Positions 1 to 64,000 are shown, counted from the stretch's first letter. The stretch is DNA of 64,000 bases from Myxococcota bacterium (GCA_044344255.1 JBIJDH010000003.1:128001-192000); one strand, 5' to 3'. Translations and numbers: made by a program. The notes: a model not told the origin generated them from the letters alone.

Positions 1-1
1 C

Positions 2-784
2 GAGTTCATCTTCTTCGTTGACCTCACCTTCACGGCGCACAAGAAGCAGACCCTCGAGTACCTCGACGTCATCGGGCAGCACGACATCGGCTGGACCTGC
101 CTCACCCGCAACGCCGACGTCGACCTCGAGGTCACCACCCGAATGGGCGAGACGGGCTGCGACATCGGGCTGTTTGGCGTCGAGACGCTCACCCCCGAGG
201 TCTTGAAGGAGGCCCGGAAGGGTTCGACCGAGAACCTCGTCTTCCGCGCGATGCGCAACGCCGAAGAGGGCGGCATCCGCTACGGCGGCCTCACCATCGT
301 CGGCCTTCCGGGAGAGACGGAGGAGAGCCTCGACCATATGTGCGGCTGGGCTGAGGAGCACAACCACATCACCCGCGTGAAGTACCTCTCTGCCATGCCG
401 GGCACGACGGTCTATCGACAGGGCCTGGAGTCCGGGGTCATCCGCAGCGAGGTGGAGCACCTCCGCTGGCTGTCCGTCGAGCAGGCGCTGGAGCGCGACG
501 AGTTCCTCAACTACAACGGCCTGCCGGACGCCGTGATGCGTCGCGCTTACAAGCGCATCTACGACAGCTACTGCCCCGGTCCGGTGATGGACTTCAAACA
601 TTACCCGGAGCACTTCGCCTATTTCGATCCCGATCCGAACCCCGCCAAGCCTTGGCGCGCCAACTTCGCCTCCGCCGGCGCGCACCCCTTCCCGGGGAGC
701 GAGGAATTCCGCGGCCTGAAGCCAGCGAGCGAGGGGGTCACCCTCACGAACGTGGTCGCCAGCGAGTTCAACGCGCAGGTCTGA
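2..784 (+). CDS. B12-binding (class B-type) radical SAM protein, C-terminal part (5' end outside window)
   Basis: Frame is open from base 2 (EFIFFVDLTFTAHKKQTLEYLDVIGQHDIGWTCLTRNADVD...) into the 143..784 ORF. The FFVDLTF, GCxxxxFGVET and IVGLPGET...PGT motifs are typical of the TIM-barrel half of cobalamin-dependent radical SAM enzymes. CxxxCxxC and the B12 domain would lie upstream of the window. Confidence 0.75.
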   Translation, partial: EFIFFVDLTFTAHKKQTLEYLDVIGQHDIGWTCLTRNADVDLEVTTRMGETGCDIGLFGVETLTPEVLKEARKGSTENLVFRAMRNAEEGGIRYGGLTIVGLPGETEESLDHMCGWAEEHNHITRVKYLSAMPGTTVYRQGLESGVIRSEVEHLRWLSVEQALERDEFLNYNGLPDAVMRRAYKRIYDSYCPGPVMDFKHYPEHFAYFDPDPNPAKPWRANFASAGAHPFPGSEEFRGLKPASEGVTLTNVVASEFNAQV

Positions 785-797
785 GGCCCCGGCGCCC

Positions 798-1559
798 TCA
801 GCGGGTGGCGACCGCGACGCCGAAGAGCATTCGGTCGATGATCTGCCCGTCCCCTTGCTCCACGCCGTGGAGCGAGAGGAAGGCCGCGCTGCCCTTCGCA
901 TAGACCTGCCGGATGGCCTCGCGGGCGCTGTCCTCGATGGCCTTGTTGTCCGCCCAGGCGTCGACGTCTTCGACGCTCACGTAGTCCCGCACCTCCACGT
1001 GCTGGGCGCCGGCGTCGCGCAGGCGCGAGGCGAGAGACGCGCGGGTGTAGAAATTGCGGCGGGCCGGGTTTCGGAGGCGGAGCACCTCGAAGTACTCGCG
1101 GGCGTCCTCCTCGCCATAGGCGCAGAGGTTGACGATGACCACGCGACCCCCGGGCTTGACCACCCGGAGCATCTCGCGGAAGGCGGCGAGGTCGTCCATG
1201 AACTGGCTGCCCTGCCGGCAGACCACCGCGTCAAAGGTCGCCTCGGCGAAGGGCAAGCGCTCGGCGGGAGACTGGACGAGGACATCGACGTGCGGCCGAG
1301 CCTGCTCGAACATCGCAGGGGTGACGTCCAGGCCCGTGATGTGGGCCACCCGGCCTCGGAAGGCGCGAGAGACGAGGCCGGTGCCCACCGCGACGTCCAG
1401 CAGCCGGTCGGCCGGGGCAGGGGCCACCGCCGCGACCGTGGCCTCGGCGAGGGCGGGGTCGGTGCACCAACGGCTGGAGCGGTCATAGTGGCCGGCCCGC
1501 TTGGTGAAGTGCTCCAGGACAGCGTCGAGGGCAGGGGTCGCGGGGTCGGTGGGGCTCAT
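798..1559 (-). CDS. Class I SAM-dependent methyltransferase
   Basis: Start MSPTDP at 1559 overlaps the upstream stop (ATGA). Motif I LLDVAVGTG, acidic GLD, LPFAEATFDAVV and RVVKPGG. Confidence 0.9.
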   Translation of the reverse strand: MSPTDPATPALDAVLEHFTKRAGHYDRSSRWCTDPALAEATVAAVAPAPADRLLDVAVGTGLVSRAFRGRVAHITGLDVTPAMFEQARPHVDVLVQSPAERLPFAEATFDAVVCRQGSQFMDDLAAFREMLRVVKPGGRVVIVNLCAYGEEDAREYFEVLRLRNPARRNFYTRASLASRLRDAGAQHVEVRDYVSVEDVDAWADNKAIEDSAREAIRQVYAKGSAAFLSLHGVEQGDGQIIDRMLFGVAVATR

Positions 1560-3502
1560 CGGGGGCTCGGCTTGGTGGCGGAGAAGATGCACCAGCGCCA
1601 CTGGTCGCGGATGTGACCGGCGGCGGAGATCTCGAAGGGGTGGACCAGTCGGGCCTCGGCGGGCGCGTGGTGGTAGAGGTCGCGGATCTCGTGTCGCATG
1701 AGGTTCGGCGTCTCGTGCGTGTTGATCCAGAGGTCGATGTCCTCCCATTGGAAGACCTCGCGCATCACGATGTCGACGAAGCCGGCCTCTTCGAGGAGGC
1801 GGCGCATGTCGGCCTCCATCAGGTTGTTGAAGAAGAGGGGCTGCTTCTTCTTTACGACGCGGAAGAACCAAGCGGCGTCACCCTCGCCGTAGGGGACCAT
1901 CTGTCCGACGATGAACTGGCCGCCGGGCTTGAGCACCCGAAAGACCTCCGAGACCGGCTTCTCAGGGCGGGGCAGCAGGTGGAGCACCTCCCGGTTGCAG
2001 ACGATGTCGAACCGATCGGCGGGGAAGGGGATGTCATAGACGTCGCCCTGCACCACCTCGTCGAGGCGGGTGCGGGCGAGGGTGATCATCTCGGGGGTGA
2101 GATCGAGGCCGGTGATGTGGCCGACCCGGCCCCGGAAGGAGGCCCCCACGACGCCGCTGCCGCAGCAGACGTCGAGCACCTGCGCGTCCGGACCCTGCCG
2201 ACAGAGCTCGGCGTGGGTGGAGAGGATGGTGGGGTCGGTCAGCCAGCGGGCGCTGTCGTGCCAGTTCTTGGAGCGGATTCCGAACTGCTGCCGATAGACC
2301 TCCTTGGACACGATGCTGTCGACGGTGCGGTAGCGAGCGCGCTCGCTCGCCCGCCGCGCCGCCGAGCGGGCTCGCCCGGCCTCGAGCGCCTTGCCGACGA
2401 TGGTGTTGCGGAGCGCCGGATCGGCGGAGAGGCGCTCCCGGAGGGCCGCGGAGATCACCGCCTCGACGGCGCGGGTGGCGGAGCGCGACGTGAGGACCGT
2501 CTTCGTCTGTCCTTCGAATTCAGGCTCGCTCATGCGCACGCTCAGCACGGCGACGAGGCCCTCGCGGACGTCGTATCCGGCGATGTGCTCACCGTTGGCC
2601 TCGTTGAGGAGGCCGGCCGCAGCCGCCGCCTCGTTCACGGCGCGGGTGAGCGCCGCCCGGAGGCCCTCCACGTGGGTGCCGCCCTGGGTGGTGCCGATGC
2701 TGTTGACATAAGAGAGCAGCTCTTCGCTGTAGTCGTGGGTCCACTGCAGCGCGGCCTCCACTTCGAGGCCCTCGAAGCGGCCCCGCAGGTGGAGCGGGGA
2801 GGGGTGCGCCGGGACTCGCTGTGCGGCGAGGTGGGCCACGAAGCCGGCGATGCCGGTCTCGAACCGATAGACGGCCTCGTCGGCCCCGGGGGTGCGCAGC
2901 GAGACGCGGAGCCCGGGGTGCAGATAGGCCTGCTCCTGGACGTATCGGGTGAGCGTCTCGACATCGAGGCCGATGCCCTCGGTGAAGATGGCGGGGTCTG
3001 GCCGGAAGCGGACCTGGGTGCCGCGGCGGTCGGCCTCCGGCGCCGGGGTGGAGGCCCCGAGCACGCGGCCCTGGGCGCAGCGGAGCTCGTGGCGGAGGCC
3101 CGCGCGCCAGACGGTCAACGTCAGGGACGCGGAGAGGGCGTTGACGCAGGTGAGGCCGACGCCGTGGAGGCCGCCGGTCACCCCGTAGGCGCCGGACTGG
3201 AACTTCCCGCCCGCGTGGAGCTCGGTGACGACGACCTCGAGGGTGGGGCGGCCGCTCTGCGGGTGCGGCTCGGTGGGGATGCCGCGCCCGTCATCTTCTA
3301 CGGTGACCGTGCCATCGTCGTCCACGACGACGGAGATCGCGGTGCACGAGCCGGTGAGGGCCTCGTCCACCGCATTTTGTACGACCTCCATCACGAGGTG
3401 GAAGACGCCGTCGGGGCCGGTGGAGCCCACGTACATGGCCGGGCGGCGGCGGACGGCCTCGAGACCGGGGAGAATGACGATGGAGTCAGCGTCGTAGCGC
3501 AT
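1556..3502 (-). CDS. Fusion: GyrB/ParE-type GHKL ATPase + transducer domain (about aa 1-392) joined to a class I SAM methyltransferase (about aa 393-648); no TOPRIM domain
   Basis: Start MRYDADSIVILPGLEAVRRRPAMYVG at 3502 (TGATG overlap). GyrB motifs EVVQNAVDE, DDGRGIP, LHAGGKF, GGLHGVG, GGTH and FEGQTK, followed by VLDVCCGSG, GLD and RVLKPGG of a methyltransferase. The upstream part of the 1189-aa ORF-track entry is a spurious extension. Confidence 0.92.
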   Translation of the reverse strand: MRYDADSIVILPGLEAVRRRPAMYVGSTGPDGVFHLVMEVVQNAVDEALTGSCTAISVVVDDDGTVTVEDDGRGIPTEPHPQSGRPTLEVVVTELHAGGKFQSGAYGVTGGLHGVGLTCVNALSASLTLTVWRAGLRHELRCAQGRVLGASTPAPEADRRGTQVRFRPDPAIFTEGIGLDVETLTRYVQEQAYLHPGLRVSLRTPGADEAVYRFETGIAGFVAHLAAQRVPAHPSPLHLRGRFEGLEVEAALQWTHDYSEELLSYVNSIGTTQGGTHVEGLRAALTRAVNEAAAAAGLLNEANGEHIAGYDVREGLVAVLSVRMSEPEFEGQTKTVLTSRSATRAVEAVISAALRERLSADPALRNTIVGKALEAGRARSAARRASERARYRTVDSIVSKEVYRQQFGIRSKNWHDSARWLTDPTILSTHAELCRQGPDAQVLDVCCGSGVVGASFRGRVGHITGLDLTPEMITLARTRLDEVVQGDVYDIPFPADRFDIVCNREVLHLLPRPEKPVSEVFRVLKPGGQFIVGQMVPYGEGDAAWFFRVVKKKQPLFFNNLMEADMRRLLEEAGFVDIVMREVFQWEDIDLWINTHETPNLMRHEIRDLYHHAPAEARLVHPFEISAAGHIRDQWRWCIFSATKPSPR

Positions 3503-4014
3503 CAACCCTCCACGGCGACAGGAGGGCTGAGGCGAGGCAGGTGCGCGCGGCGGCTGTGCGCCACCGACTCGAACCAGGAGGCGATGTCGGGGAAACCCTC
3601 GGCCGCCGCGGTGCGGGCGTACTCGGGGAGGTGCTCTTGGAGCTCGAGGGAGGTCGCGGCGTGCAGCGCCGCGAGGTTCCACGCGGTCTCGCCGATGGCC
3701 CGGTTGGTGAGCGGGTCGCCCACGCGACGGAGGAAGTCGAGGTGACCGCTGGCGATGAGCTCGACCGTCTCCGCCATCTCGCGGAGCGCGGTCGCGACGG
3801 TGGGGTGGCCCTCGAGCTCGGCGAGCCGCGCGAAGCTCACCAGAAGCCGGGCCGCGGCGGCGTCCCGGATGAAGGCCTCGCGGAGGTGCTCGTGCGTGCG
3901 CGTGCCGAAGAGGTCGGTCAGGCCGGAGGTCGGGGCACCGGGGCCGCCCGAGGCCTCCGGGCCGGCCGTCGGGAGCCCGGGTGCGGGAGGGGAGGGGAAG
4001 ATCGCGGGTGGCAT
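3502..4014 (-). CDS. Rubrerythrin-like (ferritin-fold) protein with degenerate di-iron ligands
   Basis: GTRTHEHLREAF...AELEGH...GHLDFLRRVGDPLT...IGET..NL...YARTAAAEGFPDIASWFE resembles short rubrerythrins. Start could be 4014 (ATG) or 4023 (GTG). Confidence 0.8.
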   Translation of the reverse strand: MPPAIFPSPPAPGLPTAGPEASGGPGAPTSGLTDLFGTRTHEHLREAFIRDAAAARLLVSFARLAELEGHPTVATALREMAETVELIASGHLDFLRRVGDPLTNRAIGETAWNLAALHAATSLELQEHLPEYARTAAAEGFPDIASWFESVAHSRRAHLPRLSPPVAVEG

Positions 4015-4023
4015 CCGCCCCAC

Positions 4024-4944
4024 CTACTCGGCGAGGTCGCCCTCGTCGACCATTGGGGAGGGGGCATTCCGTCCTTGAGGACGATCTCGGTCGACGCCCC
4101 GCGCATCGACCTTGTCCCGCCAGCTCCCCCAGTGGGGGCCATCCCCTTCGAAACGATCTCTGGGCGCGTCGGGACCAAGCAGGGCCCGGAGCTCGCGACG
4201 CCCTTCCAGTCGATTGGAGTGGTACCGAAGCTGCGTGGCGGAGTAACGGTGCGCGGCCCCCTCCGGGCAGGCGAGGCGCGCCTCGCAGGTCGAGGCGCAG
4301 CGCGGGGACTCCCGGTGGAAGTCGACGCAGCGGTCGACATTCCAGCGTCCCTCCGGGAAGGCGTCGCCCGGGCAGGCGCGCGTACAGGGGGCGGGGCAGG
4401 CCAGGCAGGGCGCGGCGAGGGCGCTCGGGTCTTCGGCCGCCGGGGCGCCTGGGCGGCGAGCGTAGGCGCCGAAGGTGGCGGTGTCGTCTGCTGCGGCTTC
4501 GAGGAAGCAGGCGGCGCGGAGCCCGATCCAGGGGCCGTAGGCGGGGTGGAGCAGCAGGCCGAGCCGGCTCTGGGCGCCGAGGCCGGCGAGGCCCGCCAGC
4601 AGTCGGAAGTCGATGTGCAGGTCGGCCTCCGCGCTCGCCCAGAACCACCGGCGGGGGCCCGCCCCGAGGGCGTGGTCGGCGGTGGCGATGGTGCGGCGGA
4701 CGAAGGCGTCGAGCGGGTGCGGCTCCTCGGTGAGCGAGGTCGGGCGGGCGGCGAGCTCCGCGAGGAGGGCCGTCCACAGCGCGCCGCCGCCGTTGGCGAC
4801 GACGAGGATCGAGCGGGCGCCGGGCTGGAGGGCCGACGATCGGCGGCTCGGCAGGGCGACCGCGTCCCAGTCGGAGACCGCGGCGACCGCGAGCAGGTTG
4901 AGGCCGGCGGGGAGGACAGATCGTTGAAAGGCGTCGAGGTCCAT
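4024..4944 (-). CDS. QueG/CblC(MMACHC)-like protein with C-terminal Fe-S cysteine cluster
   Basis: LAGLG-x-SRLGLLLHPAYGPWIGLRA motif of the QueG/MMACHC-like fold. C-terminal CxxCxxxCxxxCP...CxxxCxARxACP. Confidence 0.7.
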   Translation of the reverse strand: MDLDAFQRSVLPAGLNLLAVAAVSDWDAVALPSRRSSALQPGARSILVVANGGGALWTALLAELAARPTSLTEEPHPLDAFVRRTIATADHALGAGPRRWFWASAEADLHIDFRLLAGLAGLGAQSRLGLLLHPAYGPWIGLRAACFLEAAADDTATFGAYARRPGAPAAEDPSALAAPCLACPAPCTRACPGDAFPEGRWNVDRCVDFHRESPRCASTCEARLACPEGAAHRYSATQLRYHSNRLEGRRELRALLGPDAPRDRFEGDGPHWGSWRDKVDARGVDRDRPQGRNAPSPMVDEGDLAE

Positions 4945-5039
4945 GCGGTCGGTTATCTCGCTCGCCCCGGGGCGCAGCGACCGCTGAGCTCGGCGAGGCA
5001 GCCGGTAGAGCCTGACCGATGGAGCCTGACCCGCAGACG

Positions 5040-6101
5040 ATGACCCCCGACCCCATCCTCATCGTCGGGACCGAGCGGAGCGGCTCCAACCTGCTCCGGC
5101 TGGTGCTGAACAGCCACTCCCGCATCCAAGTGCCGCATCCACCGCACCTCGTCCGCTACTTCGCGCCGATCATCGCCGATTATGGTGATCTCTCCCAGGA
5201 CGAGAACCTGCTCCGGCTGGCCGAAGACGCCGTCTCTCTCGTGAGCGGGCACATCTATCGGTGGGAGCACCGGCTCGATCCCCGGGCGGTGGCGGCGCTG
5301 GCCGAGCCGCGTGACCTCCTCGGGGTCTACTTCGCCGTGATGGAGCTCGATCGGCGGGCCTCCGGCAAGGCGCGCTCGGCCTGTAAGAGCACCTTCATGG
5401 TGCATCACATCGACACGGTGCGGCGGGCCCGCCCGGGGGCGCGCTTCCTCTTCCTCCACCGCGACCCGCGCGACGTGGCGGCCAGCGCCCGGCGCAGCGT
5501 CTTCTCTACCTTTCACCCATGGTATACGGCAAACCTCTGGCGGGAGGAGCAGGCCCTCGGCCTCCGCGCGCTGGGCGCCCTCCCCGCAGGGGTCATCCTC
5601 CCCGTCGCCTACGAGGCCCTCGTGGCCGCGCCGGAGCGGGAGCTCCGCCGGATCTGTGACTTCCTCGGTGAGGCCTTCGAGCCGGCGATGCTGCGGCACG
5701 CCGAGACCGCGGAGGCCCAGAAGAGCGCTGGCCTCGCCGAGTCCTGGGCGCGGACCGGGGAGCCGATCAGCGCGGCCTCCGTCTCGCGCTACCGGGCCGA
5801 TCTGAGCGAGCGGGAGATCGGCCTCGTCGAGTATGTCACCCGCCACGAGCTGCTCGCCCTCGGCTATGTGCCGGAGGTGGCGGCCCCGGCTCCGCCCTCG
5901 GCGGTGGAGCTGGCGCGCTTCGCGGTCGAGGAGCGCGCCGCGGAGCTCCGGGTCGAGCTGCGCTCCCTCCGGAAGGACGACAACGTGGCCGCGCGATGGA
6001 GGCGCGGCGCCTGGCTCAAGCTCCTCCGCTGGCGCGCGGCGCTGCGGGGCCGATCGACGCCCCGTGGCGCGTCGCCTGGGGCCCCGGGCGGCCCGGCGTG
6101 A
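5040..6101 (+). CDS. Sulfotransferase family protein
   Basis: 5'-PSB loop IVGTERSGSNLL, then KST, FLFLHRDPRDVAAS (3'-PB) and YEALVAAPERELRRICDFLG. Alternative start 5019. Confidence 0.9.
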   Translation: MTPDPILIVGTERSGSNLLRLVLNSHSRIQVPHPPHLVRYFAPIIADYGDLSQDENLLRLAEDAVSLVSGHIYRWEHRLDPRAVAALAEPRDLLGVYFAVMELDRRASGKARSACKSTFMVHHIDTVRRARPGARFLFLHRDPRDVAASARRSVFSTFHPWYTANLWREEQALGLRALGALPAGVILPVAYEALVAAPERELRRICDFLGEAFEPAMLRHAETAEAQKSAGLAESWARTGEPISAASVSRYRADLSEREIGLVEYVTRHELLALGYVPEVAAPAPPSAVELARFAVEERAAELRVELRSLRKDDNVAARWRRGAWLKLLRWRAALRGRSTPRGASPGAPGGPA

Positions 6102-7444
6102 GCGCCGACGCCACAGCCCGGGACACGCTCCAGCGCAGGCTCCACGCCCTCGAGGCGGACGCGGCCCTGCCCGCCCTCCCCGATGAGCCCCTCCCCGACG
6201 AGGCCCTCCGCGATCTCGTCGTGATCCTGTCGAGCTCGCGCGGCGGATCGAGCATCCTCGCCGAGGCCCTCCGCCGGCAGACCGGGCTCCTGCACTTCCG
6301 GGCCGAGGTCAACCCCTTCTTCGTGATGGCCGGCCTGAGCTGCGGGCAAGGCGGCGCCCGCTCGGACGCCCTCGGCGAGGCGGACCTCCAGCGCGCCCCC
6401 GAGGTGCGTGCCCTGCGCCGCGCCCTGCTCGCCGACATCGGCCGACCGCGAAGCACCCTGCCCGACGCCGCGGCCCGGCGGCGATACGGCCTCGATCTGG
6501 CGAGGCGCTTCACCCTGCAGTGGCCGACCCTCGAGCTCGAGCTCGAAGGTGTGCACGCGGCCCTCGAGCGGGCGCTCGACGCGGCGGCCCGGGCTCAGCG
6601 GGGGGGCGACGGGGGTGGCGAGAGGGGGGGCGAGGTCGACCTCTCCGATCCGCGCCTCGTCGTCGCTCTCGTCATCCGGGAGCTGCGCGGCCAGGGCCTC
6701 CCCATCCATCCATACGCCTACGACATCGACCCTGGGCTCCTCCGCGCCCTGTTCCCCGGTGTGCTGCCGCGCTTCGAGCCCGAGGGGCCGATCATCGAGG
6801 AGCCGCCCTACGTCGCGATCTCGCCCTGGGCCCCGGCGACCGCCGAGGAGCTCCAGCGCCTGCCCGTGGTGATGAAGACGCCGAGCAATGTCTACCGGCT
6901 CCCCTTCCTGGCGGGGCTCTTCCCGGAGGCCCGGCTGCGACTGCTCCACCTCCGGCGAAACGTAGCCTCGAGCGTCAACGGGCTCCTCGACGGCTGGGGC
7001 CACCCGGGCTTCCACAGCCATCGCCTGGGCGGGCCCGGCGGCGCGGAGGGTTGGTGGAAGTTCGATCTGCCCCCCGGCTGGGAGGCCTGGGTCGACGCGC
7101 CGCCCGGCCTTCGCTGCGCCTGGCAGTGGCGGTCGGCCCACCGCGCCGCGCTCGAATTTTTGCGCCAACGGCCCGACCTGCCGCGCTTCGCCCTCCGCTT
7201 CGAAGACCTGCTCCGGGGCGGCGAGGTCGAGGCGGCCGCGGTGGAGGCGCTCGCGGGCTGGCTGGGCGCCCCCCTCTCACCCGGCCTGCTCGACGGGGTC
7301 CCCGCGGTGATGGCGACCGCGCCGCCCCGCCGCCGTCGCTGGTTCGCCCGCGCGGCCGAGCTCGGTCCGGTGCTCGAAGACCCTGACAACATCCGCATGA
7401 TGGAGGAGCTTGGTTATGAGTCGGAGCTCACTACCTGGCTTTAG
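6098..7444 (+). CDS. Sulfotransferase-like protein with a large internal insertion
   Basis: GTG start overlaps the upstream stop (GTGA). VILSSSRGGSSIL PSB-like loop, VMKTPSN, LFPEARLRLLHLRRN and LRFEDLL. Confidence 0.8.
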   Translation: MSADATARDTLQRRLHALEADAALPALPDEPLPDEALRDLVVILSSSRGGSSILAEALRRQTGLLHFRAEVNPFFVMAGLSCGQGGARSDALGEADLQRAPEVRALRRALLADIGRPRSTLPDAAARRRYGLDLARRFTLQWPTLELELEGVHAALERALDAAARAQRGGDGGGERGGEVDLSDPRLVVALVIRELRGQGLPIHPYAYDIDPGLLRALFPGVLPRFEPEGPIIEEPPYVAISPWAPATAEELQRLPVVMKTPSNVYRLPFLAGLFPEARLRLLHLRRNVASSVNGLLDGWGHPGFHSHRLGGPGGAEGWWKFDLPPGWEAWVDAPPGLRCAWQWRSAHRAALEFLRQRPDLPRFALRFEDLLRGGEVEAAAVEALAGWLGAPLSPGLLDGVPAVMATAPPRRRRWFARAAELGPVLEDPDNIRMMEELGYESELTTWL

Positions 7445-8369
7445 GCACGAGGCCCCGAGCCACTTGGGCGGCCTGGGCTGGCGGCCTCGGACCCTCTCCC
7501 ACCGCGAGGAGATGGGCGCGCTCTGGACCGCCTCGGGCCTCTCCTCGCCGGTGGCCCCGCTCCAGGAGGTGGTGCTCGCCCTGCCCGGCCTCGAGCAGCG
7601 GTACTCCGAGGATCCCGCGCTGTGGTTGATGGAGGAGCGGCCGGAGCTCGATCGGATGCGGGGAGAGTTCGAGGGGCTGGTGAAGGCCTACCAAGCCGAG
7701 GGGGTGGTGGTGCAGGTCCACCGCCCACGCCAGCCGACGCCGAACCACATCTTCTGCTGCGACCTCTTCTTCGCCACCCCTGAGGGCATCATCCTCTCGC
7801 GGATGGCCTCCGAGCAGCGGGCCGGGGAGGAGCGGGAGATCGCGGCCTTCTTCGCCCGGATGGGCGTCCCCATCCTGCTCACGCCGCGGGGGCACGCCAC
7901 CTTTGAGGGGGCGGACGCGATGTGGCTCGACGCCCGCACGGTGCTCATCGGCATCGGAAACCGGACCAACGAGGCGGCGGTGGCCCAGCTCCGCCCCCTG
8001 CTCGAGTCGATGGGGGTGGAGGTCCGGGTCTGCACGCTCACGAGCGGGGTCCAGCACCTGCTCGGCGCCTTCAACCCCGTCGACGAGCGGGTCGCGTGTG
8101 TGCTCGCCGACGAGCTCAGCCCCTCCCTCCGTCGCGCGCTGTCCGGCTGGCGCCTGATCCTCCTGCCCAGCACCCCCGAGACCCGCCGTGGCCGGGCGAT
8201 GAACTTCGTCACGCTGTCCCCGCGCCGCGTCCTCATGCCGGCGGGGAGCCCCAACACACGCGCCCTCTACGAGTCGCAGGGCATCACGGTGATCGAGGCC
8301 CCGATCGACCAGTACCTGCGCGCGGCCGGCGGCATGGGCTGCCTCACCGGCGTCCTGCGCCGCGGCTGA
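7416..8369 (+). CDS. Amidinotransferase / arginine deiminase / DDAH (pentein) family protein
   Basis: IFCCD, SRMASEQRAGE, FEGAD, GNRTN, QHL, MNFV and C-terminal GGMGCLT with the catalytic Cys. Overlaps the upstream gene end. Confidence 0.88.
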   Translation: MSRSSLPGFRHEAPSHLGGLGWRPRTLSHREEMGALWTASGLSSPVAPLQEVVLALPGLEQRYSEDPALWLMEERPELDRMRGEFEGLVKAYQAEGVVVQVHRPRQPTPNHIFCCDLFFATPEGIILSRMASEQRAGEEREIAAFFARMGVPILLTPRGHATFEGADAMWLDARTVLIGIGNRTNEAAVAQLRPLLESMGVEVRVCTLTSGVQHLLGAFNPVDERVACVLADELSPSLRRALSGWRLILLPSTPETRRGRAMNFVTLSPRRVLMPAGSPNTRALYESQGITVIEAPIDQYLRAAGGMGCLTGVLRRG

Positions 8370-8372
8370 GCT

Positions 8373-10556
8373 TCAGGTGGGCGGCGGGGCCTCGGTCGGC
8401 GGGGCCTCGGTCGACGGGGCCTCGGTCGACGGGGCCTCGGTCGGCGAGGCGGCGGGCCAGAGGGCGGGCCGGAAGTCGAGGGCCCGCACGAGGAAGGACC
8501 AGCGGTCGGCCGCCTCTTGGATGCGCTGGGAGGTCGATTTGCCGGCGCCGTGGCCGGCGCGGGTCTCGATGCGGATGAGGGCTGGCGGCGCCGCAGGGAG
8601 GGCCGCGTGGATGTGCTGGAGCGCGGCGGCGAACTTGAAGCTGTGTGCGGGCACCACCCGATCGTCGTGGCTGCCGGTGGTCACCAGGGTGGCGGGGTAG
8701 GCCACCCCCTCGCGGAGGTTGTGCAGCGGCGAGTAGCCGAAGAGGTGCTCGAACATCTCCGGATCGTCGGCGCGGCCGTAGTCGCTCGCCCAGGCCCAGC
8801 CGATCGTGAACCGGTGGTAGCGGAGCATGTCGAGCACCGCCACCGAGGGCAGCGCCGCGCCGAAGAGCTCGGGGCGACGGGTCATGCAGGCGCCGACCAG
8901 CAGCCCGCCGTTGCTCCCGCCGTGGATCGCCAGCCGCGCGGGGCGGGTGTAACCCTCGCGGAACAGCCAGTCCGCCGCGGCCTCAAAGTCGGCGAAGGTG
9001 TTGGTCTTGTTGCGGAGTCGGCCCGCATCGTGCCAGGCGGCTCCGTACTCGCCGCCGCCCCGGAGGTTGGCCACGGCCCAGATCCCACCCATCTCGAGCC
9101 AGACGGCCCGCTCCACGCTGAAGGAGGGGGTGAGCGAGATGTGGAAGCCGCCGTAGCCGTAGAGGAGCGTGGGGTGGCTGCCGTCCCGCGGGATGCCCGC
9201 CTTGTGGACGATGAACATGGGCACACGGGCGCCGTCGGCTGACTCGACGAAGACCTGCTCGGTGACATAGCTGGCGGCGTCGAAGGGGGTCTCGGGGACG
9301 GACCATGGCTGCACCCCCCCCGTGGCCACCTCGTAGCGGTAGATCGAGGCGGGGCGGAGGAAGCCGTGGAAGGCGAAGTAGGTCTCGGTGTCGTCGGCCC
9401 GCCCTTGGAAGCCCTCGGCGGTGCCGATCCCCGGCAGCACGACCTCGCCCATCGGCTCGCCAGAGAGTGAACAGACGCGCACCTCGGAGCGGGCATGGCG
9501 CATGTAGGCGAGGATCAAGCGATGACCGACGATCGATGCCCCTTGGAGCGTGTCCTCCACCTCGGCCACGACCGGGCGCCATCGAGGCGCCGCAGGGTCG
9601 GCGAGGCTGACCGCCATCACCCGGCCCCGGGGGGCGTGGAGGTTGGTGAAGAAGTAGAGGTCGTCACCCTCGCTGTCGATGATCGAGTAGTGGGCATCGA
9701 AGCTACCGATCAGGGTTATGGGTGGCGAAGCGAGGCCGTCTGTACGGTGAACGGTGACCAGGTTCTTGGGATCTGTGCCCGCCCAGGTCGAGATGAGCAG
9801 GTAGCGCCCATCGTCGGTGACCGAGGCCGAGAAGCTCCAGTCGGGCTGCTCGGGGTCGGCGTGCACGAGCCGGTCTTCGGCCTGGTCGGTGCCCCGCCGG
9901 TGGTAACAGAGCTGATTGTTCAGGTTGACCTGCTCGAGCGGGCTCTTGGGCTCGGGGTAGCGCCCATAGTAGAAGCCCGCGCTGTCGGCGCTCCAGGTTG
10001 CGGTGGTGAACTTGGCCCAGCGCAGGGTGTCGGCGAGATCGCGGCCGGTCGCGACCTCTCGGATCCGCCAGACCTGCCAGTCCGAGCCCCCGTCGGAGGT
10101 GGCCCAGGCCAGCCAACGCCCGTCTGGGCTCACCGACCAGGCGGCGAGCGAGACGGTGCCGTCGTCGGAGAGGGTGTTGGGGTCGAGCAGCAGCCGCCCC
10201 TCCCGATTTCCGACGGGGGCGGTCAGCAAGACGGCCTGCTCTTGGAGCCCGTCGTTTCGCAGCCAGAAGGCCTGGCCGCCGGCGAGGGTGGGGGCGCTGA
10301 TGCGCGCGTAGTCCGTGAGGGCGCGGAGGCGAGCGCGGATCGCCGCGCGCTCGGGCACCTCGGAGAGGAAGCCCTCGGTGAGCTGGTTCTCAGCGTCAAT
10401 CCAGGCGCGACTCTCCGCGCTCTCCGGGTCCTCGAGCCAGCGGTAGGGGTCCGCCACCGCGCGCCCGTGATGGAGCTCCGCCTCCTCGCCCCGACGGGCT
10501 GGCGGGTAACAGAGCGGCGCGGCGAGGCCGGAGGCCTCCTCCCGGAGATCGTTCAT
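8373..10556 (-). CDS. Prolyl oligopeptidase (peptidase S9A)
   Basis: DPYRWLED, YGYGGF, GGSNGG nucleophile, DDRVVP and AGHGAGK triad motifs. Confidence 0.96.
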   Translation of the reverse strand: MNDLREEASGLAAPLCYPPARRGEEAELHHGRAVADPYRWLEDPESAESRAWIDAENQLTEGFLSEVPERAAIRARLRALTDYARISAPTLAGGQAFWLRNDGLQEQAVLLTAPVGNREGRLLLDPNTLSDDGTVSLAAWSVSPDGRWLAWATSDGGSDWQVWRIREVATGRDLADTLRWAKFTTATWSADSAGFYYGRYPEPKSPLEQVNLNNQLCYHRRGTDQAEDRLVHADPEQPDWSFSASVTDDGRYLLISTWAGTDPKNLVTVHRTDGLASPPITLIGSFDAHYSIIDSEGDDLYFFTNLHAPRGRVMAVSLADPAAPRWRPVVAEVEDTLQGASIVGHRLILAYMRHARSEVRVCSLSGEPMGEVVLPGIGTAEGFQGRADDTETYFAFHGFLRPASIYRYEVATGGVQPWSVPETPFDAASYVTEQVFVESADGARVPMFIVHKAGIPRDGSHPTLLYGYGGFHISLTPSFSVERAVWLEMGGIWAVANLRGGGEYGAAWHDAGRLRNKTNTFADFEAAADWLFREGYTRPARLAIHGGSNGGLLVGACMTRRPELFGAALPSVAVLDMLRYHRFTIGWAWASDYGRADDPEMFEHLFGYSPLHNLREGVAYPATLVTTGSHDDRVVPAHSFKFAAALQHIHAALPAAPPALIRIETRAGHGAGKSTSQRIQEAADRWSFLVRALDFRPALWPAASPTEAPSTEAPSTEAPPTEAPPPT
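8385..8444. repeat. Tandem repeat, 4 x 15 bp (CGGGGCCTCGGTCGR), encoding the (P/S)TEAP tail of the peptidase
   Basis: Four consecutive 15-mers read directly from the sequence. Confidence 0.9.
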
Positions 10557-10593
10557 CTTTGCTCCTCACCGGGATGACCGGCGTGCGAGGGGA

Positions 10594-11751
10594 TCAAGGA
10601 GCGACGAAGCCGTAGTAGGCGACGTTCCGGGCGGGGGGAAGGTGGTCTTTCGGCAGCAGCAAGGTGCGGACGTTCCACAGATCGGTGAAGACCCGCGACT
10701 GGGTAGTGCGGTCCAGGTACTCGACCCCCGACGAGCCGCCCGTCCCCACCCTGCGGCCGATGACCCGCTCCACCATCCGGGCGTGGCGCTGGCGCCAGAG
10801 CACGAGCTGCTCCTCGAGCTCGACCACGGTGTCGACGAGCAGCCGCGGCCAGGCGAGGAGGGGGAAGCTGCGGTAGCTCTCGACGTAGAGCAGCCCGGCG
10901 CGGGCCCGGCGGGTGGCGGCCTGCTCGGCCTCGGGCCGGTCCTGGGCGAGCAGGAAGCGGCGGGCGCCCTCCAGGCTCATCGCGAAGCGGCGCCGAACGT
11001 CGGCCTCCGGGGAGACCCGCGCGCGCAGCAGGGCCTCGATCTGCGTGCTGTGGTGGGCCTCGAGGGCCTGGAGGTAGTCGCTGATGAAGCCGATCACCGC
11101 TTCATTGTCGCCGGGATCGGTCGGCTGCGAGCCCTGGATGGGGGTGCGGTACAGCCAGCTCGCCAGCGCCTGCCGCAGGGTGCCGCCAGCGGTGGCCTCG
11201 GCGACGGCGGCGTCCACGCGGGCCCAGGCGTACCGGCCCGCGGCCGAGCTCTGGCCGAGCTCGCGGATGTGGTCGAGGACCGCGGTCTGGCCGTAGGCCT
11301 CGCGGGCGCCCTCTTCGAGGCCGAGCAGGATCTCCATCTCGCGCATCTGGAAGGACTGAAAGCCGCTGGCCGGGACGAGCTTGTCGCGGAAGCCGAGGAA
11401 GTCTTGGGGGGTGAGGGTCTCCATCACGGAGAACTGCTCGACGGCGAGCCGCAGGATCGCCACCACCCGGCGCAGGTGGTGCACGACGTCGGGCACCTCG
11501 GCCTCGGGGACGGTGGAGTCTCCGAGGCAGCGGATGGCCTCTCGGAGCTCGCGGATCACCTGCTTGAACCAGAGCTCGTAGCACTGGTGCACGATGATGA
11601 AGAGCAGCTCGTCGGGCACGAGCGCGCGGTCGTCGGGCTCGTGACCCCCCTGGAGGTCGAGGAGGTGATTGAGCTTGAGGTAGTCCCAGTAGTTGAGGGG
11701 GTCGGTCGCGCGGGGCGGAGAGGTCGGGGCCAAGGGGGTCTGCTCGGGCAT
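10594..11751 (-). CDS. kynA: Tryptophan 2,3-dioxygenase (long form)
   Basis: YWDYLKL, DELLFIIVHQCYELWFK, PASGFQSFQMR and WRQRHARMVERVIGRRVGTGGSSGVEYL. Confidence 0.93.
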   Translation of the reverse strand: MPEQTPLAPTSPPRATDPLNYWDYLKLNHLLDLQGGHEPDDRALVPDELLFIIVHQCYELWFKQVIRELREAIRCLGDSTVPEAEVPDVVHHLRRVVAILRLAVEQFSVMETLTPQDFLGFRDKLVPASGFQSFQMREMEILLGLEEGAREAYGQTAVLDHIRELGQSSAAGRYAWARVDAAVAEATAGGTLRQALASWLYRTPIQGSQPTDPGDNEAVIGFISDYLQALEAHHSTQIEALLRARVSPEADVRRRFAMSLEGARRFLLAQDRPEAEQAATRRARAGLLYVESYRSFPLLAWPRLLVDTVVELEEQLVLWRQRHARMVERVIGRRVGTGGSSGVEYLDRTTQSRVFTDLWNVRTLLLPKDHLPPARNVAYYGFVAP

Positions 11752-11793
11752 TCGGACTCCAAGCGGTCGCCTATCCCCGGGGGGCTCGCTCCG

Positions 11794-12948
11794 TCATTCT
11801 CGCTTTGCCTTCAAGCTCCCGCTGACCACCAGCGCGGCGGCGGCCCCCTTCACGGCCTCGGTGCGGGCGACGACGTGCAGCTTGCCCACTCGAGCCTCCT
11901 CCGCCGCCGGCAGGGCCTCGTTGATGCCCTTGGCGACCGTGTCGAGGATCACGCTCTCGAAGAGCAGCGCCAGGGGATCGGCGATACCCGCGCCCTTGCT
12001 CTTCTCACCCTCTTCGGCCTTGGTGGACTTGAAGGCGAGCTTGTCATCCTGGAGGCCGATGTGGCCGAAGACCGAGTACTCCCGCCACCAGCCGGCCCCC
12101 GAGAGGCGCCAGACCCGCAGCCCGAGCTGGAAGTCGTCGTTCTGCACCCGCAGGGAGCGGGGATCGATCGCGATGTCGTGCTCCTGGATCCCCGCCTCGA
12201 AGGCTGCCCTGCGCATCAGCGCGAGGGCTGTCTCCTGGCTCATCCGCAGCTCCCAGTCCGAGGAGAGCGCGCCGCCCGCCTGCACCGCCGCGCCGCCCGG
12301 GACGTTGGAGAGGGCCTGGATCTCCAGCATCCCTGCGGTGCCGTCGAGGCGCATGGCCCGCAAGGGGAGGGCCTCGCCGCCGAACTCGCCGAGCTGGATG
12401 GGATCGGCTCCTTCGAGGGCGTCGTCGATCCAGCCCTTCAGGGGAGAGGCCATGTCGAGGCCGCTGATCTGGCCGTCGGAGAGCTTGAGCTTGTCGACGC
12501 CGAGCAGCTTTCCGGACACCGTCCAGGTGCGGCCGGTGCGGACCACCTCGAACTTCATGCGGGCGCCGAGCTCGGCGTTAAAAGGGAGCTCTCCGGAGAG
12601 GGGGCCCGCGACCCACTTCGCCCCGCCCTTGATCGCGCCCTCGAGGCCGACGCAGGAGGCGCAGCCCTCGCCCACCTTGACGCCGAGCTTCTTCAGCTTG
12701 CCGTACGGCTTGACAGAGATCTTGATGCCGAGAGGGTTCTTGAGCTCGAGCTCCTTGTCCCACTCGGTGAGGCCGGCGTTGATCACCCCGGTCGCGAGCT
12801 CGGAGAGCGCCCCGTCGCTGATGCGGAGCCGGAGCTCCGGGGCCCAGTCGCCGACGATCTGCTCCGGATCGGCCATCACGGCGGCCTTCTCTGCGTCGTA
12901 GAGCTCCTTGATGTGTCCAGCGCAGGCGAAGCTGAAGAGGAAGAACAT
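11794..12948 (-). CDS. Hypothetical exported protein / probable lipoprotein
   Basis: Good coding bias. Probable start MFFLFSFAC with a very short hydrophobic leader and Cys. Beta-rich, Lys-rich body. Confidence 0.7.
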   Translation of the reverse strand: MFFLFSFACAGHIKELYDAEKAAVMADPEQIVGDWAPELRLRISDGALSELATGVINAGLTEWDKELELKNPLGIKISVKPYGKLKKLGVKVGEGCASCVGLEGAIKGGAKWVAGPLSGELPFNAELGARMKFEVVRTGRTWTVSGKLLGVDKLKLSDGQISGLDMASPLKGWIDDALEGADPIQLGEFGGEALPLRAMRLDGTAGMLEIQALSNVPGGAAVQAGGALSSDWELRMSQETALALMRRAAFEAGIQEHDIAIDPRSLRVQNDDFQLGLRVWRLSGAGWWREYSVFGHIGLQDDKLAFKSTKAEEGEKSKGAGIADPLALLFESVILDTVAKGINEALPAAEEARVGKLHVVARTEAVKGAAAALVVSGSLKAKRE

Positions 12949-13106
12949 CGGATCTCCGTGGGGGCCGGGGCGCGTCCGAGGGGAGGGGGCGGGCGGTCCG
13001 GGTCGGCCGGCCACCTATCCAACCCGCGCCGGGGTAGCCTACTTGGATGTCCCGCCCTCTCCTGCGCTCGAAGCTCCTTCGCTCGTCCTGGGCGCTGTGT
13101 CCGTGG

Positions 13107-15248
13107 ATGGCGCTGCTCGCGGCGCTCGCCCTCGCTCCGGACGGATCGCAGGCCGCCGAGCCCACCGAGCCCGCCGAGCCCGCCGAGCCCGCCGAGCCCG
13201 CCGAGCCCGTCGCCAAGGGGCGGATCGGCGTGCAGCTCGAGGCCATCGGTCAGGGCATGCTCGCCGCCGCGGTGGTGCCCGGCTCGGGCGCCGATCGGGC
13301 CGGGCTCCGCCCCGGCGACACCCTCGTGAAGGTGGGAGACCAGCCGATCGCGGAGAGCGTAGACGGCGCCCGCCAGCAGCTCATGGGGCCCCCCGGCAGC
13401 CGGGTGTCGGTGACGGTGCGGCGCTCGCTCGGCCGTGGGGAGGAGCACCTGGAGATCGAGCGCGGCGTCCCCCCGCCGGCCGCCAAGGGTCCCCCGCTGC
13501 CCGCGGTGGTGCTCGCCTTCCGGAGCGCGGTCCTCCGAGGGAGCAAGGCGGACCTCAAGGCGGCCACCGACGCCCTCGTGCAGGCCGACTTCGGCGGCCT
13601 CGAGCCCGTCGTCGCCGTGGGCTCGGTGCTGCGCTCGGCGCTCGGGCGTGATCCGAAGTCGCTCGGGCCCGCCTTCGATCGCCTTCGCCCCTCTGCCGGC
13701 CAGGATCCGGCGCTGGCCGCCCTCCTCGCCGAGGTGGCCGATAAGATTGGGCGCCCGGAGGAGGGGCTGTCGCTGCGCCGGGCTGCGCTCGCGGCGGCGC
13801 CCCCCGACGTGCTCCTCTCTGACAACACCACGCGCGGCGACCTGGGCGGCAACGAGCGGAGCCGCCTTCGTGTGGCAGAGGCCGACTGGGAGGCGGGGGC
13901 GCGCCGCGCGGCGATCGAGGCGGTGCGGAGCCTCTCGCTCAGCCGGGAGGTGGGGCCGCTCGGCGCCACCCTCGGCCTCGCCCCCGAGGCCCCGCGGGAG
14001 CCCTGGCGGGCGGCCCTGCCGCCGGTCGAGGAGGTCTCTCTCCGCCTGCTCGACGGCGCGGAGTGGCGCTTGTCGGAGCAGCGCGGGCGGGTCGTGCTGC
14101 TCACCTTCTGGGCCACCTGGTGCGGGCCCTGCCGACAGGAGCTGCCCGAGCTCGTGGCCCTGCGGCGAGAGCTCGGTCCGAAGGGCTTCGACGTGGTCGC
14201 CGTGAGCATCGACGGGGCGAAGACGGTGGGGGAGCTGCCCGAGGCGGCGCGGAAGCTGGGGCTGGACTTTCCGGTGGCCCACTCTCCGGCGGTGGCGAGC
14301 CGGTTTGGGGTCTCGGCGATCCCCGCCCTCCGCTTGATCGGCCGCGACGGGACCCTCGCCTATTCGGCCAAGGGCTACTCGGCGGACGCCCTCCGACGCC
14401 TGCGGGAGGCCGTCGAGCTCGCGCTGCGGGAAGACGGGCAGGGCGGCGGGGTGCTCGGCCGGCCGCACGGCGTGGCGGAGGCCCGCCTCCTCGGCCTCGC
14501 GCCCCTCACCAGCGGGACGGGGGTGGTGGCGGCCGGAGATCGGCTCGCGGTCGGGATCCCGGGAGCCAGCCCTTGGGTGGAGGGCCCCGCCGGGGCCTCG
14601 GTGCCCGACCTCAGCGAGGGCGCGGGCTCACCCGATGAGCGCCTCGCCTGGCAAGGCGGGCCGGTCGCCGTCGACCCCGGGCGCTACCTCCTGCGCGCCT
14701 GGGACGACGACGGAGCGCTCCGCTGGACCACCACCCTGGCCTCGGCCGCGGTCGACGTGGTCACGCTCGGCGAGCAGATCCTCGTCGCGGCAGAGGGGGG
14801 CACCTACGTCTTCGACGCGGAGGGGCGCCTGCTCCAGGAGCTGCCGGGCCGCTACATCGACCTCGCGGCCGCGAGCGGAGGCGGTGCCTGGGCCATCGAC
14901 GGGGAGGCCCGCTATCGCCTGAGGGCGGGCCCGGCGGGGGTGGAGGTCGAGCCCGCCGGAGCCGCCCGGGGCGCCGCGCGGGTGGCCGAGCGCGGGGAGC
15001 TCGGGGCGGCGATCGCGGTGGACCTCGTCTCCGGCCGCTTCGGACCCGGGGGCGCCCCGCGTGTGGTGGCGACCCGCACCGATCACCGCCTGATCGGCCT
15101 CGACGGCGCCGGCGCCCCGGCCTTCTCCCTCGAGCTGCGGCAGACCGCCCGCCTCGCCGCGGCTGACCTGGACGGCGATGGCCAGGACGAGCTCATCGCG
15201 GTGATTCGCGGGGTCGGCGTCGCGCGCATCCACCTCCGGCTCCCTTAA
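13107..15248 (+). CDS. Exported multidomain protein: PDZ + helical region + TlpA-like thioredoxin + beta-propeller/FG-GAP-like C-terminus
   Basis: Signal peptide. PDZ GRIGVQL...PGSGADRAGLRPGD. FWATWCGPC...AIPA. C-terminal DLDGDGQDEL. Start could be 13047. Confidence 0.8.
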   Translation: MALLAALALAPDGSQAAEPTEPAEPAEPAEPAEPVAKGRIGVQLEAIGQGMLAAAVVPGSGADRAGLRPGDTLVKVGDQPIAESVDGARQQLMGPPGSRVSVTVRRSLGRGEEHLEIERGVPPPAAKGPPLPAVVLAFRSAVLRGSKADLKAATDALVQADFGGLEPVVAVGSVLRSALGRDPKSLGPAFDRLRPSAGQDPALAALLAEVADKIGRPEEGLSLRRAALAAAPPDVLLSDNTTRGDLGGNERSRLRVAEADWEAGARRAAIEAVRSLSLSREVGPLGATLGLAPEAPREPWRAALPPVEEVSLRLLDGAEWRLSEQRGRVVLLTFWATWCGPCRQELPELVALRRELGPKGFDVVAVSIDGAKTVGELPEAARKLGLDFPVAHSPAVASRFGVSAIPALRLIGRDGTLAYSAKGYSADALRRLREAVELALREDGQGGGVLGRPHGVAEARLLGLAPLTSGTGVVAAGDRLAVGIPGASPWVEGPAGASVPDLSEGAGSPDERLAWQGGPVAVDPGRYLLRAWDDDGALRWTTTLASAAVDVVTLGEQILVAAEGGTYVFDAEGRLLQELPGRYIDLAAASGGGAWAIDGEARYRLRAGPAGVEVEPAGAARGAARVAERGELGAAIAVDLVSGRFGPGGAPRVVATRTDHRLIGLDGAGAPAFSLELRQTARLAAADLDGDGQDELIAVIRGVGVARIHLRLP
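13155..13208 (+). repeat. Tandem 9-bp repeat (GCCGAGCCC, about 6 copies) encoding an AEP linker
   Basis: Directly visible; one copy is ACCGAGCCC. Confidence 0.85.
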
Positions 15249-15511
15249 GAACGAACTCGAGACCGATTGCCGAAGTCCGGTTGCCTGGATCTGACAGATG
15301 AGCTGACCCTACGCAGCGCCGGGATACAAGAGGCTGGATAGGTGGACGGTGACGCGGGGTCCGGGCGGCTGGCGCCTCCGTCACCGTCGAAGGGTCGGGT
15401 GATCGAAGGCTCCGCGGTCGTCTGGCGGGGGACCGGCGGCGCAAGGCTTCGTGGACGTACCGCGGTGCGGTATACCTTTGTCGATATCGCTCGTTGGAGA
15501 GTGGAGGCATC

Positions 15512-16846
15512 TTGGCGGAGCAGCGAGTCAGTGAGACAAAGGTCGGGGAGACAAAGGTCGGGGAGACAAAGAACCCCGGTGAGGCGCTCGGGTCGAAGCA
15601 GCTCTCTCAGCGAGCTGCAGCGACGCGGGATCTGTCGATCATGGGCACCCCGGAGGTCGTCCCCCGCCTCGCCCTGATGGCCCAGCAGGATCCGTCCCCC
15701 GCCGTTCGGCTCGGCTGTGCGGGGGCCGCGGCCGACATCCTCAGCCGATATCGGGTCGGCACCTCCCGCCTGGCGCTCCCCGACGACGAGCGCCAGCGGT
15801 TGTTCACCCTCTTCAAGGCGATTGACCCCGGAGTGAACCCAGGGTTGTTCGGCATGCTCGCCACCCTGGACACCCCGGAGTGTGCGCCCCGCATCCTCTC
15901 CGGCTTTCGAGACCCTCGGGGCGGCGTGCGGGTCGGGGCCGCGGTGGGCCTGCTGCGCCTCTGCACCTCCGCCGCCCACGACGGAGACAGCGTCTTGGAG
16001 CAGCTCGTGGTGAGCGCCCTCGACGACAAGCGGCACAAGCCCGACGCCCTCGCTGAGGTCGCGCGGGTCTCGGCCGCCGCCGGCTATCGCTCGGCCTTGC
16101 CTCGGCTCCGCAGCCTCGGCCTCGAGGGTGCACACGGGGACACGATCCTGGCGGCGGTGGCCACCCTCGAGCGGGCGGAGGATCTCTCGGCCTGGACGGG
16201 CGCGTGGGTCTCCGACGGGCGGGACGCGGGCGAGGTGGGGGAGCCCGGCGAGCAGCCCAGCGCCTTCCTGATCGTCGCCGAGGGGGGCGGGGCGCTCTTC
16301 GCGCCGCCGGGGGCGCCCCTCCGCGCGGAGGCGCAGTTCGACATCGAAGGGGCGCGACGAATGCTCCTCCGCCGCTCGGGGGCCGCGCAGGCCGAGCCGG
16401 CCCTCCAGTGGCGGGGCGCCACCTGGACTCCGGCCGATGAGGTCGCGCTGGTCGAGGTCATCGACCGGACCCTCCGCCTCGAGGAGCTTGATGGGCGCGC
16501 GCCGCCCGCCCCGAGCCCGGAGGCGCTTCTCCTGCTCCAGCGCCTCGGGCCGGTGCTCTCCGACAACGGCCTCGGCCGCCGCACCCACGCCCTGCTCGAG
16601 CTCCGCGCCGGGCAGGCGGAGGCGGCCCTCCGCAGCCTGAAGGAGGCCGTGGAGCTCAAAAAGACCCCCGCAGATGCCTGGTACTTCCTCGGTGAGCTGC
16701 TCTTCGCCGGGGGAGATCCCACGGGAGCGGCGGAGGCCTGGGAGGCGACGATCCGTCGCGCCCGCCGCAAGCGGGACTGGTTTGCCCTCCGGGCGCGCGC
16801 GGCCCTGGGCTCGGAAGAAGGAGGGGAGTCCCATGAACCGTCTTGA
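15512..16846 (+). CDS. HEAT-repeat / TPR protein
   Basis: TTG start preceded by GGAGG. HEAT-like DPSPAVRLGCA and DPRGGVRVGAA. C-terminal TPR ADAWYFLGELLF. Confidence 0.75.
   Translation: MAEQRVSETKVGETKVGETKNPGEALGSKQLSQRAAATRDLSIMGTPEVVPRLALMAQQDPSPAVRLGCAGAAADILSRYRVGTSRLALPDDERQRLFTLFKAIDPGVNPGLFGMLATLDTPECAPRILSGFRDPRGGVRVGAAVGLLRLCTSAAHDGDSVLEQLVVSALDDKRHKPDALAEVARVSAAAGYRSALPRLRSLGLEGAHGDTILAAVATLERAEDLSAWTGAWVSDGRDAGEVGEPGEQPSAFLIVAEGGGALFAPPGAPLRAEAQFDIEGARRMLLRRSGAAQAEPALQWRGATWTPADEVALVEVIDRTLRLEELDGRAPPAPSPEALLLLQRLGPVLSDNGLGRRTHALLELRAGQAEAALRSLKEAVELKKTPADAWYFLGELLFAGGDPTGAAEAWEATIRRARRKRDWFALRARAALGSEEGGESHEPS
15533..15571 (+). repeat. Tandem 15-bp repeat (GAGACAAAGGTCGGG, about 2.6 copies) encoding ETKVG
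   Basis: Directly visible at the 5' end of the gene. Confidence 0.85.
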
Positions 16847-19800
16847 TGTCGCGCGGGGGAGCGCGTCGCTCCGCTCGCCCCCTCGCCCCTTCGTTTTGGC
16901 CCAAGCCTTCCCGCTCGGGGGGTGCCGCGGTGCATAGCCTCTCGCCCTTCGGAGGGCGCGAGCCCGCCCTCTCTGAGCTGCTCGGCCCCAACGCCGAGCT
17001 CGTCGCCCGCTTCCGGCGCTTCGCCGCCGCGCGCCGTCCGGGCCTCGTCCTGGTGGTCGGCCCCGCGGGATCGGGGCGGGGGCTCGTGCTGCGCGCCCTC
17101 GCCCAGGAGATCCTGCCCGAGCGGACGAAGGGTGACACTGATGCCTCATTGGCAGATCTCCAGGCGGTCCGCTCCCGCTTGGAGGGCCTGTCCCGGTGGG
17201 CCGGGGCCAGCCGTTACGCCGCGGCGCTCGGTGATCAGCTCGGCGGAGCGGTCAGCACCGACGGGCAAACCCCGAGCCTCGCTCGCCAGCTCTACGCCTT
17301 CGGCGGGCGAGGTTACGGCGGTGCCGGCCATGGGCGGATCTCCGGGCCGGTGCTCCTGCTCGGGGGTGCCGAGGGCCACCCGATGGGGCGCATGGCGCTC
17401 TACCGCTGGCTGCCGCGAATCGCCGCCGAGGGGATGACCGAGTGGGTCTTCGTGAGCCTCGAGGCCCAGGCCGACGGCCGATCCCCGCTCGAGTCGGCGA
17501 TCGTCGGTCGCCGGTACCCCGAAGACCCCAATTCCCGGGTCCTCGTCTTTCGCGCAGGCCAAGGCTGGGATCGGGCCGCGGTGGAGCGGCTCGCGCACCT
17601 GCACCTCGACACCCCGCACGTCTCCACGGAGCTGCTCGACGAGCTCTGGGCCGCCGTGGGGCCCTGGGGCGACAACCCGCCGGCTGCGGCTCGCATCCTC
17701 CTCGATCATTGGCGCCGAGCCGAGCTGATCGAAAACCGAGCCGGAAGTTGGGAGCTCACCCGTCCAAAGGGCCTGCTCGGCCTGTTGAGCGGCGGGAGAG
17801 GCGAGGTGCCGAACCTCGAGGGCTGCCTCGCGCCGCTGCTCGGAGAGGGTCCGGCCCGCGCGGTGCTGCTGGCCGCCGCGTGGGCGGGCCCCTTCGCCCC
17901 CTGGGATGCGCTGCGGGCCGCCCTCGATCCCTCCGCTGACCCCACCGTCGTCGATCGCCTCCGCGACCGCTTGACCACGGAGCACCGGCCGCGCCTGTGG
18001 CGGATGAGCGAAGGAACGGTGGTCTGGCGTGATCACAAGCTGCGCGACCTCATCTTTCGGGTGAGCCACCTGCCCGGCAGCCCGCTCCGCGCCGAGGCGG
18101 AGGCCGCGGTCGGCCGCGCCCTGAGCTGGCTGGCTCATGAGCCCTGGGGGGAGCGCGCTCGCTGGTCGCAGCCGGAACGATGCTGGTCGGAGGCCCTCGG
18201 TGTACCGCCGATCGCGGTCCCCGTCCCGCCTGCCCTCGACGCCATGGCCGCCGAGCAGAGCTTCTTGAGCTGGCTTCGCTTCGGGCCTCCGCTCGACGAG
18301 CAGGGCCTGTCCACCCTCGTCGAGCGCCTCGACCCTGCGTTGGCCGCTTGGCCGAACCCCGTCCCCCGCGAGGAGCTGTGGCGGACCGTGATGGAGCGCA
18401 GCGGCGCGACCTCGCCCAGCCGGGCCCGGGCCCTGCACATGCTCGGCCAGCTCCTCCGGACGCAGGGACGGCTGGCGGAGGCGGAGGGGCTGCTCCGGCA
18501 TTGCCTCGACACCGTGACCGTCCCCGAGCGGACGCCCGGGGAGCGGGTGAGCACCCAGGCCGCCCTCGGGCTCGTCCTCCTCGCCCTCCGACGGACGACG
18601 GAGGCCGAAGAGCGGCTGCGCCGGGCCGTCAACGAGGCGGAGCGCGGCCAGGTGGCCCCCTTGGAGCTGGCGACGATGCGCCTCGGCCTCGCCCGCACCG
18701 TGCTCCTGCTCGGGCGCCTCGGTGAGGCCGATCCGCTGCTCCGGCGGAGCGTGGAGGAGCTCGTGGCCACGGGGGCGCCCGCCTCGCTCGTGTCCTCGGC
18801 GCGGCATGATCTGGCAAAGGTCCGCTGGATGCAGGGTCGCGCCGCGGAGGCCCTGCGGATCTTGCGGATGTCGATCCGCGATGGGCTCCGCGAGGGGGCG
18901 GGTCGGGATGATCTGGCCCGAATGCGGGCCGATCTCGGTGGCTGGCTGCTCGAGACCGGCGATCTTGCGGAGGCCGAGGTGGTGCTGCGAGAGGCCGCCG
19001 ATCGCGGGGGGCCGAGCGAAGACCCCGGACGAGCGCCGCTCCTCCTCGGTCGTGCCCTGATGCGACAGGGACGCTTCACCGACGCCGAGGTGGCGCTGCG
19101 AAAGTCGATCGGTGAGCGCCGAAAGGTCGGCTCGCCGCAGAGCGAGGTGCTGCAGCCGCGGATGGAGCTCGTCGCCTGCGTCCGGCTCCAGGGCCGCACG
19201 CGAGAGGCCGAGGTGCTGCTGCGGCGCTGGATCGCCAACTCACGTGACTGGGCCGGCCCGGCGGAGGCCAGCCGGATGTACCACCAGCTCGCCCTCACGG
19301 CCGTCGGGCAGGGGCAGGTCGAGGAGGCTGAGGTCCTCTTTCGGACCGCGCTCGAGTATGGGGTCGAGGCCGACGTCGGGCCCGGCACCACCGCCCTCAT
19401 CCGCCACGGCCTCGGCGCCCTGCTTATCGGGCGCGGGCAGATGTCGGAGGCGGCGGCCGAGCTGCGCCGCGCCCTCTTCGATCTCCGCTCCGGCGCGAAG
19501 GGAGACGAGGTGTCGTCGAACCCGACGCTGACCGCCCGAGATCGGGATCGCTTTCAGCAGGCCGATCAGCTGCTGCGGGCCAGCCTCGAGGAGATGGAGG
19601 ACGCGGGTGGCCACTCCTCTCAGCGCGCCCTCACCTGGCAGCTCCTCGCTCAGCTCGCCTTTGAGCGGGGGCATGTCAATGAGGCCGCCGACCTCGCCCG
19701 TCGCGCGGAGATGGACCTGCTGGGCTATCTTGAGCAGCTCCGGGAGGCCGATCCCTTCGACGCCCGGCTGCGGGGCTGCCTCGCTGCCCTACGCGACAAC

Positions 19801-19908
19801 GCGAACATGCGCGGCGAAGAGGAGGAGGCGGAGTATTGGGCGACCGAGCTCCAGGCCCTCGCTGGGATGGAGTCGGGCATCGCCTCGGTGGCCGTCCCGC
19901 AGCTCTGA
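16846..19908 (+). CDS. Large TPR protein with N-terminal degenerate P-loop (STAND-like architecture)
   Basis: LVLVVGPAGSGRG Walker-A-like loop and many C-terminal TPR-like repeats (e.g. LHMLGQLLRTQGRLAEAEGLL). TGATG overlap with the upstream gene. Confidence 0.75.
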   Translation: MSRGGARRSARPLAPSFWPKPSRSGGAAVHSLSPFGGREPALSELLGPNAELVARFRRFAAARRPGLVLVVGPAGSGRGLVLRALAQEILPERTKGDTDASLADLQAVRSRLEGLSRWAGASRYAAALGDQLGGAVSTDGQTPSLARQLYAFGGRGYGGAGHGRISGPVLLLGGAEGHPMGRMALYRWLPRIAAEGMTEWVFVSLEAQADGRSPLESAIVGRRYPEDPNSRVLVFRAGQGWDRAAVERLAHLHLDTPHVSTELLDELWAAVGPWGDNPPAAARILLDHWRRAELIENRAGSWELTRPKGLLGLLSGGRGEVPNLEGCLAPLLGEGPARAVLLAAAWAGPFAPWDALRAALDPSADPTVVDRLRDRLTTEHRPRLWRMSEGTVVWRDHKLRDLIFRVSHLPGSPLRAEAEAAVGRALSWLAHEPWGERARWSQPERCWSEALGVPPIAVPVPPALDAMAAEQSFLSWLRFGPPLDEQGLSTLVERLDPALAAWPNPVPREELWRTVMERSGATSPSRARALHMLGQLLRTQGRLAEAEGLLRHCLDTVTVPERTPGERVSTQAALGLVLLALRRTTEAEERLRRAVNEAERGQVAPLELATMRLGLARTVLLLGRLGEADPLLRRSVEELVATGAPASLVSSARHDLAKVRWMQGRAAEALRILRMSIRDGLREGAGRDDLARMRADLGGWLLETGDLAEAEVVLREAADRGGPSEDPGRAPLLLGRALMRQGRFTDAEVALRKSIGERRKVGSPQSEVLQPRMELVACVRLQGRTREAEVLLRRWIANSRDWAGPAEASRMYHQLALTAVGQGQVEEAEVLFRTALEYGVEADVGPGTTALIRHGLGALLIGRGQMSEAAAELRRALFDLRSGAKGDEVSSNPTLTARDRDRFQQADQLLRASLEEMEDAGGHSSQRALTWQLLAQLAFERGHVNEAADLARRAEMDLLGYLEQLREADPFDARLRGCLAALRDNANMRGEEEEAEYWATELQALAGMESGIASVAVPQL

Positions 19909-19915
19909 ATTCGTC

Positions 19916-20638
19916 TCACCCTCGTCCGAGCTGCGCGGCGCGGGGGGCGCCGGGGTCCTCGGGGAGGGCGTCGTGGAGGGGGATGCGGTTGCCGACCTCG
20001 TAGCCGGCCCGGTCAAAGGCGAAGGGGACGGGCATCGAGCCGCCGAAGCGCCGCCCCTGCTGCCGGAGCCACCCCTCGACATCGTCGCCGCGCCGCAGCA
20101 CGAGGGCCGTCCCCTTGGGGTCGAGGCGCTGATCTTCACGCCGCAGCTCGCCGAGCCGGACGGCCACGGCGCTGATCGCCGAGTGGGTGAAGGCGATGAG
20201 GTCTTGGACCCGCCCCTCCTCCGTCGGTAGGCCGCGCGCTTCGCGCTCCCGGTGGCGACGCTCGGTGAAGGCGGCGCGGGCGGCGGTCAGCTCCCGATCG
20301 AGCACGGCGTAGAGGTACTCGGTGATGAGCAGGCTCGATCGGTGTCCGAAGAGGTGCGCCCGCTCGCCGCTCCGAGGCCAGGCCACCGTGCAACAGCCGT
20401 GGCTGGCCACCACCGCGCTCAGGCGGCGGCGCCAGAGGGCGCGGTCGGTCAGCGGGATGCAGCGCTCGAGGATCGGGTCGCGGTCGTGATCACCGCGGCG
20501 CCGGGCCTCGTCGGCCTGCAGGGCGAAGCGGCGGGCGAGGGCCCGGGCCATCCGGGCGGCGGCCTCTCCCTCGGGGGTGCCCGCCTGATCGGTGGCCAGC
20601 GCGAGGAGCTTCTGGATGCGGGCGATGGGATCGATCAT
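19916..20638 (-). CDS. DUF2786 domain protein
   Basis: N-terminus ARIQKLLALA...PEGEAAARMARAL matches DUF2786. C-terminal AGYEVG. Confidence 0.75.
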   Translation of the reverse strand: MIDPIARIQKLLALATDQAGTPEGEAAARMARALARRFALQADEARRRGDHDRDPILERCIPLTDRALWRRRLSAVVASHGCCTVAWPRSGERAHLFGHRSSLLITEYLYAVLDRELTAARAAFTERRHREREARGLPTEEGRVQDLIAFTHSAISAVAVRLGELRREDQRLDPKGTALVLRRGDDVEGWLRQQGRRFGGSMPVPFAFDRAGYEVGNRIPLHDALPEDPGAPRAAQLGRG

Positions 20639-20741
20639 GGGTCACCTGAGCACAGGGTGCCATGCTCCGACCGCCTCGGGGACCCGGGGTTCCGTCGCCC
20701 CTGTCAGGGTTTGATGAGGGCGCGGCGACCGGAGGGGGGCC

Positions 20742-21521
20742 TCAGGTGGAGGCCGGCGAGGCCGCGCCGTCCCGCTTCGACTCGCGCGAGGGGGACTGGA
20801 TGTCGAGGATCGGCCAGTTGTAGGCGTGCGCCAGCTTGACCAGCTTGTCGTCGGGGTTGATGCAGGCGGGGTGCCCGACCACAGAGAGCATCGGCACGTC
20901 GGAGTAGGAGTCCGAGTAGGCGTGGCAGTCGCGGAGGTCGTGGCCGTGGTCGGCGGCGTCTTTGACGAGCAGGCCCGACTTTTCGGGCCCGGCGACCACC
21001 GGGCGGAGCAGGCGACCGGTGGCGTAGAGGTCCTTGAATTCGAGGCGGTTGGCGATGACGTGGTCGGCCCCGAGGTGACGCGCCAGCGGGCGCATCGTCA
21101 CGTCGAGGGAGCCGGTCACCAGCACGACCCGGAGCTTGGCGCGGTGGCACTGGTCGATGAGCTCGCGGGCGCCCGGGAAGATGCGCGGCTTGACCACATT
21201 GTCGAAGACCTCGTCAGCGAGCACCATCACGCGATCTTCGCTCATCCCCTTGAAGTGGGAGAACAGGAGCTCGTTGAAGCGGCGACGGTCTTGCAGCTCC
21301 GCCAGGGCCAGCAGCGGGGCGTTCAACAGGGCGCGGCCGATCGAGCCGAGGCTCTGGAGCGGGGTGCCCTGATTACCGAGGAAGTAGGCGGTCGGCTGGA
21401 GGAGGTTCGTCCCGACTAGGGTGCCGTCGACGTCGAAGTAGGCCGTGGCCCGGAAGGCGGAGGAGGAGCCGAGGCCGGGGAGGGGCTCAGCCGAGGGGAG
21501 ACGGGACTCTGCCGGGGGCAT
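20742..21521 (-). CDS. HAD subfamily IB hydrolase (ElbB-like phosphatase)
   Basis: FDVDGT, VLVTGS, K and AYSDSYSDVPMLSVVGHPACINPD motifs. Confidence 0.9.
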   Translation of the reverse strand: MPPAESRLPSAEPLPGLGSSSAFRATAYFDVDGTLVGTNLLQPTAYFLGNQGTPLQSLGSIGRALLNAPLLALAELQDRRRFNELLFSHFKGMSEDRVMVLADEVFDNVVKPRIFPGARELIDQCHRAKLRVVLVTGSLDVTMRPLARHLGADHVIANRLEFKDLYATGRLLRPVVAGPEKSGLLVKDAADHGHDLRDCHAYSDSYSDVPMLSVVGHPACINPDDKLVKLAHAYNWPILDIQSPSRESKRDGAASPAST

Positions 21522-21556
21522 GGCGCGGCCTTCTTCGTTCGAAGCGGGCTGCGGGC

Positions 21557-23356
21557 CTAACCGACGTCGCCCGCTCCTTCCACCCGACGCGGGTCGAGGT
21601 GCACCGCCCAGAGCCCGAGGCCAGGGGCGATGTCACCTTGGCGCTCCGGCTGGAGCGCGCAAGACACCAGCAGGGCCTGGACGGCGGAGGACTCGGCCAC
21701 CCGCTCGGTCCAGACGACGGAGCCCCCTACCGCGGCGTCTACGGCCCGGTTGGCGATCGAGACCGTGCTCCCGAAGTAGTCGAGGCCGGCGGTGTCGGTG
21801 TGCATCGCCAAGGCGGGCCCGCGGTGCAGGCCGATCCGGAGGCGAGGGGCCCCGACCGCGGCGGTGGCGCGGCTGTGCCGGTCGTGGGCGGCGTGGGCGG
21901 CGAGCGCGGCCCGGAGCGCGTCTTCGGGGTTGTAGAAGGCGGCGAGCATGGAGTCGCCGGTGGTCTTGACGCGGGTGCCCCCTGCGGCGTCCACCGCGGC
22001 GTCGAGGAGGGCGAAGTGGGCGACCACGAAGGAGAGGGCCTGGCGGTCTCCCTGGTCGAGGTAGAAGGCGGTGGAGTCGGTGAGGTCGGTGAAGAGGACC
22101 GTCACCTCTGAGACCTCGAAGCGGGCGGCGGGGGCGAGGGCGGGGACGCCGAAGCGGGCGCGCCAGAGCCCCGAGGTGACGAGCCGCAGCGCGGGGAGGG
22201 GCGCGCCGCCGTGGTCCTGACGGCAGAGCAGCACCCGACAGCGGGCGGGGGAGTCGTTGTGGAGCTGGAGGGTCACCCGCCCCGCGGCCGTCCGTCGGGA
22301 GGTCGGGGTGGGCAGCGGGGTCCAGCGGAGGGGCCCGACCGGCCCGTCTTCGAGCACGATCAGCGCCTGGTCGGCGTGCCCGCCGCTGGCGACGATCTGC
22401 CAGAGCCCGGGGTCGAGGTCGAGCTCGATCTGGTCCTGCCCCCCGGGCGGGAGCAGGCTGAGGGCCGCCACCTCGGGACGCCGGGCGGGGAACCAGGTGG
22501 CGAAGCCGGGCTCCCCGCGGGGGGCGAGCGAGGCGGGGGCGCAGAAGACCGCCTCGACCGTGGCGCGCAGGTCGACCGGGAAGGCGGACTGGCAGCTCCC
22601 GCAGGTGGCGGCCTCGCGGAGGAGGGAGAGGGCCTCGACGGCCTCGCAGGCGAGCGCGCAGCGGGGGCAGCGGGCCTGCCAACGGAGCTCGAGGAGCCCG
22701 GCGCCCACGGCCTCGATGAAGGCGTCCTGCACCACCGCGCGGGGCAGGCCCCAGCGGAGGGCGAGCAGGGCGGGCCGGAGCTCGGACAGGGACCACAGGG
22801 GGGCGGCCTCGAGCAGGCGCCGCAGCCGGTGGACCACCGGGGCAGGAGCGCCGCCGGCCTTCCAGCGCACGAAGGCCGCGGTGACGGCGTGATCGAGCTG
22901 CCGGAGGGCGGCCGGCGCGGGGGTGGTGCCAGGGGTGGGGAGGGTCCGGAGGCAGCGCTGCCAGGCCCGCCCCGTGGCCGCGAGGCCGAGGGAGACGAGG
23001 GGCTCGACGAGGGCCGAGCGAGGCCGAAGCTCGAGCTCGAGCCGAGGGATGACGCCCTCTCCCCGGCGCTCGAGGGTGGCTTCGAAGCGCAGCTCCCGCA
23101 GCAGGGGGCCCTCGATCTGCCGACAGAAGCGCAGGCTCTGGCCGACGACCCAGCGGTGGTCGACCTCCTCGAAGCGGTGGCGGAGCCCGATCGGCCCCAG
23201 CAGCTCCCCCGACAGCACGGGGAAGCCGTCCTCCCCCGCCTCGAGTTCAAAGGTGAGGGGAGGGGAGGCGGCCTGCCGGTTCAGGTGGTCGGGATCGGAG
23301 AGCAGCGTCCACGCGGCGGTGGCCTCGGCGAGGGGGCCCTCCAGGCGCAGGAGCAT
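21557..23356 (-). CDS. DUF5939-type class III adenylate/guanylate cyclase
   Basis: CPRC...CGSC region. Cyclase motifs VLFTDL, VKTTGD, LRIGLHRG and DYFG. Confidence 0.85.
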   Translation of the reverse strand: MLLRLEGPLAEATAAWTLLSDPDHLNRQAASPPLTFELEAGEDGFPVLSGELLGPIGLRHRFEEVDHRWVVGQSLRFCRQIEGPLLRELRFEATLERRGEGVIPRLELELRPRSALVEPLVSLGLAATGRAWQRCLRTLPTPGTTPAPAALRQLDHAVTAAFVRWKAGGAPAPVVHRLRRLLEAAPLWSLSELRPALLALRWGLPRAVVQDAFIEAVGAGLLELRWQARCPRCALACEAVEALSLLREAATCGSCQSAFPVDLRATVEAVFCAPASLAPRGEPGFATWFPARRPEVAALSLLPPGGQDQIELDLDPGLWQIVASGGHADQALIVLEDGPVGPLRWTPLPTPTSRRTAAGRVTLQLHNDSPARCRVLLCRQDHGGAPLPALRLVTSGLWRARFGVPALAPAARFEVSEVTVLFTDLTDSTAFYLDQGDRQALSFVVAHFALLDAAVDAAGGTRVKTTGDSMLAAFYNPEDALRAALAAHAAHDRHSRATAAVGAPRLRIGLHRGPALAMHTDTAGLDYFGSTVSIANRAVDAAVGGSVVWTERVAESSAVQALLVSCALQPERQGDIAPGLGLWAVHLDPRRVEGAGDVG

Positions 23357-23362
23357 GGGCGG

Positions 23363-24535
23363 TCAGCCGCCAGCCTCTTCTTCCTTCGTCGAGATCCCCG
23401 CCTCGTCGATCGCGTCGCCTGCGAGGCGCCGCTCGAAGATCCGCCGGCGGTCGGCCTTGTGGAGGTCATAGAGGTAGCGGGCCGGGGTCAACGCCTCGGC
23501 CTTCTTGCCGATCACGCCCACCATCCGCCAGCTCCCGTCCACCCACTGCACCGCGAAGCTGCGGTCGCGACCCTTGGCCTTGACGCCCACATGGTAGAGC
23601 GAGGCGTCCTGCCCGTCTCGGGAGATGCTGCCGATGTCATCGGCCTTGTTGATGACGTACTCCGCCCAGGGGGTGCCGTCCTGGGCCCGCGGCGAGCCGT
23701 GGAAGGAGGGCCCCACCGAGATGAGCTCGCCCACCGAGCAGGCGCCGACCATCGGCGAATCGACGAGGTTGTAGCAGACGCTCAGCAAGAGGGCGCCCTG
23801 GAAGTCGCCGTCGTAGAGGGCCTGGTCGAACTTCTGCGCGAGGGCCAGCACCTCGTCGCGGCTGGGGGCGCCCGGGGCCTTCTCCGTCGGGCGGGCGCGG
23901 CTGCCCCGCTCCTCGCCGGCGGGCAGCGGGCTCGGGCAGCCGCCCTGGTGGAGGTTGAGGACGGAGGCATCGAAAACAGGGGCCCCCTCCTTGCTCACCG
24001 TGACCTCGATGGTCTTGGTCTTCTCCTCCGGGGCGAGGCACTCAAACCACGGGGACGACTTGGCCATCGAGAAGGTGACGGGGACGAAGTAGGCGTCCTT
24101 CTTCCACTCCCCCTGAGCGACCGTGATCTTCGGATCTTCACCCAGGTAGACGCAGTAGCCCTTCTGGGTCGAGGCGGTGATGAAGCGCTGCGACTGGTAG
24201 GTGGGCGAGATGCGGGCCAGTGAGCCGTTGGGCCGAGTGCCGATGTCGTCGTTGAAAGCGAGGTCCTTCTGCTCGAGGCAGGCCTTGTCGAACCAGGGGG
24301 CCTCGAGCCAGACGGCCTTACCCTTCAGCTCGAGGCCGGTGCGGCCGGGAGGATTGGCGGCGGTGAAGGCCGCCTCGATCGAGGCCTTGGCGGCCGCGTG
24401 CTCGAGCTTGGGCTCGCAGCCCTGGATGAGGAGCCCCGGGAAGAAGAGCAGCGAGAGCGCGCCCGCCGCCCCGGCTCGTTGGGCCGTCCGGCCCGTCTGC
24501 CCCCCGTTGCCGGCCGCCTTCGCTCCACCCTTCAT
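23363..24535 (-). CDS. Hypothetical Cys-rich lipoprotein
   Basis: GGAGG upstream of ATG 24535. Hydrophobic leader ending LIQGC. Several Cys. Confidence 0.7.
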   Translation of the reverse strand: MKGGAKAAGNGGQTGRTAQRAGAAGALSLLFFPGLLIQGCEPKLEHAAAKASIEAAFTAANPPGRTGLELKGKAVWLEAPWFDKACLEQKDLAFNDDIGTRPNGSLARISPTYQSQRFITASTQKGYCVYLGEDPKITVAQGEWKKDAYFVPVTFSMAKSSPWFECLAPEEKTKTIEVTVSKEGAPVFDASVLNLHQGGCPSPLPAGEERGSRARPTEKAPGAPSRDEVLALAQKFDQALYDGDFQGALLLSVCYNLVDSPMVGACSVGELISVGPSFHGSPRAQDGTPWAEYVINKADDIGSISRDGQDASLYHVGVKAKGRDRSFAVQWVDGSWRMVGVIGKKAEALTPARYLYDLHKADRRRIFERRLAGDAIDEAGISTKEEEAGG

Positions 24536-24630
24536 CCTGACCTCCGATTGAAGGGGCGAAAGTACCACGCCGAAGCTCGGCGACCCTGTGAGGAGATCGT
24601 GCGACAGCGCAGGAGTGCGTCGGCGGGCGG

Positions 24631-25323
24631 TCAAGCGCGGAGGATCCAGGCCCAGGCCTCGCGGAGGCGCGCCGCGCCGTCCGTGAGGATGACCTCGCCG
24701 TGCGCAGGGATCACGCCGGTTGGCCCTCGATCGACGAGGCCTCGGAGGGCGGCCTGGAGCGCTCCCTTGTCCGAGACCATCGCGAAGCGGACGGCGCGGC
24801 TCTGCCGGAGGGCCCCGTTGGCGCCGACGAGGCTGAGGAGCAGGCTCGTCTGCCAGTTGGCGGGCTCGCGGATGTGGAAGGCGAGGTCTGTGAGGAAGAG
24901 CAGCCCGGACGGCCCGTGGAGGAAGGCGGTCTCGCTCAAGGCGTCGGCCCCGGCCACGAAGAGGGGCGTGAGCGAGGGGCCGAAGGGCATCGCGCCCACC
25001 TCAACGGGGAGGATGGTGTCGAAGCGCAGCTCCGGCCGCTTCTCGGCGAGGCCCGGGGCCCCCCAGCCTTGGGCGCCGGGCCAGCGCGCACGCGCCGCGG
25101 CGTAGGCCATGTAGTGGAGCTTGTTCGGCGCCACGATGTGGCGAACCTCGCCGAGGGTGTCGATCGCGGCAGCGGTGGCCTCCTCCATCCGCACGGGGGA
25201 GATCAGCGTGAGCCCGCTGTCCTCACCCTTCACCACGAGGCAGCGGCCGGGGAGCACCACCCCGCCGGGCTGGGGGAGGGAGACGTCGACGGACCAGAGG
25301 TCGGGGGCGATGGGGTTGAGCAT
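24631..25323 (-). CDS. DUF4336 family (metallo-beta-lactamase-like) protein
   Basis: LISPV, VRHIVAPNKLH, ETAFLH, LFLTDL and IPAHG motifs. Confidence 0.85.
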   Translation of the reverse strand: MLNPIAPDLWSVDVSLPQPGGVVLPGRCLVVKGEDSGLTLISPVRMEEATAAAIDTLGEVRHIVAPNKLHYMAYAAARARWPGAQGWGAPGLAEKRPELRFDTILPVEVGAMPFGPSLTPLFVAGADALSETAFLHGPSGLLFLTDLAFHIREPANWQTSLLLSLVGANGALRQSRAVRFAMVSDKGALQAALRGLVDRGPTGVIPAHGEVILTDGAARLREAWAWILRA

Positions 25324-25371
25324 GGCTTTCCTCGAAGGGTGGCCATATGATAAGGTGAGCCTGACCAACTC

Positions 25372-25387
25372 GTCAAGCATACCTGAC
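25372..25387. promoter_or_regulatory. Candidate MarR operator (GTCAAGCATACCTGAC) in the divergent promoter
   Basis: Imperfect palindrome GTCA-N8-TGAC in an AT-richer gap between divergent DUF4336 and marR genes. A second CCTGAC half-site lies near 25360. Confidence 0.5.
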
Positions 25388-25405
25388 TAAAAACAGCGGT
25401 CGGCG

Positions 25406-25876
25406 GTGAAGATGGACGTTCAAGACGGAGCGAAGCTGGAGGGCGCCAAGCGGGGCAGCATGGGCCACCGCCTGATGCGCTGCGCCCGGCTGTTCAACGA
25501 GGCCGCGCTGGCGCGGGTGCGGGCCGAGACCGGCCTCCCGATTCGGGCCATCCACACCACGCTCTTCCCGCACGTCGACCTCGGGGGCACCCGGCTGACC
25601 ACCCTCGCCGAGCGGGTCGGCGTGACGAAGCAGGCCGCGGGTGAGCTCGTCGAAGAGCTCGTGGAGATGGGCGTCCTCGAGAGGGTGGCTGACTCCACCG
25701 ACGGCCGGGCCCGCCTCATCCGCTCCCGCGGCGCCCCGGCCGCCCTGGTCGCCGGGATCTCTACCCTGGTCGCGCTCGAGGCTGATTTCGAGGCGGAGGT
25801 CGGGGAGGCTGACGCCCAAGGGCTCCGCGCAGGGCTCCTCTCCCTCGAGGCCTTCCTCAGCCGGGATCGCGCTTGA
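25406..25876 (+). CDS. MarR family transcriptional regulator
   Basis: LAERVGVTKQAAGELVEELVEMG...DGRARLI winged HTH. Confidence 0.92.
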   Translation: MKMDVQDGAKLEGAKRGSMGHRLMRCARLFNEAALARVRAETGLPIRAIHTTLFPHVDLGGTRLTTLAERVGVTKQAAGELVEELVEMGVLERVADSTDGRARLIRSRGAPAALVAGISTLVALEADFEAEVGEADAQGLRAGLLSLEAFLSRDRA

Positions 25877-27663
25877 GCCCCCGGCGGGCGGGGGCCCTCA
25901 TCGGGGCGGCGGCGGGGGCAGAGCTCTCCTTGCTGCTGCTCCTCTTCATCCAGGTGCAGAACCCCTGGTTCGAGGACTCTCCTGCGCTCTACCTTGGGCT
26001 CGTCGCCGCACCGTTGGCGCTGCTCTGCGCGCTCCCGGGCGTCCTCTTCGGTCCCCGCCTCTCCCCGGCCGTGGCCCGCGCCTTTGGCCGGCCGGCGGGG
26101 CTCCTCCTCGGCATGACCCTCGGCCTCGTCTTGATCCTCGGCCCCCTGTGGCCCCGCCCGAGCCCCTCGGGCCGGGTGCGCCTGCTCGTGCTCGGCCTCG
26201 ACGGCGCCACCTTCGAGCGCCTCGACGCCCTCGAGCTCCCCGCGCTCTCTCGCCTCGCGACGGAGGGGGCTCGGGCCGACCTGATGAGCATGGAGCCGAT
26301 GTTCTCGCCCCTGCTCTGGACCACGATGGCCAGCGGGAAGCCCCCCGAGCAGCACGGCATCCACGGCTTTCACGTTCAGGCCACGGACTGCAAGGCCGCG
26401 CGGTTCTGGGACGTGATGAGCGACGCCGGCCTGTCCGTGGGCACTTGGAAGTGGCTCGTCACCTACCCGCCGACCCGCCTCGCCGCCTTTCAGATCCCGG
26501 CCTGGCTCGCCCCCTCCACCGAGACCTGGCCCCCTGACTACCAATTCGTGAAGGAGATCGAGCTCTCCCGCCGCAGCCACCGCCGACAGGTCGCGCAGCG
26601 GCGCGGCACCCTCCGCCTCGCCTGGGAGGGCGTCCGCCACGGGATGCGGATGAGCACCCTCGCCCGCGCCGCGCGGTATCGCCTCTCCGAGGCCCTGCTC
26701 GGCCCCGATCCGCTGCGGAGCTACTACGAAGGGCAATTGCTTCGGGTGGAGATGGACCGCGACGTCTTCGTCTATGCCCTGCACACCACCAGCCCCGAGG
26801 TGGTGACCTTCACCGACTACGCGACCGACGCCATCGCCCACAAGTTCTGGAAGTTCCACGAGCCCGACCGCTTCCCGGGCGTCGATCCGGCCCTCGTCTC
26901 TCGCTGGGGAGAGGCCGTTAATGACAGCTACCGACAGGCCGACCAGCTCCTCGCCGAGCTCCGAGAGGAGGTGGGCCCCGGGGCGACGGTCGTGGTCCTC
27001 TCCGACCATGGCCACCGCGCGCTGACGGCGGTGGGAGAGGGGATCTACTTCACCCCCAAGACGGAGCGCCTCCAGGCTCGCCTGAGCGCCGAGGTCGGCC
27101 CCGCCGACGTCACCCGCCTCGGCCACAAGCTCGTCGTCGGCCTCACCGGGCCGGACCCCGCGGCCGAGGAGGTCGCCTTGGTCGCCTGGCTCGATCGCCT
27201 CACCCTCTCCAGCACCGGCGAGCCATTCTATCGGCTCGAAGACATCCCGGAGAACCCGCAGGCCGTCGGCCTGTCCCTGCGCCGCGAGTCTATCGGAAAG
27301 GACGAGCTCGAGCGCGCGACGGTGGGCGGAGATCCGCTCCATGACTATGTCAAGCGCGTCGAAGACGAGTCGGGCGAGCACGACGCGCGCGGGGTCTTCC
27401 TCGCCGCCGGCCCGGGCCTCGTCGCCGGTCGGTCACTGCCGGCCCTCCGCCTCTTCGACGTGGCGCCGACCCTGCTCGCCCTCGTCGGCCTCCCCGCCGC
27501 CGAGGACATGCCGGGCGCGGTCGCGGAGGGCCTCTGGGAGCGCCCGCCTGTCCTGCCCTCGCGGCCCGCGTCCTACGACCGCCTCGTCCCCCTCCGCCCG
27601 CTAGAGTCGGGAGAGGCGGGCATCAATGAGGAGCAGCTCAAGCTGCTGGGGTACATCGAGTGA
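25873..27663 (+). CDS. Membrane-anchored alkaline phosphatase superfamily (nucleotide pyrophosphatase/phosphodiesterase-like) protein
   Basis: About 3 N-terminal TM helices, LGLDGA, SPLLWTTMASG, DAIAH, LSDHG, GEH and C-terminal LKLLGYI. Confidence 0.85.
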   Translation: MSPRRAGALIGAAAGAELSLLLLLFIQVQNPWFEDSPALYLGLVAAPLALLCALPGVLFGPRLSPAVARAFGRPAGLLLGMTLGLVLILGPLWPRPSPSGRVRLLVLGLDGATFERLDALELPALSRLATEGARADLMSMEPMFSPLLWTTMASGKPPEQHGIHGFHVQATDCKAARFWDVMSDAGLSVGTWKWLVTYPPTRLAAFQIPAWLAPSTETWPPDYQFVKEIELSRRSHRRQVAQRRGTLRLAWEGVRHGMRMSTLARAARYRLSEALLGPDPLRSYYEGQLLRVEMDRDVFVYALHTTSPEVVTFTDYATDAIAHKFWKFHEPDRFPGVDPALVSRWGEAVNDSYRQADQLLAELREEVGPGATVVVLSDHGHRALTAVGEGIYFTPKTERLQARLSAEVGPADVTRLGHKLVVGLTGPDPAAEEVALVAWLDRLTLSSTGEPFYRLEDIPENPQAVGLSLRRESIGKDELERATVGGDPLHDYVKRVEDESGEHDARGVFLAAGPGLVAGRSLPALRLFDVAPTLLALVGLPAAEDMPGAVAEGLWERPPVLPSRPASYDRLVPLRPLESGEAGINEEQLKLLGYIE

Positions 27664-27832
27664 GGGTCGGATCCGGGGTGTTCACGCGGCCATTGAAGCG
27701 GCGGGGGGTGAGCTGGTCGGCAAGCTCCTGCGTGTGAGCCGGCCCCAGCGCTGAGGTGCGGTGTTGGAGTCCGCCCTCCGAATAGGCAGCCCCTGCTGCA
27801 TTGGGGTACGTCGGCCGCCGGAGGGCTCCATC

Positions 27833-28708
27833 ATGGCCAGGGTGACGGTGATCGGTGCAGGTCTGCTCGGTTCGGGCTTCGTGACAAACCTGCTCGCGAA
27901 GGGTGAGGCGGTGACGGTATGGAACCGGTCGCCGGAGAAGCTCGCGCCCCTGGTCGAGCGAGGGGCTGTGGCGGCGGCCAGCCCGGCGGAGGCGGTGCGG
28001 GGGGCCGACCGCGTCCACCTCGTGCTCTCGGAGGATGACGCCGTGGAGGCCGTCGTCGCGGCCTTCGCCGGCGCGCTCGGGGACGGGGTCTTCGTGATCG
28101 ACCACTCCACCAACGCCCCGGCCCGGGTGGCCGAGCGGCACCCGCGCCTGCGCGCCCAGGGCGTCCGCTATGTGCACGCCCCTGTCTTCATGAGCCCGGC
28201 CAACGCCCGCGAGGCCGGCGGACTGATGCTGCTGGCGGCCTCGGCGGAGGAGGCGGACGCGCTGGCGCCCCTGCTGGCGCCGATGACGGGCCGCGTGTGG
28301 TTTGTAGGCGAGCGGTGTGACCTCGCCGCTACGCTGAAGCTCACTGGGAACGGCGTGCTGCTCAGCCTCGTCGGCGTGCTCGGTGACCTCATCGCGATGG
28401 GAGAGGCCCAGGGCCTCAGCCCCGAGCAGGTGCTCTCGCTCTTCGAGGTCTTCAAGCCGGGCAATTCCTTCGGCTTCTTTGGCTCCCGCGCCGCTCGAAA
28501 GGGGGCGGGGCCCGCGAGCTTCGAGCTGCAGATGGCCCGGAAGGACCTCCGGTTGATGCTCGAGGCGGCGGGCGGTCCCGATGACCTCGTCATCCTCCCC
28601 GCGGTAGCGGCGGCGATGGATCGGGCGCTGGAGGAGGGGCACGCCCACAAGGATTACAGCGTCTATGCGTGGCCGCGCGGCCGCCACGGCGCGCCGGGCC
28701 AGGGCTGA
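27833..28708 (+). CDS. NAD(P)-dependent oxidoreductase, 3-hydroxyisobutyrate/6PGDH-like family
   Basis: GAGLLG Rossmann motif, VWNRS, IDHST, KLTGN and MARKDL. Confidence 0.9.
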   Translation: MARVTVIGAGLLGSGFVTNLLAKGEAVTVWNRSPEKLAPLVERGAVAAASPAEAVRGADRVHLVLSEDDAVEAVVAAFAGALGDGVFVIDHSTNAPARVAERHPRLRAQGVRYVHAPVFMSPANAREAGGLMLLAASAEEADALAPLLAPMTGRVWFVGERCDLAATLKLTGNGVLLSLVGVLGDLIAMGEAQGLSPEQVLSLFEVFKPGNSFGFFGSRAARKGAGPASFELQMARKDLRLMLEAAGGPDDLVILPAVAAAMDRALEEGHAHKDYSVYAWPRGRHGAPGQG

Positions 28709-28716
28709 GCGAGCGG

Positions 28717-29934
28717 GTGGAGCGCCCGACGCCGCCTGTCCTGTCCCGGGGCCGCTTGCTCGGCCTCGTGGGGGCGCTGTATTTCGCCCAGGGCATGCCC
28801 GCGGGCGTCGTCACCGAGCTCATCCCGGTCTGGCTGAAGGATCGCGGCACGTCTCTTCAGGACATCGGGCTGGCCAGCTTGATCGGGCTCCCCTGGACCC
28901 TCAAGCCGCTCTGGGCCCCCCTGGTGGACCGCTACGGGAGCGCCGGGCGGTGGGTCGGCGGCGCGCTGTTCACCATCGCCGCGCTCCTGCTGCTGCTCCC
29001 CCAGGTGGCCGACCGGCCCGCCCTCCTGTGGCCGCTGCTGGTGGGGATCGTGCTGGCCTCGGCCACCCAGGACATCGCCATTGACGGCTTCACCGCCACG
29101 GTGGCGCCGCCCGCAGAGCATGGGCGAGTCAACGGGGTCCGGGTCGCGGCCTACCGGGGCGCGCTGCTGGTCGCGGGCGGCGGGGCGGTCGCGCTCGGCG
29201 GCAGCCTGCCCTGGGCGGTGGTCTTCGCGCTCTTGGGCGGTCTCGCGCTGCTGCTCGCGCTCCCCACCCTGTTGCTGCCGGTGATCCCGCGGGCCCGTGT
29301 GGGGTGGGGGGACTTCGCGGGCGGCCTTTGGGCGTGGGCCAGCCGAGACGGCGCCGCGCGTGGCCTCGGCCTCGTGGCCTTCCTCGTGTTGTTCAAGCTC
29401 GGCGACGCGGCGATGGGGCCGATGGTCAAGCCCTTTTGGATGGATGTCGGCCTCGGTGTAGAGGAGATCGGCTTCATCTCGATCACGCTCGGCGCGGCGC
29501 TCACCGTCGGCGGAGCGATGGCCGGCGGTGAGCTCGTCAGCCGCCTGGGGCTCTTCCGGGGCCTTTGGATGCTCGGCCTCGCGCAGGGGGCGAGCAACCT
29601 CGGCTATGCCGTGGTGGCGCTTGAGCCCTCGCGCGCAGGGGTCTATTTCGCCAGCGTGGTCGAGAGCTTCAGCAGCGGCCTCGGGACCGCCGCCTTCCTG
29701 GCGACCCTCACCCGCCTCTGTGACGGCGAGCAGGCCGCCACCCGCTTCGCCCTGCTCACCGCGCTGGGGATGATCGCCCGCACGATCGCGGGGGCGGTCT
29801 CGGGCTATGGCGCTGCAGGCTGGGGGTACCCGACCTGGTTCGCGTTCACCTTTGTGCTCTCGCTACCAGCATTTCTGCTCCTCCCGGTGGTCCGCGAACG
29901 GCTGCGTGGCTCCGGCGACGGAACGCAGGTGTGA
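28717..29934 (+). CDS. AmpG-like MFS permease
   Basis: LYFAQGMP, LPWTLKPLWAPLVDR, SATQDIAIDG and FKLGD. About 12 TM helices. Start uncertain. Confidence 0.88.
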   Translation: MERPTPPVLSRGRLLGLVGALYFAQGMPAGVVTELIPVWLKDRGTSLQDIGLASLIGLPWTLKPLWAPLVDRYGSAGRWVGGALFTIAALLLLLPQVADRPALLWPLLVGIVLASATQDIAIDGFTATVAPPAEHGRVNGVRVAAYRGALLVAGGGAVALGGSLPWAVVFALLGGLALLLALPTLLLPVIPRARVGWGDFAGGLWAWASRDGAARGLGLVAFLVLFKLGDAAMGPMVKPFWMDVGLGVEEIGFISITLGAALTVGGAMAGGELVSRLGLFRGLWMLGLAQGASNLGYAVVALEPSRAGVYFASVVESFSSGLGTAAFLATLTRLCDGEQAATRFALLTALGMIARTIAGAVSGYGAAGWGYPTWFAFTFVLSLPAFLLLPVVRERLRGSGDGTQV

Positions 29935-30012
29935 ACATGCTTTGCACATGGCTTGTGCATGAGATATCCTTCCGGTGCTGACGACTTCCGGTGCTTCGAG
30001 CCTTCCGGGATC

Positions 30013-30054
30013 TTGACTGTTCCGACAGGTTGATTATTTCGAAGGTTAGGAATA
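30013..30054 (+). promoter_or_regulatory. Sigma70-like promoter with an overlapping palindromic operator upstream of marR
   Basis: TTGACT (30013-30018), then an AT-rich imperfect palindrome TATTTCGAAGGTTAGGAATA (30035-30054) immediately before the ATG. Confidence 0.5.
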
Positions 30055-30062
30055 TCCGTCCC

Positions 30063-30536
30063 ATGGTTGAAGCTGCCCCGGTCCCCGATCGCCTCGCCCT
30101 GCTGCTGGAGCAGCTCCTCGGCTTGTTGCACAGCAACATGGCGGGGGAGACGCTGATGATCATGCACGAGTCCGGTCTGACGATGCCGCAGATCGTGGCG
30201 ATGCACGTGCTCCGGCACCACGGCGCACAGTCGATCAGCTCGCTGCAGGACTTCCTCGGCCTCTCGGCCAGCGCCACCAGCCACCTCGTCGATCGCCTTG
30301 TGGAGCATGGCAGCGTGGCGCGCTCGGAGGACCCCGGTGATCGGCGCCAAAAGCGGGTCGAGCTCCGCCCGCAGGGGCACGCGCTGCTGGGCCGCCTCTC
30401 CGAGGCCCGCCTCCGAGAGCTGGGGGGTGTCTTGACCCAGCTCGACCCGGCCCTGCAGGCCCAGCTCGCCGAGATCATGCAGCGGGCGATCGCCAACCTC
30501 CAGGCGGCGCTCCCCGCTCCTCGACTCCCCTGCTGA
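30063..30536 (+). CDS. MarR family transcriptional regulator
   Basis: GLTMPQ...LSASATSHLVDRLV...DRRQKRV. Confidence 0.92.
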   Translation: MVEAAPVPDRLALLLEQLLGLLHSNMAGETLMIMHESGLTMPQIVAMHVLRHHGAQSISSLQDFLGLSASATSHLVDRLVEHGSVARSEDPGDRRQKRVELRPQGHALLGRLSEARLRELGGVLTQLDPALQAQLAEIMQRAIANLQAALPAPRLPC

Positions 30537-30593
30537 CCGTTCTCCGCTCCGGCCTTTGCCGCTGATCCCTGAACTTCGTTCCTGGAAGGTCTC

Positions 30594-31283
30594 ATGCCCC
30601 CCATCGTCCAGATTCAGAACGTCACGAAGGACTACCCGCTCGGTAAGCTCACCGTCCGCGCCCTCCGCGGGGTCGACCTCGTGATCGAGAAGGGCGAGTT
30701 CCTCGCGATCGCTGGGCCCTCCGGCAGTGGAAAGACGACGTTGCTCAACCTGATCGGCTGCGTCGACGTACCGACCTCCGGCGACGTGTTGGTGGACGGT
30801 CACGCCACGGCGCGGCTCAACGATCGGGAGCTCACGAAGCTCCGACTCTTTCATATCGGGTTCATCTTTCAGAGCTTTAATCTGATAAACGTGCTGGATG
30901 TTTATCAGAATGTCGAGTTCCCGCTGCTGCTGCAGGGGACGCTGAGCGCCGGGGAGCGGCGACTGCGGGTCGAGGCCCTCGTCGACCGGGTCGGCCTCGC
31001 CGGCCAGCTGCACCAGCGGCCGAACGAGCTGTCGGGCGGCCAGCGGCAGCGGGTGGCCATCGCGCGCGCTCTGGTCACCAAGCCTTCGCTCATCCTCGCC
31101 GACGAGCCCACGGCGAACCTCGACTCTGTGACCGGTGACTCCATCATTGACCTCATGCGCGGCATGAACGAGAGCGAGAAGACCACCTTCATCTTCTCGA
31201 CCCACGACCACCACGTCATGGCCGCCGCCCGTCGGATCGTGCGCATCGCCGACGGGAAGGTCGTAACCGGGGAAGCGTCATGA
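30594..31283 (+). CDS. ABC transporter ATP-binding protein (LolD/MacB-like)
   Basis: [23 protein letters not shown] and STHD. Confidence 0.95.
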
Positions 31284-33382
31284 ACGGTCTCCGCCTCGCC
31301 CTCCTCCTCGCGGTTCGAAACCTGGGCGCTCACAAGGTCAAGAGCGCCATCGTGGGCACGATCCTCTTCGTGGGCACCTTCTTCATCGTGGTCGGGAGCT
31401 CGCTGCTCGACAGCATCCAGACGGGGATGGAGCGGAACATCACCTCTTCTGTGGCGGGAAATCTCCAGATCTACTCCGAGACCGCGAAGGACGAACTCGC
31501 GATCTTCGGCGGCATGAGCTTCGGCGCCTCCGACCTCGGTGACATCCCCGATTTCGACAAGGTAGCAGGCCCGATCTCGAAGCTTGACAACGTCGCCGCC
31601 GTGGTGCCGATGGGCATCGTGAACGGGACCGTGTTCGGCCAGAACGACATCGACGTGGTGTTGAACGGACTCCGCGCCGCGGTGGCCGCCGGGGACACCG
31701 TGCGTCAGGACGTGCTCATCGGGCGGGTCCGCCGGATCGTGTCTACGCTCGGCGGTGAGCTCGACAACCGCGCCGCGCTGGTGGCCGACAAGGCCAAGCT
31801 GGCGCGAGACAAGGAGGCCCTGACCGAGGCCGGCTCAGACGCCTTCTGGGAGGGCTTCAAGGCCGCGCCGCTGCCGGCTCTCGACTTCCTCGACGGTCGA
31901 ATCGCCCCGCTCGCGACCGACGGGCGCTTGCTGTACATGCGCTTGATCGGCACGGACCTGCCTACGTTCACAAAGACCTTCGATCGGTTCTACGTGGTGG
32001 ATGGTGAGGCGGTCCCGCCCGGCCAGCCGGGCGTGCTCATCAGCAAGCGCACCTACGAGAAGCTGGTCAAGAACAAGATCGCCCGCGACATCGACTCCAT
32101 TTGGAAAGAGTGGAAGGACGACGGCACGCGGATCAGCGAGGATCGCGGTCTCCAGGAGGAGGTGTCCCGGCTGGCCCGGCAGTATCAGCGAATCACCTTC
32201 CAGGTGAACCCGTCGGAGGTCCCGGCCCTGGTCGCCAAGCTGAAGGCAATCCTCCCCGAGGCCGGCACGGACGACCTCTCCGAGCTCACCCAGAGCTTCC
32301 TTGCCTTCGACGACTCGAACATCGAGGCGCGGCACGCCTTCTTCTACGAGAGTATCGCGCCGCTCATCCGCCTCTATGACTTCCCCGTCGGCTCGGAGAT
32401 CACGCTCCGTTCGTTCACAAACTCCGGCTACCTCCGCTCGGTGAACGTAAAGGTCTATGGGACCTACGAGTTCAAGGGGCAGGAGAAGTCCGACCTCGGC
32501 TCGGCCCTCAACCTCGTAGATCTCGACACCTTCCGCTCGCTGTACGGCAAGATGTCGAGCGCCCAGATGGCCGAGCTGGCCGACATTCGCAGCGAGGTGG
32601 GCGTCAAGGACATCAGCCGCGAGGACGCCGAGGACGAGCTCTTCGGCAGCGGGTCGATCGAGGTCCCCTCTGAGGCCCCGTCGGAGGTCGCGCCGACCGA
32701 GGGGGCCCCCGCCGAGGCCCTGGCGCCCTCGCCCGCCGGCGAGGCCCCGGTCCCGGTGGCGGCTCTCGCCGCGGCTCCCGCGGACGACGGTGGATCGCTG
32801 GCGATCAACGCGGCCATCGTGCTGAAAGATCCCTCCAAGACCAAGGAGACCCAGGCCGCCATCGAGGCCCTTTCGAAGGCGGAGGGCCTGGGCGTGCAGG
32901 TCATCGACTGGCAGGAGGCGGCGGGTCTGCTCGGGCAGCTCGTCACGGTGGTGCGCGGCGTGCTCGTCGCCCTGCTGCTGGTGATCTTCATCGTCGCGCT
33001 GTTCATCATCAACAACACGACCGTGATGGCGACGATGGACCGTGTGGGCGAGATCGGCACGATGCGGGCCATCGGCGCCCCTCGGGCGCTCGTGGTGCTG
33101 CTCTTCCTCTTCGAGACGGCGGCCCTCGGCCTCGTCGCCGGCGGGCTCGGGGCGGCCGCTGGGGCCGGCCTGGTCCTGTTCTGGGGGCAGATCGGCCTGC
33201 CGGCAGGGGCAGACTTCCTCGTCTTCATCTTCGCCGGGCCGAGGCTCTACCCGACCGTCGGCCCCGAGCACATCGCCATCGGCATCGCCTCTGTGCTGAT
33301 GGTGGCCTTGGTGAGCGCGGCCTATCCGGCGCTGCTGGCCTCGCGCATCGCCCCGATCGTCGCCATGCAGGGCAAGGAGTGA
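31280..33382 (+). CDS. FtsX/LolCE-type ABC permease with a very large periplasmic domain
   Basis: One N-terminal TM helix, a large soluble region, and C-terminal FtsX-type [12 protein letters not shown] with 3 TM helices. Confidence 0.88.
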
Positions 33383-34728
33383 ACATGCAGATCATCTTTA
33401 CGATCGCGCTCCGCAACCTCATCGGCGCCCGCCGTCGCACCGCCTTGCTCAGCATGGCGGTGGGCACGGTGACGATGATGCTCGTGCTCATGTTCAGCCT
33501 GTCGGCGGGCATCGAGGACAACCTCGTCTCGGCGGCCACGACCCTCGCCACCGGCCACGTCAACGTGGCGGGCTTCTACAAGTCCACGCCGGGGGAGGCC
33601 ATCCCCGTGGTCACCAAGCTCTCGGAGGTCAAGAAGATCGTCGAGGAGAACACGCCGGGCATCGACTATGTCATCGACCGCCAGCGCGGCTGGGGCAAGG
33701 TGATCAGCGACACGGGCTCGATTCAGGCCGGCCTCAACGGCATCGACGCCAAGCAGGAGTCCCGCTTCTTCGAGAAGCTGCGCCTCGCGCCGCTCTCGGA
33801 CTATGTCGAGGGGGGTGGCTCCGAGCTGGAGGGGGACACCCGAAAGCTCAGCGAGCCGCACTCGGTCGTGCTCTTCGCCAGCCAGGCCAAGCGGATCGGC
33901 GTGCGGGTGGGCGACAGCATCACCGTGCAGACCGAGACCTTCGGCGGGCGGACCAACACGGTGGACGCCACCGTGGTCGCCGTGGCGAAGGACCAGGGAC
34001 TGCTCAGCAACTGGACGGTGTTCATCCCCCGAGCGGACGCGGTCGAGCTCTATCAGTTTGATGAGGACACCTCCGGGGCGCTCTGGATCTACCTGAAGGA
34101 CATCGACCAGGCCGAGGCCGTGATGGTGCAGCTCCGCGAGGTGCTGGCCGCCAAGGGGTACGGCATCATGGAGCACGAGGAGAAGCCCTTCTACATGAAG
34201 TTCGAGACGGTCCAAGGTGAAGACTGGACCGGCCAGAGGCTCGATCTCACCATCTGGAAGGACGAGGTCTCCTTCCTCACCTACATCTTGAAGGGCTTCA
34301 ACCTGCTCACCTCGGGCCTCATCGCGATCCTCGTCGCGCTCATCGTCGTGGGCATCTCGAACACCATGTGGAACGTGGTGCGGGAGCGCACGAAGGAGAT
34401 CGGCACGATGCGGGCGATCGGCATGGGCAGCGGCCGCGTGCTGGTGCTCATCCTGCTCGAGGCGGTGCTGCTCGGACTCGTGGCCACCACCGGCGGGGCG
34501 ATCCTCGGCGCGCTGGTCGCCGCGGGGGTCAACGCCATCGGCATCGAGGTCAGCAATGTGGCCTTCCAGAGCATCCTCCTGGCCGACCGCGTCCGCCTGA
34601 GCGTCCATGCGAGCTCGCTCATCGGCTCGATCGGCGCGCTGAGCCTCGTCACTGGCCTCGCCGCCATCTGGCCCGCGATCCGCGGCGCCTCTGTCCCCCC
34701 TGTCACCGCCATCCAGACTGTGGAGTGA
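33379..34728 (+). CDS. FtsX/LolCE-type ABC permease
   Basis: IALRNL...RTAL and [13 protein letters not shown]. 4-TM topology. Confidence 0.9.
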   Translation: MNMQIIFTIALRNLIGARRRTALLSMAVGTVTMMLVLMFSLSAGIEDNLVSAATTLATGHVNVAGFYKSTPGEAIPVVTKLSEVKKIVEENTPGIDYVIDRQRGWGKVISDTGSIQAGLNGIDAKQESRFFEKLRLAPLSDYVEGGGSELEGDTRKLSEPHSVVLFASQAKRIGVRVGDSITVQTETFGGRTNTVDATVVAVAKDQGLLSNWTVFIPRADAVELYQFDEDTSGALWIYLKDIDQAEAVMVQLREVLAAKGYGIMEHEEKPFYMKFETVQGEDWTGQRLDLTIWKDEVSFLTYILKGFNLLTSGLIAILVALIVVGISNTMWNVVRERTKEIGTMRAIGMGSGRVLVLILLEAVLLGLVATTGGAILGALVAAGVNAIGIEVSNVAFQSILLADRVRLSVHASSLIGSIGALSLVTGLAAIWPAIRGASVPPVTAIQTVE

Positions 34729-34733
34729 CCCTC

Positions 34734-35573
34734 ATGGCACCGCACCGTGGAGCGCCAGTCCGCTCCTCCCGTCCCTTCTCCTCTGGTTCGCTCCGGACCC
34801 TCGCCCTCGGCTTGGCGATGCTCTTCCCGAGCCTCCTGGCCTCCGGCGACGCGCTAGCCGCCCCGACCGCCGGGGAGATGGTGGGCTGGCTCAAGACCGT
34901 CGATGACCGCCAGCAGAACAACGGCGACTACCACAGCACCTTCTTCCTCGAGCAGAAAGAGGCCGGCAAGAGCGATCTTGTCTATCAGGGTGACGTCTAT
35001 CGCCGCGACGTGTCGGACAAGCTGGTGATCCTCTTCTCGAAGCCCCAGGCCGAGGCGGGGAAGGGCTACCTTCGGGTAGACGACAACCTCTTCTTCTATG
35101 ACCCGACGGTGGGCAAGTGGGAGCGGCGCACCGAGCGGGAGCGTATCGGGGGCACCTCGTCCCAACGGCAGGACTTCGATCAGTCCCGCCTCGCCGAGGA
35201 GTTCGATCCGGTCTATGTCGCATCCGAGAAGCTCGGTCAATACACGGTCGACCACCTGAAGCTCACCGCCAAGGCGGGGGTGGACGTCGCCTATCCCATC
35301 GTCGAGCTGTGGATCGACCACGCCACCAATAACGTGCTGAAGCGACAGGACTTTGCCCTCTCGAACAAGCTGATGCGCACGACCCTTTACCCGAAGTGGG
35401 ACAAGGCGATGAGCGCCACAAAGAAGGCGGAGGTCTACTTCCCGAAGGAGATCCGCATCTACGACGAGGTGCAGAAGGGCAACCAGACCACCGTGGTGAT
35501 GCAGAAGGTCGACCTCACTGCGCAAGAGGACACCATCTTCTCCAAGGCCTGGCTCGAGAGCAAGTCCCGATGA
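34734..35573 (+). CDS. Outer membrane lipoprotein-sorting (LolA-like) protein
   Basis: Signal peptide. ILFSKP.AEAGKGYLR.DDNLFFYDP, GTSSQRQDF and VAYP motifs. Context after LolCDE-like genes. Confidence 0.8.
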   Translation: MAPHRGAPVRSSRPFSSGSLRTLALGLAMLFPSLLASGDALAAPTAGEMVGWLKTVDDRQQNNGDYHSTFFLEQKEAGKSDLVYQGDVYRRDVSDKLVILFSKPQAEAGKGYLRVDDNLFFYDPTVGKWERRTERERIGGTSSQRQDFDQSRLAEEFDPVYVASEKLGQYTVDHLKLTAKAGVDVAYPIVELWIDHATNNVLKRQDFALSNKLMRTTLYPKWDKAMSATKKAEVYFPKEIRIYDEVQKGNQTTVVMQKVDLTAQEDTIFSKAWLESKSR

Positions 35574-37087
35574 GCCCGCTCTGGCTGGCCCTCCACGCGG
35601 CGGCCTGGGCGGCTCCAGAGGAGGCGCCTCCGGCGGAGACGACCCCGTCTCAGGCGGAGGAGGACGCGCTGTTCGGCGGGGGAGGGGAGGTCACTCCTGC
35701 GGCGGACACGCTCGTCCCGCCGGCCGACGCCGCTCCGCTGCTCACCGGGGACCGGGACGGCGACGTGCTCTCCGGCGCCGGCATCGATCAGGCCGGCATG
35801 CTCGACAAGCTGCTCTTGGCCGATGACCGATTGACGGTGGGCGGACAGCTCTATCTGCGAGCCAACCTCTCGGCGCCGGTGGAGCCGGAGCTCGAGGATG
35901 TCACCCTCTCCACCCCGAACCTGCTCGACCTCTTCCTGGACGGTCGCCCGAACGACCGGGTGCGGGCCTTCGCCCAGGCGCGGCTCGCCCACGATGCGTC
36001 GATCTCGGCGGACGGGGTGAACACATTCGGACAGACCGTGCAGCGGAGCAAGGTCACCCTGGATCAGGCCTGGCTGAAATTCGACATCGGCCGGCGGCTC
36101 TATGTCACTGCGGGCCAGCAGCGGATCAAGTGGGGAGCGGGGCGCTTCTGGAACCCGACCGACTTCATGAACCAGCAGAAGCTCGACGCGCTCGCGGCCT
36201 ATGACGAGCGCACTGGGGTCGGGCTCGTCAAGCTCCACCTCCCCCTCGAGGACATCGGAACAAACCTCTACCTTGTCGGGAACATCGACGGGGCCGATCA
36301 CCTGGACGAGGTCGGCGGCGCCCTGCGGGCTGAGGTCTTGCTCGGCAACACTGAGCTCAGCACGACGGCGGCCCTCCGAAAGGACCAGCCCACCCGCCTC
36401 GGCCTCGACCTCTCGAGCGGCCTCTGGATCTTTGACGTCCACGCCGAGGGGGCCGTGCAGCACGGCAACACCCAGCCCTTCTATGAAGGGGAGCTCGACC
36501 TCGAGGGCTTCCAGTTCCCCGAGACGGTGAGCCGGGAGGATGATTGGATCCCCCAGGTGAACGCGGGCGCCGAGGTCACCTTCAAATATTCGGACCAGGA
36601 CACCTTCTCGGTCGGGGCCGAGTATTTCTTCAATGACGCCGGCTATGACGACAAGGGGATCTACCCCTGGCTCCTGTTCGGGGAGTCGGTGACCTGCGCG
36701 GTGGACAACCTCGCCGACGCCGCTGCGGCCGAGGCCTGCGTCGAGCAGGCCGGCTCCCAGTACACGCCCTTCTACGTGGGGAGGCAGTACGCGGCGGTCT
36801 ACGGCTACGTCCCGAACCCGGGCGCCTGGAACCACACGAGCTTCACCGTGAGCGGGATCATGAACCTGTCGGATCGGAGCGGTGTCGTCCGCATCGACCA
36901 CAGCGTCACGGTGCTGACCTACCTCACCGTCAACACCTATGTCTCGGGCCGGGTGGGCGAGGCGGGCGGTGAGTTCAAGTATTCGCTCTCCATCCCCGCG
37001 GTGCCCGGCGTGAGCGGCCTCGAGGAGGGCTTCGACATCGCGGCGCCGCTCGGGGAGGTCGGGGTCGGCGCCCGCCTCAAGTTCTGA
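35570..37087 (+). CDS. Putative outer membrane beta-barrel protein
   Basis: Signal peptide, GQQRIKWG.G.FWNPTD motif, alternating beta-strand pattern and C-terminal Phe (ARLKF). Confidence 0.75.
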   Translation: MSPLWLALHAAAWAAPEEAPPAETTPSQAEEDALFGGGGEVTPAADTLVPPADAAPLLTGDRDGDVLSGAGIDQAGMLDKLLLADDRLTVGGQLYLRANLSAPVEPELEDVTLSTPNLLDLFLDGRPNDRVRAFAQARLAHDASISADGVNTFGQTVQRSKVTLDQAWLKFDIGRRLYVTAGQQRIKWGAGRFWNPTDFMNQQKLDALAAYDERTGVGLVKLHLPLEDIGTNLYLVGNIDGADHLDEVGGALRAEVLLGNTELSTTAALRKDQPTRLGLDLSSGLWIFDVHAEGAVQHGNTQPFYEGELDLEGFQFPETVSREDDWIPQVNAGAEVTFKYSDQDTFSVGAEYFFNDAGYDDKGIYPWLLFGESVTCAVDNLADAAAAEACVEQAGSQYTPFYVGRQYAAVYGYVPNPGAWNHTSFTVSGIMNLSDRSGVVRIDHSVTVLTYLTVNTYVSGRVGEAGGEFKYSLSIPAVPGVSGLEEGFDIAAPLGEVGVGARLKF

Positions 37088-37115
37088 CGGGCCCGGCGGC
37101 GGCGGGGGTCGGGGC

Positions 37116-37619
37116 TCAGGGCGCCGCGGTGGCGACGATCGCGGCCAGGGAAGACTCGTCGAGGGTCCCGTGGACCGCCTTCACCACGCCGCCGTCGGGG
37201 CCGATGATCACCGTGGTGGGCAACACCGAGACGTCGTAGGCCCGCACGGCGGCCGAGTTGGCCATGGCGACCGGCCACGTGATGCCGAAGCGTTTCGCGG
37301 CCTGCGCGACCTCGGGGGCCTCGCCGGAGTCTACCGCGACGCCGAGCATGGCCACGTCCGGATGGCTCGTGTGGAAGCGAGCGAAGTCGGGGATCTCCCG
37401 CTTGCAGGGGCCGCACCAGGAGGCCCAGAAGTTGAGCACCAGCGTCTGACCCTTGAAGGAGTCGAGCTCCACGGTGGCCCCGTCGAGCTGCTGGAGGCTG
37501 AATTCCGGGGCCTTGGGACCGAGGTCTGGGCCTCCGCCGCTGCGCCAGCCGCTGACCAGCAAGAAGACGGCGACGGCGATGAGGAGGGCGATGGCCCAGT
37601 CGGTGATCATTCGGCGCAT
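37116..37619 (-). CDS. TlpA/ResA-like thiol-disulfide oxidoreductase
   Basis: N-terminal TM helix, APEFSL, NFWASWCGPC and VLPTT. Confidence 0.92.
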   Translation of the reverse strand: MRRMITDWAIALLIAVAVFLLVSGWRSGGGPDLGPKAPEFSLQQLDGATVELDSFKGQTLVLNFWASWCGPCKREIPDFARFHTSHPDVAMLGVAVDSGEAPEVAQAAKRFGITWPVAMANSAAVRAYDVSVLPTTVIIGPDGGVVKAVHGTLDESSLAAIVATAAP

Positions 37620-37675
37620 CTCCCCGTATGCCCGCCGGGGAGGCCTTCGGCAAGGGCCGTGTTAGGCGCGGGTCC

Positions 37676-38539
37676 ATGTTGTCGCCTCACGCTCTGCGCC
37701 ATGGGTCGCTGTCCTTGCCTGCCGCTGGCCGGCGGCGCGCCCTCGGCGGCGGCCTGAGGCTCCTCCTGGGCCCCCTGGTCGGCCTCGGGGCCGCCTGGTC
37801 TCCGCCGAGCGCCGCCCTCACCGTGCCCTCGGGCTGGACCGAGGTGGCCCCGGGGCGCGCCCTCTTGATCCCCGCCGAGCCAGGGCGCGGCGAGCTGCGC
37901 GAGCTCCGGATGAGCGGCGGCTCCGGCGAGCCGGAGGAGCTCATCCTCGGCCTCCGGGCCCTCGGCCTGCCCCCGTCGGGCTTCGGCCGAGAGGCACAGG
38001 CGGTCTCGCTCTCCTTCCCCGATCGGCTGGGGCGGGCGCGGGTGCGGCTGGAGGGGGGCGTGGCGATCTGGGTGGTCGTGCTGGCCAGCCCCGCCGCCGC
38101 CGGGAGCCTCGATCCCGACGCCGTCCTGGTCGCGGCGCTGGCCCCCACCGAGCTGGCTTGGGGCGCCGTCACCCCGCTCGCGGGCGGCGGAGACGGCAGC
38201 GTCTGGGGGGCTGGCGCCGCGCCGGCCGTCACCACCTGGGATCCCGGCTCGGCCGAGCCTTGGTCCCTCGACAGCGGGCTGGTCGGCAGCTGGTCCGGCT
38301 CGGCCCTCATCCAGGGTCGCCCGGTCACCGTCGAGCTTCGTTTCGACAGCTCGGGGAGGGCCACCCTGGTCCAGAAGACCGAGCGGATAAACGAGACCCA
38401 CTCGGGCAGCTGGTCTACCCGGCGCGGCCTCCTCCGCCTCACCGTCCCCGGCGGCGGCGAGGGGCTCACCTATGAGCTCATGGGCTCCACCCTCAGCCTC
38501 GACTACGGCGGCGGGCGTGTCGCCATGCACCGGTCGTGA
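37676..38539 (+). CDS. Hypothetical exported protein
   Basis: Signal-like hydrophobic segment. C-terminal small beta domain (LVGSWSG...GSWS). Start uncertain. Confidence 0.6.
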   Translation: MLSPHALRHGSLSLPAAGRRRALGGGLRLLLGPLVGLGAAWSPPSAALTVPSGWTEVAPGRALLIPAEPGRGELRELRMSGGSGEPEELILGLRALGLPPSGFGREAQAVSLSFPDRLGRARVRLEGGVAIWVVVLASPAAAGSLDPDAVLVAALAPTELAWGAVTPLAGGGDGSVWGAGAAPAVTTWDPGSAEPWSLDSGLVGSWSGSALIQGRPVTVELRFDSSGRATLVQKTERINETHSGSWSTRRGLLRLTVPGGGEGLTYELMGSTLSLDYGGGRVAMHRS

Positions 38540-38593
38540 GCGCCCCTTCGCCTCGTTGAGCAGCGCCCCGGAAGCGGGCAGCAGGAGGTCCGG

Positions 38594-39229
38594 ATGAGCA
38601 TCACGGAGCGGCGGAGAGAGCGGGTCCGGGAGGCCTTGGCGGCCCGGATCGGCAGCGTTGTGGTGGTCGCCGAGGCCGTCCAGCGGCGCCACAACGTGAG
38701 CGCGATCCTGCGCAGCACCGAGGCCTTCGGGCTGCATGAGGTGCACCTCGTCACCGGCGTCTTCCGGCCCAGCCGGGGGGCCTCGCGGGGCTCGGAGCGT
38801 TGGCTGGAGCTGCACCGGCACGCCGAGGTCGAGGAGGCGGTGGCGGGCCTGAAGGCGCGCGGCTTTCGGCTGTACGTGGCCGACCTCGACCAAGACGCGG
38901 TCCCCCCCGAGCGGGTGCCCGTCGATCAGCCAGTGGCGCTGCTGTTCGGCAGTGAGCTGCGCGGGGTCAGTGAGGCGGCGCGGGCCCTGGCCGACGGCTT
39001 CGTGACCGTGCCGATGCGCGGCCTCACGGAGTCCCTCAACGTATCGGTCGCCTCTGCCTGTACCCTCCAAGTGGTGGCCGAGCGGCGGCGGGCGGTGGTC
39101 GGGGGAGGCGACCTCTCCCCGGAGCGACAGGCGGCCTTCTACGCCGACTGGCTCGTGCGCGAAGAGGCCGGCGAGGAGGGCATGCGGGCCCGGGTGGGTG
39201 GGCCTCAGGCAGCGATCGACAGGGCCTGA
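38594..39229 (+). CDS. trmH: SpoU/TrmH family RNA 2'-O-methyltransferase
   Basis: HNVSAILRSTEAFG, LLFGSELRGVS and VPMRGLTESLNVSVA. Confidence 0.88.
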   Translation: MSITERRRERVREALAARIGSVVVVAEAVQRRHNVSAILRSTEAFGLHEVHLVTGVFRPSRGASRGSERWLELHRHAEVEEAVAGLKARGFRLYVADLDQDAVPPERVPVDQPVALLFGSELRGVSEAARALADGFVTVPMRGLTESLNVSVASACTLQVVAERRRAVVGGGDLSPERQAAFYADWLVREEAGEEGMRARVGGPQAAIDRA

Positions 39230-40461
39230 CGGACGAGGCCCTGCCGAGGGTCCCCGTCGGGGAGCTCAGAGATCAACCGACGGGCGATGACCGGAGTCTC
39301 TGGATCTTCCGCGTTTCTCGCTCGCAGCAGGAGGAGGTAACGGTCCTCCCAGGCCGGCTCCATGCCGCTCTTCGCGAGCTCGGCGAGCAGCTCGGCCACC
39401 CGCTCGGGGTGCACGCGGTCCTCGAGCAACAGTCGGGCCAGCAGGCGACCGGAGTGGACGTCGAAGCGCTGGTTTCCGCACTTTCCGGGGCTCGAACAGC
39501 AGCGGCTGAGGCCCCCCTCGAGGGCGTTCATGGCGCCCACGCGGTCGTCTTGGCGGAGGCGCGCCTGGGCCAGCAGGCGGTAGAGCCCGAGGTCGGTGCC
39601 CGCGCGCTTGAGCAGGGCCACGGTCGCGCGCTCGGCGGCGGGGGCGTCATCGGTGAGCAGCAGGAGCTCGGCGCGGGTGGCGGCGAGGGCGAGGTCGTCG
39701 CTCTTCGAGAGCTCGGCCTGCACGACGGTGAGGGCGTCTGCGCTCTTGCCGAGGCGGATGAGCACCTGGGCGAGCAGCACGGCGGAGTGCTGGGGGCCCA
39801 CGCGGCAGTGACCGACCAGCGCGCCGAAAGTGTGGAGATCGGCGGCGGCGAGGGCGAGCTGACCGGCCTGCAGGGCGGCGCGGGCGCGCTCGAAGCGGGC
39901 GACCGGCTCTTGCTCCACCCAGGCGCCGAGGGCCTCCCAGGCCACCCGGGGGTCGCCGTCCTCCAGCGTGAGCACGGCGCGGGCGAAGTCGGGCCCGAGG
40001 CGGATGAGGCGCTCGCGGAGGGGGTCGGGCCAGGCCTCGAGCAACATCGCGTAGCGGAGGCGCGGGTCGTCGGCGGGCAGGGACCACAAGGGATCATTGC
40101 CCTCCACGGGGGCGGCCACCGCGGCGGGCTGGGCCGTCACGAGGGCCGTCTCCTGCTTCATCTCTCGCGCCTTCCGCCGGGTGGCTCGCACCGCGGCGGG
40201 GTCTGCGCCGAAGGTCATCGCCATCTCGATGTGCTCGCGGGCCCGCTCGGGCTCGCCAGCCTCCAGCAGCACCTCCGCCTCGGCGAGGTTGAGGGCGGCG
40301 AGGCGCTGGCTGGCCTCGGCGTGCATCGCGCGGGCGGGCCCGTCCTCGAGGCCGTCCAGCTCGAGGCGCACCTCGTTCCATTGGCCCTTGGCAAAGAGGC
40401 GCTCGGCCTTCTTCAGGCGGGAGGCGGGGTCGTTGCCGAAGAGGCGCGCCAAGAAGCTCAT
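39205..40461 (-). CDS. TPR-like helical repeat protein
   Basis: Ala/Leu-rich helical repeats and a CCSSPGKCG motif. Starts immediately after the def stop. Confidence 0.75.
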   Translation of the reverse strand: MSFLARLFGNDPASRLKKAERLFAKGQWNEVRLELDGLEDGPARAMHAEASQRLAALNLAEAEVLLEAGEPERAREHIEMAMTFGADPAAVRATRRKAREMKQETALVTAQPAAVAAPVEGNDPLWSLPADDPRLRYAMLLEAWPDPLRERLIRLGPDFARAVLTLEDGDPRVAWEALGAWVEQEPVARFERARAALQAGQLALAAADLHTFGALVGHCRVGPQHSAVLLAQVLIRLGKSADALTVVQAELSKSDDLALAATRAELLLLTDDAPAAERATVALLKRAGTDLGLYRLLAQARLRQDDRVGAMNALEGGLSRCCSSPGKCGNQRFDVHSGRLLARLLLEDRVHPERVAELLAELAKSGMEPAWEDRYLLLLRARNAEDPETPVIARRLISELPDGDPRQGLVRQALSIAA

Positions 40462-41019
40462 CTACTCTTCTCCTCCTTCAGCGCCCTCGTCTCCCGGCTC
40501 GTCGTCGTCTTCTTCGGAGAGGGGACCGTACTTCCGGTGCTCTTCGAGGTAGGTGAGGGTGCGTGCCTCCACCTTGTCCACGTACAGCAGCCCGTCAAGG
40601 TGGTCGCACTCATGCTGGGCGACGATGGCCGGGAAGCCCCTCAGGCGGAGGTGCACCCGCTCTGCGCGCTCGTTCCAGGCCTTCACCTCGATGGCCGCGG
40701 GTCGGGAGACGTAGCCGCGGAGGCCGGGGACGCTGAGGCAACCCTCGAACATGCCGGCCTGCTCGTCTCCCTCGACGGTGATCTCGGGGTTGATCCAGAC
40801 CCGCATGCCCGCCTCGTCGTCGAGGCGGAGCACCACGACGCGGAGGGGCTCGTGGATCTGGGGCGCGGCGAGCCCGGCGCCATCGGCGTCCTCGACGGTG
40901 TCGAGGAGGTCTGCGATGAGGCGCTGGACGGCGACGCTGCGGATGCGCTCGCGGGGCACGGGCTCCGCGATCTGCCGGAGGATGGGGTGCCCGAGACGGG
41001 CGATCTTTCGGATGGCCAT
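40462..41019 (-). CDS. def: Peptide deformylase
   Basis: GAGLAAPQI, EGCLS and QHECDHL. Confidence 0.96.
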   Translation of the reverse strand: MAIRKIARLGHPILRQIAEPVPRERIRSVAVQRLIADLLDTVEDADGAGLAAPQIHEPLRVVVLRLDDEAGMRVWINPEITVEGDEQAGMFEGCLSVPGLRGYVSRPAAIEVKAWNERAERVHLRLRGFPAIVAQHECDHLDGLLYVDKVEARTLTYLEEHRKYGPLSEEDDDEPGDEGAEGGEE

Positions 41020-41198
41020 GGCGCGCGCATAACACCGGCCAATCGCGGCGCCCGTGCGCTTGCACCGGCTGCGCCGCACGGGTAGAGCCCGCGCTCCCTT
41101 GGTTCCTCCGAGCCCTCCCGTGCGGGTCCCGAAGGTCTCATCACCTACGCGTTCTCATCTCCCAAAAAGTAGTTCTCCCCTGAGGAGGAGCGAGCATC

Positions 41199-41456
41199 AT
41201 GGCTGACGCAGCAAACAAGTGGGCCGATAACGTCGGTGGGCAATCGGTGGTCAAGGGCAAGCGCGTGTCCTTCTTCGTGGACAAGGAGTGCATCCTGTGC
41301 TCGGTCTGCTCGGACGCCGCGCCCAACAACTTCCGCATGAGCGACGACGAAGATCACGACATCTGCTACAAGCAGCCGGACAGCGAGGAAGAGCTGAGCC
41401 AGTGTTACGAGGCGGTCGAGAACTGCCCCGTCGAGGCCATCGGCGACAACGGCTGA
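41199..41456 (+). CDS. Single-cluster 4Fe-4S/3Fe-4S ferredoxin
   Basis: CILCSVC...AP..F...CPVEAI, with a strong RBS (GAGGAGG). Confidence 0.92.
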   Translation: MADAANKWADNVGGQSVVKGKRVSFFVDKECILCSVCSDAAPNNFRMSDDEDHDICYKQPDSEEELSQCYEAVENCPVEAIGDNG

Positions 41457-41458
41457 GG

Positions 41459-41479
41459 CCGGAGGCGCGCGACCTCCGG
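41459..41479 (+). terminator. Stem-loop immediately after the ferredoxin stop (possible terminator or mRNA-stabilising hairpin)
   Basis: CCGGAGG-7nt-CCTCCGG perfect stem; no U-tract. Confidence 0.4.
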
Positions 41480-41597
41480 GGGCTGAGGCCCGAGCCTCCC
41501 CCCGGAATGCGCCCGCCTGGGGTGGTGGACGCCGGGGCCATCGGTTAGCCCGCGCCCCCTGCGGGGCCGAGGATGGCCCCCGGCTCCCGGGAGTGAC

Positions 41598-43217
41598 ATG
41601 AGCACCCATCCCTGCGTCGTCACCATCGACCACACGAGCAAGCCGCGTGTCCTCTTCAGCGGGGACCAGCTCGTTGAGGTCGACCTCCCCGTCGGCACCC
41701 GGGTCATCTACGCGAAGAAGCCGATGGCGGGGCTGCCTGATCCCGACGCTGCGGTCCGCTACGCGCTGAGCCACCCGTTGGAGAGCGCGCCGCTGTACGC
41801 GAAGCTGCGCCCCGGCATGCGCGTGACGGTGGCGATCGACGACATCTCGATGCCCTTGCCGCCGATGCGGGGGCCCGACTGTCGCCAGCGCGTGCTCGAG
41901 CCGGTCATCAAGATGCTCGATGATTACGGCGTCGACGACGTCGAGCTCATCATCGCCACGGCCTTTCACCGGCCGATGACCGGCGACGAGATCAAGCACA
42001 TCGTGGGCGAGAAGGTCTTCAAGCGCTTCTGGCCGGCCAAGCTCTACAACCACGACGCCGAGCGGCCGGGCGGTCTGACCTACCTTGGCACGACCGAGGA
42101 TGGCATCGAGGTCGAGATCAACGCCCGCGCGGCGAGCTCCGACCTCGTCATCTACGTGAACCTCACCTTCGTCTCGATGAACGGCGGCCACAAGTCGATG
42201 GGCACCGGCCTCGTGGGCTACCGCACGCTGCGCGGCCACCACACGCCGATGTCGATCCGGGACACGGGCTCCTACATGGAGCCCGCCCGCTCGGCGCTGA
42301 GCGCGAAGATGGAGCGGGTGGGCCAGCTCATCGAGAGCAAGGTCGATGTGTTCCACATCGAGACCACCGTGAACAACCGGATGTTCGACGCCCCGCTCGA
42401 CATCCTGGCCAAGAACGAAGACGAGCTGTCCGCCGCCGAGGAGAAGGGCCTGAAGGCGCTCGTCAAGACGTTGAAGCTGCTGCCCCAGCCGGCTCGCCAG
42501 GCGATCTTCGACAAGGTGCCGGCGCCCTACGAGATGATCGCGGTCTACGCGGGCAAGTGTGAGCCCGTCCACGCCGCTATCCTCGAGAAGGTGCACCAGC
42601 AGCTCCTCGTGCCGGTGCGGGGGCAGAGCGACATCGTCATCTTCCCCATCCCCTTCATCAGCCCCTACAACGTGGGCGCCTTCTTGAACCCGCTCCTCGT
42701 GAGCGTGATGGCCGAGGGCTACCTCCACAACCTGCACCGGGGCGCGCCGCTGCTCAAGAAGGGGGGCACGATGATCATCCTGCACCCCTGCACGGACAAG
42801 TTCGATCGAGACCAGCACCCCGCCTATGTGGAGTTCTTCCACAAGTTCCTCACCCAGACCCGCGACGCGATGCAGCTCCACAAGCGCTTCGAGCGGGACT
42901 TCGCGCGGGACCCGGCGTACATCCAGCTCTATCGTACGGGTCGGGCCTACCATCCCGCCCACCCCTTCTACATGTGGTACTGGGGTGAGAACGGCCGCCA
43001 GCACCGCGGGCGGGTCATCGTCGTCGGGGCGGACAACGAGTACGTACCCGGAATCCTCGGCTATGAGACGGCACGCACGATGAGCGAGGCCCTCCGCATG
43101 GCCCGAGAGACGGCGCCGGCGGATCCCTCGATCACCTGCTTCCGCATCTGCCCGCTGATGATGGCAGATGTCACCGCGGAGGAGCTGCCCGCCGCGGTCA
43201 CCCAGGTGACCCCGTGA
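41598..43217 (+). CDS. Lactate racemase (LarA/DUF2088) domain protein, ElbC-like
   Basis: ALSHPL, VTVAIDDIS, IIATAFHRPMT, YNHDA and GGHKS match the LarA N-terminal fold. Directly upstream of the elbD-like gene. Confidence 0.8.
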   Translation: MSTHPCVVTIDHTSKPRVLFSGDQLVEVDLPVGTRVIYAKKPMAGLPDPDAAVRYALSHPLESAPLYAKLRPGMRVTVAIDDISMPLPPMRGPDCRQRVLEPVIKMLDDYGVDDVELIIATAFHRPMTGDEIKHIVGEKVFKRFWPAKLYNHDAERPGGLTYLGTTEDGIEVEINARAASSDLVIYVNLTFVSMNGGHKSMGTGLVGYRTLRGHHTPMSIRDTGSYMEPARSALSAKMERVGQLIESKVDVFHIETTVNNRMFDAPLDILAKNEDELSAAEEKGLKALVKTLKLLPQPARQAIFDKVPAPYEMIAVYAGKCEPVHAAILEKVHQQLLVPVRGQSDIVIFPIPFISPYNVGAFLNPLLVSVMAEGYLHNLHRGAPLLKKGGTMIILHPCTDKFDRDQHPAYVEFFHKFLTQTRDAMQLHKRFERDFARDPAYIQLYRTGRAYHPAHPFYMWYWGENGRQHRGRVIVVGADNEYVPGILGYETARTMSEALRMARETAPADPSITCFRICPLMMADVTAEELPAAVTQVTP

Positions 43218-46200
43218 GCGGGCTCGAGCCCTCCAGCGCCGCCGGCCCCGCGCCTCGGCGCCTGCTGTCCCTCTCCGAGCAGCTCCAGGGCGCTCGGGTG
43301 TTCCTCATGGGAGGGACAGGCTTCCTCGGCAAGGTGTGGCTGAGCATGCTGCTCCACCACTTTCCGGGTGTGGAGCATGTCTACCTCGTGGTGCGAGAGC
43401 GGCGGGACAGCCGGGGTAAGCTCCGCCAGTCGAGCGAGCAGCGGTTCTGGGCCGACATCGCCAGCTCTCCCACGATGAACCCCCTGCGGGAGCTCTACCC
43501 GGGCGCCGCCTTTCAGGCCTTCCTGAAGGCGAAGGTGACCCCCCTCCACGGCGACGTGAGCGAGCCCTTCGCCGGGGTCTCGGCGGAGATGCGGGATCGC
43601 CTGCGGGGCCAGCTCACCGTCTTTGTGAACAGTGCCGGCGTCGTAGACTTCAACCCGCCCCTCGACGAGGCCCTGAACGTCAACGCCTTCGGCATGCAGA
43701 ACCTCGTCGCCCTCTGTCAGGATCTGTGCACGGAGGAGGTCAAGGTGCCCTTCATGCACACCTCCACCTGCTACGTGGCGGGAGACCGCACGGGGGAGGT
43801 GCACGAGCTGCACCCGCTCGAATACCCATTCCCCCGTGCCAATGAGCTCGACCGCTCCCACTGGGACCCCGAGCGAGAGATCGCCGAGTGTGTCGACACC
43901 ATCCAGCTCGTCCGCCATCGGGCGAATGACGCCTTTCGCCAGTCCGCCTTCCTCGATCAGGCCAAGAAGAACCTGAGCGAGAAGAAGGAGCCGACCCGCG
44001 GCTCGGCCCTCGACGAGGAGGTGGACAAGGTCAAGCGGAGGTTCATCGACAAGCAGCTCGTCGAGTGGGGCACCGAGCGGGCCAAGTTCTGGGGCTGGCA
44101 CAACATCTACACGTACACGAAGTCGATCGGCGAACAGGTGGTCTGTCGCTCCGGCCTCCCCTTCACGATCGTGCGGCCTGCGGTGATCGAGTCCTCGCTG
44201 GTCTACCCCTCTGTAGGCTGGAACGAGGGCATCAACACGAGCGCCCCGCTCATCTACATGGGCCAGATGGGCCCCACCAAGCTGCCGGCGGGGGAGGACT
44301 CCGTCCTCGACATCATCCCGGTCGACACCGTCGCTCACGGCATGTTCGCCTCCCTGGCCGAGCTGCTCGACGGCACCGCGAAGGCGGTCTATCAATACGG
44401 GACCTCCGATACGAACCCCTGTCGGGTTCGGCGACTGACGGAGCTCGTCGGCCTGTCCAACCGGAAGCGGCTCCTCGGGCCGAACGCCAAGGGAAACCCG
44501 GTCACCAATTGGCTTCAGACCCGCCTGGAGCCGGTCACCGCCGAGGCTGACGAATACTTTGCCAACGGCCCGTCCAAGTACGCCAAGCAGGTGGGGTCGG
44601 TGGCGGGCTTCCTCCGGCGCTTCGCGGAGGGGCCCGTCAAGCCGCTGGTGACGACCGCGGCGGACAGCGTCGACGCCGTGGCCCGCGGCCTCTCCGCTCA
44701 GGCCTATGTGGCCGACCAGTTCGCCCCCTTCATGGCGACCCACAATTACCGCTTCTCCTGCGCCCACACCCGCGCGGCCTGGGAGCGACTCGTCCCCGGC
44801 GAGCGGGCGATGATGCCGTGGAACCCCGACTCCATCGAGTGGCGGAACTATTTTCTCGATATTCACGTGCCGGGGCTCACGAAGCACGTCTACCCGGAGA
44901 TCGAGCAGAAGCTCAAGCGAGAGGCCAAGCCCCTCCGCCGCCATGATCACCTGCTCTCCCTCCTCGAGGAGGTGGCGGAGCAGTACGACCACGCGCCGGC
45001 CCTGCTCGAAGCCCATGAAGACGGCTTCTCCCGGATCTCCTTCCGCGAGCTTCGTGGCCGCACGGCCGCCGTGGCGGTGCGCCTCGCTGCGGCGGGCATC
45101 GGGAAGGGGGATCGGGTCATCCTGTCGGGGAAGAACCACCCCGACTGGGTGATCTGCTGGTTCGGCGTGGTGCGCCTCGGCGCCGTCGTCGTGCCGCTCG
45201 ACGTCGGCCTCAAGCCCGACGCCGCGATCGTGATCCAGCGCTCTGCCGGCGCGAAGCTGTGCCTCGTCGATGAGAAGGCCAAAAACAACTTTGCCTTCGC
45301 CCTCGACCTCCCCCAAATGAGCCTCCAGGAGGCCTCCGCCCTCGGCGCCGTGGGTCACCTCCCCGAGGTCGCGCTCAGCGGGGCCGACCTGGCGAGCATC
45401 CTCTACACCTCGGGCACCACCGGTGATCCCAAGGGCGTGATGCTCGCCCACGAGAACTTCACCTCGGAGCTCGGCAGCCTCGGTCGGCTGTTCCCCCTCT
45501 CGCCCGAGGACCGCATCCTGTCGGTCCTGCCGATGCACCACGCCTTTGAGCTCACCTGCGGCCTGCTGCTCCCTTTGTCGCAGGGGGCGCGGATCTACTA
45601 CCTCGACGAGATCAACGCGGATCGCCTGTCTTGGGGCCTCCAGGAGGGGCGGATCACCTGCATGGTGGGCGTGCCGGCCCTGTGGCAGGTGCTCGAGCGG
45701 CGCATCACGAGCCAGGTCAAGGAGCGGGGCCAGCTCTTTGAGCTCGCCTTCGACACCCTCATCGACATGAACCGCTCGCTGGGCAAGGCCACCGGCCTCG
45801 ACGCCGGGCGGCTGCTCTTCGGCTCGGTGCACAACCGCTTCGGTGGCAACATCCGGGTGCTGATCAGCGGCGGCGCTGCGCTCCCGCCCGACACCCAGAA
45901 GCTCTTCGTCGGCCTCGGGCTGCCCCTGGCGGAGGGTTACGGCCTGACCGAGGCCTCCCCGGTGCTCACCGTGGCGGTGCCGAAGCCCGGCGCCAAGGTG
46001 GGCCATGTGGGCAAGCCCATCCCCGGCGTGGAGATCCGCATCGGCCACGCCGATGACAAGGGCGTTGGCGAGGTCTTCGCCCGCGGCCCGAACGTGATGA
46101 AGGGCTACTTCGGCAACGCGGCCGCGACCGCCGCCGTCCTCGATGGGGAGGGCTGGCTGCACACCGGAGACATGGGGCGCATCGACCACGACGGCCGCCT

Positions 46201-47926
46201 CGTGCTCATGGGCCGTCAGAAGGAGGTGGTGGTCACCGCGGCGGGGGAGAACATCTACCTCGACGACGTGGAGAACCGCCTCGGGCCCATCCGGCGGGTG
46301 AAGGAGTACTGCCTCGTCGGCCTCGATGATCCGCGCGGGGGCGAGCGCCTCGGCGTGCTCGCCGTGCCAGACCCGGGCGAGGGAGACCATCGCCTCGACC
46401 ACGCCGCGGCCCATGAGGCGGCGATGAGCAACCTCCGCGAGGCCATCGCCCTCCTGCCGGCGGTGCAGCGCCCGGCAGTGGTCCACCTCGTCGATGCGGA
46501 CCTCCCGCGAACGCCGACCAAGAAGATCGTGCGCAAGGAGGTCAAGAAGGTCCTCGAGAAGATCGTGGCCGCCACGCCCACCAAGGTGAAGGCCGGAGAG
46601 GGGGTCGCCGGCCCGGTCGCCCGCGCCATCGCCTCGGTGGCCGGAGTGGAGCTCTCCCGGGTGCGTCCGGAGCTGCACATCGTCTCCGAGCTCGGCTTCG
46701 ACTCGCTGATGTGGGTGGAGCTCGCCAGCGCCCTCGACGGCCTCGGACACGGTCGGCTCGACCCTCACCTCCTCTCCACCGCCGAGACCGTCGCCGACGT
46801 CGTCCGGCTCGTCGGCGCGCCCCCGGTGCCGGTGGTCCAGGAGGCGAAGAAGGGCGTGGAGGCCATCGAGCTGCCGGCCTCGATCACCGAGCCGATGAAG
46901 GAGGCGATGGGCGTCGTTCAGAAGGCCTTCAACGGGCGAGCGCTCGGCACGAAGGTCTACGGGCGGGCGAACATCCCCCAGAACCGTACGGTCATCGCCC
47001 TGTGCAACCACAGCTCCCACCTGGACATGGGACTCGTGAAGTTCGCCCTCGGCGACTACGGCGCGAACATGGTCGCCCTCGCGGCGAAGGACTACTTCTT
47101 CGAGGGCAACGCCTGGAAGGTCGCCTGGTTCAAGAACTTCACCAACGTTGCCCCCATCGACCGTAAGGCTGGCTTCCGGGCGAGCTTCAAGCAGGCGGTG
47201 GAGGTCATCGAGGCGGGCAAGGTGGCGCTGATCTTCCCGGAGGGGACCCGCCAGACGAGCGGCCTCCTCGCCGAGTTCAAGCCGCTGGTCGGCAAGCTCT
47301 CGCTCGAGACGGGCACCGACATCCTCCCCCTTCACATTCGTGGCGCCTACGACGCGATGCCGAAGGGGGCGGTCTTCCCGCGGAAGCGGGGCATCACCAT
47401 CCGCATCGGGCCCCCCCTGCGGGTGGCGGACCTGCGCCGCCTGACGCTGGGCATGTCCCACGCCGACGCGGCCCGCACGGTCGCCCACCTCGCGCGCGAG
47501 GCGGTGGAGGCCCTCTCCAAGGGCTCGGTCCTCGATCTCCGCACCCTCCAGTCGGCGGGCGCGGTCGCCAAGGAGGCGCCCAAGACCATCGAGGAGCTGG
47601 CGGCCGACGTCTTCGGCCTCTTGCCCAAGCGGTTCGACCCGAGCCTCGTCGAGCGGCCGGTCTCCTGGTATTTCTCGCTCGGCGAGAAGGACGGGCCCCG
47701 CTACGGCGTGACGGTGGACGCCGAGCGGTGTGAGGTCAAGCCCGGCAGGCCCGCGGGGAACGTGGACTGCGTGGTGAAGTGCTCGCTCGAGTTCTTCTCG
47801 AAGCTGGTCCGGGAGGCCTACGTGCCAGGCCCCGAGGAGTTCATCTCCGGCGTCATCAAGACCAACGACATTCCGCTGCTCATCGAGTTCGCAAGGGTCT
47901 TCCGACTCTCCGAGGTGGTGGCATGA
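43214..47926 (+). CDS. elbD: Multifunctional ether-lipid biosynthesis enzyme ElbD-like: acyl reductase + acyl-CoA/AMP ligase + ACP + PlsC acyltransferase + SCP2-like tail
   Basis: GGTGFLG/YTYTK (FAR-type SDR), YTSGTTGDPKG/YGLTE/TGD (adenylation), LGFDSL (ACP), NHSSHLD/FPEGTR (acyltransferase). This domain set matches myxobacterial ElbD. Confidence 0.88.
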   Translation: MSGLEPSSAAGPAPRRLLSLSEQLQGARVFLMGGTGFLGKVWLSMLLHHFPGVEHVYLVVRERRDSRGKLRQSSEQRFWADIASSPTMNPLRELYPGAAFQAFLKAKVTPLHGDVSEPFAGVSAEMRDRLRGQLTVFVNSAGVVDFNPPLDEALNVNAFGMQNLVALCQDLCTEEVKVPFMHTSTCYVAGDRTGEVHELHPLEYPFPRANELDRSHWDPEREIAECVDTIQLVRHRANDAFRQSAFLDQAKKNLSEKKEPTRGSALDEEVDKVKRRFIDKQLVEWGTERAKFWGWHNIYTYTKSIGEQVVCRSGLPFTIVRPAVIESSLVYPSVGWNEGINTSAPLIYMGQMGPTKLPAGEDSVLDIIPVDTVAHGMFASLAELLDGTAKAVYQYGTSDTNPCRVRRLTELVGLSNRKRLLGPNAKGNPVTNWLQTRLEPVTAEADEYFANGPSKYAKQVGSVAGFLRRFAEGPVKPLVTTAADSVDAVARGLSAQAYVADQFAPFMATHNYRFSCAHTRAAWERLVPGERAMMPWNPDSIEWRNYFLDIHVPGLTKHVYPEIEQKLKREAKPLRRHDHLLSLLEEVAEQYDHAPALLEAHEDGFSRISFRELRGRTAAVAVRLAAAGIGKGDRVILSGKNHPDWVICWFGVVRLGAVVVPLDVGLKPDAAIVIQRSAGAKLCLVDEKAKNNFAFALDLPQMSLQEASALGAVGHLPEVALSGADLASILYTSGTTGDPKGVMLAHENFTSELGSLGRLFPLSPEDRILSVLPMHHAFELTCGLLLPLSQGARIYYLDEINADRLSWGLQEGRITCMVGVPALWQVLERRITSQVKERGQLFELAFDTLIDMNRSLGKATGLDAGRLLFGSVHNRFGGNIRVLISGGAALPPDTQKLFVGLGLPLAEGYGLTEASPVLTVAVPKPGAKVGHVGKPIPGVEIRIGHADDKGVGEVFARGPNVMKGYFGNAAATAAVLDGEGWLHTGDMGRIDHDGRLVLMGRQKEVVVTAAGENIYLDDVENRLGPIRRVKEYCLVGLDDPRGGERLGVLAVPDPGEGDHRLDHAAAHEAAMSNLREAIALLPAVQRPAVVHLVDADLPRTPTKKIVRKEVKKVLEKIVAATPTKVKAGEGVAGPVARAIASVAGVELSRVRPELHIVSELGFDSLMWVELASALDGLGHGRLDPHLLSTAETVADVVRLVGAPPVPVVQEAKKGVEAIELPASITEPMKEAMGVVQKAFNGRALGTKVYGRANIPQNRTVIALCNHSSHLDMGLVKFALGDYGANMVALAAKDYFFEGNAWKVAWFKNFTNVAPIDRKAGFRASFKQAVEVIEAGKVALIFPEGTRQTSGLLAEFKPLVGKLSLETGTDILPLHIRGAYDAMPKGAVFPRKRGITIRIGPPLRVADLRRLTLGMSHADAARTVAHLAREAVEALSKGSVLDLRTLQSAGAVAKEAPKTIEELAADVFGLLPKRFDPSLVERPVSWYFSLGEKDGPRYGVTVDAERCEVKPGRPAGNVDCVVKCSLEFFSKLVREAYVPGPEEFISGVIKTNDIPLLIEFARVFRLSEVVA

Positions 47927-48906
47927 GCGCTTCGCGTTTGCGGGTGGTGGTGACCGGGGCGAGCGGCTTCCTCGGCCGCCACCTGACCCCCGCCCTGGCC
48001 GAGCAGCACGAGGTCGTGGCCCTCTCTCGCCGCGGCACCGCGACCGGTGACGTGCGCGGCGTAAAGGGGGACATCCTCGATCCGGCCAGCCTCGACGCCG
48101 CCTTCACCGGCGCTGACGTCGTGGTGCACGCCGCCGGCCAGGTCTCGCACAGCCCCGAGCTGGCGATGCGCCTCCACACCGTCCACGTGGACGGGACCCG
48201 CGAGGTCCTCGCCGCGGCGCGTCGGGCGGGGGTGCGGCGCGTCGTGCACATCAGCACGTCCGGCACGGTCGCGGTCTCGCCCAAGGCCGACTTCCTGGGG
48301 GACGAGGGCTCCCCTCGGCCCCTCCAGCTCATCAGCCGCTGGGCCTACTACCGCACCAAGCTGATCTCAGAGGAGCTGGCCCTCGCGGCCAACGGCGGCG
48401 GTCTCGAGGTCCTCAGCCTCAACCCCTCGATGCTCCTCGGTCCGGGAGACGACCCCGAGGGCGCCTCGACCCGGCCGGTGCGCATCTTCCTCGACGACGG
48501 CGTGCCCCTGCCGCCCCCGGGCACCCTGTCCTACGTGGACGCCCGCGACATCGCCCCCGCCGTGCTCGCCTGCCTCCGCGGCGGTCAGCCGGGGCGACGA
48601 TACCTCCTCACCGGCGCCAACCTCCGCTTCGCCGAGTTCTTCGCCCGCATCGCCCGCATCACCGGCCGCCCGGCGCCGATCGCGCCCCTGCCCGAGGCGA
48701 TGCGCAAGCTGCTGCGCTGGATGCCGGAGCTCGGAAAGGAGGAGGGCTTCGGCTTCCGCGTGCGCATGACCCGCGAAGAGATGGAGCTCGCCTGCCACCA
48801 CTGGTCGGTGGACGCGAGTCGGGCGAAGGTCGAGCTTGGCTGGGCGCCGCGGGACCCCCAGGTGACCCTCGAGGACACCGTGCGAGACCTCTGGCGAGGG
48901 CGCTGA
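47923..48906 (+). CDS. NAD-dependent epimerase/dehydratase (ElbE-like)
   Basis: TGASGFLG, HAAG and YYRTK. ATGA overlap with elbD. Confidence 0.88.
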   Translation: MSASRLRVVVTGASGFLGRHLTPALAEQHEVVALSRRGTATGDVRGVKGDILDPASLDAAFTGADVVVHAAGQVSHSPELAMRLHTVHVDGTREVLAAARRAGVRRVVHISTSGTVAVSPKADFLGDEGSPRPLQLISRWAYYRTKLISEELALAANGGGLEVLSLNPSMLLGPGDDPEGASTRPVRIFLDDGVPLPPPGTLSYVDARDIAPAVLACLRGGQPGRRYLLTGANLRFAEFFARIARITGRPAPIAPLPEAMRKLLRWMPELGKEEGFGFRVRMTREEMELACHHWSVDASRAKVELGWAPRDPQVTLEDTVRDLWRGR

Positions 48907-48928
48907 GGAGTCGAGGCGACCGTCGAGG

Positions 48929-50239
48929 CTATTCGGGCTGTCGCCAGCCGAGGTCTTCCACCGCCACCATCAGCGAGTCCATCGCGGGGAAGTCCCAGTT
49001 GCCAGCGATGACGGCAGGGTCATCGACGTCGTCGTCGCCATCCGAGTCGATCTTCCAGCCGCCTGCGTTGGCGAGGTCGATGAGCTGGGCTTGCAGGCTC
49101 GGATCGGAGGCCTGAAACTCGTAGACGTTCAGCGTGAGCAGGCGCGTGTCGGTGGCCTGGAAGGCGGCGACGGCGAGGGCCTGTGAGGCCCCCTCCGCGC
49201 AGCTCCCGGAGGGCATCGCGTGGCCCTGGAGGCTGTCCCGCAGCACGTTGTCGGCGCTCATGATGACGATGTGGATCGCTCCCTCGCGCCAGCCCACGCC
49301 GGGGCGGCTGGTCGAGCCCTCGACGGTGGCGTCGTAGGTGCCGGTGGCCGCGCCGTGGAAGGCGTCATCGACGTCGGCGACGTAGGGCTGGATGTCGGTG
49401 GTGGGGTCAAAGTCGCCGTCGCAGGTCTGGTCGTAGCCGGCGCCCCACGTCGCCTGGTACAGGGCCTCGTAGGCCGAGGAGGGGGAGTCTCCGCCGTACA
49501 CCATCGCCTGGCCCTGGGCGGCGGCGACGACGGAGTCGTGGTCGGTCGAGATGGCGTGCAGCATCCGGTAGGGGGTGCCGTTGGAGGCGGCCCAGCCGTC
49601 CTGGACGTAGTCGTCGTAGGTGCCTAGGCCGACCGCGACGCCTTCGAAGTGGCCGTAGAGGGCCTCGACGGTCTCCTCGACGAAGTTCTCGAGGTCACCG
49701 TGGTAGCAGGAGTAGTCGTAGGCGGTGTCGAGGAGCAGGAAGACGTCGAGCACCGGCTCTTCGAGCACGGGGTTGCTGGTGTCCCCGCCGCCGCCGCTCT
49801 CCCCCTCTTCGAGGGCCTCGAGCTCGACCTCCGCCTGGGGGTGCAGGGGGTCGTTGGAGCGGATCGTGACGCGCCCGGCGCTCGGGGCGCCCGCTGCAGG
49901 GTCAAAGGCGACCACGACGGTCTGGCTGTGCTTCGGGGCGAGGGGGCCGGCCTCCCCGCCCGAGAGGATCGTGAAGCCGGCGCTGCCCGTCTGTTCGAAG
50001 GCCTCGATCTGCAGCGCCTCCGTGCCGTAGTTGGCGATCGTGAAGGTCTTGGTGATCGGCCCCGCCTCGCCCTCTTGGACACGAAAGCTCAGCGAGCCTG
50101 GCACAACGTCGATCGCCGGCGCCGTGACGGCCCCGCCCGTCTTCTCGTCTCCGACTCCAGCGCCGCCGCAGCCACCCCCGGCGAGCGGGAGGGAGGAGAG
50201 GAGGGTGAACAGGACGGGTGCGAGAGCGCGCGATCGCAT
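48929..50239 (-). CDS. Lipoprotein with choice-of-anchor-D (Ig-like) and VWA-like domains
   Basis: Leader ending GGGC. FTIANYGTEALQI...IRSNDP. DVFLLLDT...GVGWREGAIHIVIMSAD. Confidence 0.72.
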   Translation of the reverse strand: MRSRALAPVLFTLLSSLPLAGGGCGGAGVGDEKTGGAVTAPAIDVVPGSLSFRVQEGEAGPITKTFTIANYGTEALQIEAFEQTGSAGFTILSGGEAGPLAPKHSQTVVVAFDPAAGAPSAGRVTIRSNDPLHPQAEVELEALEEGESGGGGDTSNPVLEEPVLDVFLLLDTAYDYSCYHGDLENFVEETVEALYGHFEGVAVGLGTYDDYVQDGWAASNGTPYRMLHAISTDHDSVVAAAQGQAMVYGGDSPSSAYEALYQATWGAGYDQTCDGDFDPTTDIQPYVADVDDAFHGAATGTYDATVEGSTSRPGVGWREGAIHIVIMSADNVLRDSLQGHAMPSGSCAEGASQALAVAAFQATDTRLLTLNVYEFQASDPSLQAQLIDLANAGGWKIDSDGDDDVDDPAVIAGNWDFPAMDSLMVAVEDLGWRQPE

Positions 50240-50387
50240 GGAGGCTCCTCAACGATACTGTTCAGCATACCGTGGACGAGGGCGGTTGTGAGCGTGACTT
50301 CAAGGCGGGCTTCGTGTCGGCGGTCATGGCGGACGCCCTCCGGCTCTGGCACGATGGGGTGGCAGATCGTCCGAGACCGGAGCGCCC

Positions 50388-51971
50388 GTGCCCGTGCCCC
50401 ACCGCCGAAGGCTCTCACTCTTCACCCTGGCATCGCGCGATCCCCGGCTCCTCATCGGGGCCGTGTGGCTGGGCGTGGCCGAGATGGGGTGCCAGGACTA
50501 CGGCATCAACAAGAGCGCCGATGATCCCGACGCCGCGCCCGACCTGCGCGTGGATCCCAACATCGTGGACTTTGGCGGGGTCAGCTGGGACGGCAGCGTG
50601 ACCACGGTGTTGAGCCTGCGCAATGAGGGTACGGCCACCCTGATCATCGACACGATGAGCCCGAGCGCTCCCTTCTCGTTGCTGCCCGTCGAGCTCCCGC
50701 TCTCGATCGGGGTCGGCGCGGGGGTCGAGGTCGAGCTGGTCTATGAGCCGGTCACCGACGAGGATGACGGCTTCCTCACCATCGAGAGCAATGATCGTGT
50801 GGCGCCGGTGCTCGACGTCCCGTTGCGCGGAGGCGGTCTTTACCCTGATCTCGTCATCGACCCGGAGGCGGCCGACCTCGGGCCGGTCTACCGATGCCAC
50901 GAGACCCTCCTCCCCGTGACCCTCCGAAACGTCGGTGACGTCGCGCTCGTCGTCTCGGCCATCTCCCAGACCGGAGAGGGTTGGTCACTCGACAGCGGGC
51001 CGGTGCTCCCCACCTCGATCGCCGCGGGCGGCTCGCTGGAGGTGGTGGTGGCCTACCAGCCCACCGGCGATCGGGAGCAGCCGGGTACGCTCTTCGTCGA
51101 GTCGAACGATCGTTACGGCACCGAGAGCGCCGACTGGACCGCGTTCGGCGACGGCTTCGCCTCCGACGAGCGCAGCGAGACCTGGCGGCAGCCCGAGGGG
51201 CCCTTCACCGTCGTCGACCTGCTCTTCTTCGTCGATCAGTCCTCCTCGATGGACGACGACCGCGAGCGCCTCCGCGACAACTTCGGCGGCCTCGTCGAGC
51301 GGCTCGACGCATCCGGCGTGAGCTGGCAGGCCATGGTCGCCACCGATGATGACGGCTGCTCGAACAGCGGCATCCTCCGCGCCGGCGATCCCGACGCCGT
51401 CGCCGCCTTCCAGGAGGCCGTCGTGGGGCCCTGGGGCTGGTACACCGAGGCCGGGCTGGAGGTGGCCCGGGCCGGACTCGCCGAGAGCGCGGGGGGCTGT
51501 AACGACGGCTTCTTACGCCCCGAGAGCAAGCCGCTCCTGGTGATGGTCTCCGATGAGGCAGACCAATCACCCGCCGGATGGGGGTTCACGGTCGGCGAGA
51601 TCGAGGCGCTCGCCCCGGGTGCCATGGTCGTGAGCATCGTGGGCGACGTCCCCGATGGATGCTCCACCGCCACCCCTGGCACGGGGTATTACGACGCCAG
51701 CATGTCGACGGGCGGGAGCGTGCACTCCATCTGCTCCCTCGACTGGACGGACACCTTCGAGGACATCGCGTCCCTGCTGGTGGGAGGCGGCTCTGACACC
51801 TTCCCGCTCGCCGATCCGCCCGATCCCGACACGATCATCGTCCAGGTGGACGACCTTCGAACCAGCGCCTGGACCTACGACGCCGCCGCCAACGCGGTGA
51901 TCATGGATGAACAGCCGGCCGCGGGAGCCTGGATCGAGATCGAATACAGCCTGTCCGCGGAGTGCCCCTGA
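50388..51971 (+). CDS. Lipoprotein with two choice-of-anchor-D domains and a VWA domain
   Basis: MGC lipobox-like site. Two LRNxG...ESND repeats. DLLFFVDQSSSM MIDAS, GFLRP and VSDE. Start uncertain. Confidence 0.75.
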   Translation: MPVPHRRRLSLFTLASRDPRLLIGAVWLGVAEMGCQDYGINKSADDPDAAPDLRVDPNIVDFGGVSWDGSVTTVLSLRNEGTATLIIDTMSPSAPFSLLPVELPLSIGVGAGVEVELVYEPVTDEDDGFLTIESNDRVAPVLDVPLRGGGLYPDLVIDPEAADLGPVYRCHETLLPVTLRNVGDVALVVSAISQTGEGWSLDSGPVLPTSIAAGGSLEVVVAYQPTGDREQPGTLFVESNDRYGTESADWTAFGDGFASDERSETWRQPEGPFTVVDLLFFVDQSSSMDDDRERLRDNFGGLVERLDASGVSWQAMVATDDDGCSNSGILRAGDPDAVAAFQEAVVGPWGWYTEAGLEVARAGLAESAGGCNDGFLRPESKPLLVMVSDEADQSPAGWGFTVGEIEALAPGAMVVSIVGDVPDGCSTATPGTGYYDASMSTGGSVHSICSLDWTDTFEDIASLLVGGGSDTFPLADPPDPDTIIVQVDDLRTSAWTYDAAANAVIMDEQPAAGAWIEIEYSLSAECP

Positions 51972-52002
51972 GCTGACCCTTGTGCTCGCCGGCCCGCAAC
52001 CG

Positions 52003-52821
52003 TCACAGATCCTCGAGCAAGGTCCCACGGCCGCCTTGGATGAATTCCCGGAGGTAGCGGAAGTCTGCGGAGCGCGCCTCCTCGGGGGTGCCGACGAAGG
52101 CGATCTTCTTATTGTAGACCATCGCCAGTCGGTTTGTGACCGTGAACACGGTGTCCATGTCGTGGGTGACCACCACGCTCGTCACCCCAAGCCGCTCCTG
52201 GAGCGAGAGGATGAGGGTGTTGATGCGCCGCACGTTGATGGGGTCGAGGCCGGTGGTGGGCTCGTCGTAGAGGATCACCTCCGGCTGGATGGCGATGGCC
52301 CGCGCCAGCCCGACCCGCTTGCGCATGCCGCCGGAGAGCTCGGACGGCTTGAGGCGCTGCACGCCGGGGAGGTCGACCATCTCCAGCACTTCGGCCACTC
52401 GGTCGTCCATCTCCTTGGGCGTGCCCCACTTGTGCTCGACCAGCGGATACTTGATGTTCTCGGCCACGGACATGGAGTCAAAGAGGGCGGCGCCTTGGAA
52501 CAGCATCGCCACCCGGCTCCGCACCCCGAGGAGCTCCTTCTCCTTCATCTGGGTGACGTCCTCGCCGAAGCAGACGATGCTGCCGGCGTCTGAGCGCATC
52601 AGCCCGATGAGGAGCTTCAGCATCACGCTCTTGCCGACGCCGGAGCCGCCGATGATCGTCAGCGTCTCGCCGGGGTAGATGTCGAGGTCGAGCCCGTCGT
52701 AGACGACCTTCGACTTGAAGGCCTTCTTCACCCCGCGAAATTCGATGATCGGCGCGTGCGGCTCGGGCGCCGGGGGCGGAGAGACGGGGACGTGCGGCTC
52801 GTTCGGGGTCTGTTCAGGCAT
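52003..52821 (-). CDS. mlaF: MlaF-type ABC ATP-binding protein
   Basis: GGSGVGKS, FQGAALFDS, LSGGMRKRV and YDEPTTGLDP. Confidence 0.9.
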   Translation of the reverse strand: MPEQTPNEPHVPVSPPPAPEPHAPIIEFRGVKKAFKSKVVYDGLDLDIYPGETLTIIGGSGVGKSVMLKLLIGLMRSDAGSIVCFGEDVTQMKEKELLGVRSRVAMLFQGAALFDSMSVAENIKYPLVEHKWGTPKEMDDRVAEVLEMVDLPGVQRLKPSELSGGMRKRVGLARAIAIQPEVILYDEPTTGLDPINVRRINTLILSLQERLGVTSVVVTHDMDTVFTVTNRLAMVYNKKIAFVGTPEEARSADFRYLREFIQGGRGTLLEDL

Positions 52822-53572
52822 AGACGGCCATGAGCGCGGTGCTGAGCAGGAAGTCAGTGACGAGGAGCGTGATCGAGACGTAGACGACGGTGGCGGTGGT
52901 CGCGCGGCCCACACCCTCGGTGCCGCCCGTCGTGCGCATCCCGTTCCAGCAGGCGATGAGCGAGATGATGGCGCCGAAGAACAGGCTCTTGATGACGCCG
53001 TGCATGAAGTCGCCGACCTCGATGGTCTCGTTGAGCTGCTGGATGGCGAAGCGGAAGGTCACCCCGACCTTGACCATGGTCATCAGGATGCCGCCCGCGC
53101 AGCCGACCACGTCGGCGAGCACCGTGAGCAGCGGGATGGAGATCGCCATGGCGACGAGGCGGGGAACGACGAGCTTGCGGACGGGGTCGGCGCCCAGCGC
53201 GCGGATGGCGTCGATCTGCTCGGTGACGGCCATCGAGCCGATCTCTGCGGTGAAGCCGGCCCCGACCCGACCGCCCACGAGCAGGGAGGTGAGCACCGGG
53301 CCGAGCTCCCGCACGATCCCGAGCGCCACCAGCTTCCCGGTGTAGAGGGAGGCGCCGAAGGGGGCGAGGCCCCAGGCGAACTGGCTGGCCATCACCATGC
53401 CGGTGAAGGCGGCGGTGAGCACCGCGATGGACCAGGAGTCCACCCCGCCCTGTTCGAGCTGAACGAGGATCAGGCGAAATTCCAGCGGCGGGCGGAACAA
53501 GGCCCGCACCGACCGGCCGAGCAGCAGCCAGATCTGACCGAAGGCCAACAGGAATTCGTTGTGGGCGAACAC
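52814..53572 (-). CDS. mlaE: MlaE-type ABC permease
   Basis: RELGPVLTSLLVGGRVGAGFTAEIGSM..TEQIDA and GVGRATT. Confidence 0.92.
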   Translation of the reverse strand: MFAHNEFLLAFGQIWLLLGRSVRALFRPPLEFRLILVQLEQGGVDSWSIAVLTAAFTGMVMASQFAWGLAPFGASLYTGKLVALGIVRELGPVLTSLLVGGRVGAGFTAEIGSMAVTEQIDAIRALGADPVRKLVVPRLVAMAISIPLLTVLADVVGCAGGILMTMVKVGVTFRFAIQQLNETIEVGDFMHGVIKSLFFGAIISLIACWNGMRTTGGTEGVGRATTATVVYVSITLLVTDFLLSTALMAVYA

Positions 53573-53575
53573 GCC

Positions 53576-54103
53576 TCAGCCCCCCCGGGTTCGAAAGCCG
53601 GCGAGCACCGACTCGAAGTCGGACCAGCCCTTGTCGAAGGTGACAGGTGGCGCGATGTAGAGGAGGTCGTAGGTGCAGGCGTCCTTCTTGGTCGTCGCCG
53701 CGCCGACGCGCACCGCGACTCCGTCGAGGGCGCCGTCCCAGACGCCGAGGAGGCCCTCGCGCTCGGACAGGGTCAGGGGCTCCTGGCGCAGCGGCTCACC
53801 CTGGGCGATGCCGAAGGTGAGGTGGGTGAGGAGCGCGGTCAGCTCGCTGTCTTCGTACCGTTCGAGGCAGTTGGAGTCGCCGTAGATGGTCGCCGAGAGG
53901 GAGGCGTTCCACCAAGCGCGGTCGGCGCCGCCGGGGGCCACTCGGCTCCAGCCGGGGCCGGGCTCCCCGAGCTCGTAGGCGCCCTCCAGGCGGGCGCTCT
54001 TCCGACCCGCGCAGCCGGCGGCTGGGAGGCCGAGCGCTGCCAGGAGCAGGAGGGCGCCTTGGACGGGGTGTGGTGCCCGGAAGGACAGGGTTGGTCTGTT
54101 CAT
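53576..54103 (-). CDS. Hypothetical lipoprotein (possibly PsbP/DcrB-like fold)
   Basis: Lipobox AAGC. C-terminal YDLLY...DFESVLAGF pattern. Confidence 0.7.
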   Translation of the reverse strand: MNRPTLSFRAPHPVQGALLLLAALGLPAAGCAGRKSARLEGAYELGEPGPGWSRVAPGGADRAWWNASLSATIYGDSNCLERYEDSELTALLTHLTFGIAQGEPLRQEPLTLSEREGLLGVWDGALDGVAVRVGAATTKKDACTYDLLYIAPPVTFDKGWSDFESVLAGFRTRGG

Positions 54104-54873
54104 GCATCCCCTCCAGACGCGGTTCGCTCGCTGTCTTGACTCGCGTCTTCTTCCGTGATCTGCAGAAAGACCTGCTCGAGGTCAGCCCCCCCTCGCTCGC
54201 TGAGCAGCTCGGCGACGCTGCCCATGGCCACCAGCCGGCCTCGGTAGAGGATGCCCACTCGATCGCAGACCTCCTGAGCGGTCACGAGGGAGTGGGTGGA
54301 GAGGAAGACCGTCCGCCCGGACTCGGAGATGGAGCGGAAGCGCGCCTTGATCTGGCGAGCGCCGGAGGGATCGAGGCCGACCATCGGCTCGTCTACGATG
54401 AGCAGGCGGGGTTCGTGGAGCAGGGCGGCTGACAGCACCAGCCGCTGCTTCATGCCGTGCGAGTAGGCCTCGATGAGCTCATCCGCCCGCGACAACAGCC
54501 CGTTCTCGCGGAGGAGGCGGTCACCGCGGGCGCGGACCTCGTCGTCGGGGATCTGGTAGACGCCCCCGACGAACTGGAGGAATTCTCGGGCCGTGAGCTT
54601 GTCGTAGAGGTAGGGGCGGTCTGGAATGTAACCGACCCGACGTTTGCTCTCGATCGGCTCGGCGGCGATGTCTACGCCGTCGATCACGATGCGGCCGGTC
54701 GTGGGCGGGAGGACGCCGGCCAGCATCCGGATGGTGGTGGTCTTCCCCGCGCCGTTCGGGCCCAGGAAGCCGAACACTTCGCCGGGGCGTACGTGGAGGT
54801 TCAGCGGATGGACCGCCTGAAAGGCGCCGTATCGCTTCTCCACTGCCTCAACCCGGATCACCGGCGCCTCCAT
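54100..54873 (-). CDS. ABC transporter ATP-binding protein (ABC-2 type)
   Basis: GPNGAGKT, YSHGMKQR, IVDEP and STH. Confidence 0.93.
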   Translation of the reverse strand: MEAPVIRVEAVEKRYGAFQAVHPLNLHVRPGEVFGFLGPNGAGKTTTIRMLAGVLPPTTGRIVIDGVDIAAEPIESKRRVGYIPDRPYLYDKLTAREFLQFVGGVYQIPDDEVRARGDRLLRENGLLSRADELIEAYSHGMKQRLVLSAALLHEPRLLIVDEPMVGLDPSGARQIKARFRSISESGRTVFLSTHSLVTAQEVCDRVGILYRGRLVAMGSVAELLSERGGADLEQVFLQITEEDASQDSERTASGGDA

Positions 54874-54927
54874 CCTGGTGCAGGTAGCACGTTCCCCGTG
54901 GGGTCGCCCCGAAGCGGCGGCCGAAGC

Positions 54928-56412
54928 TCAGGGCTCCTCCACGAGGGCGAAGCCGAGGCGGCCCATCACGGCCATGATCTCTACCTGCCGGTCGAGGTCC
55001 CCCTCCACCAGCTTTACGTGGGTGGCGTCGGCGGGGAGCTGACCAAAGGTGGGGTCGACCGGCACCCAGTCGGTCGGGCCTCCGAGCCGGACCTCGGGCC
55101 AGGCATGGTAGTAGAAGGCGGGCTGATTCCCCATTCTGTCGGACCACACGACCCCGGCCGCGATCCGGGCCGGGATGCCGGCGGCGCGGGCGAGCGAGAC
55201 AAAGAGGGCGGTGTGCTCATTGCAGTCGCCCCGGGCCTCACGGAGCACCTCCAGGCCGTTGGGGACACCGAGCGTGGGCACCTTCTCGACATAGCGGTAG
55301 ACGAAGTCGACGAGGCGGCGGACCGCGGTGAGGCGGTCGGTGGCGTCGCCGATGACCTCGGCGGCGCGGATGCGGAGCTCGGGGTGGGAGGCGGGCAGCG
55401 TGAGGGTGGACACCAGCCACTGGGGGTCGCTGTCGTCGCGCACCGGGAGCGTCGGGAGCTCGTCCAGCGCGGGGATCTTGATCCGCACGATGTCGTCGGT
55501 GATCGTCTGCAGCGGGGGAGCGCTCCAGACCCGCGATGGCTCGACCCCCTTGATGCGGAGGGTGAGGCGATGTCGCTCCCGGGCGCCCTTCAGCCTCCCT
55601 TCGAGCTGTACCGCGGAGAGGCCGATGAGGTCGGTGGGTTCGGCGGAGGTGGGGATGTCCCGCGCGTCCTCGGGCGTCATCCGCACGAGGCTCAGGCCAA
55701 GAGGGGTCTCCTCGCGCAGCGCCTCCCCGGTGGGGGTCACGAGGGCCCGGGTGGTGGTGCCGCCGTGGCTGGTGCTGAGCCAGTAGGCCTCTTCGCCGTT
55801 GTCGAGGATCACCAGGTCGTCGACCCGGATCTCCATCTGGTCCTCCTTCAGGATCAGGGGATCGAAGTAGGGGACCGAGAAGCGGAGCCCCGGGGTGAGC
55901 GCGGTCCGCCGCAGCACCGCCTCCAGGGAGAGGCTCACCTGCGGGGGGGCGGAGGTGGCGAAGTCGACCGTGTTGGTCTCACCGGCTTGCGTGACCTCCA
56001 TGCTGATGTGGCTGCCCTCGACCTTGGCTCGCGCGCTGATGCGGGTGTCGCCGGAGGCCATGAACGAGTCGAAACGAAGCAGCGCGCCCGCGGGGTCGAC
56101 GAGCGCGGCGCTGGCGGTCACCACCTCGTTGATCTTGCCGAAGGTGACGATGCGAAAGCTCGATCGCTCCTCGAAGAGGGTGCCGCCGCCCGACACCGGC
56201 GACGAGCGGGTGACCGAGTAGCCGACGTGCTGATCCTGGAGGAAGAAGCCGTACCAACGCTCGAGCGATGGGCCTGTGGCGAGCGCCGCGCCGTCCAAGG
56301 GGACGAGCTCGCCGTCTTGATCTCCGGACCACAGCATCCCGGCCGCGAGCAGCACGAACAGGATCGCGGCGCTGATCTCGACCGCCAGCAGCGAAGTTGG
56401 GTGTCGTCGCAC
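54928..56412 (-). CDS. Membrane-anchored transglutaminase-like protein
   Basis: N-terminal TM helix. GDCNEH...YHAWPEV...VDPT Cys-His-Asp triad. GTG start at 56412 is inferred. Confidence 0.88.
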   Translation of the reverse strand: MRRHPTSLLAVEISAAILFVLLAAGMLWSGDQDGELVPLDGAALATGPSLERWYGFFLQDQHVGYSVTRSSPVSGGGTLFEERSSFRIVTFGKINEVVTASAALVDPAGALLRFDSFMASGDTRISARAKVEGSHISMEVTQAGETNTVDFATSAPPQVSLSLEAVLRRTALTPGLRFSVPYFDPLILKEDQMEIRVDDLVILDNGEEAYWLSTSHGGTTTRALVTPTGEALREETPLGLSLVRMTPEDARDIPTSAEPTDLIGLSAVQLEGRLKGARERHRLTLRIKGVEPSRVWSAPPLQTITDDIVRIKIPALDELPTLPVRDDSDPQWLVSTLTLPASHPELRIRAAEVIGDATDRLTAVRRLVDFVYRYVEKVPTLGVPNGLEVLREARGDCNEHTALFVSLARAAGIPARIAAGVVWSDRMGNQPAFYYHAWPEVRLGGPTDWVPVDPTFGQLPADATHVKLVEGDLDRQVEIMAVMGRLGFALVEEP

Positions 56413-56536
56413 GCAGATCCCGAGCCTTGGAGCGGGCGGTGGCGGGTGGCGTCCGCCAAGCGGCTTGGAGGGACGGGAAGGGCTAACATGAGGCACACCG
56501 TCGCCGGGTTGGGTCGGGCGCGCGCGGAGCACACAC

Positions 56537-57802
56537 GTGAAGATCTCAGCCTGGGGCGCCACGGACGTTGGACAGACTCGAAAGGTGAACGAGGACACCT
56601 TCCTTCTGGTGCCGGAGCTTGGCTTGGCTGCGGTCGCCGACGGCATGGGCGGCTTCGCGCGGGGGGACGTCGCCTCTCAGCTCGCGTGCAACGTCCTCCG
56701 CGAGTCGGTCACCGCGCACCGCAGCGTGCTGGAGCTCTTTCGGCGGAGCCCCACCGACGCCACACGGGGTGCCGTTCGCGCGATGTTGGAGACGGCGATC
56801 CAGCACGCATGTGAGGAGGTCCACCAGGCCGCGGTGGCGATCACGGGCGAAGGGGGCAGGATGGGCACCACGATGGACGCCCTGCTCATCATCGAGGGCA
56901 CCGCCTTCCTGGCCCACGTCGGCGACGGGCGGGTCTTCCTGCTGCGCGGCCTCGAGGCCCACCAGCTCACCGAAGACCACAGCCTCGTCCAAGAGCAGCT
57001 CCGAGACGGCACGCTCTCCCCGGAGGGGGCGAGGAAGGCCCGGAACCGGAACGTCATCACCCGCGCCCTCGGGGTCTTCCCCTCGGTGAACGTCGATACC
57101 CTCCACTTCGAGCTGGAGCTGGGCGACCGGATGCTCCTGTGCAGCGATGGACTGCATCGGTATGTCGGCCTGCGGGAGGTCGCGCTCACCCTGAGCGGGA
57201 CGGTCGAGGGGGCCACCGCCACAGAGCTCGTCCAGACGGCCAACGGTCGCGGCGGACGCGACAACATCACCGCCCTCGTGCTGCGGGTGGATGAGAAGCT
57301 GGGGGCCGAGGCGCTCTCCTCCAATCGCGCGCACCTGAACATGCTGCGACGGGTCGACCTCTTTCAATACTGTACTTCTCGCGAGCTCACGCACATCTGC
57401 CAGATCGCCAGTGAGCGGCGACCGCTCGCCGGCAGCGTGCTCTTTCGAGAAGGCGAGGCGGGGAGGGAGTGCTTCTTCGTCGCCTCGGGCTCGGTCGCGA
57501 TCGACAAGGCCGAGGTGCGCCTCGCGACGATGCGCTCCGGAGACTACTTCGGTGAGATGAGCCTGATCGACATGCCCCAGCGCTCGGCGGACGCCGTGGT
57601 CCTCGAAGACTCCGTGGTGTTGGTCATCCACCGTGATCGTTTACTGCAGCTCCTCAAGGAGGACAGTGATCTCGGCGTGAAGCTGATGTGGCAGCTCCTC
57701 CAGAAGCTCTCCCGCGTCGTCCGGAGCTCAAACGAGAAGCTCGTGGCGGAGACCGTTCCCTTCGAACCCTTGGATGGAGACTCCGTCGACTCCGTTGATT
57801 GA
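56537..57802 (+). CDS. PP2C/PPM Ser/Thr phosphatase fused to a cyclic nucleotide-binding domain
   Basis: NED, VADGMGG, MGTT, HVGD, CSDG and GGRDNIT, followed by FGEMSL..PQRSA (cNMP phosphate-binding cassette). Confidence 0.93.
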   Translation: MKISAWGATDVGQTRKVNEDTFLLVPELGLAAVADGMGGFARGDVASQLACNVLRESVTAHRSVLELFRRSPTDATRGAVRAMLETAIQHACEEVHQAAVAITGEGGRMGTTMDALLIIEGTAFLAHVGDGRVFLLRGLEAHQLTEDHSLVQEQLRDGTLSPEGARKARNRNVITRALGVFPSVNVDTLHFELELGDRMLLCSDGLHRYVGLREVALTLSGTVEGATATELVQTANGRGGRDNITALVLRVDEKLGAEALSSNRAHLNMLRRVDLFQYCTSRELTHICQIASERRPLAGSVLFREGEAGRECFFVASGSVAIDKAEVRLATMRSGDYFGEMSLIDMPQRSADAVVLEDSVVLVIHRDRLLQLLKEDSDLGVKLMWQLLQKLSRVVRSSNEKLVAETVPFEPLDGDSVDSVD

Positions 57803-57825
57803 GGAGGTCACAGTCTAAGCGACTC

Positions 57826-57885
57826 GGGAGTCGAGGGGGGGGGAGTCGAGGGGGGGGGAGTCGAGGGGGGGGGAGTCGAGGGGAG
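57826..57885. repeat. Intergenic G-rich tandem repeat, 4 x 15 bp (GGGAGTCGAGGGGGG)
   Basis: Three perfect copies and one near-perfect copy between convergent PP2C and lepB stop codons. Confidence 0.92.
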
Positions 57886-57897
57886 GGAGCGGCCTCG

Positions 57898-58764
57898 TCA
57901 GTACAGGCTGCTCGGGAAACGATCGCTGCGGAACTCGCCGAAGATCGGGATGCCCTGCTTACATTGGTCGTAGGAGAGCCAGATGTAGTGGGCTTTCCCC
58001 TTGATCGCGCGCAAGGGAACAAGCCCCCAGAAGCGACTGTCGGCGGAGTGGTCTCGATTGTCGCCCATCACAAAGATGTGGTCGTCGGGGATGGTCTTCG
58101 GGCCGTAGTCGGGGACGTGCTCGCCGTAGCTGGAGGAGACGAGCATGGAGTGTTTCATGTCGCCGAGCGACTCTTCGAGGCGCCGCGTGGGGTTCTCGCG
58201 GCAGCCCGGCGCGTCGATGAAGGTGTAGTCGTCTTCGTACCGCTGCTCCTGCGCGACGCCGTTGATGTAGAGCACGTTGCTCTTCACCTGGATGGTGTCG
58301 CCGGGGAGGCCGACCACCCGCTTTACGTAGTCGAGGGTGGCGGTGCCCGGAATGGTGACCGGCAAGCCGAGCCCATGGAGGTCAATCGAGGGGAAGGGGA
58401 GATCGACCCAGTAGGAGATTCCCTTGGGATCGTCCTCAGGAGGGTAGACGAAGACGACGATGTCACCACGGGCCGGCACCTTGAGATCGCTCAAGGGGAC
58501 GCGGGTGAGGGGGATGCGGAAGCCATAGGAGAACTTGGTGACCAAGATGTGGTCGCCGATCTGCAGGGTGGGCACCATCGAGCCGGAGGGGATCCGGAAG
58601 GGTTCGGCCAGCACCGAGCGGATCAGCAGCACGGTCAAGAGGGCGGGGCCCCAGGTCTTGACGAGGTCCCAGACCCAGTCGAGGAAGCGTCTCCCGGCGC
58701 CTCGGTCATCTGAGGTGTCGAGATCGTCATCGTCTTCGGAGGGACGGTTGTTGTTTTCGGCCAC
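57898..58764 (-). CDS. lepB: Signal peptidase I
   Basis: IPSGSM, YVKRVVGLPGD and MGDNRDHSADSRFWG. Confidence 0.96.
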   Translation of the reverse strand: MAENNNRPSEDDDDLDTSDDRGAGRRFLDWVWDLVKTWGPALLTVLLIRSVLAEPFRIPSGSMVPTLQIGDHILVTKFSYGFRIPLTRVPLSDLKVPARGDIVVFVYPPEDDPKGISYWVDLPFPSIDLHGLGLPVTIPGTATLDYVKRVVGLPGDTIQVKSNVLYINGVAQEQRYEDDYTFIDAPGCRENPTRRLEESLGDMKHSMLVSSSYGEHVPDYGPKTIPDDHIFVMGDNRDHSADSRFWGLVPLRAIKGKAHYIWLSYDQCKQGIPIFGEFRSDRFPSSLY

Positions 58765-58972
58765 CCTGCTTCTCCCTGCCTGTGCTGCGCTCGGCCCCTG
58801 GCCGGGCCGAGCCCGGTAACCGACGGCACGCGCCTGTGGGGATCCTCAACTTCACATCGGCCCGTCCGCTCGAGGCGCCCTCGGATGGCGGCAGCGGAGA
58901 GACGGCCGGCCAGCTAACCCGGGGTGGCAGGATTACCCTCCATGGGTAGGGGTGTCCGAACCGGGAGCGAGC

Positions 58973-59584
58973 ATGGGGATGCGAAGATTGGAGGCGCTGT
59001 TCCGCGAAGGTGAGGTCCCCGACGCCACCGCTGCTGACCCGCTCCTCGTCGCCCCCTCCGAGGTCCACGTGGCCTCCGCGGTCGCCGTGGTGTTTCGACC
59101 GGGAGGAGAGCTGTTGTTCATCCGACGGGCCGATCGGGTCGGAGATCCCTGGAGCGGTCACATGGCCTTCCCCGGTGGGAAGGCCGAGCCGGGCGACGAG
59201 TCCCTCCGGCACACCGCAGAGCGGGAGGCGCTGGAGGAGGTGGGGCTCGCGCTTGGGCGGGGCGGGCGCTTCCTGGGCCGCCTCCCCAGCTTGGTCACCC
59301 CCCTCCGGATCGCAGGACGGCGCCATCGCGTCACCCCTTTCGTGTACACGCTGGACGACCACCCATCTCTCCTCCCCAACGCCGAGGTGGCCTCCGTCCA
59401 TTGGTTCCATCTCGACCGGCTGGTCCGTGGAGAGGGGCGTGGGACGATGCGCTACCCGTTTGGGGGCGCGGAGGTGGAGCTGCCGGTGGTCGAGATCGAA
59501 GGCACGCGCATCTGGGGGCTCACCCTTCGAATGGTGGACGACCTCTTGGAGCGGCTCGCCGAGGGGCGCTCAGGTTCAAAGTGA
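58973..59584 (+). CDS. Nudix hydrolase, CoA pyrophosphatase family
   Basis: WSGHMAFPGG, AEREALEEVG, NAEV and IWGLT. Confidence 0.92.
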   Translation: MGMRRLEALFREGEVPDATAADPLLVAPSEVHVASAVAVVFRPGGELLFIRRADRVGDPWSGHMAFPGGKAEPGDESLRHTAEREALEEVGLALGRGGRFLGRLPSLVTPLRIAGRRHRVTPFVYTLDDHPSLLPNAEVASVHWFHLDRLVRGEGRGTMRYPFGGAEVELPVVEIEGTRIWGLTLRMVDDLLERLAEGRSGSK

Positions 59585-59617
59585 GCTAGGCTGCGACGAT
59601 CACCCCCGGGGCCCCTC

Positions 59618-59992
59618 ATGTCCTCCCTTGAGATGATGGATGAGTCCGCCGACCCCGCCGAGATCGAGGCAGAGGCCACGACGGCGATCTGGTGTGGGAT
59701 GGGCGGGCTGGTCTGCGCCTCCCTCTCCCCCTTCGCCTGTTACCTCCCGGCCTTCATCGGCGTCGGGTTGGCCGGTTACGGCGTGTGGAAGTCGTGGAGC
59801 GTGCAGCAGCGTCTGCCGGCGGAGGACTCCCCGGTTCGAACGCTCTCCAACGTGGGGATGGTCGCTGGGGGCGTGGGCTTCCTGCTCGCCGGTCTGTACT
59901 GCGCCATCATCCTGTTTGTGATCATCGTGTATGGTCTGATGTTCCTGTTCATGATGTTCGCAGGGGCGCTCGGCGTCGCTGGCGTCCACTAG
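59618..59992 (+). CDS. Small membrane protein (DUF4190-like)
   Basis: Hydrophobic Gly/Cys-rich helices; acidic N-terminus. Confidence 0.6.
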   Translation: MSSLEMMDESADPAEIEAEATTAIWCGMGGLVCASLSPFACYLPAFIGVGLAGYGVWKSWSVQQRLPAEDSPVRTLSNVGMVAGGVGFLLAGLYCAIILFVIIVYGLMFLFMMFAGALGVAGVH

Positions 59993-60031
59993 CGGCCGGC
60001 ATCGTCCCTTCGCGACGATCGACGACGGGGC

Positions 60032-60613
60032 TCACTCGGGGACGACGCCGCTCGTCGGTGAGCCGCCGACCCACCGCCACGTGCCCGCAATCTTGCCGTC
60101 CCGGTCCCACTCGGACCAGTAGCCCTCGCGAATACCGCCCACATAAGGGCCACACTCCTTGATCTTTCCGCTCGGGTGCAACCCTACATAGGGCCCGTGG
60201 CGCACCCCGTTCGAGAGCGCACAAAACTCCCGGTTGTGGTCGTGGCGCTCGTCCTTCCAGGTGGTGCCTTCTGGGCAGGTCTCAATGTGAGCGGTGGCGC
60301 AGACCTGATCGTAGCGGACCTCGACCGGAGGGAGGTCGTCGGGCACTTCGGGACCGACCCGCTGCACCTGCGGGGCCTGGATCCCCGAGCCCTGGGCGCC
60401 GTCGGATCGAGCGGGGGCTCCCGCCTCGCCCTCACTCCTTCGAGCCGTGCGCTCCTCGGCGGGGCCGGAGCCGACCACGGTCTGTTGACCCTCCCGCTTG
60501 GACCAAGGCTTGGGGATGCTCGATCCGCAGGCGACGGCGGCTGAGCAAGCCCAGACGAGCAGCGCGCGGGAGAGCGCGGGGGCGTGCGGTTGGGGGCGGA
60601 GAGTCTGGGGCAT
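60032..60613 (-). CDS. Lipoprotein with MORN-variant repeats
   Basis: AVAC lipobox. RHGPYVGLHPSGKIKECGPY..GIREGYWSEW repeats. Confidence 0.7.
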   Translation of the reverse strand: MPQTLRPQPHAPALSRALLVWACSAAVACGSSIPKPWSKREGQQTVVGSGPAEERTARRSEGEAGAPARSDGAQGSGIQAPQVQRVGPEVPDDLPPVEVRYDQVCATAHIETCPEGTTWKDERHDHNREFCALSNGVRHGPYVGLHPSGKIKECGPYVGGIREGYWSEWDRDGKIAGTWRWVGGSPTSGVVPE

Positions 60614-60671
60614 GGGGGGCTCCGAGGCACGTTCGGGCGCTCGGCGGGCCGAGCGCGGAGAGGCGTTGGGC

Positions 60672-61232
60672 TCAGGGCGCGCCATCGTCGAGGCCCCGGA
60701 CGGCCTGGAGCAGAGCGTCGCGGTCCTCCATCACCGGAAAGAAGCCACGGATGTGGGCCGCCCCGTCCACGAGGACGAAGCGCTCGCTGTGCAAAATGGA
60801 GGGCACGCCGGCGCCGTCAGCGCTGCGCTCGAGGCCCTGCTGAAACCCGGCGATCACCGCGTCGACCTCGGCCCGCTCTCCGGTCAAAAGCGACCAGGGG
60901 AGGGGGTGCTCACCAAACGCCCTCGCGTACTGGGCGAGGACATCGGGACGGTCGAATTCGGGGTCGACGGAGATCGACAAGAGCTGAAGCGGCGCGCCTC
61001 CCGCCTCCGAGGGGAGCTCATGGGAGAGCGTCATCAGCTCGGCGCTGAGGCGAGGGCACTGCTCGGTACAGCGGGTGAAGATGAAGTCCACCACGCTCAC
61101 CCGACCTGCGAGCTGCGCCGAGGTGAAGGGAGCACCGCGCTGGTCGACGAGCGAGATCGTCGGAGCGGGGCCGAAGTCTTCCGGGGGCGTGGCGCGGGTG
61201 CAGGCCGTGGCCAACAGCCAGAGGGTGATCAC
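60672..61232 (-). CDS. SCO1/SenC family copper chaperone
   Basis: GTG start overlaps the cyoE stop. FIFTRCTEQCP, SISVDP and ILHS. Confidence 0.9.
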   Translation of the reverse strand: MITLWLLATACTRATPPEDFGPAPTISLVDQRGAPFTSAQLAGRVSVVDFIFTRCTEQCPRLSAELMTLSHELPSEAGGAPLQLLSISVDPEFDRPDVLAQYARAFGEHPLPWSLLTGERAEVDAVIAGFQQGLERSADGAGVPSILHSERFVLVDGAAHIRGFFPVMEDRDALLQAVRGLDDGAP

Positions 61233-62188
61233 AGCCACTGATCCACGGTGAGCACGAAGAAGATTCCCGTCAGGTAGATCAGCGAGTAGAAGAAAAGCTT
61301 TCTCGCCCACTTCGCACCACCGCTGTCGCGATAGCCCTGCCAGGCCAGCCACAGGAAGCCGAAGCCGAGGAGGGAGCCGAGGCTCATGGTCAAGGGCCCC
61401 GCCAGCTCCACGTGGGCCAACACCGCGGGCATCGGCACGAGGGGGAGGGTGTAGAGCAACATCTGTCGCCGGGTGGCCTCTTCTCCGTGCTCGCTCGGGA
61501 AGACGACGAGGCCTGCCGCCTCGTACTCCGCGCGTCGGTAGATGCCGATGGCCAACGAGTGGGGGATCTGCCACAAGAACAGGAGGGCGAAGAGCACGAG
61601 CCCGCCGAGGTCGGCCGTCCCGGTGGCGGCCGTCCACCCGATCAGCGGAGGGAGGGCCCCGGGGATGGCGCCGATCAGCGTTGAGATGGAGCTGCGTCGT
61701 TTCAGCGGCGTGTAGACGAACACGTACAGGACGAGTGCCCCCGCGGCCAGGAGCGCCGCGAGGGGCGTGGTCAGCACCGCCAGCAGGGGGATGGACACCA
61801 AGGAGAGCGCGACGCCGAAGGCGAGGGCCAGCGTCGGGCTGAGGCGGCGCGCGGGCAGGGGGCGCCTGGCCGTGCGAGCCATCTCGCGGTCGGATTCGCG
61901 CTCGATGTAGTTGTTGAGCGCGTTGGCGCCGCCGACGACCATCGTGGTGCCCCCGATGGCGGCCATCGCCTGCCACCACGGCACCTCGACCCCGGAGAGC
62001 CACAGGCCGCCGCCTGCGGTCACCAGCACGAGCGAAGACAGCCTCGGCTTTGTGAGCGAGATCAGGTCTTGGGCGGTCCCGCGGAGCTTCGCGAGGGAGG
62101 AGCGCTCGTCTGGCGCGTCCGCGCCTGCGTCCTCGGGGCAGGAGGCGCTGGAGCCGGGCATCTGGACGCTGGCGGAGGGGCGGATCAT
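61229..62188 (-). CDS. cyoE: Protoheme IX farnesyltransferase (heme o synthase)
   Basis: LTKPRL, NNYIERESDREMARTARRPLP, YTPLKR, GAIPGALPP and WQIPH. Start uncertain. Confidence 0.95.
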   Translation of the reverse strand: MIRPSASVQMPGSSASCPEDAGADAPDERSSLAKLRGTAQDLISLTKPRLSSLVLVTAGGGLWLSGVEVPWWQAMAAIGGTTMVVGGANALNNYIERESDREMARTARRPLPARRLSPTLALAFGVALSLVSIPLLAVLTTPLAALLAAGALVLYVFVYTPLKRRSSISTLIGAIPGALPPLIGWTAATGTADLGGLVLFALLFLWQIPHSLAIGIYRRAEYEAAGLVVFPSEHGEEATRRQMLLYTLPLVPMPAVLAHVELAGPLTMSLGSLLGFGFLWLAWQGYRDSGGAKWARKLFFYSLIYLTGIFFVLTVDQWL

Positions 62189-62492
62189 CGTTCGCAGGCT
62201 CCCTTGTGCCCCAGGTCCGGCCCCTCGTCAAGCAAGCGTGGGTCGTCGGGCAAACACTGGAGGGCAAGGACGCCATCGGCACCGGGCGCGGAGGACAGCG
62301 GCCCCAGGGTTCCGCGAACAGGGAAGGTGAGGGTCGGTCTGAGGGTCGTCAAGTTCAGGTGGGGCGGGCGATCAGCGGGGAGTGAATTGCACGGATCCTG
62401 ACGCAGCCCCGGCCGTATGGCAATTCTCGACGCGCGTTGACGGGCTCGGAGGGCGAGGGTTAGGGCCCCGCACCTTCAGAGAGGTCCACTCC

Positions 62493-62732
62493 GTGAGCAG
62501 CTCCAACGCCTACCAGGGTGCGGAACCGACCGACGCCGAACTGGCGGCGATCGGCACCGAACCCGATGAAGTCCCGACGACCTTCCTCATGATCCTGGCG
62601 GGGGCCCTCTCCGTCGGGGTGGTGGTCACCGTCGCTGCGGTGGTGGTGTTCTTCCGCTTCGCGACGGCCCATGAGCTGAACGCCAAGGGCTACCCGATGG
62701 ACGCGGGCGCGACCTGGAGCGGCAACCCGTGA
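62493..62732 (+). CDS. Small single-TM protein heading the cytochrome oxidase operon
   Basis: GAGGT RBS before GTG, one TM helix, GTGA overlap with the SCO gene. Confidence 0.6.
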   Translation: MSSSNAYQGAEPTDAELAAIGTEPDEVPTTFLMILAGALSVGVVVTVAAVVVFFRFATAHELNAKGYPMDAGATWSGNP

Positions 62733-63562
62733 ACAGGGGGGCCCGTGGGCTCGCTTGGACGTCGCGCGGGGCCTTGGCCTGCGCGGCGCTCTTCGCGATG
62801 CCGTGGGCCCGGGCCGCGGAGCCTCTGCCGAGCGCGCTGGAAGGCGTGACCGTGGACGAGCACCTCGGTCAGCCCCTTGATCCGGAGCTGGTCTTCACCG
62901 ACCACACCGGGAAGCGGGTCCGCCTCGGAGACTACTTCGATGACGGCGTGCCGGTCATCCTCACGCTCAACTACTACACCTGCGGGACCCTCTGCAGCGT
63001 GGTGTTGAACGGAGTGACCGATGGCCTCCGGCAATTCGATTGGTCGCCAGGTGACCATTACCGTGTTTTGACCGTCAGCATCGATCCCACCGAGACCTCC
63101 GAGCTCGCGGCGACAAAGCGCGCGAGCTACCTCCAATCCCTCGGAAAGGGCGATGTGGACTGGAGCTTCCTCGTCGGCGAGGAGAGCCAGATCCAGGCCC
63201 TGGCTGGCGCGGTGGGCTTCCGGTACCACTATGACGAGGCGACTCAGCAGTACGCCCACCCTGCGGTGATCACGGTGATCTCACCGGGGGGGGCCGTTGC
63301 CCGATACCTCTACGGCTTCCAGTTTCCAGAGCGTGATCTCAAATTCGCGGTGATGGAGGCGGCGGAAGGTCGGGCGGGGAGCCCGATCGACAAGCTGATC
63401 CTGAGCTGCTTTCATTATGATTCGACGGCCGGCCGCTACACGCCGGCCGCATTCGGTGTCATGCGCCTCGGTGGTGTCCTCTCCCTCATTGGGCTGGGCG
63501 GGTTCACTTTGTCGTTGTGGCGTAGGGAACATATCAACCGGTCTCGTGGGAGTTCGACCTGA
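62729..63562 (+). CDS. SCO family protein (oxidase-operon type)
   Basis: YYTCGTLC, VSIDP, QYAHPA, RYLYG and CFHYD, plus a C-terminal TM helix. Confidence 0.9.
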   Translation: MNRGARGLAWTSRGALACAALFAMPWARAAEPLPSALEGVTVDEHLGQPLDPELVFTDHTGKRVRLGDYFDDGVPVILTLNYYTCGTLCSVVLNGVTDGLRQFDWSPGDHYRVLTVSIDPTETSELAATKRASYLQSLGKGDVDWSFLVGEESQIQALAGAVGFRYHYDEATQQYAHPAVITVISPGGAVARYLYGFQFPERDLKFAVMEAAEGRAGSPIDKLILSCFHYDSTAGRYTPAAFGVMRLGGVLSLIGLGGFTLSLWRREHINRSRGSST

Positions 63563-64000
63563 TGTCACCCATGCTCATGCCGCTGCTGGGTATCCGCGCG
63601 GCTCAGGCGGCCGAGAAGGCCACCTTCTGGCTCCCGCCCGCGGCGACCGAATACGCCAAGCAGACGGACTTCACGTTCTATTTCATTTACTGGATAGACC
63701 TCGTCTTCTTCATCGTGCTGATGGGGGCGACCCTCCTCTTCACGTTGAAGTATCGGCAGCGGAAGGAAGGTGAGAAGACCAGCCCGACCAAGGGCAGCCA
63801 CGCCCTTGAAGCGGTGTGGGCCATCTTCCCCACCTTCCTGCTGTTCGCGATGTTCTTCCTCGGGTTTCAAGGCTGGATCAACCAGGCGGTCCCCCCCGCT
63901 GACGCCATGGACATCCGCGTCACCGGGCAGAAGTGGAACTGGACCTTTCAGTACGCGAACGGCGTGACCACCTTCGCCAACCTCAAAGAGGGCGGCCTCT
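63562..64000 (+). CDS. coxB: Cytochrome c oxidase subunit II, N-terminal part (runs off window)
   Basis: Frame from ATG 63562 (not in the ORF track) reads MSPMLMPLLG...FWLPPAATEYAKQTDFTFYFIYW...KYR...HALEAVWAIFP...IRVTGQKWNWTFQY. Confidence 0.92.
   Translation, partial: MSPMLMPLLGIRAAQAAEKATFWLPPAATEYAKQTDFTFYFIYWIDLVFFIVLMGATLLFTLKYRQRKEGEKTSPTKGSHALEAVWAIFPTFLLFAMFFLGFQGWINQAVPPADAMDIRVTGQKWNWTFQYANGVTTFANLKEGGL

Follow-up and report, generated by a model that had tools for sequence, protein, structure and literature searches.

The rare sulfamate group of two Streptomyces nucleoside antibiotics depends, in the accessible published accounts, on a protein of the NucP/AcmP type. In Streptomyces calvus, knockouts of nucG, nucI, nucJ, nucK, nucL, nucN, nucO, nucP, and nucQ are reported to abolish sulfamylation but not fluorination, and NucP is described there as a GyrB ATPase-type and methyltransferase protein (PMC10946740, accessible text). 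The corresponding gene table of the acm cluster gives a sulfatase of 480 aa, two B12/radical SAM proteins of 453 and 557 aa, a sulfotransferase of 356 aa, a methyltransferase of 250 aa, an amidinotransferase of 319 aa, AcmO of 444 aa, AcmP of 658 aa, and a rubrerythrin of 155 aa (PMC4257720, accessible text). As far as the available descriptions go, the known sulfamate products carry no methyl group and act through aminoacyl-tRNA synthetases, not gyrase. The ribose C5'-O bond is retained in the sulfamylated metabolite, since 18O and deuterium of labelled glycerol are kept at C-5' of F-Met II (PMC10616807, accessible text); the 5'-oxygen is thus the ribose's own, and the chemistry takes place at sulfur on this existing oxygen. 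The same label leads us to reject, for the known pathway, a scheme with SAM as an adenosyl donor and sulfamate attacking C5'. A literature search for the architecture or for later enzymology, mostly within journals open without subscription, returned only the 2014 and 2023 papers naming AcmP and NucP.

We analyzed a window of 64,000 nucleotides from a Myxococcota genome that carries a gene of the same architecture. Translation of the minus strand, the preliminary description having named no strand, yields one protein with a single terminal stop; its ATG overlaps by one base the TGA of the gene before it. The mechanical open reading frame extends to position 5125, and the actual start is at 3502. 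All motifs that had been listed for this frame were found in the translation (YDADSI, GLEAVRRRPAMYVG, EVVQN, DDGRGIP, GGLHGVG, EGQTK, and ARSAARRASERARYR). Pfam places HATPase_c at residues 30-170, DNA_gyraseB at 217-387 (E value 1.8e-47), and Methyltransf_11 at 443-532 (2.9e-22, above the cut-off), and Toprim is absent from the protein among the 10 families listed. The NCBIfam gyrB model TIGR01059 aligns residues 3-393 with model positions 1-393 of 639; the score of 423 bits (E value 1.8e-126 over the common part) lies below the cut-off of 882, and the remainder of the full-length model, with the TOPRIM domain and C-terminal tail, is unmatched. The domain junction falls at about residues 385-397, which form the only segment with pLDDT below 50 in a full-length AlphaFold2 model of mean pLDDT 89.2. 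These results bear out the claim that an unbroken frame joins a 43-kDa-type GyrB clamp to a complete class I methyltransferase. The features of the locus are collected in the table.

Table. Features of the fusion locus, with coordinates counted from the first letter of the 64,000-nucleotide window
Feature	Coordinates	Strand	Basis	Remarks
Sulfatase-family gene, 492 aa	outside window, just upstream of the B12-radical SAM gene			
B12-binding radical SAM gene, 3' part, NucJ/AcmJ type	2..784	+		whole gene 575 aa, starts 944 bases before window
Stand-alone methyltransferase, NucL/AcmL type	798..1559	-	Pfam, NCBIfam	paralogue of fusion C-terminal domain
Fusion gene, NucP/AcmP-type GyrB-N::methyltransferase	1556..3502	-	translation, Pfam, NCBIfam, AlphaFold2	648 aa + stop
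Residues 398-648, predicted class I SAM methyltransferase	1559..2311	-	Methyltransf_11, model	N-terminal helical lid and C-terminal extension
Residues 385-397, low-confidence linker	2312..2350	-	pLDDT	where GyrB would go on into TOPRIM
Residues 217-384, GyrB transducer	2351..2854	-	DNA_gyraseB, conservation	QTK loop (Q332, K334) and long C-terminal helix
Residues 1-216, N-terminal arm and GHKL ATPase domain	2855..3502	-	HATPase_c, conservation, fold match	
Rubrerythrin-like protein without rubredoxin domain, NucQ/AcmQ type	3502..4023	-	Pfam Rubrerythrin 5.5e-5, NCBIfam 3.2e-11	
306-aa protein with two 4Fe-4S ferredoxin-type cysteine clusters	4024..4944	-	ORF	
Sulfotransferase, NucK/AcmK type	5019..6101	+	Sulfotransfer_3 3.7e-34	in 39/80 loci
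Weak sulfotransferase-like protein, NucO/AcmO type	6098..7444	+	Sulfotransfer_3 1.7e-4, below cut-off	in 43/80 loci
Guanidino-group-modifying enzyme (ADI/DDAH/amidinotransferase fold), NucN/AcmN type	7416..8369	+	Pfam, NCBIfam	in 41/80 loci

The fusion is a genuine gene and no assembly error. Other genomes contributed 80 loci for comparison: 75 of them have the frame intact and continuous, and the GyrB part directly precedes the methyltransferase part in 77, the remaining three being broken by contig ends. The same set of Pfam domains occurs in at least 120 protein clusters. The junction is spanned by contigs from all four other sequencing runs, each run belonging to a different study, and three of these contigs show no differing letter; no RNA run was among those listed. 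Host gyrB, which the genome has elsewhere in addition to gyrA and parE/parC, shares only 51% identity with the ATPase part. We found no evidence favouring an assembly chimera or a recent accidental fusion of host gyrB with an adjoining methyltransferase gene; the intact frames and protein clusters of other genomes, the bridged junction, the divergence from host gyrB, and the position of the ATPase part outside the GyrB/ParE group in the tree described below refute that explanation. The absence of gyrA and parC from the window also holds, as the only two DNA_topoisoIV matches genome-wide lie on contigs C70 and C59; none of the six Toprim matches of the genome lies on C52, the contig of the window. 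These data support the proposal that the fusion cannot serve as a topoisomerase subunit.

The residues that bind and hydrolyze ATP in DNA gyrase B and its dimerisation arm are present in the fusion: E39, N43, D70, G72-G74, K100, the ATP lid at 110-116, and T162 form the ATP site. Among 77 family members, D70, G72, G74, K100, G111, G114, G116, T162, Q332, and K334 are kept in all, E39 and N43 in 76 (the remaining alignment row has a gap), and the arm Tyr3 in 70. In contrast, the histidine backing the catalytic glutamate is kept in only 32 of the 77 and the first glycine of the ATP lid in 39, and 21 of the 75 columns conserved in GyrB/ParE are relaxed in the fusion family. Such relaxation of GyrB-invariant positions suggests that ATP turnover by the fusion may be slower or differently regulated than in GyrB. 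The modelled fold matches the M. tuberculosis GyrB ATPase with AMPPNP (3zkb) with a target-normalised TM score of 0.95 and an rmsd of 1.7-1.9 A. A tree built from 44 fusions together with 19 GyrB/ParE sequences from 11 of the same genomes separates all fusions from GyrB/ParE by a single branch with SH-aLRT support of 100; on this tree the gyrase-derived part has a single origin. Judged by sequence, the N-terminal half goes back to an ancient copy of the GyrB ATPase and transducer that has since evolved on its own, with the dimer-locking arm and all residues required for ATP binding and hydrolysis still in place. It diverges faster than the methyltransferase half (median identity 48.9% versus 64.9%), the latter being the more similar in 72 of 72 comparisons. 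Conservation of the ATP-site and arm residues throughout the family makes the suggested coupling of an ATP-gated dimer to a methyltransferase a reasonable reading of the alignment.

The C-terminal half is a predicted SAM methyltransferase of the small-molecule type and is more strongly conserved than the N-terminal half. Its model (pLDDT 89.7) has a Rossmann-type fold with the glycine-rich SAM motif of class I enzymes; across 116 sequences, neither the motif DVCCGSG nor the GLD with the acidic residue that follows strand 2 varies, and the mean column identity of the domain is 73% over 19 relatives. The nearest solved folds, BH2331 (1vl5) and YcgJ (1xxl), are also its best sequence matches (E values 2.7e-23 and 1.7e-18; 21-26% identity) and superimpose with target-normalised TM scores of 0.85-0.86, the C-terminal helical extension included. 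Both are Methyltransf_11-type structural-genomics proteins, uncharacterised and without a known substrate, and are therefore uninformative on function; in contrast to them, the fusion family has invariant basic and aromatic residues of its own. Further similar folds and sequences, MitM, RebM, and phosphoethanolamine N-methyltransferase, are small-molecule enzymes. No DNA methylase occurs among the matches listed, and chains of the BUD23/18S rRNA guanine-N7 methyltransferase match weakly near the bottom of the list (3e-6 to 7e-6).

The neighbouring genes reproduce the sulfamate cassette. Protein sizes at this locus, in the same order of kinds as in the acm table, are 492, 575, 360, 253, 317, 448, 648, and 173 aa, and all seven NucG/J/K/L/N/O and NucQ kinds lie within 12 kb of sequence. 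The ATG of the stand-alone methyltransferase overlaps the TGA of the fusion (ATGA), and the two methyltransferases are 32% identical. For the NucN-type enzyme, the best-scoring families are hydrolases that release ammonia or an amine (ADI 4.2e-18, dimethylargininase 5.2e-19). The start of the NucO/AcmO-type gene may be at 5996. No nucleoside-tailoring, export, or resistance gene was found next to the cassette, suggesting that the product need not be a nucleoside sulfamate; an APS kinase gene is located on another contig. The first gene of the four-gene minus-strand operon encodes the 306-aa Fe-S protein, which has no match in Pfam or NCBIfam and occurs near the fusion in only 10 of the 80 loci. 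Its identity with NucI/AcmI (302 aa, annotated as an "acylsulfatase"), considered because of the similar size, is not supported: tblastn gives no match (E value of 1e-3 or lower) in the three Streptomyces/Verrucosispora loci L136, L138, and L119.

The rubrerythrin-like gene adjoins the fusion gene, its stop sharing one base with the fusion start. It is located directly upstream of the fusion in 71 of the 80 loci and in all 36 loci whose flanks are complete. Of these 36, 33 also have the radical SAM gene, and in 32 loci that gene is the next one upstream of the rubrerythrin-like gene, in the same orientation, whereas the ADI and sulfotransferase genes are more loosely linked (22-25 of the 36). 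Complex models of the fusion with the rubrerythrin-like protein scored 0.65, 0.66, and 0.74 in three runs against 0.00 for the best of three controls, the score being the program's own confidence and no measurement. In calibration, 116 of 157 solved complexes attained the mark applied to such models, as did 2 of 215 mismatched pairs; these rates are only approximate here because our own alignments were used. The runs agree in at least half of the contacts and place the partner (pLDDT 75-78) on the methyltransferase domain. By hand count, three of its 15 contact residues (G143, D146, and W150) fall among its 15 invariant or nearly invariant positions, compared to about 1.3 expected; contacts on the methyltransferase domain are not enriched for conservation (6 of 19 conserved versus 42% of all domain positions).

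Based on architecture, length, neighbours, and named Streptomyces relatives, we conclude that the fusion is probably an orthologue of NucP/AcmP, with which it was compared by description, and an ATP-gated methyltransferase of the sulfamate pathway rather than a topoisomerase; to this explanation as a whole, orthology included, we assign a probability of about 80%. The fusion has a GHKL ATPase, a GyrB transducer, and a class I methyltransferase in about 650 aa without TOPRIM. It adjoins a small rubrerythrin-like gene without a rubredoxin domain and is clustered with a sulfatase, a B12-radical SAM enzyme, two sulfotransferase types, a methyltransferase, and an amidinotransferase fold, at sizes that fit the acm table. 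The same cassette surrounds fusions in named Streptomyces, Micromonospora, and Verrucosispora records, to which this protein is 45-47% identical in the GyrB part and 63-65% in the methyltransferase part. In the mechanism that we infer, ATP binding would close two GyrB halves into a dimer, and a swivel of the transducer helices would reposition the two methyltransferase domains hung on flexible linkers. Each of these domains may hold a rubrerythrin-like partner on its substrate face, as modelled, and the ATP-gated unit would perform one step in turning PAPS-derived sulfate and a nitrogen donor into O-SO2-NH2 on the nucleoside 5'-oxygen.

Other roles for the fusion were weighed against this ATP-gated methyltransferase. 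The cassette could instead form the S-N bond in the manner of an amidotransferase, the GyrB domain using ATP to phosphorylate a sulfate-ester oxygen or gating such an intermediate, the ADI/DDAH-fold enzyme freeing the nitrogen that displaces the activated oxygen, and the methyltransferase fold mainly holding a 5'-substituted adenosine. The GyrB-derived domain is the sole ATP-binding domain in the conserved cassette, the NucN-type neighbour resembles a nitrogen-releasing hydrolase, and both the retained C5'-O bond (PMC10616807, accessible text) and products described without a methyl group fit such chemistry. However, all residues that close the GyrB site round the hydrolytic water are kept, so that a bulky acceptor would hardly fit, the SAM-binding motifs are unbroken and strongly conserved, and the ADI and sulfotransferase genes follow the fusion less faithfully than the radical SAM gene does. 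To our knowledge, no GHL-type ATPase acts as a small-molecule kinase, and we consider this scheme unlikely. The triad of radical SAM, rubrerythrin-like, and fusion genes, the tightest in the cassette, would also suit an ATP-dependent activator, in which the clamp and SAM domain, with the rubrerythrin-like protein as electron carrier, both reduce and re-methylate the cobalamin of the neighbouring B12-radical SAM enzyme, as activators of corrinoid methyltransferases do. Such a role would account for the need for methyltransferases in making a product that has no methyl group, and NCBIfam returns CpaM matches for the fusion (2.5e-10) and its paralogue (9.5e-12); these matches are weak, far below the cut-off, and matched in strength by hits to many other methyltransferases of small molecules. 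Since B12-radical SAM methylases normally use SAM to load their cobalamin themselves, we regard reactivation as quite improbable.

Roles outside biosynthesis fare worse. The 43-kDa GyrB dimer of type IIA topoisomerases encloses a DNA segment, and the modelled fold is kept closely enough (rmsd 1.7-1.9 A) that the fusion dimer might capture a DNA or RNA duplex for methylation by its C-terminal domains, the link to sulfamate genes being regulatory or coincidental. This is very unlikely given the resemblance of the domain to small-molecule enzymes, with no DNA methylase among the matches listed, the strict association of the fusion with the cassette and its rubrerythrin-like gene across phyla, and the knockout phenotype reported as specific to sulfamylation (PMC10946740, accessible text). 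The preliminary description had also offered self-resistance, in which the ATP pocket binds a gyrase-ATPase inhibitor that is then methylated. Extra GyrB copies are resistance genes in aminocoumarin producers, and the pocket is intact. Nevertheless, no aminocoumarin-type or other gyrase-inhibitor pathway was found nearby, the modelled linker puts the two pockets on separate domains, the neighbours are sulfur- and nitrogen-handling enzymes, and the published phenotype is the loss of a biosynthetic step (PMC10946740, accessible text). Nothing was found in favour of inactivation itself, and we consider a decoy extremely unlikely.

At least 252 species-level genomes carry the cassette, and they span several phyla, including Myxococcota, Elusimicrobiota, Acidobacteriota, Bdellovibrionota, Actinomycetota, and others. 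This spread, together with the single well-supported branch, the invariant ATP site, and the modelled partner placement, is new relative to print. A farther-reaching proposal makes the GyrB-derived clamp the energy-coupling part of a new kind of S-N bond-forming machine, with composite methyltransferase/degenerate-rubrerythrin sites working alongside the B12-radical SAM enzyme and an ADI-fold nitrogen donor, and takes sulfamates for a widespread environmental weapon; we hold it as speculative and rather doubtful. If true, and given how many genomes have the cassette on its own, sulfamoyl nucleosides or another sulfamate would be such a weapon and no mere oddity of two Streptomyces antibiotics. 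The fusion is the oddest of the nine gene products needed for sulfamylation, and it offers experimental handles: hundreds of natural variants, never-varying ATP-site residues, a flexible linker showing where the domains meet, a predicted surface on which the rubrerythrin-like protein would dock, and a compact stand-alone non-actinomycete cassette that could be expressed whole.

Compared with known systems, the locus is closest to the nucleocidin cluster of Streptomyces calvus and S. virens (NucP) and the ascamycin cluster of Streptomyces sp. JCM9888 (AcmP), which have the same kinds of neighbours. The preliminary description did not recognise the architecture from described proteins; it had in fact been published for NucP and AcmP (PMC10946740 and PMC4257720, accessible text). 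The host here is a freshwater Myxococcota genome rather than an actinomycete, and in contrast to those clusters the cassette lacks fluorination, alanylation, nucleoside-tailoring, and linked PAPS genes. Its operon is headed by the 306-aa Fe-S protein and, unlike the NucP cluster, has no recognised NucI counterpart. The 43-kDa fragment of GyrB (E. coli 1ei1 and 4wub; M. tuberculosis 3zkb) has the same fold (target-normalised TM scores of 0.94-0.96) and the catalytic Glu/Asn, ATP lid, QTK lysine, and N-terminal arm in common with the fusion; that fragment is a laboratory product, whereas the fusion is a natural full-length protein without the TOPRIM domain, tail, or GyrA partner of GyrB. GHKL-plus-transducer ATPases have been reused outside topoisomerases in MutL, MORC, and Hsp90, in which the ATP-driven dimerising clamp drives another C-terminal effector. 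These are distant GHKL families, whereas the fusion is a true GyrB derivative by its NCBIfam gyrB match and a clean natural case of a topoisomerase ATP gate reused beyond DNA strand passage.

Translation of the fusion gene gave 648 residues with one terminal stop, and every motif listed in the preliminary description was found in it. In a mechanical ORF list the same frame was prolonged to 5125, the usual effect of a G+C content of 70%; the true start is the ATG at 3502, the A of which is the final base of the upstream gene's TGA. Pfam searches of the fusion detected two GyrB-type domains and a methyltransferase domain (Table) and no Toprim, and the NCBIfam gyrB model aligned residues 3-393 with model positions 1-393 of 639 (423 bits, cut-off 882). 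Thus, as proposed, the chain consists of the N-terminal "43-kDa" part of GyrB and a complete class I methyltransferase.

The genome (8.18 Mb, 83 contigs, 95% complete) also encodes a separate full-length gyrB, a check suggested earlier. It lies on contig C77, is 51% identical to the fusion across residues 3-393, and its 892-codon frame also contains a Toprim match a short way downstream. A parE-like gene beside a parC-type gene and a gyrA-type gene are located on two other contigs (C59 and C70, respectively); the window's contig has neither a Toprim nor a GyrA-type domain. At least 120 clusters in a large protein collection share the same three Pfam domains (54-73% identity to the query, 607-900 aa), under the source names "methyltransferase domain-containing protein" or "DNA gyrase subunit B". 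A methyltransferase-domain profile, run against one genome per species, yielded 252 stretches, and the best 80 of these were analyzed. The GyrB part directly precedes the methyltransferase part in 77 of the 80 loci, the remaining three ending at a contig edge; the frame is unbroken in 72, and in three more the sole "stop" is the natural gene end. Lake, freshwater, and river metagenomes (20 DNA runs in 15 studies, with 4 runs possibly the source) contain DNA nearly identical to window positions 1400-4100, and in all four non-source runs compared, from four studies, a contig bridges the domain junction. The contigs from runs X5, X9, and X10 have zero letters differing from the window. Thus, the junction is spanned outside the source assembly and the unbroken frame is common to other genomes, two of the points on which the preliminary description had made the reality of the gene depend, and we concluded that the fusion is neither an artefact nor a recent accident.

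The contig from the river run X12 is variant, differing from the window at 12 single bases over 2.2 kb, and the host organism seems to be widespread in fresh water. Two of the 80 loci carry damaged fusions, one with an in-frame stop within the GyrB part (L117:8864-9994) and one with a frameshift (L132:8820-10768), which could be pseudogenes or assembly errors.

Table. Features of the fusion, its neighboring genes, and the metagenomic contigs that bridge the domain junction, with the occurrence of each neighbor among related loci.
Feature	Position	Strand	Loci (of 80)	Full-flank loci (of 36)	Remark
Fe-S protein, 306 aa	4024-4944	-	10	5	Two ferredoxin-type cysteine clusters; no Pfam or NCBIfam match; first operon gene
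Rubrerythrin-like protein, 173 aa	3502-4023	-	71	36	No rubredoxin domain; begins directly after preceding stop
Fusion	1556-3502	-			Third operon gene
Paralogous methyltransferase, 253 aa	798-1559	-	49	26	ATG overlaps fusion's TGA
B12-binding radical SAM, 575 aa			56	33	Left side
Sulfatase family, 492 aa			35	22	Left side
Clear sulfotransferase, 360 aa			39	23	Right side
Weak sulfotransferase-like, 448-482 aa			43	25	Right side
ADI/DDAH/amidinotransferase fold, 317 aa			41	22	Right side
HATPase_c	Fusion residues 30-170				Pfam
DNA_gyraseB	Fusion residues 217-387				Pfam, E 1.8e-47
Methyltransf_11	Fusion residues 443-532				Pfam, E 2.9e-22
Bridging contig, X5	1529-2754
Bridging contig, X9	1937-3188
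Bridging contig, X10	1880-3178
Bridging contig, X12	1905-4100

The fusion belongs to a tightly packed minus-strand operon, in which the 253-aa methyltransferase is a paralogue of its C-terminal domain (32% identity). The left-side genes converge on the operon, the last 260 codons of the radical SAM gene lying within the window, and the right-side genes diverge from it. The weak sulfotransferase-like ORF starts at either 5996 (a ~100-base overlap with the preceding sulfotransferase) or 6098 (a 4-base overlap). Past 8.4 kb the genes are unrelated (e.g., prolyl oligopeptidase, tryptophan dioxygenase, TPR proteins, and an ABC exporter); the cassette in this organism is without tailoring genes, and an APS kinase is encoded elsewhere in the genome. 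Farther along the window (41598-48906, plus strand), a 1570-aa protein with the unusual domain order NAD_binding_4 reductase, AMP-binding, PP-binding carrier, and acyltransferase lies between a Lar_N-domain protein (41598-43217) and an NAD-dependent epimerase/dehydratase (47923-48906); this region resembles an assembly unit for lipids or small molecules, unrelated to the fusion.

Neighbors were counted by tblastn with the window's proteins against the 80 loci, many of which lie on short contigs, and separately in the 36 loci where each flank of the fusion is at least 9.5 kb long. The neighborhood is conserved, and its tightest unit is radical SAM, rubrerythrin-like protein, and fusion; the association is obligate for the degenerate rubrerythrin and near-obligate for the B12-radical SAM enzyme. 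A smaller set of 20 loci came from the same collection, partly from the same places, and is not independent of the 80. The 306-aa Fe-S protein may be a lineage-specific electron carrier of the cassette. In L051 and L075 (the same place) and in L080, the gene after the fusion is a second copy, closer to the fusion's own methyltransferase domain (40-43% identity) than to the usual stand-alone paralogue. The family is carried by 30 of 401 sampled genomes of the window's phylum, and record titles among the 252 stretches name Myxococcota, Elusimicrobia, Pyrinomonadaceae, Gemmatimonadota, Wallbacteria, Bdellovibrionota relatives, Desulfobulbia, and actinomycetes. Several metagenome-assembled records with the high-G+C cassette (L060, L092, and others) bear implausible titles (Klebsiella pneumoniae, Bifidobacterium breve, Enterobacterales, Rickettsiales), and title-based phylum counts should therefore be treated with care.

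The AlphaFold2 model of the fusion, built on 116 family members (mean pLDDT 89.2), combines a low pTM of 0.62 with a sole disordered stretch at residues 385-397, which means that a flexible linker joins two well-defined halves. Superposition of the N-terminal half on E. coli GyrB43 and on the AMPPNP complex of the M. tuberculosis GyrB ATPase gave a target-normalised TM of 0.94-0.96 (rmsd 1.7-1.9 Å). Modeled on its own (pLDDT 89.7), the C-terminal half is closest, among the matches listed, to the uncharacterised Bacillus proteins BH2331 and YcgJ, followed by small-molecule methyltransferases; nucleic-acid enzymes are represented among them only by BUD23/18S rRNA methyltransferase rows, which score weakly and come low in the sequence search.

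A tree of 44 fusions and 19 GyrB/ParE N-terminal halves was calculated by maximum likelihood (quick IQ-TREE search, LG+C20). The GyrB/ParE halves are from 11 fusion-carrying genomes (six Myxococcota and five reached via L138, L105, L119, L114, and L100); the fusions were drawn from 77 distinct ones by taking each that these genomes carry and alternate members of the remainder. All fusions fall on one side of a branch with SH-aLRT 100; since the tree is unrooted, this is compatible with one origin, which it does not date. The 19 topoisomerase subunits have 75 columns with at least 90% conservation, and in 54 of these the 77 fusions are conserved to the same degree. D70, G72, G74, K100, G111, G114, G116, T162, and, from the QTK motif, Q332 and K334 are present in all 77, the catalytic Glu E39 and the Mg-binding Asn N43 in 76 (the other row is a gap), and the arm tyrosine in 70. 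Relaxed positions include the His preceding the catalytic Glu (32/77), the Asp beside the Asn (Q in this protein), and the first lid glycine (39/77). The GyrB-type ATP site and dimerisation arm are under purifying selection. The SAM domain, of small-molecule type, is strongly constrained: it is more conserved than the GyrB part in all 72 proteins (median identity to the window 64.9% vs 48.9%), and away from the SAM motifs it has numerous basic and aromatic residues that do not vary.

The rubrerythrin-like protein was chosen for complex modeling because its gene accompanies the fusion (71/80 loci; 36/36 full-flank) and is translationally coupled to it. Three runs that folded the fusion (116-row alignment) with this partner (68-row alignment) scored 0.65, 0.66, and 0.74, against 0.00 for the highest of three controls; partner pLDDT was 75-78, and at least half of the contacts agree among runs. 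Among solved complexes 116 of 157 attain the tool's mark, compared with 2 of 215 mismatched pairs; both counts hold only roughly here because custom alignments were used. Predicted contacts involve residues 511-512, 537-562, and 601-616 of the methyltransferase domain and two partner helices, 66-70 and 143-160, which include the invariant G143 and W150 and the nearly invariant D146. We know of no solved complex of this kind, so the model's pass probably does not reflect a memorised structure. The model supports, and does not itself show, binding of the two proteins.

The family is reported to be required for O-SO2-NH2 formation from PAPS-derived sulfate (PMC10946740), and the ribose C5'-O bond is reported to be retained (PMC10616807). 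ATP binding would dimerise the N-terminal halves, the transducer helices would then shift the two methyltransferase-partner modules, and this movement could gate or drive one step of sulfamate assembly. Among three candidates for that step, we rank first a transient ("cryptic") methylation, for which an ATP-gated composite site would hold an anionic intermediate or cofactor. Ranked behind it is the activation of a sulfate oxygen at the expense of ATP, the ADI-fold enzyme providing the nitrogen, and the least favored is an ATP-dependent reductive re-methylation of the radical SAM enzyme's cobalamin. The product in this organism need not be a nucleoside sulfamate, the cassette being without tailoring genes.

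The architecture had been thought undescribed, which was not borne out, as NucP and AcmP are published (PMC10946740 and PMC4257720). Judged by architecture and gene context, the fusion is of the NucP/AcmP kind, and its architecture and genetic role are already in print; within the non-subscription literature covered, we found no paper assigning a reaction to NucP/AcmP. Work on Streptomyces calvus reports that deletion of nucI, G, J, K, L, N, O, Q, or P ends sulfamylation, and not fluorination, of nucleocidin metabolites, and terms NucQ a pseudo-rubrerythrin (Chembiochem 2023; PMC10946740). The ascamycin cluster comprises acmG (sulfatase, 480 aa), acmH (B12/radical SAM, 453 aa), acmI ("acylsulfatase", 302 aa), acmJ (Fe-S oxidoreductase, 557 aa), acmK (sulfotransferase, 356 aa), acmL (methyltransferase, 250 aa), acmN (amidinotransferase, 319 aa), acmO (hypothetical, 444 aa), acmP ("DNA topoisomerase II", 658 aa), and acmQ (rubrerythrin, 155 aa) (PLoS One 2014; PMC4257720). 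The window's gene set agrees with this published table in kinds and sizes. Among the 80 loci, records named as Streptomyces (four), Micromonospora, and Verrucosispora have the same cassette; their fusions share 45-47% identity with the window's in the GyrB part and 63-65% in the methyltransferase part. The 306-aa Fe-S protein had no match in three actinomycete loci, and a NucI counterpart was not identified. The S. amakusaensis locus (L138) additionally has an MFS transporter and, at 12962-15821, a DUF6027 gene (140 aa; AcmM has 142 aa) and a second, distant B12-radical SAM gene (607 aa, 25% identical to the window's); the window's cassette is without the latter two. The fusion is a good entry point to the unsolved enzymology of sulfamate formation, and what is new beyond the papers covered is the breadth of the family, the separate clade of its gyrase-derived half, the invariance of the ATP site, and the predicted docking of the rubrerythrin-like partner.
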